This document shows positions 1 through 64,000 of a stretch of DNA of 64,000 nucleotides, in pieces. Positions within the stretch are counted from its first letter, which is position 1, and the number at the start of each line of letters is the position of its first letter. The stretch is from the NCBI GenBank assembly GCA_002269645.1, contig NIVC01000323.1, forward strand, positions 1-64,000, written 5' to 3'. The translations under genes and the position numbers were made by a program. Source of the DNA: Macrostomum lignano (taxonomy: Eukaryota). Under the pieces are notes generated by a model that did no database searches, was not told where the DNA came from, and saw only the letters and a program-made list of their open reading frames with translations.

Positions 1-768
1 GGTAGAAAGAAGGGGTGAGACAGGTGGATAGAATGGGTGAGACAGGTAGATAGAATGGGTGAGACAGGTAGATAGAAGAGTTGAAACAGGTAGATAGAAG
101 GGGTGAGACAGGTAGATAGAATGGGTGAGACAGGTAGATAAAAGGGGTGAGACAGGTAGATAGAAGGGGTGAGACAGGTAGATAGAATGGGTGGAACAGG
201 TAGATAGAATGGGTGAGAAAGGTAGATAGAAGGGGTGAGATGGGTAGATAGAAGGGGTGAGACAGATGAAGGGGTGAGACAGGTAGATAGAAGGGGTGAG
301 ACAGGTAGATAGAAGGGGTGAGACAGGTGGATAGAATGGATGAGACAGGTAGATAGAAGGGTTGAGACAGATAGATAGAAGGAGTGAGACAGGTAGATAG
401 AAGGGGTGAGACAGGTAGATAGAAGGGGTGAGACAGGTAGATAGAATGGTTGAGACAGGTAGATAGAAGGGGTGAGACAGGTGGATAGAATGGGTGAGAC
501 AGGTAGATAGAAGGGTTGAGACAGATAGATAGAAGGGGTGAGACAGGTAGATAGAATGGGTGAGACAGGTAGATAGAAGGGGTGAGACAGGTGGATAGAA
601 TGGGTGAGACAGGTAGATAGAAGGGTTGAGACAGATAGATAGAAGGGGTGAGACAGGTAGATAGAATGGGTGAGACAGGTAGATAGAAGGGGTGAGACAG
701 GTAGAAAGAAGGGGTGAGACAGGTAGATAGAAGGGGTGAGACAGGTAGCTAGAAGGGGTGAGACAGGA
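1..768. repeat. 22-bp purine-rich minisatellite (GGGTGAGACAGGTAGATAGAAG)n, runs off the window start
   Basis: About 35 direct tandem copies with point variants. Confidence 0.95.
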
Positions 769-1237
769 TGTAGCCCCAAAGAAGTAATATTTTGAATAAG
801 TAGATATTCATTTGCTAAAACAACCAAGATTTGTCTCCAATATAATCCGGTGAAAAAATACGCTACAAAATATCCATATAAAGCATTCAAACGAAATTAA
901 CGACAGCTAAATAATTAGATTTTACATCAACAGGTTAGTAAAGACTGAAACAAAAAAGTAAAAAGGAAAAAATACCTACAGGTTAGACATTGAAACCTTT
1001 CGAAAGAGATTTAACCTTTCGCTCAACTTAATTAATCATCTTAATCTTTTGGTGGCCAGCGCTACAGTATAAACAACAAATTCTTGAGCTTGTTCAGAAA
1101 TACACTCGTGATTAAATTGATTTGACAGAAGATTTCTAAAATTAAAACAAACAGCCTCTTCTAAAACGAGGAACTTTTTAGTTTTTGGCTTAAAAGTTAA
1201 TCAACCCACATGTTTGTTGAGTCAGTAGTTTTAAAGT

Positions 1238-4200
1238 TTAGTTCCGTTTCAGCAGCTCAATAATCGAATCCAGCTTGCTGTCCAACTCTTTGATTTTGCG
1301 TCGCTGCTGTCTCAGCCGAGAGGTAGTCTTTCGGTAGCGACTGTCATCGGGACCGGCGTCTGGCCCTGGCTCAACCGTTGATGTCGCCGCTCGAAGCTCG
1401 GCAGTCAGTCTCGCTTCTAGAGCTCGAAGCTTATCGTCGATAACAGCTTCCGGAACCAAATTTGAGAAAGCCTGTCGGAAGTGGCAGGCACCTGTTGCTG
1501 CTGCTCCCGAACTTGCACGCCCTGCGCCAGACTCTCTTCAACCTTGTCTAGCCGCCCTGTCAGCCTTTGAGAAGTCTCTTCCTGTCGGTCAGCCATGGCA
1601 CCCAGCCTCGAGTCGAGTTGCTCCTGCAGCGTGTCCATCAGGTTGCCAGTGTGCGCTTTCAATCCGTCGAAGTCGCTTCGATTGCGGGTCACCTCTCGGC
1701 TAAGCTGAGGCCGGCAACGCCGGAAGCGAGTGGCCTGGAACCTCAAGAAGCTGACGTACTCGTCTGGGTAGTCGCTTTCGTTAAGCCACCATTCCTGAAA
1801 CGTTTTTTGAGGTTAGGAATCGTTTTGAGTTCTTTTTTAATTTCCCGTTTAGTTCCAACAAAAATTGAATTCAATTTAGACACGTCGACATTCGATTTGA
1901 TTATACTACTTCACGCCATGTGGTTAAATTTTTTAATTAGAAAAGTCGTCTGTGCAAAGGCCAATGTCATAGGCTGTGGAAAAAGTTGCCCGTCTCTTCG
2001 GCTTACGTTAAAAACATATAAGCATTACGCCTGATATTAAGCTTTCTAGCTTGAGATATCAGCCTCGTCTTCGAGCCTTTGCATCTTAGTAAATCCCTCT
2101 TGGTATCTTGTAATCGAATGGATAGATATGGAACGGATCATACATGATATGCATGCATCAAATTCGCACTATTCCTACGAAGTTTTGAATCCCAAGACTT
2201 ACACTTTTATCGGTAGGTTGCACTCTTGCGCCTCGAACAAACCGCATGATAGGAAGAACAATCTCGCTGATGAAGGACACAGGCGGTGGCAAGGGCCCAA
2301 GGGTCTGGTACTCGCGCAGCATCTCAAAGTAGGTCCTACGCCAAATTCCCAGAGCCCGACTGTCCATTCGACTGACTCGAAGGCTGAACAACGCAATCAA
2401 CAGGTTCACCATGACGATGTTCACCAGGAAAAGGAATACAAATAACAGTAAGTTTTTGAACCACGCTAATCCCTGAGGATGCGCCACTTTGCCAATTGTT
2501 TGGTTGACCGTGGCAGACGACGGCTCCAACGAAGTAGTGTCGAAGGTAGTGAACAATAAGTTAAACGGCAGAGTAAAAACCTGTAGTATCACCTTCCAAG
2601 CGTAGCCGCTACCATTCATCTCTGAGGCTGGGGAGAAGATCACGGGAAGAGTAGATTGAAGAACAGCACACCGAAGACGTAAAATATTATCATCACAATT
2701 GCCAAAAATGGCAGGAGGTCGAGAATTAGCAGACTGCTCAGCATGGAGATGACTGGTCCAGTTCTTTCATGATAGCTGAGGAAAGCGACAGATCGAAATC
2801 CCCACAGAGTGAAAGATATAGTTAGCATCATTTGGCACGCATAAGTTGTGTTACTGTCTTCGACTACGTAGAAGATTATCCACTTCCAGAACAGTCCGAT
2901 CCATAGAAACAGGATGGCGAAGCAATCAAATAAGTTAATCGCATCCTGGAAGTACGATGGGCATCTGATTATTCGTTTATTGACATAGAAGTTTTTCAAG
3001 GCTCTGCGGCGCCAAAAATCTGCAAATTCCTGCACAGTGTAGGAGGCTGCGTACAAAGATAGCAGGATGTCCGGGATCACGGTGTAGAAAGTCATTTTGA
3101 AGTCTAGAATGTACCAGGCTGCGTAGGCCAAGAAGATGACGAAAGCGACGTGGTGAATGTAGAACTTCACTTTGGGAGTGAACGGATCAGTAAAGCGTTT
3201 TTTCTTGCCGCTGGCCTCCGTGTACTGCGGCCTCGGGTGCCAGGCTTTCCGGGCGACATTGTGCATGCAGTCAGTTTCAATTAGCTCGCTGCAGTCGGAC
3301 TCTTCCACCATGTCGAACAGGGTGATGTACTCGAAGGAGGATCTGTCTGCATTGTCAGCGCACCTGCACGGGAACATAGGTCCAGGATTTTCTCCGTTAT
3401 TGTCTCTTAGGTCGCCGCGGATGTAGTCAATCAACAGGTTCCTTTCCTCTTCGCTGGCTGACATATATAGATCGTCTAAAGCGTTAACCACTATGCAGAT
3501 AATCTTGCCCTGGAGCTCCTTTAGCTGCTCGAGCCTGCCCTGTCTCTGGGCGATTTTCGGCTTGAGATAGACCAGCAAACTAATGCAAGCCGGAATTAGT
3601 TCAAATTGGCGGGTCAGAATCAAGTCAGGCAAGATGTTCATCTTGTCGAAGAAGGCGGCAACGTCAATCACCAATAGCTCAGAGACTACGCTAAAGAGCT
3701 TTTGGTTCAAAAACTCTTCGGATTTGTCGAAGTAGCGATTACTGTCATATGTGTCAGAATTTAGCTTCTGGGCTAAGTACATCGGCAGACACCTTTCCGT
3801 GTCTGAAGTGACCAGATTCAAGCTGAAGGCACTTCTTAAGATACGTGACGAGTCCAGTTCGATAGCTCTGAGCAATACGTCCCAGTCTGTGCGGCTGACG
3901 TCTTTTTTTGCCACTGCAACCGCAGTTTCAGGCGGCTTCTCCGATAGACTCACAGCTGATCCTCGTCGTTTGCTTGGCTTGTCGTCGCAGACGCTATGGG
4001 AATCCCCTCTTGGGCCTTCCACTCTCAGCGATTCGTGGGCGATTGAGGCAATCAGCTGACGAGAATTCGATCTGTCTGGAAGCTTCAGTGCTCTTTGAGC
4101 AGGATCCACTAGGCGCCATAGATCGGTCATTGTCAGGCCTTTCTGACAATCTTCGGCAACCTCCAGCACCTCGTCGAGTTTTCCTTTCTCATAGGCATAG

Positions 4201-6137
4201 TCGATGCAGGACATGCCGCTGTGGGTCACGTTCTGCAGCAACAGACCTTGCCGAAGTAAGTATCGAATATTCGCCTTGTTGCCAGCTTCGCAGGCAAAAT
4301 GCAGACACGTGGCTCCCTTGTTGGCGTCCATGGTTACTGTTAAGCGCAGCAGGTCGGGCACCTGCAGCTCCGACAGCTTTGCCAGAGGCTTGACAATCTC
4401 GCGCAGCCGATATCGACCAGCAAAGGCGTGAATGGCGTGCAAGCCGCTGGAGTTATTGAGCAATTGCTTGAACATTTTCTTATAGGTATCAAAAGTTGCG
4501 GCTTTCATCATGATGAGTGCGAGGCACCTTTCGAGCATTGTTGTACTGTGCAGGCAGTTCTGACCTACATTGTTCTCACAGACTAGGCGAACACCCGATT
4601 TAACTAGCGTATTCATCATGGACAAGAATTCCTGAATCTCATTGTCGCTGTGTCGGTGCTTCTCGCTCTGGAACAGCGAATGCAGCAGCGTGTTTCCGTC
4701 ACCATCGACTCGAAGAATCTCCGCCGGAGCCATCTTCAGCAGGTGACTGGCAGCCGAGGCGCTGCACGAACTGACGGCCAGGTACAGAACAGTCTGTTTC
4801 TTGTTATTTTGCCAGCCGAGACACCACCAACCGACAGTTTGAGCAGCTTTGAGGACGATTTCGATCTTGCTGTCGCTGCGTACGGCTTCGTGCAAGCAGG
4901 TGTTGCCATCTTCATCGCGTAAGCTCAAACAGTCTGAATCTGCTTCTTGCACCAGCTTCTTGCAGAGCTCGGTGCTGCATGTCAACACAGCGTGGTACAG
5001 GACCGATTGCTTCTTGGCGTTCTGCCAGGTCAAACACTCGGGTCCAATAGTGTCCAAGGCGGCTGAAAGTATCTCCTCTTTGTTGTTGTCAATCATGTGC
5101 AAACAGGTGCTACCGATTTCATTGCGCAAGCTTAGCGTTTCTGAGCCAGCCAGGGCCACGAGTTTCTTGCCGACCTCGACGCTGCAAGACTCTAGGATCC
5201 GGTGCAAGACGGACTGCTTGCGATAGTTCTGCCAGCCCAGACACTCCGGTCCAGCAGCTTCAATCGCAGCAAAGATTACTGCTTCATCGCGATTGTCGGC
5301 GGCATAGTGGGCCCAAGAATTTCCTTCCTCGTCTTTTAAAGCCAGCAACTCGGAACCGGCCTGCGCCAGCAGCCGCTCTGCGGTTGCCGCATCGCAAGTG
5401 GCCATCGCCTCGCTCAGCACGGTGCGTCTTCTAGCATTCAGCCAGCCAAGGCACTGCTGGCCAATCGCTTCTAAGTAAGCGAGGAGGGCATCTTTGCTCC
5501 GGCGATTCCTGGCAGCCCAATGAGCGCAGGTGTCTCCGTTGGCGTCCTTCTGTTCGAGGACTTTTCGCTTTACCTGGCTAAACAGCGGAGCCAAGCTCTT
5601 GCCCGAGTGGTAGCGGGAGGCGAAGTGCAAAGGCGTCATCTTGGCCTTGTCCGACTCGGTCAGACTGTCAATTCCGACCAGATTAATCAGCAATTGAAGC
5701 GTTTCCTGACCTTTTGAGTGCATAGCAGCGTAGTGGATGAGAGTTCGCCTAGTGCGTTGGTCGCGTTCCAGCGTTAAGGTTGAAGTCCCGGAGCCGGCAA
5801 GCTCCGTGAGCAGCCGGTTAGCCGTCTCGAACTCAAAGCTGCGAGCCAGACGAAGCAACCGCTGCGACAGCGGCAAGGCGGGCTGCTCTCCGTCAGCGCC
5901 GAGTACTAACTCGGCTGGTTGCTGCTCGCTGGTAGCTTGATTGTCTGTCTGCTCAATAAGATCCGACTCGTCCTTCCAGTAGTCCTCGATCTCTTTGTCT
6001 TCATCGTCTTCTGAGTCATCGGCCTCTCTGTCGGACTGGACTGATGAGCCGCTGGCGTCCTCGCCCGTTAAATTGGCCTCGGATTCGTCTTCAGATTTTT
6101 CGGCGCGCTCATTTAGTTCGGATGCTTTGAGCGACAT
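1238..6137 (-). CDS. TRP-family cation channel with ~15 N-terminal ankyrin repeats and a TRPM-like transmembrane/TRP-box region; ~1,497 aa if two 1-nt frameshifts are corrected
   Basis: Exon 1 6137-2203: ankyrin motifs (TPLHFA, TCLHEA, TCLHFAC); S1-S5 helices; a frameshift at the CCC run 2644-2646 joins LLFP to VIFSPA; S6 NLLIALFS; TRP helix WRRTYFEMLREY..PLPPP. Intron 2202-1795 has a GTAAGT donor and TTTCAG acceptor, phase 0 (QPTDKS|EWWLNESDY). Exon 2 1794-1238 has a coiled-coil tail and a second frameshift at 1458-1463. Confidence 0.88.
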
Positions 6138-6483
6138 CGTTTCGCTCCTTCTGTTTAAATTGCGATGTCAAAAACGATTTCAGAAAATAATTACAGATGG
6201 CGCATGCAAGCAGAATTATCGTACATTTTTCCTAATTAGGCACGCATTAGATCTTGATTAGTATTCGCTTCCCTCTAGTAGGTTGCTAGGACTCTGGCCT
6301 TGTAGAGGCCATTGAATTTTGGTTAACAATAAGTTATTAACCAGACGCTTCGCCAACGGGGGGACAGGGGGACATGCCCCCCCCCCAGTAAAAGCTATGC
6401 CAATGCTGTCCCCCCTTCACCCCACCTTGTGACTCGTTGTGGTAATCAGTTGAGTAATTTTTTCTGGGGGCCAAACTATAGCA

Positions 6484-6650
6484 TTAGGCGCCAAAATGAG
6501 TGCCTGCGGCGCTAAAAGGAATGCCTGCAGCACCAAAATAAGAGCCTGCGGCGCTAAAATGAGTGCCTGCGGCGCTAAAATGAGTGCCTGCGGTGTCAAA
6601 AGGAGTGCCTGCGGTGTCAAAAGAGTGCCTGCGGCACCAAAATGAGCGCT
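6484..6650. repeat. 21-bp minisatellite (GGCGCTAAAATGAGTGCCTGC)n, ~8 copies
   Basis: Tandem copies; reverse complement of the array at 10181-10580. Confidence 0.9.
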
Positions 6651-7863
6651 GACAACACGATTGTCAAAATAATGGAATTGTCGGAATTTAGTCATGTAAC
6701 ATAGTGAATTCTTGGCTTTGTCCCTCACCATTGAATTCATGGCGACGCTCCTGATAGTAACAAAGCCATATGAAACCCCATGACCCCTTTTGACATTACT
6801 TAACAAAAGATTAAAAAAATGATAACATATAACAACTATTAATATTTGAAGGAGGGCTGAGGGGGCACTTTGGCTAAATTGCAGTATGAAGTTGTGTTTT
6901 ATTTAAATAATCCATTTTTTAGAGAATCAGTTCACCGGCTCAAATAAAAAATTCTCGTCGAACTTACCTATAGCACGAAAGTGCAGTGCTTCTACAAGTT
7001 CAATAGTTTTTAAACGACGTATTTGACGTCTTTAGGTGGACTTGGCTAACCTCAGCCCAATATGTTACAGCGTCTAAAATACAGTAGCTGTCGACTTCAG
7101 CGCGCAGGGACAATAGAGAAAACTCTTGTCGCTATAACAGCTGGATGAGACTATGAGAGGCGGTCAGCTTGCAATTGTTCTCCTCTTGCTATGCACAGAA
7201 ACTCTTCCCCGTACCAGCCTATAGCGATGTAGCAGCATGGCCAGATGGCGGTGAGGCAGTGAAACGCAGAGACTGCATGCCCACTGCGTGTCAGGTGGTT
7301 TATGGTTAAAAAAATAGTATAAAGAAGCTGAATGGCAAGTTTTTCTTAACCCACAGCGCTACTGACGATACACAAAAAGACTCTTCTCTACCCTAACGCC
7401 GCTTGGGCGATGCGGTCAAGAGACGAAGAATGAACGCTTTCTAATGATTGAGTACGAAAATTTGCCCTGAGTTCTCACCACCGTACAGCACCTTTTTTGA
7501 CTAATATTTGTAGAGTTCAAATTCAACCTTTTGTCTCCATCATCATGGCCTGTTCGACAGAAGAATTTACTCAGCTTGTCGGTAACTTTAAAGTACGCCT
7601 CTCGACTAAATATTTTAAGCGAATAGAAATTTCAACCCGTCAAAAATCTTTTTTCATGTCAAGTAGCCTACTAAGTACTCAATGCGGCAAATGAAAATAA
7701 AATCCTTTCTTTTAACCTCTCTCTGTCTGGAACTACAGCCATCTAACCAACTTTGAAATATTTTGGTAATTTTTTTATATTATACAGAAACTCCACTGAA
7801 ACGTAGTCGCAATCGTTTTTATATTTTTTATTTTACCGTAAAAATACAGGGCATCCTCTGATA

Positions 7864-10800
7864 TTTCTACTCACCAAAGTAGAGTAGTTCGCACGCGTCA
7901 GAAGTGGTTTAATTTGTGTCGCGGCATCAGCTAGATTGCAGTTCTGCATGCAGCACAGCACAGCGCACTGTAAATAGCGGCTCTCACAGCCTGTGCAGCC
8001 GGTGGGCCGCAGCCTGGGGGATCTGGATTTGAGCCAAAAGCAATTCCGAAGCTTACCCTAGCTGTCGCAAAAAACTGGCCGATTTATGGTTGGGAGCGGC
8101 AAGTCCCTCAGGCTAACTCGATACCCATTTTTGCACTTAATTTATCAACAATTAGGAATTGCGAGTTACATTTGATGTACCTGTGTGTTGAACATTTTAT
8201 CTTAAAGACTCTCCACTCCAATTGCTTAATATTCAATAAATTCAATAACATAGACATGTACATTTATATATCTCAGCGGCACTGCACATGTATCATGTAC
8301 ATATGATTTCAAGTTATCATTTACACTGTACATGCATACTGATAATATGACCTGCCCTAATTCAATACAATACATTGTTTTTAGTTTGCATACCTGTATT
8401 TGTCAATTTTGCTATTGAAATGAGAATTTTGACATAAACTACTGATTTCTTTGCCTATTTTCAGTAGTATGTTTGGTCCACTTTTGGCAATTTAATGATG
8501 AGAAATGCAGCCGGTTGCGCCAAGTCGCTCAGCTTCAACTCAAATAGCCGCATTGCCTGCCGCATCTGTCGGTGGGCCGCGGACCGGGGGATCTGGGCTT
8601 GAGCCAACAGCAACTCCTGATCAGTGCTTCTGGGACGGCTGGCCGATGTGGCTGGTCGGACCGGCAAATCGATGTTCTGCAGTCAGAATCAAACGCCATC
8701 ACGTCATTACTGAACTCTCTCTGCATCGAACTGGTTTTAGGGCCGCCTTTTACAGGCTTGATTGGTTTCAGACACATGAGCAGAACCGCAAATCTCGATC
8801 CTTGACTGTTTTAGATGTGAAGTTTTAGCTTGTCAAATTTTGATGTTTGGGAATAATTCATAGCATTTTCTGACAATACCATATGATGAATTACTGTATA
8901 GGTTTCTGTTTTTTCTCTTCTCAAAGTAAAAAATACATGCAGTATTATTATGCTTCTACTCACCACAGTAGAGTAGTTCGCACGCGTCAGAAGTGGTTCA
9001 ATTTGTGTCGCGACATCAGTTGGATTGCAACAGCCCAGCACAGCGCACTGTAAATAGCGGCTCTCACAGCCTGTGCAGCCGGTGGGCCGCAGCCTGGGGG
9101 ATCTGGATTTGAGCCAAAAGCAATTCCTCAGCTTTCCCTGTCGCAACAAACTGGCCGATTTCCGGTCGGGAGCGGCAAATCCCTCAGGCTAACTCGATAC
9201 CCACTTTTTGTCGTTAATTACGGTAGTGTAGGCATTTTTTATACTCGTAGAAATTAATAATACATGTGTTACTTTTACACTTTGCTATGTAAACAGTATT
9301 CACCTGAACTTCGTATCTTGATTAAGCAAATGCAGAAATTTGGTATCTATTTGAGCTGTCTCGATTTCAAATTTCTCTACCGAGGTGAGTAGTAATATAA
9401 TAATATTGCAAGCATTATCACTTTAAGAAGTGGAAAATGCAGAAACTTATGCGGTATAGTTAATCATACACAAACCTATGCGTAATAATTACTAGTATTA
9501 TTCCCGAATATTAGGATTTAACAAGCTGAAACTGAGTGTGTATATATGGTGGAAAATTTTATCCAGTTTAAGATGTATTTTGACTCATGTGCCCGAAACC
9601 TCCGCTCCCAAGCCTGATGCTGAGCGCAGAATATGAGTTTGAACCCAGAAGCCGCAGCTGCCTCACCGCGGCAACACTACGTCGACCAGCTCGGCACAAA
9701 AGCAGCAAAAGTGGGTGTCGAGTTGGACCGAGGGAGTCGTGCCGGTCCGACCAGCCGCATCGGCCAGCCGTCCCAGAAGCACTGATCAGGAGTTGCTGTT
9801 GGCTCAAGCCCAGATCCCCCGGTCCGCGGCCCACCGACAGATGCGGCAGGCAATGCGGCTACTTGAATTGACGCTGAGCGACTTGGCGCAACCGGCTGCA
9901 TTTCTCATCATTTTAAATTGCCAAAAGTGAACTAACTGTACTACTTACAGAAGGCAAAGAAGTCAGTAGTAGTTTATGCCAAATTTCTCATTTCAATAGC
10001 AAAATACACAAATACAGGTATCTTGAGGTATACAAACTGAAAACAATGTACTTAATTGAATTATTATTGAATTAGGGCAGATCAACCAATATTCATGTAC
10101 ATGTACAGTGTAAATTGTATAGCTTGAAATCATCTGTACACGATACATGTGCACTGTGCATATGCATGTATTGCATGCATCAGGGGCACTCATTTTAGCG
10201 CCACAGGCACTCAGTTTAGCGCCACGGGCACTCATTTTAGCGCCACAGGCACTCATTTTAGCGCCACAGGCACTCATTTTGGCGCCACAGGCACTCATTT
10301 TAGCGCATGCAGGCACTCAATTTAGCGCCACAGGCACTCATTTTGGCGCCACAGGCACTCATTTTAGCGCATCAGGCACTCATTTTGGCGCCGCAGGCAC
10401 TCATTTTAGCGCCACAGGCACTCATTTCAACGCTGCAGGCACTCATTTTAGCGCCACAGGCACTCATTTTAGCGCCACAGGCACTCATTTTAGCGCCACG
10501 GGCACTCATTTCAACGCTACAGGCACTCATTTTAGCGCCACAGGCACTCATTTTAGCGCCACAGGCACTCATTTTTGCACCCTAAAGCAAATGTAGAGCC
10601 TCAAGTTTGAGTTTAAAAGTTCTTCCCCTGAGAGAGTGGCGACGCCCGGCCGGCCTTGGCATGTTTTTTATTGTCGAATATTAAGCAATTGGAGTGGAGA
10701 GTCTTTAAGATAAAATGTTCAACACACAGGTACATCAAATGTAACTCGCAATTCCTAATTGTTGATAAATTAAGTGCAAAAAGTGGGTATCGAGTTAGCC

Positions 10801-11640
10801 TGAGGGATTTGCCGCTTCCGACCGGAAATCGGCCAGTTTGTTGCGACAGGGAAAGGTGAGGAATTGCTTTTGGCTCAAATCCAGATCCCCCAGGCTGCGG
10901 CCCACCAGCTGCACAGCTTGTGAGAGCCGCTATTTACAGTGCGCTGTGCTGGGCTGCTGCAATCCAACTGATGTCGCGACACAAATTAAACCACTTCTGA
11001 CGCGTGCGAACTACTCTACTGTGGTGAGTAGAAGCATAATAATACTGCATATATTTTTTACTTTAAAGAGAGAAAAAAACAGAAACCTATACAGTAATTC
11101 ATCATATGGTCAGAAAATGCTATGAGTTATTCCTAAACATCAAAATTAACGAGCTAAAATTTCACATGTATACTTAATATGTATGAGTCAAAGAGATTAG
11201 CGATTCTGCTCATATGTCTGAAACCAATCAAGCCTGTAATAAAAGGCGGCCCTAAAATAATTTTGATGCACGGACAGTTCAGTAATGACGTGATGGCGAC
11301 TGATTCTGAGCGCAGAACATCCGTTTGAACCCAGAAGCCGCAGCTGCCTCACTGGCTACCCAACATCGACCAGCTCGGCACAAAGTTTGCAGCAGCAAAA
11401 GTGGGTGTCGAGTTGGACCGAGGGAGTCGTGCCAGTCCGACCAGCCACATCGGCCAGCCGTCCCAGAAGCACTGATCAGGAGTTGCTGTTGGCTCAAGCC
11501 CAGATCCCCCGGTCCGCGGCCCACCGACGATGCGGCAGGCAATGCGTGGCTATTTGCGTTGAAGCTAGGAGCGACTTGGCGCAACCGCGCGCGCTGCTTT
11601 CTCATCAAGAAATCGCCAAAGTGCACCAACCATACTACTT
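7864..11640. repeat. Inverted segmental-duplication cassette: left arm 7864-9210, right arm 9590-11640, built from alternating paralogous modules A and B
   Basis: 8460-9210 is the reverse complement of ~10790-11640. 8280-8690 is the reverse complement of ~9740-10160. 7864-8240 is the reverse complement of ~10660-11035 and a direct copy of 8954-9210. Confidence 0.9.
10181..10654. mobile_element. MITE-like insertion carrying ~19 copies of the 21-bp unit CAGGCACTCATTTTAGCGCCA
   Basis: The array (10181-10580) plus a short unique tail is absent from the homologous junction in the left arm (8240-8290). A related inverted array lies at 6484-6650. Confidence 0.6.
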
Positions 11641-12157
11641 ACAGGAGGCAAGGGAAGCTTACTCGTTTCCTAGATGCATACTTTTAAATAAACTATTTGT
11701 TGCAAGTTTTCGGGGGTCTTACGAAAATTATTTTCATTTGCTACTCATAGTAGTTGCTTTTAAAATATTAAAGCAGAGTCTTTAATTGTTTCTTGAATGT
11801 CAAAAGTTTTAGCTTTAAATTTTATAAAATACTTTTATTATTTTCATTAGATAACAATTGTATTAAAACATAATTTTGTTGAAACGTTCTCTGCGCGCGT
11901 GTTCAATTGTCCTTATTGCAAGAATCTGTAAGGCATCGATGAACGAGCTGGGATTCATTTTCGGCTAAAGACAGCTAATACTGACTAGTATTAATCCCAC
12001 TAACATCATTCAATAAATATTAACATTTACAGAAATAAAATTCGAATAGTTTAATCTATTTATTACGCTTCTAAACAAACTTTTCATAGTTTTTATAGAC
12101 CTTTGCCCAGTTTGTTATTAGACTACAGAACTTAGAAGACTGATTAAGAACTAAACA

Positions 12158-18470
<6,313 letters not shown>

Positions 18471-19334
18471 TTGACAGATTTCACGCAGACTGTTGCAAGC
18501 AGAAAGTAGAACATTGATTTTTAATGCTTTAATCGCTTTTTAACATTCGATAAAAACTGACTTCTAGATTATCATAACTAATTGCTTTGCATATGACAAT
18601 GACCTCAAACATACAGATGTTTAATTTTGTGTATGCTTTTAATATTTAACTACTTAAGATCAATATTAATAGCCAAAATCTGGTGGTGTTGCAGTGTCTT
18701 TCTATTACACTGGCTTGATTTTCGGGTGTCGCATATAAGTTTCAATTAATGGCTTTTTAATTATCAGCTTTCACTTTTCAGACTACCTTGATTAGTAGTC
18801 TTAAATATATGAATACATGCAGGTGTTTCAGTATCAGTGTTGTCCTGCCAAATCAAGTAGAATTAAGCCTAATGTTACGTTGCATCTGAGTATTTAGTTT
18901 TACGACTACTATAACATGCTGCTGATATGGTATCAAAGTATGCATTACTGTAGTAACTTTTATTATAGTGTAGTGACAGTGAGTACTTCGTTAGATTTCA
19001 GGTACAAAGCTCATAATTATCTTGCCTTCTCTATTGATTTAGTCGTTTTCCTTTTAAATTTAAATCTGAAACATATAAGGAATGATTTTCTGTGTGTCAC
19101 TCAGAAGTTCCACTAGTGACTAGTAGTGAGTGACGCATGCAAAAGAAACGACGGGCAGCAGGCATATCACGTTTGATTAATCAAAAATACACATTTCACC
19201 AGCTTCCGCTTCAAAAGTATTGTAAGACAGTGGTAAAAAGGTTTCCATATTTTGTAATGTGTCCTGAATAAACGGTCCTGATCATTCAAACACGTCTCAG
19301 AAAATACAGAAAACTTTTATTTTATTTCATAATA

Positions 19335-20248
19335 TAGGATTTTTCGTTTGATTTCATAAAATTGTCATTTGATTTCGTCCATAGAAGTTGGCAGCGCGGC
19401 CATAGAGTCTATGGCAATAAAGTGCGCTGTTTTCCGATTGAATTCATAACTTTGCCACTTCATTTCGACATACCCAGTAGAAAGGCAACAGAAAAGTCGA
19501 TGCGCTTGTCCAGTACAGAAAGAACTGTTAAAAACAGAAAGCTGTGTATTTAAGTCACATGAGGAAGTAGGCAGTTGCAACAGTAAAATCAGTTATGTCC
19601 GCCAAAGTTAATGCTCGTTCGCTGCAACAAGCTACAAATTTCACATTATCTGCTGCTCATTGATGCACAGGGGCAGAAACCGCATCACATGTCGTTCCCA
19701 GGCAAGGCACTTCGCGGCGGAAATTTCCTCTCGTGCAACGTAGCCGCAGCGGAAAAGCACCATGAGTCTCCACTGCGTTAGGTTGATGCCATCAGGCGGA
19801 TTGCTAAGTTCCTGTTGAAGCTCAGGTGTTGCTAGCTGGCGTTTAAGCGAAGCCTTGAGACAACTGTGTGCCTGCTCCGCGGCGTTAAGAAATGGAGAGT
19901 ACGGTGGCAGAGTTCCCAGTTGAATACGATTGGCCGCGTTTATACGTTTCCAATGGACGCGTATGCAGCCATTTTTAGGCACACAAGGACTGTTGCCCAA
20001 GAAGAGGACACGTTCATACAGGCTTTTCATTTCTATGAGAGGTTTGGCCATAGATATTCACCCACTGATATCCCAGCCCCCTCTGGCAGTGTTTGAGTCA
20101 CTCCGCGCGTCAAGTCGAAATGAAGTGGCAAAGTTATGAATTCAATCGGAAAACAGCGCACTTTATTGCCATAGACTCTATGGCCGCGCTGCCAACTTCT
20201 ATGGACGAAATCAAATGACAATTTTATGAAATCAAACGAAAAATCCTA
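19335..20248 (-). mobile_element. Internally deleted Tc1/IS630-superfamily DNA transposon (~914 bp)
   Basis: 135-bp inverted repeats at 19335-19469 and 20114-20248, with no mismatch found by eye, flanked by TA. The internal minus ORF 19641-20051 has the DDE_3 C-terminal motif LPPYSPFLNAAEQAHSCLK. The exact end within TATA is ambiguous. Confidence 0.9.
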
Positions 20249-20435
20249 TATTTCTTTCTTTAAAATCTACGACAACTGGCTGTCAGTAAAATTTGACTGC
20301 CAGGTCAAATTTAAACCTAACCTAAATCGTCCACAGTAAAATGACAATATCACCTTACTTCGGGTGTCTCTTTTTTTGACCAGACGCGAGTTTCAAATGA
20401 TTAAATTAGTTAGTTCTTTCACCGCGTTGGAGCTC

Positions 20436-21300
20436 TTATCCGCGAACGTAAAACTCGCCAAAAGATTCGTTGGCCAGACTGAATGGCAGAGCAGGAAAAT
20501 CCAGCAAGTGGCAGAGACCCTGCTTTGAGTAGAGCACGGCAGGGCAGGTGGGATGCTGACACAGGCTCATGCACCCGATCCGGCTCCTGTTAGTTGAGAT
20601 CGTGTTGTAAGCAGGTGCCGAGGCATTGTTCATTGCGGCATAGGTTCGATTGCCCAGGTGAAGATGAATTGGTCTGGAAATGTAAGGGAGAAATTTTGCT
20701 TTCTAGCAAAAAAATTTGCAACGATTAGCACCCCTCACTCTAAATCGCAGTTTAGATTCGTGTGTACATGAGATAGTGCTGTCTGTGGTCTCTGTGTTTT
20801 CTCAAGTGCAAGATTAAGTTGATTGCAACATGTAATCATAAGTTAGCGGCCGATGCAATGAGCAGCTCACCTTGGTAGTTCAACTGATACACCGAATTTA
20901 CATTTTGTCCGCCGCAAATTTTTGATGGATCTCCCCCACAGCCTTCGTTGCACAGCGACTCGTATGCCGAGCCCTGCGAGCCATACGAATCGCTGCAGAA
21001 GCACCAAGCCGCGGCCTGGACGCCAAAGTAGCGAGTTCCCGTCATGCTGCACAGAGCGGCACACAATTCGAGCGTCATCAACGAGCTCAGAATCGCGAAC
21101 TCGTAGCTCGTGACTGACTGGGAGCCGATTCTTGCCACGTTATATGGCTTTATTGGTGTCATATCACGGACTCCGTTTGTAAAGTATTTGAAGCAGCCAA
21201 GATAGGAAAGTTGGACTTTTCTAGTGCCGAGGCCAGCCACACCTGCGGCGATACAGTAAACCACACCTGCCAGAAGCTTGACATGGATGCTGTGAAGCAT
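20436..21300 (-). CDS. Secreted WSC-domain protein with a C-terminal PAN/Apple-like Cys module; exons 21300-20871 and 20673-20436
   Basis: Signal peptide MLHSIHVKLLAGVVYCIAAGVAG. WSC pattern YLGCF..MTLELCAALC..YFGVQAAAWCFC..CNEGCGGDPSKICGG. GTGAG donor and TTTCCAG acceptor. The frame needs one extra G in the GGG run 20653-20655. Exon 2 has SRIGCMSLCQHPTCPAVLY..GLCHL. Confidence 0.8.
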
Positions 21301-21569
21301 TTTTTTCGGTCGTAGCACTTTTCACCCAACTGGAGTTGACTATCCGCGTATAGTTGAGCAGCAGTTCTTGTAGGATGCGAAGTCTTAAAAAGTATGCACA
21401 TATATGAAAGAGGCTTTTTGAGTTGATTTGGGATTGCCAGACTGTCTTTGTTTGGTTGCCAGGCAGGTTTCAAACAGAGAGATTCTGTACACTACTCTGC
21501 AGATGCAAACTAATATATTATTGATTTCTAGAGTATTAACGATTCCTTGCTGCGATGATGAGCGTTTTG

Positions 21570-21935
21570 TTCTTTTTTCTTGCAATGCTTTTTCTTCCAA
21601 GTGTCGTGCTGTGTTAGCGTGTTGTTGCATTGAGTTGGCTGGCTGCTTCTAGAAGCAGAAGTGCTCTCGCTCAGCGCTGTCTCTTTCCGCTCCTCCTAAT
21701 TGTAGTCCAAGTTGCTTGACAAGTGCTGGAACCTCTTGGAGGAATTGGGAGCCTGCGCAATGTGGCGACTAGAGAGTAAGGTGGAGAGCCAGATAGAAAC
21801 CTGTGTGTTTTCCTGTTAAGTACGGCTAGCTAGAAACTTTCCACTTGAGGCATATTTTTTGTGCTATACAGTTTCCCTCTCTGCATCTGCCTATAATGTC
21901 TACCAGTTTCTCTACCTGTATATCTCCCTCCGATT
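21570..21935 (+). repeat. Dispersed repeat, copy 1 (copy 2 at ~35083-35580)
   Basis: Shared blocks such as GTGTCGTGCTGTG, GCAGAAGTGC.CTCGCTCAGCGCT, GACAAGTGCTGGAACCTCT and CAGATAGAAACCTGTGTGTTTTCCTGTT. Confidence 0.85.
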
Positions 21936-22340
21936 TTATGATAGTGAACGATATTTTTTGTGTGACGTTACATATTTAGAACTGGTGAAGTTTTTAAGCT
22001 TTTAGGTGGTCTTTTCTTTCGATTTGCAAATTTAAGCAGCATAAGCACAGCGAGTATTGAAGAAATGAAATCAAATCTGAGGTCTTTAGTGACTTTAGCT
22101 GGGAGTTAAAATCATAGATACAACTGTAAAGAATCAAGGCATCGAAGCGAAGCTTCATGGCACAACATTTCTTCTGGTTGATATCATTGCCGCAGTAGAG
22201 TTATTTGAAACCTTGATAAGCGCATCAAAAACTACTGCAATTTTCAGCTCATAAAAAATCTAGGATTCGAAATGCGAAGTGATCAGGAGCGATTCGGTTT
22301 TTGAATATGCTGCTACTTCTTCGTGCCAGCATATTCTCTT

Positions 22341-23935
22341 CTAGGTCGGGGGTTGATCCTCTTCAGCGACAGGCTTCTTCCTCCCTGGCAAGCCTGTTGG
22401 TCCTCCTCGCCTTAACACAGAAGCTCTTCTGGCGCTCAACCGGGAGCTGGGCGAGGCAAAGGTACCCCCAGACTCCGTCAGCGTAGTGGGCGACCGCGCG
22501 CACCGTGGCGATGTGGGCAATGTGAGCACCTCGAAAGGGGCGCCGCCGCTGCGCGTGGCCAGAGCCGCAAGCAGGCGTCTGCGGGCGGTCATGCGGCGTC
22601 TCAAGTCTGCAGCGTGTTGGGCGAAGGTTAGCTGGCCGTCCAGTTTGACTCCGAGGAAGACCGGGTAAGCCTCATAGGAGAGTGGTTGGCCGCCGATGTA
22701 GAGCACTTTGCCATTGCTCTCGCTGGGGGCTAGGGAGAAGGTGGTGAAACAGCATTTACTGATACTCGGCTCTACTTTCTACCGGACACACCAGTTGAAG
22801 GCCGCGTTCAGGGCGGGCTAGAGGAGCTTGGAGCTCGGCACAACGAGGTAGTGATAGTGCGGTGCTGAGGAGGGCTAAGTCGTCGTTGTAGAGGCTGAGG
22901 CCGGCATTCGGGGCGGCGTTAGCGAAATCCGCGGCGAGGTCGTTAACATAGACATTCCAGAGCGTCGGGGTGATAACACTTCCCTTTCCTGGCTAACGAC
23001 GGCGTTCCAGTTTACTCAGGCCCGGCGCTGCCAGAGGAAGCCGCGGACCCATCGGACGAGTCGGCGGCCGATCCCTAAGCGCAGCAGCTTAGCGTACAGG
23101 GCCCGGCCCCAGACTCTATTGTACGCCCAGCTGAAGTCCAGCAGAGCCAGGATGCTCCGCAGCGGCGTCTTGTTTTCCAGGCCATCAAAGATATCCTGCA
23201 CACGCGGGCGATGTTCCTCGCAGCTGCAGCGGAAGCCGGCCTGGCAGGCTGAGAGCTTGTTCTGGGACTCCAGCATCCAGTTGAGTCTCGCCAGAATCAG
23301 GCGTTCGGCGGATCTGCAGCTACTGCACCAGTTGTCTCTATCCAAAGGATTCCGGGTGGCAGCACGCCAGCAGGAGAGGCTGGTCGGCGTCGCGCGGAGC
23401 GACGGGCTGCGCCGTAGACGGCGGCTGAGTTGGGGGCCGGGCCGGTAAACCGGGCCTGCAGGCTGCGGGGTGGAGTCGTTGGGAACTCCGTCGCAGCGGA
23501 CGGCGATGACATCGCCCAGTGGTGGGCAGAAATCCTCGGCCGGCTTGAGTTTTGCCTCTTGGAGTAGGACTCCCGCAGGACGCGCGGTTTCCAGCCGAGA
23601 GCTTAGTTCCGGATAGCGGCTGTGGATGCCGTCAAAATTGAACCGCATGAACGGGAACTCTGGGCTCCGTGTGTCTCCGGGAGGCGGCGTACGGCGTCAG
23701 CATTTGCCGCGTCTGCGTCCTGTGGTGTCGTTTTCTGCTCCACCCCTGCGAAGGCGCAGGACACAATGGAGGTTTTCTGGCTCGGCGGGCGGCGTTTTTT
23801 CGGAAGGTCTGTGCTGGTGCGGACCATTTGTCGTTCCCAGGTCGGGGCCTGAGTCCAGGGGCCCCCGGGGCTTCGACTGATTGTTCATGTCAGTAGAAGT
23901 CGCTTCGAGGAGGGTGTCCACAAGCCCCCGTTGTG

Positions 23936-23993
<58 letters not shown>

Positions 23994-23995
23994 CT
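22341..23995 (-). mobile_element. Degenerate, internally deleted non-LTR retrotransposon (APE start + RT fragments; I/R1/Ingi-like group)
   Basis: FNFDGIHSRYPELSSRL..VLLQEAKL (endonuclease start); QAGFR..LLDFSWAYNRVW; VLSPTLWNVYVNDL; LYNDDLAL (YADD equivalent); YPVFLGVKLDGQLTFAQH. Multiple frameshifts. Confidence 0.88.
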
Positions 23996-24005
23996 GTTGT
24001 TGTTG
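23935..24005. repeat. (CAG/CAA)n microsatellite, 23 triplets on the minus strand
   Basis: Direct reading. Confidence 0.95.
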
Positions 24006-25419
24006 GCTGCGGAGTGCGGCAAGCTAGAGGGGTATCCAGCCGATCTCCCCCAAGAGCCGCGCCACCAGTTGACCATTGGTGAGGTCCTTCAGTCCAGTAA
24101 TTCCAATCTGACGTCGAGCCCCATCAAGGGCCGGGCAGCTGACCAGGTGGTACTGTTCCACCTCCAGGCCGCATCGAGCACAGGTAGCGTGGTCTAGTTG
24201 TGGTCCGATCCTGCACTGAAAGTAGACCGACTTGGGACAGTGGCCAGCACGAACTTGAGCCACCATGGTCTGCTGTAGTCTCGTTCCCGAATGGAAGGTC
24301 AAACAGCTGCCGTAGATGTCTTTCAGATGGCCGCTGAGTTGCGGCTCATAGCGAACATGCTTTCTGATCTAACACTTCGCTGCACCCAGGGTAACGGGGA
24401 CAAGATTCTGGTCCAGTTGAGCTGCTTTCTTCGCTTCAAGGTCGACGAGCTCGTTACCATGAATGCCGGCATGCCCCGGGACCCACTGGATGTCAATCCT
24501 GACGTCAATCCTCTTTCAGCCGAGAGAAGATCGCGCTTCAAGTTTTCCAGGAGCACATTGAGGGTGGGCCTGTCAGCGGCCAGCCCTCTCACAGCCGACT
24601 GGCTGTCGGTCAGAAGGCAGGCAGAGGACGGTCGGTGCTCAATAATGTCGGCAACGGCAGCCTGAAGGGCAATCAGCTCAGTCTCGTACGAGGAGCACCA
24701 ACGGCCCGCAGGCAGCCGGCCAGCACGAACAGGTTGCCCGGTGTGCTCGGTCAGCATGATCCAGGCCGCACCCCCGCACTCACTGCCCCCCGTAGCCGAG
24801 CCATCAGTATAGTACAGGCAGTCTGCAAGATGGCGCTTAAGCGTATGATTGATGACCTCCTGAAGCCTCAGGTTGTTCTGACGGTCACTCCACGTGCTCA
24901 TCAAGTCCGAGCAGAGCCGAATGTTCTGACCTGTGAGGCAGAGCCACGGTGGCGTGCGAATCCAGTCGTTAGGACGTCTGGGCATGTTCAGGAACCCGCT
25001 GGTGATTTCACGAGCTTGTTCACGCAGTCCTCTGTTGGCTTTTAACCGAACAGTCATCTGCCTTTCACACACAGCCCGCCAGGGATCATTGTCCGGACGC
25101 TTGAGGGCTTTTTCGACCGCAATGAGGGCCCTTCTCTTGGCTTCCGTGCTGATCGGAATACATCCGGCTTCTTTGTAGAGCGCCTCACACGGGGTGGATT
25201 TCGGCAGACCGGTGATCAGGCGGAGAGCTTCCCGTTGCGAGCGATCAAGGGCATCGAGCTTAGATTTGGACAGCCACGGCATCCAGGCAGCCGCCGCGTG
25301 CCACACAATTGCTTCAACCACGGCTTTGTAGACACCCGGCAGCATGGTGGCGCTCCAGCCCCACTCTTTGTTGGACAGGGCGCGGATGATAGACATTCTT
25401 CGCTGCATCTTACGGTGTC
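24006..25419 (-). mobile_element. 5'-truncated LINE: RT thumb, RNase H and C-terminal Cys/His motif
   Basis: IRALSNKEWG..ALRLITG; YYTDGS..ETELIAL..LTDSQSA..QWVPGHAGIHGNELVD; CARCGLEVEQYHLVSCP. One frameshift and one stop. Flanked by identical CAACAACAAC 10-mers. Confidence 0.92.
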
Positions 25420-25699
25420 GTTGTTGTTGCCAGTACCCCCTAGAGAAAGATTCGCTCACTCCTGTTCCGCACCATGCGCTCTGTACCAATTCCAGAAACT
25501 CGGGGCCTCTTCCAGTTTGTCCTGTAGGTCCTTTAGATTTAACAATCCGGCCGCTTCCCTTTTTCTCTAGGTGGCCAGGCAATACAAAACGTGCTCAATT
25601 AACTCTTCCTCCTTATTGCGCATCCTACACCTATCGCTCGAACTTCTTCCAATTCTCTTGCAGTAGCTTTGCAGTTCCCGGAAGTGTCCTGTCCTCATC

Positions 25700-25960
25700 C
25701 GTCCGCCCTACCTGGCCGCCAGATCGCAACGTTGTTCCAGACGATGGTCGAGACCGTCCTGCTGTGCGACGCCGAGACCTGGACGCTGACGTGCTCCCTT
25801 GATCAACAAGTAGACGCGGTGCACGCTGGCCTACTGCGCGCCACCTTCAAGATCTGCGACAAGCGGGTCACCAATGCGACACTGTAATGCCACGCCGTCC
25901 TGGTTCGTCCAAGCGACCTTTTGCACCGTTGGCAACTCCAGCCGGCAGACCGCATTATCC
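25700..25960 (+). mobile_element. RTE-like LINE fragment (RT thumb region), degenerate
   Basis: IATLFQTMVETVLLCDAETWTLT..LLRATFKI..RVTNATL resembles the LLY.AETWTL motif of RTE-clade elements. Confidence 0.7.
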
Positions 25961-28319
25961 CAAAGTCCTAATTTGGTAGTAATGCCCAAAGCCGGTGCAG
26001 CGATCTGCGGCGTGGCATTTCGGCCGTTCAGGGATTAGCGGAGTGGGCATCCGCACCTTTCCGCTGTGTCCCCTCCGGGACAGGCCTGCAGCTAAGTTAA
26101 GTAAGTCAAGCGGCGTGGCCTTCGTTTACGACCTAGCCCAGTCCTTTCTAAAGACTGACAGCGTATTTTGTTGTTGTTGCTGGACGCCAACCATTTCCAT
26201 AGCTTGCAAGACTAGCTCTGCAGCTAAAAAGTTTTTGGTCTTAAGAGTCGGCGGTAGCTTCTACTCCAAAGGACGAGTTTTTCAATAAGAAAATTGTATT
26301 TTGAGGCCATAAAACCTGGCGAGCAGCAAGATTCAGCTTCCATCTGGAGACAAGCCTATCGTAATGGCAAAAATGCAACTTCAGTCTGACGTACCCATGC
26401 TAGACTGTTTAAGAGATCTGTTTAGCATCTAATGTCTTTGCGATTCTAATAATACTACTTCTCTAAGTCGGAAAGTAGCACGAGTATGATATCCGTTTTA
26501 TTTTTTTTTGCAAATCTATTTTGTATGCATGAGTTCTATTAAGAGATCAGAAAGCATGACCTCAGATAATAAGCTTCCTAAGATGCATTTTCACCCTAAG
26601 CCATCTCTCTCCCTCTCTCACAGTCATCCAAGTCAACTGTTACACTGGATTGCTCAAAAAATAGCATTTTGTGTATAATTATTCTCGCACCTACTGAAGA
26701 TTCACCTTCGTGAATAATTTAGGCTGTGCAGCAGCCGGTTGGGAATCGGTTCCGCAATATTATAGCTACATGCGAGTACAGGGAGAGAGAATCAATCGAT
26801 TTTCAATGCCCTGCTACCGCATACGCGGTCTCTTCTGATGTAATTCAATATAATAATGCGCGTACGGCAGGCGGGGGAGGCTGCAGATGAAGGAGAGAAT
26901 AATTCAACAAGCCTATATGAGCATCTTCCAGCAGAGAGTAAGCCAGGGGTTAATAACCATGCATGGCTACCAGCGCATTATGCAGAGGCCTAGTAGAAGG
27001 AGTTGTAAGAAATCAATAAGCCCTGCTGAAAAGTGTATCGACTATATTCTGCCGGGCGTTATACTAATGCTGTCACATCCATGCACCAATGAAGCTGTTT
27101 CTTGTCTTTTACAGTTGCTATAGCTAGGGAGTAAGTCGTTTACACCACACGAAGCTCTCGCCTCAGTGCTATAAGTTGCGGCAAAGTAGTATGCATATGC
27201 ATACAGTGTTTGAATAATTCATTATTAACTCAAACTCGTGTTGATGGTTGGTTGTCGCTTGCGTCCACTTGGGCTGGACTATCTATAATCCATATTTTAT
27301 ATGATTGTGCACGCTTTCTAACTATTATAGTTGTGCATAGGACTTAATGATGAGTTTATGCATTCTAGAAGTAAATGTTTCTCACCTTTAAGTAGGCGGA
27401 CAGAGGGTAAATTATAAATCGAACAATTTACTGACGAATTGGTGTATTAATTTGTGAATTTCTAAAGCGTCTTATGTGATTTTTTTTAACTACTTTTGAT
27501 TTGCCAAAAGTCTTCTGTCTGTCGCCGTTGCAGTTGTAATTGATGAATGTTTATTAACAGTTGGGCGAATCATCTCAGTTGCTAATATTAACAAAGGAAC
27601 GCTACTACCTTAAGTTGTTAAACCAACTTCAACCCATGTACATAGATCAGATAAAGCTGTACCCATGCTCGAGAGTTGCCTCTTGGATATTTGTAAAATG
27701 GGTTGTTGAAGAGCATCTGTAGCTGGCGCCCCTCTGTCCTCTTTAGCAATATTCACTTTGATCCAAAACTGAATATCCCGACTTGTCTTTAGGGGCTAAA
27801 GAAACTTGACATTTCTACAGCACATGAAGCTCAACAATCCTGATCAATCCCACTTTACGGGAATTGACGGCTATAGCCAACTGGTCAGCAGCGCCACAGA
27901 GGGGAAGACAAGGCTGGACACGGGCTGGCCCAATGCTTCAACTCATAATGGCCACAGGCGCGCAGGCGTTGAAAGGCAAGGCGCCGCTGTAACTTTTATT
28001 ATTAATAATTCAATCCTCATCGCCATGGCACGGCAGAGGCGGCTGCAGTCAGGTGCTGGGAGGCCAATAAAACGTTCAGCTGGCTAGTAAATTCCCCAAA
28101 CTTCTGAGCGCCTGTTCCCCCCCCCCTGCGGCGCTCATTAGCTGCAGTTACGCGATTGGGAAGTGTTCAGGAAACTGCCTTGGGCTGCATCATGAGCTGC
28201 CAAGTGGTCCATGCTAGACACTTGTGAATGCGTTAAAGTTAGAATTTTAGGTAATTTTTACGCTTTGGTTGAATTTTACTGCTTTGACTGCTCTATGAAT
28301 TCCTGTAAAGTGCTTCTGC

Positions 28320-28860
<541 letters not shown>

Positions 28861-29502
28861 TGTCTCTCAATCTAATCAAATTTATTTTTAACAGAAATAT
28901 TATTTTCTGGTACGGGTACAATTGTACTTTTTTCGACAAAGTTGTGACATTTCCGTTTTATTTTAATTTTATAGAACTATTCTAATATAACAATTATACC
29001 TACCTTCACCCCAACCCGCTCGCAAGCTATTTTCACTGAGTCATTGGTTTCTTATAGTAGGCCATCCCTGCAGATAGCAGCTGGTTGCAGTTAACAGGCT
29101 TCAGTCAAGGCAGATTAACAGGCAGACACAGATAATATTTCACTTCTCTGCAATTCAGCCACCCAGGTATCAAATGGAAGTTAAAAATAATCTGCAATCA
29201 GTGCGATCAGGACCGATAAACGGGAGCGTTTTGCTGTCTCTACCACCAACCCGTCTCCCCCGTCTCTCTGCTTCAGGAAAAGAATCTGGGATTTTTATTG
29301 CAGTATTGCTGCTGGGTTCTGCCAGCCCGGTTGCTGGGCAAGTGGCCGCGGCTTGCTAAATATTTTTGTCTGGCTTAGTATTATCTATTATATCTGGAGC
29401 TTGTCTGTCTGTCTGTCATCCAACTCTCATGTTTTCTTTTTTCATAAATATACATAGTAGACCTACCTTTATTCTCATATTTCTTCTCATCCCTGAGTGT
29501 GA

Positions 29503-30823
29503 CACTGAAACTCCAGCTTGGCGCCCCACTAAAACTCCAGCTTGGCGCCTCACTAAAACTCCAGCTTGGCGCCTCACTAAAACTCCAGCTTGGCGCCTCA
29601 CTAAAACTCCAGATTGGCGCCCCACTAAAACTCCAGCTTGGCGCCTCACTAAAACTCCAGCTTGGCGCCTCACTGAAACTCCAGCTTGGCGCCTCACTAA
29701 AACTCCAGCTTGGCGCCTCACTGAAACTCCAGCTTGGCGCCTCACTGAAACTCCAGCTTGGCGCCTCACTAAAACTCCAGCTTGGCGCCTCACTAAAACT
29801 CCAGCTTGGCGCCTCACTAAAACTCCAGCTTGGCGCCTCACTAAAACTCCAGATTGGCGCCCCACTAAAACTCCAGCTTGGCGCCTCACTAAAACTCCAG
29901 CTTGGCGCCTCACTAAAAATCCAGATTGGCGCCTCACTAAAACTCCAGCTTGGCGCCTCACTAAAACTCCAGATTGGCGCCTCACTAAAACTCCAGCTTG
30001 GCGCCCCACTAAAACTCCAGCTTGGCGCCCCTTTAAAACTCCAGATTGGCGCCTCACTAAAACTCCAGATTGGCGCCTCACTAAAAATCCAGATTGGCGC
30101 CTCACTAAAACTCCAGCTTGGCGCCCCTTTAAAACTCCAGATTGGCGCCTCACTAAAAATCCAGATTGGCGCCTCACTAAAACTCCAGATTGGCGCCTCA
30201 CTAAAACTCCAGATTGGCGCCTCACTAAAACTCCAGATTGGCGCCCCACTAAAACTCCAGCTTGGCGCCCCTTTAAAACTCCAGATTGGCGCCTCACTAA
30301 AACTCCAGATTGGCGCCTCACTAAAACTCCAGATTGGCGCCTCACTAAAAATCCAGATTGGCGCCTCACTAAAACTCCAGATTGGCGCCTCACTAAAACT
30401 CCAGATTGGCGCCTCACTAAAAATCCAGATTGGCGCCTCACTAAAACTCCAGATTGGCGCCTCACTAAAACTCCAGATTGGCGCCTCACTAAAACTCCAG
30501 CTTGGCGCCCCACTAAAACTCCAGATTGGCGCCTCACTAAAACTCCAGATTGGCGCCTCACTTAAAATCCAGATTGGCGCCTCACTAAAACTCCAGATTG
30601 GCGCCTCACTAAAACTCCAGATTGGCGCCTCACTAAAACTCCAGATTGGCGCCTCACTAAAACTCCAGCTTGGCGCCTCACTAAAAATCCAGATTGGCGC
30701 CTCACTAAAACTCCAGCTTGGCGCCTCACTAAAACTCCAGCTTGGCGCCTCACTAAAACTCCAGATTGGCGCCTCACTAAAACTCCAGATTGGCGCCTCA
30801 CTAAATCTCTAGATTGGCGCCCC
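29503..30823. repeat. 24-bp minisatellite (ACTAAAACTCCAG[C/A]TTGGCGCCTC)n, ~55 copies
   Basis: Tandem copies; explains the TKTPAWRL-type ORFs. Confidence 0.97.
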
Positions 30824-31344
30824 TTGAACCCTGATTCTTGTTTTTATAAAAAAAGAGCCAAGACACTGCAGAGAAAAATAATTTGTTATAATTTCACGGA
30901 GATTCAAATTTCGATATTCAGCATTCGATACCCAAGTGGCCAAGGAGCTGATAAATGTGAACAGGCGCAGGACAGACAAAATTTCCCAATATTTTGATGT
31001 CGAGCAGCTCCCATGGGGAATCCGCAATCGCAGGAGATATGATAGAAAAATCCTGGAGGGGAAGAAAATTCCAATTATTTTGATTTCCTTCCTGCCGAGG
31101 CAACCGATTGCGCAATAGCCGGGGCTGGTGAGAGAGGCTGAGCGCTGCGACAGATTGTGGGGACCGCCGAACATCTGGATTGGAAACCCGTTTAACCCTC
31201 GGGCAAAGCCAGGAGCGAGAATCAGTTGGAGAGCACCTTCACGTATTGCTGAATAATTAAAGTCTTTGCTTTCGATACTTAGAGACCGGCTCGAGTTTTA
31301 AGACGGATTAAATTCTAAGTAATATATGCATATTTTCCTGAATA

Positions 31345-32713
31345 GATCTTGGCGCTGGTTAAGCATTAATCTCCGCGCTGATTAAGCATCGATCTTGGCG
31401 CTGATTAAGCGTCGATCTTGGCGCTGATTAAGCATCGATCTTGGCGCTGATTAAGCATCAATCTTGGCGCTGATTAAGCACCGATCTTGGCGCTTTTTAA
31501 GCATCGATCTTGGCGCTGATTAAGCATCGATCTTGGCGCTGATTAAGCATCAATCTTGGCGCTGATTAAGCATCGATCTTGGCGCTGATTGAGCATCGAT
31601 CTTGGCGCTGATTAAGCATCGATCTTGGCGCTGATTGAGCATCGATCTTGGCGCTGATTAAGCATCGATCTTGGCGCTGATTAAGCATCGATCTTGGCGC
31701 TGATTAAGCATCGATCTTGGCGCTGATTAAGCATCGATCTTGGCGCTGATTGAGCATCGATCTTGGCGCTGATTAAGCATCGATCTTGGTGCTGATTAAG
31801 CATCAATCTTGGCGCTGATTAAGCATCGATCTTGGCGCTGATTAAGCATCAATCTTGGCGCTGATTAAGCATCGATCTTGGCGCTGATTAAGCATCGATC
31901 TTGGCGCTGATTAAGCATCAATCTTGGCGCTGATTAAGCATCGATCTTGGCGCTGATTAAGCATCCATCTTGGCGCTGATTAAGCATCGATCTTGGCGCT
32001 GATTAAGCATCGATCTTGGCGCTGATTAAGCATCGATCTTGGCGCTGATTAAGCATCGATCTTGGCGCTGATTAAGCATCGATCTTGGCGCTGATTAAGC
32101 ATCGATCTTGGCGCTGATTGAGCATCAATCTTGGCGCTGATTAAGCATCGATCTTGGCGCTGATTAAGCATCGATCTTGGCGCTGATTAAGCATCAATCT
32201 TGGCGCTGATTAAGCATCAATCTTGGCGCTGATTAAGCATCAATCTTGGCGCTGATTAAGCATCGATCTTGGCGCTGATTAAGCATCGATCTTGGCGCTG
32301 ATTAAGCATCGATCTTGGCGCTGATTAAGCATCAATCTTGGCGCTGATTAAGCATCAATCTTGGCGCTGATTAAGCATCAATCTTGGCGCTGATTAAGCA
32401 TCAATCTTGGCGCTGATTAAGCATCGATCTTGGCGCTGATTAAGCATCAATCTTGGCGCTGATTAAGCATCAATCTTGGCGCTGATTAAGCATCAATCTT
32501 GGCGCTGATTAAGCATCAATCTTGGCGCTGATTAAGCATCGATCTTGGCGCTGATTAAGCATCGATCTTGGCGCTGATTAAGCATCGATCTTGGCGCTGA
32601 TTAAGCATCGATCTTGGCGCTGATTAAGCATCGATCTTGGCGCTGATTAAGCATCGATCTTGGCGCTGATTAAGCATCGATCTTGGCGCTGATTAAGCAT
32701 CGATCTTGGCGCT
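31345..32713. repeat. 23-bp minisatellite (GATCTTGGCGCTGATTAAGCATC)n, ~59 copies; left arm of an inverted pair
   Basis: Tandem copies. Confidence 0.97.
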
Positions 32714-33222
32714 AATGAAACATAAAACTCAGTTTCGTTTTTAGAATGTTGGACTAATTGTGAAGAATTTCAAAGCGACTTTTCATTCATGTTTCTACGA
32801 ATTAACCGCACAATTGCATGAGCGAAATGATCCAGCAGCCGTTGATGATGCACATCGTCCAGAGCTTAGGAGGTCTTAGGAGGTCCATGGCTTAATTGCT
32901 GCAGTGTCCCTCACTGAAGTTGGAAAATCCTCTCTTATAAGCTGCTTATGCTTAGATCTGCCAATCTGCTTGGATTATGTTGACAAAAATACTCACAGGC
33001 TCGTGCCTGCCAGCTTTTCAATGAGATTTTCGACATGCAGTCTACCTGCAAGCTTGCGTGTGCCGAAAAGTTTATTCAACTTGCGGCCAACCTAGCGGTC
33101 GGGTTGAACGGATTCGTAAAAGTGTACTTTTAATCTGACACGCAATATCTCCTCTGATAATAATAAATTGTTATCTAGGAACTTGATTTTCAAATTAGTC
33201 AATGTGATTTTGTGAACAGTAA

Positions 33223-34875
33223 ATCGATGCTTAAATGGCGCTAGGATCGATGATTAAATGGCGCCAAGATCGATGCTTGAATGGCGCCAAGATCCATTCT
33301 TAAATAGCGCCAAGATCGATGCTTAATCAGCGCCAAGATCGGTGCTTGAATGGCGCCAAGATCGATTAATAAACAGCGCCAAGATCGATGCTTGAATGGC
33401 CCACGATCGATTAATAAACAGCGCCAAGATCGGTGCTTGAATGGCCCCACGATCGATTAATAAACAGCGCCAAGATCGGTGCTTGAATGGCGCCACGATC
33501 GATTAATAAACAGCGCCAAGATCGGTGCTTGAATGGCGCCACGATCGATTATTAAACAGCGCCAAGATCGGTGCTTAAATGGCGCCACGATCGATTATTA
33601 AACAGCGCCAAGATCGGTGCTTGAATGGCCCCACGATCGAATATTAAACAGCGCCAAGATCGGTGCTTGAATGGCCCCACGATCGATTATTAAACAGCGC
33701 CAAGATCGGTGCTTGAATGGCGCCACGATCGATTATTAAACAGCGCCAAGATCGGTGCTTGAATGGCGCCACGATCGATTATTAAACAGCGCCAAGATCG
33801 GTGCTTGAATGGCCCCAAGATCGATTATTAAACAGCGCCAAGATCGGTGCTTGAATGGCCCCAAGATCGATTATTAAGCAGCGCCAAGATCGGTGCTTGA
33901 ATGGCCCCAAGATCGAATATTAAACAGCGCCAAGATCGGTGCTTGAATGGCGCCACGATCGATTATTAAACAGCGCCAAGATCGGTGCTTGAATGGCGCC
34001 ACGATCGATTAATAAACAGCGCCAAGATCGGTGCTTGAATGGCGCCACGATCGATTATTAAACAGCGCCAAGATCGGTGCTTGAATGGCGCCACGATCGA
34101 TTAATAAACAGCGCCAAGATCGGTGCTTAAATGGCGCCACGATCGATTATTAAACAGCGCCAAGATCGGTGCTTGAATGGCGCCACGATCGATTATTAAA
34201 CAGCGCCAAGATCGGTGCTTGAATGGCGCCACGATCGATTATTAAACAGCGCCAAGATCGGTGCTTGAATGGCGCCACGATCGATTATTAAACAGCGCCA
34301 AGATCGGTGCTTGAATGGCCCCAAGATCGATTATTAAACAGCGCCAAGATGGGTGCTTGAATAGCGCCACGATCGATTATTAAACAGCGCCAAGATCGGT
34401 GCTTGAATGGCCCCAAGATCGATTATTAAACAGCGCCAAGATCGGTGCTTGAATGGCGCCAAGATCGATTAATAAACAGCGCCAAGATCGGTGCTTGAAT
34501 GGCGCCACGATCAATTAATAAACAGCGCCAAGATCGGTGCTTGAATGGCGCCAAGATCGATTAATAAACAGCGCCAAGATCGGTGCTTGAATGGCGCCAC
34601 GATCGATTATTAAACAGCGCCAAGATCGGTGCTTGAATGGCGCCACGATCGATTAATAAACAGCGCCAAGATGGGTGCTTGAATGGCGCCACGATCGATT
34701 ATTAAACAGCGCCAAGATGGGTGCTTGAATGGCGCCACGATCGATTATTAAACAGCGCCAAGATCGGTGCTTGAATGGCCCCACGATCGATTAAAAAGCA
34801 GCGCCAAGATCGGTGCTTGAATGGCGCCAAGATCGATGCTTAAACAGCGCCAAGATCGATGCTTGAATGGCGCTA
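33223..34875. repeat. 46-bp (2x23) minisatellite, inverted derivative of the 23-mer; right arm of the inverted pair
   Basis: Unit CAGCGCCAAGATCGGTGCTTGAATGGCGCCACGATCGATTATTAAA. An exact reverse-complement 23-mer lies at 33318-33340. Confidence 0.95.
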
Positions 34876-35082
34876 AAATTGAGAGAATAAGGCGCCAAGG
34901 CTGATGCAAATTCCCATGACAAGACGAAGTTCTCTCAACGGCCTGCCACTAAAATAATATTTTTTACAAAAAACTGACACAATTAAGAGTCTCACAACAG
35001 CTGCCTATGCAGCATTGTTTTTCTGTCCCTACCAGCGTTTTGTGTTCTTAACCAGCTTGAATGGCGCTTGAGCCTTCAAGAC

Positions 35083-35580
35083 TTTTTTCTTGCAATTGCA
35101 ATGCGTTGTCATCTCCACGTGTCGTGCTGTGTCAGCATTGTTGCTTCGAGTTGACTGACGCACTTGCAAATTAGACTAAAAAAAGTTGTTGCTGCAAAGA
35201 ATCGCTGGGTATTGCTGCCTCTAGGAGCAGAAGTGCCCTCGCTCAGCGCTCTCTCTCTCTCTGCCCCTCTCCCCTCTCTTTCCCTTGCAGTCTCCATCTC
35301 TTCAGCAAGTTTTTTTCAGCAGCTGACAAGCCTCTCCAGGTTGCGTGACAAGTGCTGGAACCTCTCCTGAAGGAATTGGGAGACTGCGCGGTGATGAGGC
35401 GGCTAGAGAGAAAGGAGGGAGAGAGACAGATAGAAACCTGTGTGTTTTCCTGTTGAGTAGAGATGTTTTTTCACTTGAGGCATGTGCTCTGCGCTCTACA
35501 GTCTCCTTCTCACCTTTCTCCCTGTGTATGCCTCCCATCTCAATCTGTACCTCCCTCTCATCTCTACCCGTGTCTCCCTC
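35083..35580 (+). repeat. Dispersed repeat, copy 2 (copy 1 at ~21570-21935)
   Basis: Shares the same blocks as copy 1, with insertions. Confidence 0.85.
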
Positions 35581-36200
35581 CCTCTCTACCCGTGTCGCCC
35601 TCCCGTCTCTACCCGTGTCTCCCTCCCGTCTCTACCCGTGTCTCCCTCCCTCTCTACCCGTGTCGCCCTCTCGTCTCTACCCGTGTCGCCCTCCCGGCTC
35701 TACCCGTGTCGCCCTCCCGTCTCTACCCGTGTCTCCCTCCCTCTCTGCCCGTGTCGCCCTCCTCTCTACCCGTGTCTCCCTCCCTCTCTGCCCGTGTCGC
35801 CCTCCCTCTCTACCCGTGTCGCCCTCCCGTCTCTACCCGTGTCTCCCTCCCTCTCTACCCGTGTCGCCCTCCTGTCTCTACCCGTGTCGCCCTCCCTCTC
35901 TACCCGTGTCGCCCTCCAGTCTCTACCCGTGTCTCCCTCCCTCTCTACCGATGTCACCCTCCCTCTCTACCCATGTCGCCCTCCCTCTACTTGTGTCTCC
36001 CTCCTTCTCTACCTGTGTCTCCCTCCCTCTCTACCCGTGTCGCCCTCCCTCTCTACCGATGTCGCCCTCCCTCTCTACCCATGTCGCCCTCCCTCTCTAC
36101 CCGTGTCGCCCTCTCGTCTCTAACCGTGTCGCCCTCCCTCTCTACCGATGTCGCCCTCCCTCTCTACCGATGTCGCCCTCCCTCTCTACCCGTGTCTCCC
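35560..36200. repeat. ~22-bp pyrimidine-rich minisatellite (CTCTCTACCCGTGTC[G/T]CCCTCC)n
   Basis: Tandem copies. Confidence 0.93.
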
Positions 36201-36639
36201 ATCTTTCTTGACTTGTATCTCCCCGTCAGCCTCCTCACTTTCATACCTCGCTTTCTACTTTATATCTTCATTTCACAGTTGAGAGCTCCTATGATAACAA
36301 AAAGTGTCCTTTCTAGATTTTTAATGAGCTAATGAATGTGCTGAGTTTGACTAATGCTTAGCTCCGTGTTGTTGACTACCAACAGCTAGCTATTAAAGTG
36401 CAAAGTAATTAAAAATGACTGAAGCCTTTAGTAGCCAAGCTAAATTTCATGCGGCCTACTAGAGTGGGCTTTTTATTGACAAATCCAATGGTTAAATTGG
36501 CTACTTACTTTCTTCCGGACTTTTGCTGGCAATTTTCAAATAATTGGCTTTGGCCATGGACTGCAGTTTAAAACTTCTTTTAGGGGCTGTGGACACAAAA
36601 AGATTGCAATGGATGGTCTACACAACAGAGTCATAGAGA

Positions 36640-36944
36640 GGGGAGAAATGAGCGGGATCATGTAGGGAAATGAGCAGGGTCATAGAGAGGAAAATGAGCA
36701 GGTTCATAGGGTGAGGAATGACAGCGTCATTGAGATGGAAATGAGCAGGGTCATAAACCCAATAGTGATCAATGTCATAAAGAGTTGAATAAAAAGGACC
36801 AAAGAAAGGGGAACAATCAAGTTCATATAGGGAGGAATGAGCAGTGTCACAGGGAAGAGAATGAGCAGGGTCATGAAGAGAGGAATTACCAGGCTCTTGG
36901 ATAGGGAAATGAGCAGGATCCTAGAAATGGGAATGATCAGGGTC

Positions 36945-36990
<46 letters not shown>
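36640..36990. repeat. Degenerate ~24-bp repeat (GGGAAATGAGCAGGGTCATAGAGA-like) ending in (GA)n
   Basis: Recurring ATGAGCAGGGTCAT; pure GA run at ~36946-36985. Confidence 0.75.
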
Positions 36991-37424
36991 GAGGAGAATC
37001 GTCAGGGTCAAAGAGAGATAAAATTGTGTCGCCCAAATCGCAGAGAGAGGCAGAATTCAGAATGACTATAGCCTCTAGTCTAGCCAGAATTTTATCCCCA
37101 ACTCAGCCGCAGAACAAAGACCTTTCGAAGCAGCTTGTAAGTAATTAACCTACAACTGACTCTGTCCAATTTGAGAGGAAAATATCCTCAAAACCAAATC
37201 TTCCCCGTCTTCTGAGTATTCTGAGTTTTAGCGACACGCAGAGAAAGAAGCAGACCATCTGGTACCTGGGCGGGAGGGTCCTTCCTGTCTGTCTGACTGA
37301 TCACTGAGTGGAAAATGGCTGATTTATGACACAGAAATATCCGACTTGTAGTGGAAGTGGGAGAACAGCCAAGGAGCGTCAACCAACGTCCGGAAAGGCA
37401 AGTCTGACTTCCTTAGTTTTAGAT

Positions 37425-39300
37425 ACGCTGTGTAGTTTGTAAATTGTGTAGTTTTTGAATTGTGTAGTTTGTTAATTGTGTAGTTTGTGACTTGTGTAGT
37501 TTGTGACTTATGTAGTTTGTGACTTATGTAGTTTGTGACTTATGTAGTTTGTGAATTGTGTAGTTTGTGAATTGTGTAGTTTGTGACTTGTGTAGTTTGT
37601 GACTTATGTAGTTTGTGACTTATGTAGTTTGTGACTTATGTAGTTTGTGACTTGTGTAGTTTGTGACTTGTGTAGTTTGTGAATTGTGTAGTTTGTGAAT
37701 TGTGTAGTTTGTGAATTGTGTAGTTTGTGAATTGTGTAGTTTGTGACTTGTGTAGTTTGTGACTTGTGTCGTTTGTGACTTATGTAGTTTGTGACTTATG
37801 TAGTTTGTGACTTATGTAGTTTGTGACTTATGTAGTTTGTGAATTGTGTAGTTTGTGAATTGTGTAGTTTGTGAATTGTGTAGTTTGTGAATTGTGTAGT
37901 TTGTGACTTGTGTAGTTTGTGACTTATGTAGTTTGTGACTTATGTAGTTTGTGAATTGTGTAGTTTGTGACTTGTGTAGTTTGTGAATTGTGTAGTTTGT
38001 GAATTGTGTAGTTTGTGACTTGTGTAGTTTGTGAATTGTGTAGTCTCTGAATTGTGTAGTTTGTGAATTGTGTAGTTTGTGACTTGTGTAGTCTGTGATT
38101 TGTGTAGTTTGTGAATTGTGTAGTTTGTAAATTGTGTAGTTTGTGAATTGTGTAGTTTGTGACTTGTGTAGTTTGTGACTTGTGTAGTCTGTTATTTGTG
38201 TAGTTTGTGAATTGTGTAGTCTGTGACTTGTGTAGTTTGTGATTTGTGTAGTTTGTGAATTGTGTAGTCTGTGAATTGTGTAGTCTCTGAATTGTGTAGT
38301 TTGTGAATTGTGTAGTTTGTGACTTGTGTAGTTTGTGAATTGTGTAGTCTGTGAATTGTGTAGTCTGTGACTTATGTAGTTTGTGACTTATGTAGTTTGT
38401 GACTTATGTAGTTTGTGAATTGTGTAGTTTGTGAATTGTGTAGTTTGTGACTTGTGTAGTTTGTGACTTGTGTAGTTTGTGACTTGTGTAGTCTCTGAAT
38501 TGTGTAGTTTGTGAATTGTGTAGTTTGTGACTTGTGTAGTCTGTGACTTGTGTAGTTTGTGACTTGTGTAGTTTGTGACTTGTGTAGTCTGTTATTTGTG
38601 TAGTTTGTGAATTGTGTAGTCTGTGAATTGTGTAGTTTGTGAATTGTGTAGTTTGTGAATTGTGTAGTCTGTGACTTGTGTAGTTTGTGATTTGTGTAGT
38701 TTGTGAATTGTGTAGTCTGTGAATTGTGTAGTCTGTGACTTGTGTAGTTTGTGAATTGTGTAGTTTGTGAATTGTGTAGTTTGTGAATTGTGTAGTCTGT
38801 GACTTGTGTAGTTTGTGAATTGTGTAGTTTGTGAATTGTGTAGTTTGTGACTTGTGTAGTTTGTGACTTGTGTAGTTTGTGAATTGTGTAGTTTGTGACT
38901 TGTGTAGTTTGTGAATTGTGTAGTTTGTGACTTGTGTAGTTTGTGACTTGTGTAGTTTGTGAATTGTGTAGTTTGTGACTTGTGTAGTCTGTGAATTGTG
39001 TAGTTTTTTAACTTTGTAGTCTGTGAATTGTATAGTTTCTGAAGTGTCTAGTATTTTTAATTATGTTGTTTGTGAATGTGTAGTTTGTGACTTGTGTAGT
39101 TTGTGAATTGTGTAGTTTGTGACTTGTGTAGTTTGTGAATTGTGTAGTTTGTGACTTGTGTAGTCTGTGAATTGTGTAGTTTTTTAACTTTGTAGTCTGT
39201 GAATTGTATAGTTTCTGAAGTGTCTAGTATTTTTAATTATGTTGTTTGTGAATGTGTAGTCTGTGAATTTTGTAGCTTGTTAATTTTGTAGTTTGCCAAG
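37425..39300. repeat. 16-bp minisatellite (TTGTGTAGTTTGTGA[A/C])n, >110 copies
   Basis: Tandem copies; terminal ~176-bp block duplicated. Confidence 0.97.
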
Positions 39301-39921
39301 CTTTAGCTAGTTAAAAAGGTAGTTTTGTAAAGCCAGTCAATTAGGTCTTGTAGTTTCTGTAGATTTTCAGTTTTTTTGGGGAAAAAAGAGATTAGCTTGA
39401 GCAATCCATATGTTGACTTCAGAAGTCCCTGGCTCAGTCTTGTCAAACTTAACAAGCTCTCTGCCACGTGTCCTTCTGTCTGTCGTAGCTTTCTCCCTGT
39501 TTCCTTCCTTTCCTTGGTTTTCCATTTGCATTCCGACTCCATGCGCTTTCAAGTTTAATGGGTTTATCAATATTACCTGGCTTGTGCTGTGCTTGTCTTT
39601 TCTCTTCTTTTTTTGACAGCTGAGTCACTTCAGTCATTCAGGGCCCTCGATATTGCTATTTGCTCAGCGTGGATGAGCATAATAATTAGCTCGTACTTTG
39701 TATATCTGGGGAGAGATTTGGCTAAAAATGTTCGAGGATCTTAGGAAAATAATACGAGCTGTGTACAAAAGGATTATCAAATGCAGATCTCTTCATGGCC
39801 TGCCAACCCTAGCGCTGGTCCTCCTGGGCAGTTACGCAGTTCTGCAAACTTGGAAATGAAGTTGCTGAGTTTGTCGCATCCGCTTGGATTAATGAGCTTA
39901 TTCAAATAATCGCCTCAATTA

Positions 39922-40150
39922 ATGATAAGCGCCTCAATTCATGATAAGCGCCACAACTCATGATAAGCGCCACAACTCATGATAAGCGCCACAACTCGTG
40001 ATAAGCGCCAAAACTCGTGATAAGCGCTACATTTCATGATGAGCGCCACAACTCATGATAAGCGCCACAACTCATGATAAGCGCTACATTTCATGATGAG
40101 CGCCACAACTCGTGATAAGCGCCATAACTCATGATAAGCGCCACAACTCG
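39922..40150. repeat. 19-bp minisatellite (CATGATAAGCGCCACAACT)n
   Basis: About 12 copies. Confidence 0.92.
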
Positions 40151-40824
40151 TGAAGAACTGACAATCAAGTCCCATAGGCTCAAGAAATTTTTGCAAGACA
40201 GCATTGCGTGCAGGTCTCAGCCCATGATACGTGTGTAAATTGCAGGTTATAACAAAAAGGAAAAAGTAACATTTTCTAACGCCTAAAATAAATAATAAGT
40301 ACGTGTGTAACAACTATTCAAAACTTGGCGAGTCTCTTTGTTCTGGACACAATTTTCTCAAAGATTATGATTAGCTATTTTTCATTTCCTTCACTTCTCT
40401 CTTATTTACAATTCAGTGTTATACAAGCGCGGCAAACTGAAGCACTGAGCAGTGTGAGTCACCTCACACCTTTCCGTTGCTCTCGCTTGCTTCACCTAGT
40501 CACTAGCTAGATTTAAGAAAGCCATTATAATCCTATAATACATATTACGAGCTATTTCATAGATTATCGCTAAATATTGCATTGTTAGTCTGCAGTCTCA
40601 AGCCCTGCGGAAACCCCACCCCCATTTTATTACGAGTATTACGAAATGAGAAATGCTCCAATTTTAATCATTTTTATTTGACGATGTAATCGTGTCTGTT
40701 GATAACGATATAGAAATATTCAAATAAAATGAATAGCGAGTTGTCCATGACTTTAAAAAAATCTTATAAAAAGGTCCATGGCTGAGATTATTAATGCAAT
40801 TCCTAATTCTAAATCAGACGGCCC

Positions 40825-41065
40825 TAGCAATTAGATTTGGCGCCCTAGCAACGGGATTTGGCGCTCCTAGCAACGGGATTTGGCGCTCCTAGCAACGGGA
40901 TTTGGCGCTCCTAGCAACGGAAATTCGCTTCCCTAGTGACGATATTGGGCGACCCTAGCAACGAGGTTCTGCGATCCTAGCAACGGGATTTCGGTTCCCT
41001 AGTGATGGGATTTGGCGCCCTAGCAACGGAATTCGGTGCTCCTAACAACAGGATTTTTTGCCCTA
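40825..41065. repeat. 22-bp minisatellite (ATTTGGCGCTCCTAGCAACGGG)n, degenerate at its 3' end
   Basis: About 10 copies. Confidence 0.88.
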
Positions 41066-41420
41066 GCAACGGGATTTTGGCAGCCCTATAGCTACTAGGT
41101 TCCGTGGTCCTAGCAACCAGCAAAATTAGCGCCCCTGGGCTAGCACTATCATACAGAAATTTTGGAGATTTATGTTTGAACTCAATAATATACAATAAAA
41201 TAATATACAGTTTAAAGAACACAGGCAAAATAAATTTTTTAGTTGTCTAATACGCCTTTAATTATGAGACTTGCTTTTAATATAGAAATTTATGTGGATT
41301 TGAGAGTAATGCATACACAGACAGTGGCTATAGATACTGTACATGTCATGTCTGGCAGAAAGCAGGTAGGCATTCACAAAAATTATAGCTAAATATAAAT
41401 CTGCTAAGCAACTAAGAAAG

Positions 41421-42683
41421 CTACCATGAAGTGAGCAGCTGTACAGAGAGTCTGAGCAGAAGCGGCGGTGCTGCTGCGAACGTTGCTGACAGGAGGAGCC
41501 GTGCTGCACCTTTGCCTTCATTGTTGCTACCCGCTTCACCGCCTCGAACTTGCAGCCTGGTCGAGTCGAACCAGGTGCTCTCGGCCTCTTGAGCCGGGTC
41601 CGAAGTCTTAAACGGTGGCGAGTCGAAGCTGGAGCTGGGCTCAGCGCAGGCGTCGACGCACGGCTGCGGACGGCACTGTGGGCTGCAGTCGTGCAGTAGG
41701 CTCCTGTCGAAGGTGACGAACCTGGGCGAGAAGCCGTACCACCGAGACCAGTCGCGCCGGTTAGCGAAGCTGGCGGTCTGACAGCTGCATGGAAAGAAAG
41801 TTGCAGTCAGGTTGAGGCCGCGCAAGCTTCTCGCCTGACCGATGGCGCACAGGTCGAGCTGGCGAAGGATGTTACCGCGCAGGTACAGGGCCACCAAGCC
41901 GCCGCCGTCTTGAACGCCGACGGACGAGTCAGCCGATTGCGGCGAGGTCAAACCGCAGAACGCTCGCCTCTGGATGACTAAGTCCCTCTGCAGGGCGCCT
42001 AGGTCGAGAATGATGAGCTTTCTCAAACCGTGAAACGCATTGTCGGGTATGGTGGAGATTTTGTTGAACTGCAGATAGAGATTCATCAGGTTGGTGAGCT
42101 GTCGGATTCCGGGCGGCACCTCCGTGATGTAGTTGTGGCTGAGGTAGAGTTTGGCAATGAACGCGGTGTGCCGAAACGCGCCGAGGGCCACCGTCTTGAT
42201 GAGATTATTGTGAAGCACGAGCTCGCGAAGCGACGGCAGGTCTCTAAGATCTTCGTTGCCGAGGCTGGACAGCAGGTTGTGCGACAGGTTCAAGGACTCC
42301 ACGCCAAGCAGTCCCTGGAACGCGCCCGGTTGAATCTCGCGAACCAGCGAGCTGGTAACCTCGACTCGTCGGACATTGAGAACACCCCAGTGGAACTGCA
42401 GAGTCAGCTGAGTCATCGCGTGTTCTCGAACTCGGAGCTCGTGAAAATTGTACGACCATCGAGTCTCGCGGTTGCTGGGCACAAAGTAGGGCACTCGGTC
42501 CAGGTAGTTCAGAGACTCGCTCTCGCGCTGAACGCACTTGATCCGCAGGTCGGTGCACTGGCAGGGAGCCTGCGCTGGACACGGCGGCTTGGAGGCGGCC
42601 CTGATAGCCAGTAGGAGACAGCAGACGGTCAGGCTGGCGAGACGCCGGAACCAGAAACCGCTGTTCATGCAGGAGCAACGCAT
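41421..42683 (-). CDS. Extracellular leucine-rich-repeat protein (signal peptide, LRRNT, ~8-9 LRRs, LRRCT), probably GPI-anchored; 420 aa, intronless
   Basis: CPAQAPCQC N-cap; LxLxxNxI/L repeats (LNLSHNLL, LVLHNNLI, LYLSHNYI, LYLQFNKI); FPCSC C-cap; Ser/Pro-rich stalk; hydrophobic C-terminus after NEGKG. Confidence 0.92.
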   Translation of the reverse strand: MRCSCMNSGFWFRRLASLTVCCLLLAIRAASKPPCPAQAPCQCTDLRIKCVQRESESLNYLDRVPYFVPSNRETRWSYNFHELRVREHAMTQLTLQFHWGVLNVRRVEVTSSLVREIQPGAFQGLLGVESLNLSHNLLSSLGNEDLRDLPSLRELVLHNNLIKTVALGAFRHTAFIAKLYLSHNYITEVPPGIRQLTNLMNLYLQFNKISTIPDNAFHGLRKLIILDLGALQRDLVIQRRAFCGLTSPQSADSSVGVQDGGGLVALYLRGNILRQLDLCAIGQARSLRGLNLTATFFPCSCQTASFANRRDWSRWYGFSPRFVTFDRSLLHDCSPQCRPQPCVDACAEPSSSFDSPPFKTSDPAQEAESTWFDSTRLQVRGGEAGSNNEGKGAARLLLSATFAAAPPLLLRLSVQLLTSW

Positions 42684-42874
42684 GGCTAAAGTATTTTGTC
42701 GATATAATTTTTAATGCTTTAAAACCTGCTCAGGAGATACATGCCTACGAAATTGCCTACTAAACCTGCTAGGCCCTATTTTGAAGTGCTTTGAAAGCTT
42801 GGCAGAGAGGGGCAGGCAACTTAAGCCCCGTGTGAGTCTGAAACAGTTTATTAGAATGGTAGGGCGATCTGGGC

Positions 42875-42912
42875 TCAGCCAATGGCTGAAGTCCGGCTGC
42901 CACTATTGGCCC
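42875..42912. promoter_or_regulatory. Opposed CCAAT boxes upstream of the LRR gene
   Basis: AGCCAATGG at 42877-42885 and CTATTGGC at 42903-42910; motif match only. Confidence 0.25.
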
Positions 42913-43289
42913 GCGAACTGGGACCGATAGACCCAAGCTTTGCCTTGCCTCTCTTGCCTCTAGGAGAAGCGAATGGTGTCGCTTTGACTGTACGCAGAGG
43001 GACTATTGGGGTGTCAATCACAGTGAGAGAAAAAGAGAGAGAGGCGGGTTTGTGTTGATTGCTGAGGTTCCGCTATGATTGCGGCTATTGGTTTCCGTGC
43101 GTCTTCCTGCATCCAGCTGCCCCTGGCTGATGATGCCCGCCTTAATGCGTCATCATCCGCTTTCTGCAAGAGCTGCCCAGCGACTCCCCATCTGCGTAAG
43201 AGGACAGATGAGCGGGGTATAAACACTTAATGTTGCTTCAAGAATAAAATTATCTTCTTCGCGGTAGAATATGTATCTTCATTATATAG

Positions 43290-44001
<712 letters not shown>

Positions 44002-44705
44002 ACAACCATTTTGGTATTGCTACACCTGTGAGAAAGCACTTGAAAATCCCCCGCAGTTTGTCATTCTCAGACTTGTCAGGACCCACGGGCCAGCGGCAGC
44101 TTATGATAATACCTGTCTGGCCATTCCTGTCAAAGGAGTGCCACCACCCCAGTTGCAACAGCGCAGGCTCGCCGCAGGTCTGAAGCATCAAAGATGGAAT
44201 CTATTGAACTGCATGAAGACGCTATTCAGTCACACACACCGGTGTCTGCCTGCCTGGTTGCACACGGAGAGCGGCAAAGAAAAAAGGCCACTTGAAGAGA
44301 CAAAACTAGTGGGAGAGTAGAGAGAGCGAGAGCAAAATATAAGTGGCTCCAGGCAGAAGCTTCACAGGGGGTGCTTTTTAATTAACGCCCCCGAATGCAG
44401 CAAAAGGTTGGAGCAGAAAACCGGTCGACTCACCTGGGGGGGGAAGCCTTCGCTGGGGGACCTCTTCGAGTGGCGCTGCCGCAACCGCCAACCTTTAATC
44501 AGCCTTGAGAGTTTTTGTTGCCAAGTTCGGAAAGATAGAGCTCAATTGTTTTGTTCGTGAAATTTGTTTAGTTGGACATGCGCCAAATTTTGGGTCACAG
44601 ATTGAGCAATCTTGAGCATCGTACTCAGCTTCAGAAACAGCATAAGGGACAAAATAATATACCGATACAAAAACAGCAGCCAGGGTTTCCAAAAAAACGT
44701 CACCA

Positions 44706-45432
44706 ACACTAAAAACAGCATCAAAACAGCACCAAAACAGCACCAAAACAGCATCAAAACAGCACCAAAACAGCACCAAAACAGCACCAAAACAGCATCA
44801 AAACAGCACCAAAACAGCACCAAAACAGCATCAAAACAGCACCAAAACAGCACCAAAACAGCATCAAAACAGCACCAAAACAGCACCAAAACAGCATCAA
44901 AACAGCACCAAAAACAGCACCAAAACCAGCACCAAAACCAGCACCAAAAACAGCACCAAAAACAGCACCAAAACCAGCACCAAAAACAGCACCAAAACAG
45001 CACCAAAACAGCACCAAAACAGCATCAAAACAGCACCAAAACAGCACCAAAACAGCATCAAAACAGCACCAAAAACAGCACCAAAACCAGCACCAAAACC
45101 AGCACCAAAAACAGCACCAAAAAACAGCACCAAAACCAGCACCAAAAACAGCACCAAAAACAGCACCAAAAACAGCACCAAAAACAGCACCAAAAAACAG
45201 CACCAAAAAACAGCACCAAAACCAGCACCAAAAACAGCACCAAAACAGCACCAAAAACAGCACCAAAACAGCACCAAAAACAGCACCAAAACCAGCACCA
45301 AAACAGCACCAAAAAACAGCACCAAAAAACAGCACCAAAAAACAGCACCAAAACCAGCACCAAAAACAGCACCAAAACCAGCACCAAAAACAGCACCAAA
45401 AACAGCACCAAAAACAGCACCAAAAACAGCAT
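44706..45432. repeat. 11-13-bp repeat (AAAACAGCACC)n
   Basis: Direct reading. Confidence 0.96.
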
Positions 45433-45842
45433 CAGACCAGTTTTGACATTTCAGCAATTTGACCTTCTTTATAATCTGTTTGGCTGGTTTTAAATTTTTT
45501 CCAGGTTCATTCCTAATTTCAAACTACATGCAGGCTTACCGCAACCTTGCATACCAATGGTTTATTATTTCAAAGCGAGTTTTATACAGAGACATCTATC
45601 TCTCCGTCGATGGCGGTCTCGAACAAAAAAACCGCTTAAAAGCCAACTGCATGCTGGCATTAGTTTTTCAGGAAAAAATGTCCGTTGAAAGTTCCGATTT
45701 GCATTGCCAGGAATTCCAGTGACTCTCTGTGTATGGAGTTACCGCCGAACGCAAAGGTCTGCATGTCTGTCTGTCCGTGGAAAAGTTAATTGTAGTTGTC
45801 GTTTTTGGCATTTGGTATTTTGCACTTCCAAGCTTCCTGTAA

Positions 45843-45843
45843 C

Positions 45844-45879
<36 letters not shown>

Positions 45880-45882
45880 CTC
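45843..45882. repeat. (CT)n microsatellite
   Basis: Direct reading. Confidence 0.9.
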
Positions 45883-46097
45883 TTCCTCTCTGCTGGCACG
45901 GGAACAATAATTTAAAGTCACAGCGGCTGCAGTAGTCTGTGACACAATAGCATTATTGGTTAATAAAAATTTACAGAGGAATTCCAATTGACAATACGAT
46001 CGTATTGCCCCAGCGTCTCTATTCGTCTGGTGTACCCGATGGCTGATGTAGATAGAAACAGTTGCAAAATTAGAATACTTGGATATTGTGGCCCTCA

Positions 46098-46500
46098 ACT
46101 GGCGCTATAATAATCCTTTTGGCGCTAAACTGGCGCTAGAATGTTTCCTGTGACACTAAATTGGCGCTAGAATAATCCTTTCAGCGCTAAACTGGCGCTA
46201 GAATGTTTCCTGTGACACTAACTTGGCGCTAGAATAATCCTTTCAGCGCTAAACTGGCGCTAGAATGTTTCCTGTGACACTAACTTGGCGCTAGAATAAT
46301 CCTTTCAGCGCTAAACTGGCGCTAGAATGTTTCCTGTGACACTAAATTGGCGCTAGAATAATCCTTTCAGCGCTAAACTAGCGCTAGAATGTTTCCTGTG
46401 ACACTAAATTGGCGCTAGAATAATCTTTTCGGCGCTAAACTGGCGCTATAATAATCCTTTTGGTACTAAACTAGCGCTAGAATCTTTCCTGTGGTGCCAA
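46098..46500. repeat. 62-bp (2x31) minisatellite with a TGGCGCTAGAAT core
   Basis: Alternating subunits ...AATCCTTTCAGCGCTAAAC and ...GTTTCCTGTGACACTAAAT; period 62 (46131 to 46193). Confidence 0.92.
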
Positions 46501-47174
46501 TTGAATTGGCGCGCTAAACTCAGTTTGTTAATTATAAAATTCTACAAACTAAGCTAAAATTTGGTTACTTTTGTAAGAATAAGAATTTGTATTTTTAGAC
46601 CGAGTAGAAAATGTTAGCTGGTATAGTGAAATAAAAATTTCTTCACACCTACGTGAACATCTAATCATGAACATTAAGATAAGAGAGAAATTTCGGTTTT
46701 TATTTAACGAATCTCTCACAATCGTAGCAGCCGTTTGTCATTATTTATTTCTCACCTTGGCTCTTGGGAGCTTGGTCGTAAAATTTAACTACCGAGTAAT
46801 TATAATAAAACTTCTTCGCTATATCTCAAACCCAGTGCTAGAGATGACAATGATAGCCTGCGAAGCCTGGTTTTGGTGCGGCAGCCATAAAGTTAATTGT
46901 CGCATTTTTATCTATTTTTTCAGTTGGTTTTATTGCAAAATAATTTCTAAGAGTTTTGTTGCTATTTGAGGCGGGGCTTCGTACGTGGCAAAACGTTGAA
47001 GATGATCAAAGTAAAAGAATGAGAGGGTTCTTGAGTTGGGCCAGGGGAGCTCTGAAGGCACAGGTGGAGCAGACGAGGGATGCTTTCACAAGCTCGAAAT
47101 TTCACAACGTCGAAAATTTAATATAGCAAGAACCTAGCCAGATCGTTTTCAAAGAATAACTTTGGTATATTTAG

Positions 47175-48930
47175 GATAGGCTAGGATAGGATAGGATAGG
47201 ATAGGATAGGATAAGGTAGGATAGGATAGGATATGATAGGATAGGATAGGATATGATAGGATAGGATGGGATAGGATAGGATAGGATAAGGTAGGATAGG
47301 ATAGGATAGGATAGGATAGGATAGGATAGGATAGGATAGGATAGGATAGGATAGGATAGGATAGGATAGGATAGGATAGGATAGGATAGGATAGGATAGG
47401 ATAGGATAGGATAGGATAGGATAGGATAGGATAGGATAGGATAGGATAGGATAGGATAGGATAGGATAGGATAAGGTAGGATAGGATATGATAGGATAGG
47501 ATAGGATAGGATAGGATAGGATAGGATAGGATAGGATAGGATAGGGTAGGATAGGATAGGATAGGATAGGATAGGATAGGATAGGATAGGATAGGATAGG
47601 ATAGGATAGGATAGGACAGGACAGGATAGGATAGGATAGGGTAGGATAGGATAGGATAGGATAGGTTAGGTTAGGACAGGATAGGATAGAATAGGATAGG
47701 ATAAGGTAGGATAGGATAGGATAGGATAGGACAGGATAGGATAGGATAGGATAGGGTAGGATAGGATAGGATAGGATAGGATAGGATAGGGTAGGATAGG
47801 ATAAGGTAGGATAGGATATGATAGGATAGGATAGGATAGGATAGGATAGGATAGGATAGGATAGGATAGGATAGGATAGGATAGGATAGGATAGGATAGG
47901 ATAGGATAGGATAGGACAGGATAGGATAGGATAGGATAGGACAGGACAGGATAGGATAGGATAGGGTAGGATAGGATAGGATAGGATAGGTTAGGTTAGG
48001 ACAGGATAGGATAGAATAGGATAGGATAAGGTAGGATAGGATAGGATAGGATAGGACAGGATAGGATAGGATAGGATAGGGTAGGATAGGATAGGATAGG
48101 ATAGGATAGGATAGGGTAGGATAGGATAGGATAGGATAGGATAGGTTAGGACAGGACAGGATAGGATAGGATAGGATAGGATAGGATAGGATAGGATAGG
48201 ATAGGGTAGGATAGGATAGGATAGGATAGGACAGGATAGGATAGCATAGGATAGGGTAGGATAGGATAGGATAGGATAGGATAGGATAGGATAGGATAGG
48301 ATAGGATAGGATAGGATAGGGTAGGATAGGATAGGATAGGATAGGATAGGATAGGATAGGGTAGGATAGGATAGGATAGGATAGGATAGGATAGGACAGG
48401 ATAGGATAGGATAGGGTAGGATAGGATAGGATAGGATAGGACAGGATAGGATAGGATAGGATAAGGTAGGATAGGATAGGATAAGGTAGGATAGGATAGG
48501 GTAGGATAGGATAGGATAGGATAGGACAGGACAGGATAGGATAGGATAGGATAGGGTAGGATAGGATAGGATAGGATAGGATAGGATAGGTTAGGACAGG
48601 ACAGGATAGGATAGGATAGGATAGGATAGGATAGGACAGGATAGGATAGGATAGGATAGGATAGGACAGGATAGGATAGGATAGGATAGGGTAGGATAGG
48701 ATAGGATAGGATAGGATAGGACAGGATAGGATAGGATAAGGTAGGATAGGATAGGATAAGGTAGGATAGGATAGGGTAGGATAGGATAGGATAGGATAGA
48801 ACAGGACAGGATAGGATAGGACAGGACAGGATAGGATAGGATAGGATAGGATAGGATAGGATAGGATAAGGTAGGATAGGTTAGGACAGGATAGAATAGG
48901 ATAGGATAGAATAGGATAGGACAGGATAGT
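47175..48930. repeat. (GGATA)n pentanucleotide satellite, ~1.75 kb
   Basis: Direct reading. Confidence 0.98.
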
Positions 48931-49275
48931 ATAGAAAATAAATTGCAGAACCGTCTTCAACCATATTGGTCTCTTGAGTATTTTATTCGCCAGCAAATAT
49001 CAAAGAAATTGTTTTTCATTGCTATATGAAAATATACCTTGAAAAGTTTTAATACAGCAACTTTTATTCTTGGCTGGTTTTCATTGAGTTACAAACATTT
49101 TTGTGTGGTTGCAAAGTTATGGCCCCTTCAAAAACACCAGTTTCTATTAGATGAAGAATTTTCATGCAGCACAACATTTATAAAATTTTTCTCTGATTTT
49201 AGAGAATTTCGGGATTGCGAGATCCCGTGATCATAAAACTCCGCGATTTTGGCATCTCTTCAGAATAGACGTGTT

Positions 49276-49520
49276 GGGTAGACAATTAGGTAGACAGGTA
49301 GGTAGACAGGTAGGTAGACAGGTAGGTAGACAGGTAGGTAGACAGGTAAGTAGACAGGTAGGTAGACAGGTAGGTAGACAGGTAGGTAGACAGGTGGGTA
49401 GACAAGTGGGTAGACAGTGGGTAGACAAGTGAGTAGACAAGTGGGTAGACAGTTGGGTAGACAGTTGGGTAGACAAGTGGGTAGACAAATAGGTAGGCTG
49501 GTAGATGAGTTGAGCAGGTG
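49276..49520. repeat. 12-bp repeat (GGTAGACAGGTA)n
   Basis: Direct reading. Confidence 0.9.
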
Positions 49521-50140
49521 GGTAGACAGGTAAAAGTATGGGTAAGTTTTTGATAGTTTGGCAGATTAGTAAGTCAGCTGTTAAATGTATTGGTAGGTGG
49601 AGTGGTAGGTAGGCCTATAGGTAGTGTAAGTTGGTAAATAGGTTCTGTAGGTAGGTGGCTGGCTCCATTCCTGTATCTTATAGCGCAGTATCCAAAAGCG
49701 AAATTCATTCAGCGGGTTCCCGAACTGTCTATGTTGTCTAAGACGCCAACACACGCGTAAGAATACGCAACAGTCCGACTGGAGTTTCCATTTCACCCCC
49801 TTCCGTCTTGTCAAACAAACCAGTTGGGCATAAGCGGCGGGGCGCGCTTTCCTGTGTGAAATTTGAGCCAACTTTTGAACGAAGGAATATATAAAGAGAG
49901 AAGAGGAAAGTTTTTCGGGCTTTTTGTTGATCGAACCTCAGTTGGGCTGTCTTTAGGTGTGCTTTTGTGTATGCATACTGCAGATATTGCATAACAGGTT
50001 TGGTAAACACACCGCGAAGTATTCTGGGGCTTTTAAACATTTTCACTACTACCTCTGTAGATATGGCGTTGCCATGGGAGCCATGAATGAATGAAGTGAA
50101 ACCATTTCAGTTAACTTTCAAGTTTTACTAGTTAGCAAGA

Positions 50141-50425
50141 TCAGACACTAAGACAGACACTAAGACAGACACTAAGACAGACACTGAGACAGACACCAAG
50201 ACAGACACTGAGACAGACCCTAAAACAGACACTGAGACAGACACTGAGACAGACACCAAGACAGACACTAAGACAGACCCTAAAACAGACACCAAGACAG
50301 ACACCAAGACAGACACACAAAGACAGACACTAAGACAGACACTAAGACAGACACCAAGACAGACACCAAGACAGACACCAAGACAGACACCAAGACAGAC
50401 ACCAAGACAGACACTAAGACACAGA
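50141..50425. repeat. 12-bp repeat (AGACAGACAC[C/T]A)n
   Basis: Direct reading. Confidence 0.92.
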
Positions 50426-50486
50426 CTGAAATATAATTGTTCGCTAACACCGAACGAAGAATTTATAGTCAACAGCTGAACAAACC

Positions 50487-50500
50487 GTCACCATGGTAAC
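50487..50500. promoter_or_regulatory. RFX X-box motif GTCACCATGGTAAC
   Basis: Exact match to GTNRCC-N(0-3)-RGYAAC inside an 18-bp near-palindrome; weaker copies at 50068, 50561 and 51215. Confidence 0.5.
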
Positions 50501-51004
50501 GGATTTGACTCGAGCCATCTGCAGTAATTAATTCACCTCAAGCCAGAGGACTATATAGGCCTAGCCATGGCAATATCTGGAAGTGGCAGTTCCGTTTAGC
50601 CATCAACTCGCGCCGAGGCCTGTAAAAACATCGCAACGGAATCCGAAGACCAGCGGGATAAAAAAGTGGCGATGTCAATCAGCAGAGGTTGGTGGGCAAC
50701 TGCAATAAAATCCAATGCTTTAATGCAGTCGTGTTTCTGTTTGTGTGCGTTTTTTTCCAAGGTTTTGTCGTTGCATTTTCTCTGCGAATCAGATTGCACG
50801 TCAGCTTTTTTGCAATTTTTTATGCAAGTTTTCTGACAGACAAATTGATGTAGATAATCGTTTAGTTGTTTGTTGCTAGCTTGGGGTCTTACGCAATGCT
50901 CCCTTCGTTCTTGCTATCGCAGCATCTTGATTTTGTCTTCGTGTTCACCTCTATTTCTGTCTTCCTCTCCCCCCTCTGTCTCCCTCCCCTTCCCTCTCGC
51001 TTCT

Positions 51005-51160
51005 TCTGTCTCCCACCTCATCTCCCTCTGTCTACCTTTGTGTCTCCCTCTCTGTCTCCCTCTGTGTCTCCCTCTCTGTCTCCCTCTCTGTCTCCCTCTC
51101 TGTCTCCCTCTCTGTCTCCCTCTCTGTCTCCCTCTCTGTCTCCCTCTGTGTCTCCCTCTC
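51005..51160. repeat. 12-bp repeat (CTCTCTGTCTCC)n
   Basis: Direct reading. Confidence 0.92.
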
Positions 51161-52269
51161 CGTTTTCCTCTTCGTTTCTCTCTTCGCACTGTTTTTTTTT
51201 GGTATATTAGTTCTGTTACCATGACATAAAAAACGGTCGCAAGAGAAACTTAGGACTCACAAAGGCCATATTTCATCTGTTTTTTTTAAAATAACCCTGT
51301 ATATAAATCATTATTTTAAACCATTTTTATAACAGCTAAGTTCAGTTCTTCTGTTGAAAAAATTCCAACTTAAAATATTTTTGTCTACTAAGGACCACTA
51401 GACCGACAAAAATGTAAATGAGGCATTATGAATATGATGAAGTTGGGTGATCCATATAATGATGAAGTCGCAGGTGTCCCACCCCCTATTCACTCCCCGC
51501 TGTAATATGGATTCCGCTACACCGCGTCCTCTGTCCTCCGCCCCCACCCTATTTATCTTAGGGTCTGTTATTAGCCATCTGCCATTCTCATGGTCTGATA
51601 GCTTACTGCCTAAGAATCCATACCTCAGCGGGGAGCCACCCAACCACCCCCCACCCTCGGTTCCTTTTGGCTTGCCCACCCCCTAGCTATTGAGAATCGT
51701 CTCGTCGGCAATTCCTTTTTACTTGTAGTTCCCGCGGCTCTGCAGAGGGTGGTGTAGCTGTTATTATGTCGTGGCAAAAAAATTTCATATCTCATATTTT
51801 GGGGTGTGTATACTCCTCTCCCACCACGACTGATTGCCAGTAGCTCAGCGGCTGCTTTGAGCACAAGGCTTGAGACAACAGTGTTCAGTTGATAGCGGTG
51901 TGGGGTGTGGCTGGGTTCGGACACTTCTGCTACACAATGCATGCAAAAATTTATCCAGCAGTAGAGGGGCTTTAAGGCAGACCAGCCACTTGAGTCTTCT
52001 GTAAGAGAGCTCATCTCGCTAGTGCTAATTTTCGTAATTTTTCTAATCTCATGGAGTATGAAATTGAATGCATTATTAGGTATGAGTCAGACTTGGGGGT
52101 GCGTCATTTGTCAAAGTGACACTGGAAATTGCTGCTCCTGCTTGTAGTGGGGCTTGACAATATCGACTAGTGGGCAATCCCGCTGTGCTGCCCTCGCCTT
52201 CTCCATTTGCTCAGTGGCTGCGAATTCTAATGGAGCAGAGACACTTCTGACTGCTGTGAATTCACGCCT

Positions 52270-52322
52270 CTGTCTGTCTGTCTGTCTGTCTGTCTGCCTG
52301 TCTGTCTGTCTGTGTGTGTGTT

Positions 52323-52387
<65 letters not shown>

Positions 52388-52396
52388 GTGTGTGTT

Positions 52397-52435
<39 letters not shown>

Positions 52436-52495
52436 GGCTGGCTGGCTATCTGTCTGTCTGTCTGTCTGTCAGAGTGTCTGTCTGTCTGTCTGTCA

Positions 52496-52562
<67 letters not shown>

Positions 52563-52563
52563 A

Positions 52564-52610
<47 letters not shown>
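52270..52610. repeat. (TGTC)n microsatellite
   Basis: Direct reading. Confidence 0.97.
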
Positions 52611-53309
52611 ACATCCATTTGACACATTTTCAATTGTTTTATTTAATAGCTTCAACTCTTCAACTTTATTTTTTGTTATTAAAGATAACATTCCAAGGGA
52701 AAAAACTCATCTTCTTCCGCACAAAGTCCCACAAAAAAGATTCCAAAGGTTAAGTTTAATAACGAAAAAAAACACACAGATCCCATGGGGCGGGGCATTT
52801 TTGCTGATCTGTTTGTTTAAGACCTTCTCCTCCGCGTACCGCAGCCAGCAACAGCAGAGCGGAACAAGGACCGAAGCTCTTCAACTGCTGTTGGCTTTCA
52901 AAGCTTTCCTTTTTACATCGTTAAAAAACAATTGTCTTCTCTAGGGACCATTTTAAACAAAGCGTTGTCCAGAAGCCTAAAAAAGGTAAGCTTGGACGCA
53001 TATTTAGATTTTGGACCACCACACTATTGTTATTGCAATTTTCAAGGCTTTGCCGCCCCAGATGGCCCAGATTATCTCTCAGTTTTGGGGTGTTCTTTTC
53101 AGTTTCACCTGTTTAATTAAGTTTTAAAATGATTTTTAACTACTCGGCATAATTCTTTTGTGTATTCGCTAGTGAAGGATAAGAGAAGAAGGTGGGGATA
53201 GAGAGACAGATAAAGTAGGACAAGGAGGAAGAGTGAGAGAGAAAGGGAGACGAAAAGGAGAGTGAGAGGGATAATGAGGGAGAGAGTTAAAGGAAGGCAG
53301 GGAAAGTTA

Positions 53310-53675
53310 GTGAGAGAGGGAGACAGAGAGGGTGAGTAAGAGAGGGAGACAGAGAGGGAGAGTGAGAGAGGGAGACAGAGAGGGTGAGTGAGAGAGGGAG
53401 ACAGAGAGGGAGAGTGAGAGAGGGAGGCAGAGAGGGTGAGTGAGAGAGGGAGACAGAGAGGGTGAGTGAGAGAGGGAGACAGAGAGGGTGAGTGAGAGAG
53501 GGAGACAGAGAGGGTGAGTGAGAGAGGGAGACAGAGACGGTGAGTGAGAGAGGGAGGCAGAGAAGGTGAGTGGGAGAGGGAGACAGAGAAGGTGAGTGGG
53601 AGAGGGAGACAGAGAGGGTGAGTGAGAGAGGGAGGCAGAGAAGGTGAGTGGGAGAGGGAGACAGAGAGGGTTAGT
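53310..53675. repeat. 26-bp purine-rich minisatellite (GAGAGAGGGAGACAGAGAGGGTGAGT)n
   Basis: Tandem copies. Confidence 0.93.
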
Positions 53676-54924
53676 GAGATATCTGTCAGCTAAAAAGCAT
53701 AAATAATTCATATTCAAATTTCTAATTAAACCGGAATCTTTAATTAACAGGGTTGCTCGGAGTGTTTGCTTCCATGACAAGAAATAACCTTTGTGGACCG
53801 ACTCAGCGTGATGTTGCATTGCACAACATGTAAAGAATGTCAACTTTTGTTGTTTAATACGCCCAGTCAGTCAGTCTTGATCAAATTGGGGTTTCTGAAT
53901 GCCTGGGGGGTGGGGGTGGCCCCAGCACCTGCGCCCAACCTGCCTGCCATCCAAGTTGCAGACTCTGTGGTTGCTAAGGCTTTGTTGTCAGCCGTACGGA
54001 GAAATATCGAAATTGCTTTAGCTTGGTGTATTTCTACTTTTTTTATTAAAACCACAAAGGTGAATTTCATTTGACGATTATGTTGCTATGTTGACAGATT
54101 GTCAATCTGGATATATCATTAAGAAATTTCGGATTCACGTCTCTACCGGTATGAAGACCATAAAGTTTAAGGCAGTGCCCCACAGACTGATGGATTTTTT
54201 AAAAAAGTTTTTTTAAAAATCCGAAAACAAATTTTCAATTAGTAGAAAACTGGTTCTTGCATAATTGAATTCCAGTTTTTGCTGGTTTTCTTACCTATTT
54301 TTCTGCTGTACAGAATCCACACTTTAAAACAGTCAGTCTCGGGGGTGCGTATTGGAAATTTGCTTTTTTCTGTTCAAAACTCACGCGACAAAAAGGCTCC
54401 TGTCAGCTGTCAGTTGGAAGATTTGGTCGAATTCCCGGTGGGGGAATTCACAATCTTTCAGGTATCTATTTTCCCTCATTCTCCTGAACACTCGAGAGCC
54501 AAGATCCTTGATAACAATTGACCCAGGAGTCCTGCTAGCTACAACGATGTCGTCTGGGACGATATATTTTGAATCTCGGGGATTTTTTCCGGCAAAATTT
54601 GAAGGGGCGCAGGGAAGAAGCTTCACGATGATTTGGGATGAACGGGATCGGGACAGGCGCAATTGATGGCGCTGCTGGGAAAAAAAGTTTTTTTTTGAGG
54701 CTCCGCGATGCTTATGAGGGAAGAGAAAAGTGACGAAAAGGTGAATGAAGGTGACAGTTCGAGATTGAAGATTTAGATTGTGAGACGGCATGTGATGGCG
54801 AGGGTGGGGAGAGGGGAGCGGAGGCTGGGCAAGAGAAATATATAGCCTTGGCTCTGAGGGTTAGGGTTCGGTGGGGTGCACTTTGGGAACATTTAGTGTG
54901 AATAGCGGAGTGAGAGGAAATCAG

Positions 54925-55275
54925 GGTTGAGAGGGAGACAGGGGTGAGAGGGAGACAGGGTTGAGAGGGAGACAGGGTTGAGAGGGAGACAGGGGTGAGA
55001 GGGAGACAGGGGTGAGAGGGAGACAGGGGTGAGAGGGAGACAGGGGTGAGAGTGAGACAGGGGTGAGAGGGAGACAGGGGTGAGAGGGAGACAGGGGTGA
55101 GAGGGGGACAGGGTGAGAGGGAGACAGGGGTGAGAGGGAGACAGGGGTGAGAGGGAGACAGGGGTGAGAGTGAGACAGGGGTGAGAGGGAGACAGGGGTG
55201 AGAGGGAGACAGGGGTGAGAGGGAGACAGGGGTGAGAGGGGGACAGGGTGAGAGGGAGACAGAGAGGTTAGAGGG
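54925..55275. repeat. 17-bp minisatellite (GAGAGGGAGACAGGGGT)n
   Basis: Tandem copies. Confidence 0.94.
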
Positions 55276-56314
55276 AGACAGCGTGAGAGAGAGGCAGGGT
55301 TGGGAGCGAGACAGACAGGGTGCAAGAAGAACATAACTGAGAGGCAGGCAGGTGAGAGACATGTAAGAGCATGAGAAGGGAGATCAAGAAGGGGTGGAGC
55401 AAGTGACACTGTATACAGTAGTGTACTTTTAAAATAATTCGCTTGATTCGCGAACCCCCCGCCAGGTTAATGAGCATCCGAGATTGGCAGGTCACGCGCC
55501 GTACCACATCTCCCTCTCTTATCTCTCACCCGCATAAATTAATAAAAAAATCTTTTAAGAGCAAGAAATTCATCAGCAATTTTCGACTTCATGCGGCCTG
55601 CACTTCTCAGCCTAGGAAAATATGGATAATTAATATGCAATAATTTTTGGCTGAACTGAAATGAGATTCGTGGGAACGCTGGGTTGAGAACTGCATAGAC
55701 GGTTCTGCTTACCTTTACTAGCGAAGCGCTTAAACTGCAGAATTTCTAGGCAAGGTGAAGGTCGCCAATACAACAATTCTGTCTGTCAAAGTGGCTAATA
55801 ATGGCTGTTTAATTTGGGAAAGCTGAGTAGCTGGGTGAAGTAGTTCTTATTTGCTCAGTAGCTGAGTAAATCGCTTACAAGTCCGGCAAGCCTAGCTCAG
55901 ACTGCTGCCTCTTAGGCAAACAGAAGTTTTGCTTTTAGTTTTGAAAGTTGAAGTTTCCAAGGGGTTTTAATAGCTGGATTGCTTTTAGAAGAAGACAGAT
56001 GTGTGAGATGGGTACTTAATTGATTGACCTAAGTGAATATGATATGTTATTCAACTATAGAATAAACTAGCACAGAGAGATAGATAGAGACAACTCATTC
56101 ATCGTTTAGAATATTAGCAATAAAATATAAACTATATGTAACTTTTGACTTTTTACAGTCACTATTGTTATTTTTTAAGGAAATGATGTTTAACAACTGC
56201 CCTGAAAGCCAGCTATCTACCCTAATATATCATCAGATCCCCTATGAGCTCGAAAGCTCAAAGCATCTCAGCAACGCCCCATGAGACAAAGACTTTAAGC
56301 AGCTCCACATGAGC

Positions 56315-56755
56315 CGTGATATCTCAGCAATTCTTCCCATGAGCATAGACATCTCAGCGATTCCTCCCATGAGCATAGACATCTCAGCGATTCCTCCCAT
56401 GAGCATAGACATCTCAGCGATTCCTCCATGAGCATAGACATCTCAGCGATTCCTCCCATGAGCATAGACATCTCAGCGATTCCTCCCATGAGCATAGACA
56501 TCTCAGCGATTCCTCCCATGAGCATAGACATCTCAGCGATTCCTCCCATGAGCATAGACATCTCAGCAATCTTCCATTGAGCATAGACATCTCAGCGATT
56601 CCTCCCATGAGCATAGACATCTCAGCAATCTTCCATTGAGCATAGACATCTCAGCGATTCCTCCCATGAGCATAGACATCTCAGCGATTCCTCCCATGAG
56701 CATAGACATCTCAGCAATTCTCCCAATGAGCATAGACATCTCAGCGATTCCCCAT
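56315..56755. repeat. 30-bp minisatellite (GAGCATAGACATCTCAGCGATTCCTCCCAT)n
   Basis: About 14 copies, some of 29 bp. Confidence 0.95.
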
Positions 56756-57692
56756 TTGAGCCTTGACATTACAGAAATGAAAGCACTGCTTTGTATAAGT
56801 TATAAAATACCTGCCTAATATTTATCGTAATACACAATATAGCACTAATTAATTTCTGTGCTTTTTCAGCTCCCAGAAAACAGCGGCTGAGCCCTTAAGA
56901 CCTTCTTACCTCAGCCTGACTACCTGCCCGACTCGCTCATTTCCTGAGTAGATTGACAGCTTGGTACACCGTTCGCGGATTTGTTGACTGAAGTGCAAAA
57001 AAATCTCCCCCCTCCAGGCGAACCAGGGGCCCGGATTAACGCCTGACTAATCCGAAATCCCCAGTGCCGCTGTTAATCTGAGCAGCATGGTAAAAGCTTT
57101 CAATTCCAGTCAATTTTCAGACCAAAAAGTGGCAAAGACACGCAGTGGGCTTGTTTGCACACCAGGAGAAGTTTATCTGGGAGTCTTATGACTCAGCTTG
57201 AACCGCACAGGAAGATTGTGTTCAATTTGAGCATAGGAGACGTCGAAATTCCCTGTTAAAAATAGAGCCCAAGTCATTGTGCAGCTGTCCTCGATGTCTT
57301 AACCGTCCGCAAATGCATCATTTATTGTTTCAGATCTCTAGCAGTGTCTGGCTGAGAGATTTGAAATCGGTGCACTTTTAACTGAGCGTGTACACTTCAG
57401 CTAACTCTGGGGCTCAGTGACCACACAAATGTACTTATTCTTTTCAAGGCACCTACAAATTGTAGATTGTACGCTCGTAGCTGCGCGAACCTCACGCCTC
57501 TCTGTCGTGGATTCTTATCTTGTACAGTTGGTTCAGTAAATAGGGGCATTGTGGAGTTTGTACATTTAGCTAAACCACTCCTCTGTGCGTCGTTGTTGAT
57601 TAAATCAAAAGCGCAGAAATTGGAATGCAATTGTACAACTTGCTCTGCTATTGGTTTCGCCAAGCTGTTTGTCTCTGAAAAACCGACCGAAA

Positions 57693-58790
57693 ATGTCCCC
57701 AGCATCGGCAGCAGGCGACCCGAGTTCCGGGGCGACCGCAGCTTCGGCACTCGCCTTGTTCCTCGTCGGCCGCATGCTGCTGCAGATGTTCGTCGCCTCA
57801 CGCCGCAGCCGCAACCGTCGCCGTGCTGGCACCGTGTCCGCCGTGCTGTTGTACCCGGTGAAGTCCTGCCTGCCGGTCCGCGTGACCAGCGCTCGCGTCA
57901 CCGAGTCCGGCCTGGTCAGTCCCGACGGCGTTCTCGATAGGAGCTTTGCCGTTGTGAGCGTCACTAACAGGAAGCTCCTGGCGTTGAAGGCCTGTCCGAG
58001 GCTGTCGCTAATTCAGCCCGTGCTGGACCGTTCGAGTCCCACTAGAATTCGCCTGAGCCTGTCCGAGTCTGCAGACGCTGAGAAGTTGAACGTTTCAAAC
58101 TCTGTGACAGTGCGCATCGGTGCCAAGGACTCGCGCACCTCCGGCGTGGAGAAATTCGACATGTTCGGCGAGATGGCCTACGGGAAGGTGTGCGACAAGG
58201 ACACGAACTCCTGGCTGCGGGCAGTCTGTGGTAGAAACGACGCCATACTGGTGTACTGCCACCAGGAGCTTCGAACGACACTGACCGAACTGCGCGAATG
58301 CCAACGTCTTGGCATCGCGTCGAAGACGTTCGACGGCTGCGACATGCCGTCAAGCGGGGACAGCCGGATTGCCTACGCCAACACCGCGCCGCTGCTGTTG
58401 GCAACAGAGCCGGCGCTGACTGCCCTGAATCAGCGTCTCGCCGACAAAGGCCGTCCACCTGTTGGTCACTGCAACTTTCGAGCCAACCTGGTCATCGACG
58501 GACCCATCCAGGACCGCGAGGAGGAAGTCTGGTCTTTCGTGTTCTTCCCATCGAGCGGCTGCGCTCTGGCCGTGCTGACCCCGTGCACCCGGTGCGGCAT
58601 CACCACCGTGGACTACGCCAGTCCGGGCGACGAGCGTCGACAGCTGCGCACCGATGGCGAGCCGCTGAAGACACTAGCCGAGTATCGCAAGGACGGCGCG
58701 TTCAAGAAGTTCAGCCCGGTGTTTGGCGTCAACGGTTTCGTTGAGCTGCCAGGAGATGTGGCTGTTGGCGACGAGGTGTTGGTAATTTAG
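57693..58790 (+). CDS. MTARC: mARC-like MOSC-domain molybdoenzyme (mitochondrial amidoxime-reducing component), 365 aa, intronless
   Basis: N-terminal hydrophobic anchor followed by basic residues; LYPVKSC; DRSFAV; FRANLVIDG; PCTRCGITTVD (Moco-ligand Cys motif); FGVN. First ATG at 57693; the ORF track starts at an upstream TTG. Confidence 0.93.
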   Translation: MSPASAAGDPSSGATAASALALFLVGRMLLQMFVASRRSRNRRRAGTVSAVLLYPVKSCLPVRVTSARVTESGLVSPDGVLDRSFAVVSVTNRKLLALKACPRLSLIQPVLDRSSPTRIRLSLSESADAEKLNVSNSVTVRIGAKDSRTSGVEKFDMFGEMAYGKVCDKDTNSWLRAVCGRNDAILVYCHQELRTTLTELRECQRLGIASKTFDGCDMPSSGDSRIAYANTAPLLLATEPALTALNQRLADKGRPPVGHCNFRANLVIDGPIQDREEEVWSFVFFPSSGCALAVLTPCTRCGITTVDYASPGDERRQLRTDGEPLKTLAEYRKDGAFKKFSPVFGVNGFVELPGDVAVGDEVLVI

Positions 58791-61544
58791 ACTGTCGGTG
58801 CGAAAATTGCAAGCACACGTGTACTGTAGGGGTTGCGTGTACGTCGAAGGACATTGAATTTTTTATGCTGTCAACGATGAAGGTTTGCACGAGTGAAATT
58901 GTAAATCATAATCGATTTTTTTGCTTTATTTTGCTTTTTGCAAAGTGGTTCCGCCTAGACTTATTTTATTTTAGCTTTTCAAAAGAAAAATTCGTTCACG
59001 AAGTTCGGCTTGAAGTGTACAATAAGCTTGATGCAATTTTTTGGCTGGTAGCTTGCAAGAATTAAACGGAGATTTCCCAAGGGAATTTCTTAGCCTATGG
59101 GCCACAAAGCGCAACCTTTCTAAACTGATTTCCCTGGTGGCTGGTGCAATTTCTGAAGAATATTCTATTGACTGACTGAGAATGAAGACAGAGGTTCAAT
59201 TGACAAATTATTTCCAAAGCCAAGATGCTGTTCAGGTTTTCAAGTCACCCAGGAATTCAGTCGGGTATAATTAACTGACAAGCTCGACAGTTATGCGAGC
59301 GATATCTGCTAAACCCTCCCACTGGCCTCGCTGCATTCTCTGTGGTGTGTTTATGTATACACAAGAACCACTGCTTGAAACGAGCGGCGCTTACCACGGA
59401 GCCGCCCCCAGCCAGTGGAAAGTGTATAATGTCAACTTGTATATTGTCATTGCAAAGGCAATACATGCATGTGTATGTGCCTGCGTTTCTTCGCAGACTG
59501 CCTCTCCCCCACCTCAACCCTGTCCTGTCTTCACGATCCGCTGGTGATGTCTCTCTTTCGCTCTCTTTTTTTATCTCTGCATTTTCGTCTTAGACTTGGC
59601 GTACGTATAAGCCGAGTTGCCCTTCCGCAATGTCGGAATCCGTTCCTCCAGCTCCAGCGCTCTGTTAGTGTTGGCCCCATTGCTGGTTTATAAACGGATG
59701 CTGCCAAATGGAGCAGCTGACTTCTAAACTTCAAAGGTCTTCGCTCGTTGCAGCAGCAGCAGCAGCCGTTTCGCACTACTTCTATCATGTACCCCTTGTG
59801 CCCCGGGTTGGCCTTAAAGAAATACCAAAAAAATAGGAATGAACAGGCAAGCAATTAATCAGAAGTTTGCTATTTCTACCCACACATACACCCCAAGCAA
59901 AAGTGTAAATCCCCCTCTGTGTCCATTGTCCACGTCAACGCATGCGAGACTTCAAACGAACTGCATGTTTTCTGAATTTCTGACTCTTTCATTCATATCC
60001 ACGAGTTGGTTGCGTCTTGAATTAAGCTTGGATAGGGAGCATTTTTTCTATCCGATTGCCAGAGCTAAAAATTCAGGTCGTTTGATATTCACTTTAAAAA
60101 AACACCGACCCTATGATGGCTTCAAAGGCGCTTGCTTCGTTCTTTCCATATTGCGTGCGTTCATGCCCAATGCCCCAGCTCTGTGCAGCTCAGCGGGCAA
60201 TTTGTCCGGCTTTGAACGGAACCCCCCGCCAAGCGATAGCCCTCAGGGCAATTTCGGGGCAATCCTTGCCCCCCTCCTCCTCCTTCCTCTTGCTTGGGAC
60301 AAAATGAAGTCAAAGAAAGTCGTTGGTGGATGGCCTTAGGATGGACGGGGGCCTTTCTCGGGGCAATAGAAGGGCCGGGGGCCGGGGCAGGAGAACCCGA
60401 CGTGAGGAACAAGTAGAATTGGAAACTTCGGAGCTTTCGGGCGCGCTCATTCATGGCTTGTATCGTGTTTGCCGGCGGCTGCTTGCCAGATGCTAATTTT
60501 ATCTGCACCCGCAGCCCCTGCGTCTGTCACTGGAAATTTTCCAATCGATTAAGTCCCGTTCCATGTCGTGTCTGTGTGTGCCGGTTTTTTATTCTGCCAA
60601 CTTGTTTGTAACTTTTTTCTGGAGTTATCATCTTGGCTTGAGAACGTTTTGTTCAGCTAACAAGATACATGGATAAAGGCGTAGTTTTATAACTAATAAA
60701 TTATTTAGTCAAAAGTGTCTAGGTTTTACGCTCGTAGGACAACAGGCGCCCATTAAATAGTTCACGCAACTCAAGGAAGTGGCGTAACCTTGAAAGGGGC
60801 TGCGTCGCCCCCTGGTGCTGGTTAGCACGTCGCCAAATATTCAATCAGCGCCCAAGCGCTAACGGGATTCAAAGATTAAAAAGCGCCCGGGTGTTTAAAC
60901 ACATCAATGATATCGAACCGAACCCCAATCCAAGATGAAGAACTCGAAATGCACTTTTTGACCGGTGCAGCTGAGTCAGTGCAAAGAATTGCAGAAAAGT
61001 AATTTCCAGAAATTCGTCACGAGCGTCTGCAAATTTATTCTCTAACTTTTCTCGAAGGTTTTTATTGCTTTCGATCCGACCTGTGGAATAGTCCGTTCCG
61101 ATTCTTCATCACTCGGTTTTCATCTTCAGCCTCTCCCATATCGAATTCTCACTTGATTAAAAGTGGGCGAGAGGGATTCGTGGCCGAGGGCGGCAGTTCA
61201 GGGAGATTAATTTTCTTCTAGAAAGAGCATTGAAAAAAGAGAACAAACAAATCACAAAAGATCTCATGCAATTTTGGGAGAGAAACTTCTCAAGTAGCAA
61301 TCAGTCAGGAAGGTCCGGAGGAGTCCCAGCAAATTTCGATAGATTCGATGTACTTTAATCAAATTTCACAAAGACTGCCTGTTTTTCTCAAAGAACCCTT
61401 TTAATTGGATTTTCTAAAAATGAAAAACAAATGCAATTTTTATCCGGAATTCGGGTAGCTTTTCGCTGAAATTTCACATAGCATTATATATTTAAGCATC
61501 TACTTTCATAAGACCTAAACTTTAAAAAACGTAAACTACATGAG

Positions 61545-61905
61545 GCCTAAACTTCATAAGACTTAAACTTTATAGAACCTAAACTACATGAGACCTAAAC
61601 TACATGAGACCTAAACTACATGAGACCTAAACTACATGAGACCTAAACTACATGAGACCTAAACTACATGAGACCTAAACTACATGAGACCTAAACTACA
61701 TGAGACCTAAACTACATGAGACCTAAACTACATGAGACCTAAACTACATGTAACCTAAACTACGTGAGACCTAAACTACATGAGACCTAAACTACATGTA
61801 ACCTAAACTACGTGAGACCTAAACTTTATAGAACCTAAACTAAATGAGATCTAATTTACATGAGACCTAAACTACATGAGACCTAAACTTCATAAGAACT
61901 AAACT
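61545..61905. repeat. 16-bp minisatellite (GAGACCTAAACTACAT)n
   Basis: About 20 copies. Confidence 0.95.
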
Positions 61906-63084
61906 GCATAAAAACTTAACTTCACATCGCCTAAAAATTTCTTTCATTTTAACACAAATCTTTTTTGCCGTTGAAGGAAATTAAGATTTTCATTGAAGAT
62001 GCCTAAGATAATTTAGGTCTTATGAAACCGAACCCATCCAAAAATCCACATACATGTAGGACTTAACATTTGCTGTTTAGAAGTGGCTATATTTTCGAGT
62101 CTTTTTTAGTCGTCCTTGGTAAAAACCTACCTGCCGGACAAGAAAATATGGTAGCTCGTATAAGCTATCGGTAGATACTCGTGCAGGCTTCGATTTTGTT
62201 GAGCAGTTCCAGTCCAGTGATTCGAAACCTCAAGCCCCCCCCCCGCGGTTGAAGAGACATCGATCTAAAATGGCTACGGCTAATATCCCTGGATCAGCCA
62301 AGTGGAAGGAAGCACTTGTGTCCGTTCCTTTTATGGCTAACTACCTGTGTAGCATGTGTTATATAACTAAAACTTTTAACTAAATCGTATAAGATGTTGA
62401 GTAATAAATACACCGGTTGAAACTATTGGGCCCCTCTCCAGGGCTTCCAGGGAATCCAGGGCTTCCAAGGAATCTGGAACACAGTCAGCAGGGTCTAACT
62501 GATTGAAACAGATCGAAGTACCCTTGAAGAGTCTCTGTCAAGCAGATCCGTGAAAAAACTTGAAAGAAAGAATTCGATGTTTTTTTCTGTCACTCCTTCA
62601 GTCACGTGCTGTAAGGCTAATTGACATGCGGTAGCTTATTTATATTTCATGTTTTCAGTTAATCACCAGTGGAGCATGCACGCTGGCAGATGCCGAATTC
62701 CCATTTTAGGCAGGCTTTTTTCTATAAATCCGAAACTCTTCTGCATGAAATTATCGAAATTATGTTTTTTTTCACTTCAACTCCGTCTCTTTTTATGAGT
62801 AATTTCATCCCCGTGTAGTGATACTGCAGAGTTCAGTATTTGAGCAAACAGTGCTGGAAATCGGACGAAATTTCAAGGGTTCAATCAAGTACCTAAGATA
62901 CTTATAGCCAATTGTACTCCACGAAAGAATAGGGGGAGGGGCGGTGTTTGAGTGCAGAAGACTCTTTTAAAACTGAAGTCTGAAGGATAGGTCTGAAGGA
63001 AGGATTAGAAGTGGGATTTTTTAAAATATGTTTTTTTCAGCGATGCCTTAAGATTTCCAGGTCTTCTGACAGTCCGGGGAGTCC

Positions 63085-63530
63085 ATGGGATTCCAGGGAT
63101 AACATGGTTTACAAGGAATCCAGGGCTTCCAGGGAATCCAGGGCTTCCAGGGAATCCAGGGCTTCCAGGGAATCCAGGGCTTCCAGGGAATCCAGGGCTT
63201 CCAGGGAATCCAGGGCTTCCAGGGAATCCAGGGCTTCCAGGGAATGCAGGGCTTCCAGGGAATCCAGGGCTTCCAGGGAATCCAGGGCTTCCAGGGAATC
63301 CAGGGCTTCCAGGGAATCCAGGGCTTCCAGGGAATCCAGGGCTTCCAGGGAATCCAGGGCTTCCAGGGAATCCAGGGCTTCCAGGGAATCCAGGGCTTCC
63401 AGGGAATCCAGGCTTCCAGGGAATCCAGGGCTTCCAGGGAATCCAGGGCTTCCAGGGAATCCAGGGCTTCCAGGGAATCCAGGGCTTCCAGGGAATCCAG
63501 GGCTTCCAGGGAATCCAGGGCTTCCAAGGA
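63085..63530. repeat. 18-bp minisatellite (GGAATCCAGGGCTTCCAG)n; short satellite copy at ~62435-62478
   Basis: About 23 copies, including one 17-bp unit near 63410. Confidence 0.95.
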
Positions 63531-63919
63531 TTTTCTATACTTCAATGAATTCCTAAAATTTTCCTGGTTTTCCAGGACTCCTTTCGATCCATTGTCGGAT
63601 GCTTACGTTAGCTTGAAATTCTTCTTTTATATCAAATTTGAAGGGAAAAGTTCTATGAAGTTGACCAGCGACTAGATTGGTTCTGTCACTTTCCTAGAGT
63701 GGTCGAGTTGAAATTGGGAGTTTAGCCTAATCAGGAAATATCGACAAGTTCATTGATTGAATGAACTCGAATTAACTTCTGCAAATGGATTCAGGACCTG
63801 TTAGGGTCACTTAGGGTCAGTCAGGAGTTTTCAGATTAGAAAAAATATTTTATACAAGAATTTTTGGATTTATTTTTTCGATTTTGGGTTACATTTCAAT
63901 GGGTTCGAGATGGCGAGGA

Positions 63920-64000
63920 AGATAGGGTAGGGAGTGAGAGGGAGATAGGGTAGGGAGTGAGAGGGAGATAGGGTAGGGAGTGAGAGGGAGATAGGGTAGG
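63920..64000. repeat. 23-bp G-rich repeat (GGGTAGGGAGTGAGAGGGAGATA)n, runs off the window end
   Basis: Three to four copies visible. Confidence 0.85.

What the first reader, a model, noticed from the sequence alone, without database searches (positions are those of the whole stretch)
1238..6137. Chimeric TRP channel: TRPA-like ankyrin array on a TRPM-like channel core
Seen: ~15 ankyrin repeats followed by a core whose motifs read as melastatin-type. These are an MHR4-like linker ending TLFDMVEESDCSELIETDCMHNVARKAW, pre-S1 TPKVKFYIHHVAFVIFL, S4-S5 HERTGPVISML, S6 NLLIALFS, TRP helix WRRTYFEMLREY..PLPPPVSF, and a C-terminal coiled coil. Established: TRPA/C/V/N carry ankyrin repeats, whereas TRPM channels have MHR1-4 (SLOG-containing) N-termini instead. 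Inference: MHR1-3 was replaced by an ankyrin array, giving a non-canonical TRP class. I have an unverified recollection that ankyrin-bearing TRPM-like channels have been noted in flatworms, so novelty needs checking.
Basis: partly seen in the sequence, partly recalled or inferred. Interest (0 to 1): 0.75.

Follow-up and report, generated by a model that had tools for sequence, protein, structure and literature searches.

The report
Flatworm ankyrin-bearing TRPM-like channel gene
This is a Macrostomum lignano (free-living flatworm) ion-channel gene with about 16 ankyrin repeats fused to a melastatin-type TRP channel core, an architecture already described in parasitic flatworms as the meclonazepam target TRPM_MCLZ, so it is an uncharacterised relative of a known kind and not a new channel class.

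Summary
On the minus strand, 6137 to 1238, lies a gene for a 1497-aa protein. It has an acidic tail, about 16 ankyrin repeats, an MHR4-like helical linker, a TRPM-type S1-S6 core with TRP helix, and C-terminal long helices. The window is the start of Macrostomum lignano contig NIVC01000323.1.

The core is melastatin-type:
- Every top match among solved structures is a TRPM, by sequence and by fold.
- A TRPA1-like protein scores below zero against the family profile.
- No SLOG/MHR1-2 domain is present.

The architecture is not new. Schistosome TRPM_MCLZ (Smp_333650) and its orthologues are published as ankyrin-bearing "TRPM-like" channels that lack SLOG. I tied those orthologues to this gene's relatives through the published S4 residues H946 and Y944. 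The window gene belongs to a separate sister subclade that is strongly expanded in M. lignano (at least 20 clusters at 50% identity).

Both breaks sit in homopolymer runs. A 99%-identical second copy and two UniProt models read through them, so they are most likely assembly errors.

Nothing supports a TRPA origin for the ankyrin array. Verdict: a new member of a known kind, of modest interest.

The parts
5874..6137 (-). Start codon and an acidic N-terminal tail predicted to be disordered (aa 1-88).
   Evidence: ORF start. pLDDT is below 50 over aa 15-86.
4143..5870 (-). Ankyrin-repeat solenoid of about 16 repeats (aa ~90-665). Much of it has a 70-aa double-repeat periodicity.
   Evidence: Pfam Ank_2 9e-24, Ank_4 6e-19, Ank 1e-12. 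The AF2 model shows 16 helix pairs at pLDDT 85-92. Foldseek hits are NOMPC, ankyrin-R/B, DARPins and fly TRPA1.
3213..3890 (-). Helical linker between the ankyrin array and pre-S1 (aa ~750-975). Its C-terminal part, aa 839-974 (window 3216-3623), is MHR4-like and ends in ...TDCMHNVARKAW.
   Evidence: hhalign of the family linker against canonical TRPM MHR3/4: 80.8% probability, E=1.3e-5, 110 columns. Against the TRPM_MCLZ-group linker: 96%, E=4e-9. The region is collinear from the last ankyrin repeat to the pre-S1 W: 98.3%, E=2e-14, 325 columns. Foldseek alignments to TRPM chains span about 700-770 of the 742 query residues. Pfam PF25508 does not reach threshold on this protein itself.
2643..3182 (-). 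Pre-S1 and S1-S5 (aa 986-1165). Includes the candidate Ca2+ site of the voltage-sensor-like domain: E1037 and D1040 in S2 (QEFADF), N1068 and D1071 in S3 (NLFD).
   Evidence: phmmer alignments to Nematostella and zebrafish TRPM2. MAFFT alignment with fish TRPM2 and TRPM_MCLZ orthologues. AF2 helices at 988-1011, 1020-1045, 1062-1090, 1096-1120 and 1127-1163.
2644..2646 (-). Frame break 1. The C-run is CCC here and CCCC in the second genomic copy. It creates the TGA at 2642-2640, directly after ...FGVLFFNLLFP.
   Evidence: Sequence. Comparison with L003. Intact P0015 and P0160 read NLLFPVIFSPASEM. All paralogues read through the site.
2203..2643 (-). Rest of coding exon 1, in the shifted frame (aa 1166-1312). 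Holds the pore helix and filter (LPFNLLFTTFD), S6 (VNIVMVNLLIALFS), the TRP helix (GIWRRTYFEMLREY) and the PLPPPVSF motif.
   Evidence: ORF2. Pfam Ion_trans C-terminal part. Alignments to TRPM2.
1795..2202 (-). Intron of 408 nt, GTAAGT...TTTCAG, phase 0.
   Evidence: Splice-site motifs. The junction ...QPTDKS|EWWLNES... is identical in the intact protein models P0015 and P0160.
1238..1794 (-). Last coding exon. Conserved post-TRP segment (WW..DYPDEYVSFLRFQATRFRR), long C-terminal helices or coiled coil, and the TAA stop at 1240-1238.
   Evidence: Family alignment. AF2 helices 652-671 and 682-741 of the core model. The C-terminal KELDSKLDSIIELLK motif is shared with paralogue P0005.
1461..1463 (-). 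Frame break 2. The A-run is AAA here and AAAA in the second genomic copy.
   Evidence: Intact models read ...DRLSQNLVPEAV....

Best explanation
The locus encodes a subunit of a tetrameric TRP cation channel of the flatworm-specific, ankyrin-bearing "TRPM-like" clade. The frame-restored protein is 1497 aa.

Layout, N to C:
- an acidic tail
- an ankyrin solenoid of about 16 repeats where canonical TRPMs carry the SLOG/MHR1-2 domain
- an MHR4-like helical linker
- a TRPM-type voltage-sensor-like domain (S1-S4)
- the pore (S5, pore helix, S6)
- a TRP helix followed by the TRPM-typical EY...PxPPP motif
- C-terminal rib and coiled-coil helices

Shown here: the architecture, the TRPM affinity of core and linker, the absence of SLOG, and clade membership next to TRPM_MCLZ orthologues.

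Inferred: it assembles as a tetramer through the coiled coil and conducts cations. Gating is modulated by Ca2+ bound at the conserved S2/S3/TRP-helix site (E1037, D1040, N1068, D1071, and the Glu of the TRP-helix REY motif). Activating stimuli probably act through the S1-S4 pocket, as meclonazepam does in TRPM_MCLZ and menthol does in TRPM8. The ankyrin array would serve as a cytoplasmic docking or force- and ligand-coupling module.

The gene is one of a large Macrostomum-specific expansion, which suggests a sensory receptor repertoire.

The two frame breaks in this copy are most likely homopolymer-length errors of the long-read assembly, not real inactivation.
For: Source and gene model:
- ORF1 is found exactly on M. 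lignano contig NIVC01000323.1 of GCA_002269645.1.
- The frame-restored protein is 1497 aa. It differs at only 6 residues from UniRef A0A1I8HUA9 (P0160, 1497 aa) and is 98.3% identical to A0A1I8HN98 (P0015).

Core type:
- PDB phmmer: nvTRPM2 1.1e-16, drTRPM2 6e-16, and TRPM1/3/4/7 at 1e-12 to 1e-10, against NOMPC at 1.4e-5 and TRPV2 at 0.07.
- The top 50 Foldseek hits are all TRPM, with TM-score about 0.5 over about 700-770 columns.
- A group-1-only transmembrane HMM scores TRPM_MCLZ orthologues at 125-133 bits, canonical TRPMs at 82-125 bits and a TRPA1-like protein at -6.6 bits.

N-terminus:
- Ankyrin repeats by Pfam and 16 modelled repeats.
- No LSDAT/SLOG by Pfam or by a local iterated profile.

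Linker:
- hhalign to TRPM MHR4: E=1.3e-5. To the TRPM_MCLZ-group linker: E=4e-9 to 2e-14, collinear from the last ankyrin repeat onwards.
- Group-2 relatives carry Pfam PF25508 (the TRPM MHR3/4 domain) above threshold, together with ankyrin repeats.

Clade:
- NJ tree of 280 core columns and 109 sequences. The window's group has 99% bootstrap. All ankyrin-bearing, SLOG-less sequences separate from all SLOG-bearing TRPMs at 85%.
- Group 2 is TRPM_MCLZ. S. guineensis has H946 and S. mekongi has Y944 at the aligned S4 site, exactly as published for S. mansoni and S. japonicum (PMC12861061).
- Opisthorchis models carry two copies of the last-exon region, as published.

Frame breaks as artefacts:
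- Both are one-base-short homopolymers relative to a 99.0%-identical second copy, L003.
- L003 has two different one-base indels of its own.
- Over the 3' 3.4 kb the two copies differ by 5 single-base indels and only 1 substitution.
- In the 5' 541 codons, differing codons are 14 synonymous against 7 non-synonymous.
Against: - No functional, expression or read-level data for this gene were available.
- Pfam does not detect PF25508 or TRPM_tetra in this protein itself. The direct MHR4 match reaches only 80.8% probability.
- The tree is neighbour-joining on corrected p-distances. It lacks TRPC, TRPN, TRPV and TRPS reference sequences, so the position of the ankyrin-bearing clade relative to TRPM and TRPS is unrooted.
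- The group-1 profile scores a Limulus TRPM (125 bits) almost as high as TRPM_MCLZ orthologues.
- The pore filter (FTTFD) and the TRP helix (WRRTYF in place of WKFQRY) diverge from characterised TRPMs, so selectivity and gating cannot be read off.
- The frame breaks could be real in this copy.
Confidence: 0.8

Rival explanations
1. This particular copy is a real, recently inactivated pseudogene. Two genuine one-base deletions truncate the channel after S5.
For: As deposited, the sequence has a TGA at 2642-2640 and a second frameshift at 1461-1463. NCBI's own model for the locus stops at 1165 aa (P0158). M. lignano carries many redundant gene copies, so loss of one copy would be tolerated.
Against: Both lesions are homopolymer length differences. 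The sister copy in the same assembly has two other one-base indels at different sites. Over 3.4 kb the copies differ by 5 indels and only 1 substitution, which is an error signature and not a mutational one. No stop codon arises from a substitution. Everything downstream stays open and conserved. Models from the independent ML2 assembly are intact.
Confidence: 0.15
2. The ankyrin-bearing flatworm clade is not a TRPM whose SLOG was replaced. It is an old, separate TRP lineage that branched before or near the TRPM-TRPS split and kept the ancestral ankyrin repeats.
For: All SLOG-less ankyrin-bearing sequences form one bipartition apart from every SLOG-bearing sequence (85%). The attachment point is unsupported (4% for the next split). 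Other group-1 TRP families all carry ankyrin repeats, and MHR3/4 are themselves said to contain degenerate ankyrin repeats (PMC13143021, PMC7306681).
Against: Every ankyrin-bearing core hit of known taxonomy is a flatworm. That favours a flatworm-specific innovation. [quoted passage not shown] Group 2 retains a threshold-passing TRPM MHR3/4 domain.
Confidence: 0.15
3. A true TRPA/TRPM chimera. The ankyrin array was acquired by exon shuffling from a TRPA or TRPN gene.
For: The repeat number (about 16) resembles that of TRPA1. NOMPC and fly TRPA1 are among the Foldseek hits for the N-terminal model.
Against: The same search returns ankyrin-R/B, DARPins, tankyrase and latrotoxins at comparable scores, so the match is generic to long ankyrin solenoids. 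No TRPA-specific linker or transmembrane similarity exists. The array and the core share one exon with no seam.
Confidence: 0.04
4. The ankyrin part and the channel part are two adjacent genes that were read together by mistake.
For: Several database models of paralogues are fragments, annotated as either ANK_REP_REGION or Ion_trans only.
Against: One uninterrupted 1165-codon ORF spans the ankyrin repeats, the linker and S1-S5. More than ten full-length paralogues and the TRPM_MCLZ orthologues have the same layout. TRPM_MCLZ has been expressed as one functional protein (PMC10788528).
Confidence: 0.01

Closest known systems
TRPM_MCLZ (Schistosoma mansoni Smp_333650) and its orthologues in trematodes and cestodes: the "TRPM-like" group of Park et al. 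2024 (PMC10788528), Sprague et al. 2024 (PMC11731825) and Rohr et al. 2026 (PMC12861061)
   Same: - N-terminal ankyrin repeats where canonical TRPMs have SLOG/MHR1-2.
- The layout is collinear from the last ankyrin repeat through an MHR4-like linker to pre-S1 (98.3%, E=2e-14).
- TRPM-type S1-S6, with S6 NLLIALFS identical.
- TRP helix followed by EY...PPP.
- Conserved ExxQ/D and NxxD residues in S2 and S3.
- Few exons.
- The two group together against SLOG-bearing TRPMs (85%).
   Different: - The window gene is not an orthologue. It sits in a separate, 99%-supported subclade. M. lignano has closer TRPM_MCLZ-type paralogues (P0050, P0051, P0055, P0057, P0068).
- Core identity is only about 25-30%.
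- The ankyrin array is longer: about 16 repeats, with about 985 aa before S1 against about 820-850 aa.
- Pfam PF25508 is not detectable.
- The TRP helix reads WRRTYF against W-L-A-x-RY.
- The filter region reads LLFTTFD against FYSIFEVS.
- The S4 position of H946 is Ala.
- Ligand sensitivity is unknown.
Canonical TRPM channels (TRPM2, TRPM3, TRPM4, TRPM7, TRPM8; nvTRPM2, PDB 6co7)
   Same: They are the best sequence and fold matches for linker, S1-S6, TRP helix and rib helix. The positions of the voltage-sensor-like-domain Ca2+ site are conserved. An MHR4-like linker is present. There is a C-terminal long helix or coiled coil.
   Different: There is no SLOG/MHR1-2 and no clear MHR3. An ankyrin solenoid takes their place. 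There is no NUDT9H or kinase domain. TRPM_tetra is not detected by Pfam. Filter and TRP box are divergent.
TRPA1 and TRPN (NOMPC)
   Same: A long N-terminal ankyrin solenoid (14-29 repeats) in front of a six-helix TRP channel. NOMPC and fly TRPA1 are structural hits for the N-terminal model.
   Different: Transmembrane core similarity is far weaker (NOMPC 1.4e-5) or absent (TRPA1-like, -6.6 bits). The linker is MHR4-like and not a TRPA or TRPN linker. The TRP helix and PPP motif are melastatin-type.
TRPS (soromelastatin, ced-11-like)
   Same: It is the sister family of TRPM, with a related core (PMC7306681).
   Different: TRPS carries SLOG and Nudix and has no ankyrin repeats (PMC7306681). It was not separately identified among my hits, so the relationship is untested.

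Membership tests
Canonical TRPM | N-terminal SLOG/MHR1-2 domain (Pfam LSDAT_euk, PF18139). | tested here: not met
   No hit at E<=1. A local iterated SLOG profile finds 41 canonical hits but none in this family.
Canonical TRPM | MHR3/MHR4 region (Pfam PF25508, TRPM2-like domain) adjoining pre-S1. | tested here: inconclusive
   Pfam gives no hit on the window protein. hhalign of the family linker to the TRPM MHR4 part: 80.8%, E=1.3e-5, 110 columns. Some paralogues are detected at 1e-5 to 1e-10. Foldseek alignments cover the linker. Only an MHR4-like part is supported.
Canonical TRPM | Melastatin-type S1-S6 core with TRP helix and EY...P.PPP motif. | tested here: met
Canonical TRPM | C-terminal tetramerising coiled coil (Pfam TRPM_tetra). 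| tested here: inconclusive
   Pfam TRPM_tetra is not detected. Long C-terminal helices are predicted.
Flatworm ankyrin-bearing TRPM-like group (TRPM_MCLZ clade) | Ankyrin repeats at the N-terminus in place of SLOG, on a TRPM-like core. | tested here: met
   The definition comes from PMC11731825 and PMC12861061.
Flatworm ankyrin-bearing TRPM-like group (TRPM_MCLZ clade) | The core and linker group with TRPM_MCLZ orthologues, apart from SLOG-bearing TRPMs. | tested here: met
   NJ bipartition at 85%. Linker and N-terminal hhalign: 96-98.3%, E=4e-9 to 2e-14. NJ only, with no outgroup.
Flatworm ankyrin-bearing TRPM-like group (TRPM_MCLZ clade) | One-to-one orthology with Smp_333650. | tested here: not met
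   The window gene lies in a separate 99%-supported subclade. Other M. lignano genes are closer to TRPM_MCLZ. The S4 H946-equivalent residue is Ala.
Flatworm ankyrin-bearing TRPM-like group (TRPM_MCLZ clade) | Ca2+-permeable cation channel opened by a ligand in the S1-S4 pocket. | not testable with these tools
   Needs expression and electrophysiology.
TRPA | TRPA-type transmembrane core and linker behind the ankyrin array. | tested here: not met
   A TRPA1-like protein (P0261) scores -6.6 bits, E=9, against the family core HMM. No TRPA1 chain appears among the 60 PDB sequence rows shown, which run down to E about 0.075.
TRPN (NOMPC) | TRPN-type core behind about 29 ankyrin repeats. | tested here: not met
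   NOMPC core similarity is 1.4e-5, against 1e-16 for TRPM. There are about 16 repeats.
TRPC | Four ankyrin repeats, a TRP_2 or linker helical domain, and an EWKFAR TRP box. | tested here: not met
   No TRPC chain appears among the 60 PDB sequence rows shown, which run down to E about 0.075. No TRP_2 domain. The TRP box reads IWRRTYF.

The most novel reading that the evidence does not exclude
The window gene's subclade (group 1) would be an unnamed TRP subfamily, sister to TRPM_MCLZ, that has radiated in Macrostomum. It has at least 20 clusters at 50% identity. One further member sits on a marine metagenome contig. Together with TRPM_MCLZ it would descend from a lineage that kept, or very early regained, ankyrin repeats. 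The clade would then sit outside crown TRPM (alpha, beta, gamma). That would contradict the published inference that ankyrin repeats were lost before the TRPM-TRPS split.
Probability: 0.12. Interest if true: 0.6.

Novelty: new member of a known kind. Interest (0 to 1): 0.3.

Why it matters
The ankyrin-for-SLOG architecture is already a drug-target story in parasitic flatworms, where TRPM_MCLZ is the meclonazepam target.

This locus adds three things:
- A free-living model flatworm holds TRPM_MCLZ-type genes and also a much larger, divergent sister expansion with longer ankyrin arrays.
- The fusion of ankyrin array, MHR4-like linker and channel therefore predates the split of Macrostomorpha from the parasitic Neodermata.
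- M. lignano is transgenic and RNAi-tractable, so it offers a system for asking what the ankyrin array does on a melastatin core.

It also qualifies the textbook statement that the TRPM/TRPS lineage lacks ankyrin repeats.

On the practical side, two copies of this gene in assembly Mlig_3_7 each carry single-base homopolymer indels that truncate the annotated gene models.

Tried and rejected
1. Tiny GT..AG introns as an explanation for the frame breaks. A 20-nt GT..AG segment at site 2 would restore the frame. The intact protein models keep those residues (VPATSDRLSQ), so this was rejected. At site 1, the only GT..AG segment I could find of the length needed to restore the frame would delete conserved S5 residues.
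2. Word-index homologue searches returned M. lignano proteins only. The exhaustive HMMER search was needed to reach other flatworms and the TRPMs.
3. Pfam on the window protein alone gave no TRPM-specific domain. Homology of the linker had to be shown through intermediate sequences and hhalign.
4. I could not obtain TRPC, TRPN, TRPV or TRPS reference sequences with the tools, so no rooted all-TRP tree was built. One TRPA1-like sequence (P0261) aligned too poorly to serve as an outgroup. No ML software was available, so only NJ with 100 bootstraps was run.
5. My local ankyrin profile under-counted the divergent repeats, finding 3 of about 16 in the window protein. The repeat count rests on the structure model.
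6. The supplementary sequences of the TRPM_MCLZ papers are not held. The link to TRPM_MCLZ was made through the published residue numbers H946 and Y944.
7. Literature on TRPM evolution (PMC7306681, PMC13143021) does not cover these flatworm proteins.

Full report
**What is in the sequence**

The minus strand between 6137 and 1238 carries a 1165-codon ORF (6137-2640). Two further ORFs follow in other frames, at 2643-2158 and at 1746-1417 / 1459-1238.

Reading the DNA shows three interruptions:
- ORF1 stops at a TGA (2642-2640) directly after the S5 sequence FGVLFFNLLFP. The protein continues one base out of frame as VIFSPASEMNGS...
- A GTAAGT...TTTCAG intron lies at 2202-1795 (408 nt, phase 0).
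- A second one-base frame change lies at the A-run 1461-1463.

Pfam finds ankyrin repeats (Ank_2 9e-24, Ank_4 6e-19) and a weak Ion_trans match. It finds no SLOG/LSDAT, no PF25508 and no TRPM_tetra.

An AlphaFold2 model of ORF1 shows about 16 helix-pair repeats between aa 90 and 665 at pLDDT 85-92. These are followed by a disordered stretch (aa 704-748), a helical linker and the transmembrane helices.

**Where it comes from and whether it is broken**

ORF1 is found exactly on Macrostomum lignano contig NIVC01000323.1 (assembly GCA_002269645.1), and the window is the start of that contig. The rest of the window fits an animal genome:
- an intronless DEG/ENaC gene
- an LRR gene
- a MOSC gene
- retroelement remnants
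- many satellite arrays

The exhaustive protein search returned P0015 (UniRef A0A1I8HN98, 1488 aa). It is 98.3% identical to my conceptual protein over its whole length. It reads NLLFPVIFSPASEM across break 1 and DRLSQNLVPEAV across break 2. With one base restored at each break, the window protein is 1497 aa. It differs at 6 residues from UniRef A0A1I8HUA9 (P0160, 1497 aa).

A second genomic copy in the same assembly (L003, contig NIVC01000102.1) is 99.0% identical over 5.5 kb. It has CCCC where the window has CCC, and AAAA where the window has AAA. It carries two other one-base indels of its own, opposite window positions 4512 and 4343. These explain its truncated 895-aa annotation.

Over the 3' 3.4 kb the two copies differ by five single-base indels and one substitution. 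In the 5' 541 codons, the differing codons are 14 synonymous and 7 non-synonymous. This is the signature of residual homopolymer errors in a long-read assembly. I put the chance that this copy is a real pseudogene at about 0.15.

**What kind of channel it is**

The region from the linker to the post-TRP segment was searched against all solved structures. Nearly every one of the 60 rows shown is a TRPM:
- Nematostella TRPM2, 1.1e-16
- zebrafish TRPM2, 6e-16
- TRPM1, TRPM3, TRPM4 and TRPM7, 1e-12 to 1e-10
- NOMPC, 1.4e-5
- TRPV2, 0.07
- no TRPC or TRPA among the rows shown

An AF2 model of the same region (pLDDT 68.6, pTM 0.61) gives 50 of 50 top Foldseek hits to TRPM3, TRPM7, TRPM4, TRPM2 and TRPM8. 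Alignments span about 700-770 columns for a 742-residue query, so they cover the linker, the core, the TRP helix and the C-terminal helix.

A profile built only from this gene's subfamily gives the following scores:
- TRPM_MCLZ orthologues, 125-133 bits
- canonical TRPMs, 82-125 bits
- a hemichordate TRPA1-like protein, -6.6 bits

The N-terminal model matches generic long ankyrin solenoids: NOMPC, ankyrin-R/B, DARPins, tankyrase and fly TRPA1. "TRPA-like" therefore describes only the repeat number.

**The family**

Word-index searches found only M. lignano paralogues. The exhaustive search found 1926 proteins at E<=0.001, which fall into a clear hierarchy.

- **Group 1** consists of full-length matches. 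There are about 20-25 representatives at 50% identity. All those with a named source are M. lignano, apart from one 1537-aa protein on a 5.1-kb contig binned as a Kangiellaceae MAG.
- **Group 2** matches mainly in the core, at about 1e-35 to 1e-27. It includes M. lignano, Schistocephalus and Dicrocoelium proteins. Of the four I scanned, all have ankyrin repeats and Ion_trans, and three also carry Pfam PF25508, the TRPM MHR3/4 domain, above threshold.
- **Canonical TRPMs** follow, with SLOG.

An NJ tree of 280 core columns (109 sequences, 100 bootstraps) gives group 1 99% support. It separates all ankyrin-bearing, SLOG-less sequences from all SLOG-bearing ones at 85%.

Profile-profile comparison of the regions upstream of S1 gives:
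- group 1 against canonical MHR3/4: 80.8%, E=1.3e-5
- group 1 against group 2: 96%, E=4e-9
- group 2 against canonical: 99.7%, E=5e-27

A longer comparison shows group 1 and group 2 collinear from the last ankyrin repeat to the pre-S1 tryptophan (98.3%, E=2e-14, 325 columns). This argues for a single origin of the fusion of ankyrin array, MHR4-like linker and channel.

**What is already known**

The schistosome meclonazepam target TRPM_MCLZ (Smp_333650) is described as a channel with a long N-terminal domain of ankyrin-like repeats (PMC10788528). It lacks MHR1/2 (SLOG) (PMC11731825). It is placed in a "TRPM-like" clade next to the other TRPMs and has orthologues in all parasitic flatworms (PMC12861061).

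I tied group 2 to it in two ways:
- A search with the Dicrocoelium protein returned Schistosoma, Trichobilharzia, Opisthorchis, Fasciola, Echinococcus and Taenia orthologues of about 1375-1415 aa.
- At the aligned S4 position, S. guineensis has H946 and S. mekongi has Y944. These are the residue numbers published for S. mansoni and S. japonicum. The Opisthorchis viverrini model contains two core copies, which matches the published duplicated exon 3a/3b.

I did not find any description of the large Macrostomum group-1 expansion, or any treatment of free-living flatworms, in the library I searched. The TRPM evolution papers do not cover these proteins. One of them states that ankyrin repeats are absent from TRPM and TRPS (PMC7306681, PMC13143021).

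**How it probably works (inference)**

The alignments place E1037 and D1040 (S2), N1068 and D1071 (S3), and the Glu of the TRP-helix REY motif at the positions of the TRPM2/4/5/8 Ca2+ site in the voltage-sensor-like domain. The S6 NLLIALF gate motif is conserved. The filter region (LLFTTFD) and the TRP box (IWRRTYF) are divergent.

I therefore expect a tetrameric, Ca2+-modulated cation channel that is gated through its S1-S4 pocket, with the ankyrin solenoid as a cytoplasmic interaction or coupling module. The many paralogues suggest a sensory repertoire. None of this was tested.

**Limits**

- The tree is NJ only and has no rooted all-TRP outgroups.
- TRPS was not separately identified.
- No reads or transcripts were available.
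- The direct MHR4 match is moderate.

**Verdict**

The claims of novelty and of a TRPA origin are not supported. This is a new member of a known kind.

Noticed in passing
window 15219-16892 (+): An intronless 557-aa ORF encodes a DEG/ENaC (amiloride-sensitive sodium channel) family protein (Pfam ASC, E=1e-39). It is a second ion-channel gene 9 kb from the TRP gene.
   Followed up: partly
window 22000-26000 (ORFs 23016-23648 and 24323-25582, minus strand): A block of 57-58% GC in a genome region otherwise at about 44%. It holds weak reverse-transcriptase and RNase H matches and is probably a retroelement remnant.
   Followed up: partly
window 28300-55300: This stretch is packed with satellite and minisatellite arrays. 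Examples: TAGGA x353 at 47172-48934, a 16-mer x117 at 37429-39295, a 24-mer x55 at 29503-30821 and ATAG x179 at 43286-44000. They account for the extreme GC/AT-skew spikes and for several spurious long ORFs in the six-frame list.
   Followed up: partly
window 41421-42683 (-) and 57651-58790 (+): A 420-aa leucine-rich-repeat ORF (LRR_8, 8e-27) and a 379-aa ORF with MOSC_N and MOSC domains. Both look like ordinary single-exon genes.
   Followed up: no
L003 (NIVC01000102.1:667952-683048), positions 5821 and 5989: The second, 99%-identical copy of the TRP gene is intact at the window's two breaks. It has its own one-base insertion and one-base deletion, opposite window 4512 and 4343, and is annotated as a truncated 895-aa protein (PAA90889.1). 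Both copies of this gene in the Mlig_3_7 assembly therefore carry single-base indels that break their annotated gene models.
   Followed up: yes
P0027 / P0169 (5,106-bp metagenome contig; NCBI MEE4247282.1): A 1537-aa full-length member of the window gene's subclade is deposited as a protein of a "Kangiellaceae bacterium" MAG. It is almost certainly animal (flatworm-like) DNA mis-binned into a bacterial genome. It is also the only group-1 member whose recorded source is not M. lignano.
   Followed up: partly
P0037 (Opisthorchis viverrini T265_12782, 1906 aa): The gene model contains two channel-core copies (core matches spread over 686-1672) and two MHR-like matches. This fits the published alternative exons 3a/3b of TRPM_MCLZ having been merged into one model.
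   Followed up: partly
window 1-1237: The window is the very start of contig NIVC01000323.1, so the stop codon at 1238-1240 lies only about 1.2 kb from the contig end, which limits the 3' context available for this gene.
   Followed up: no
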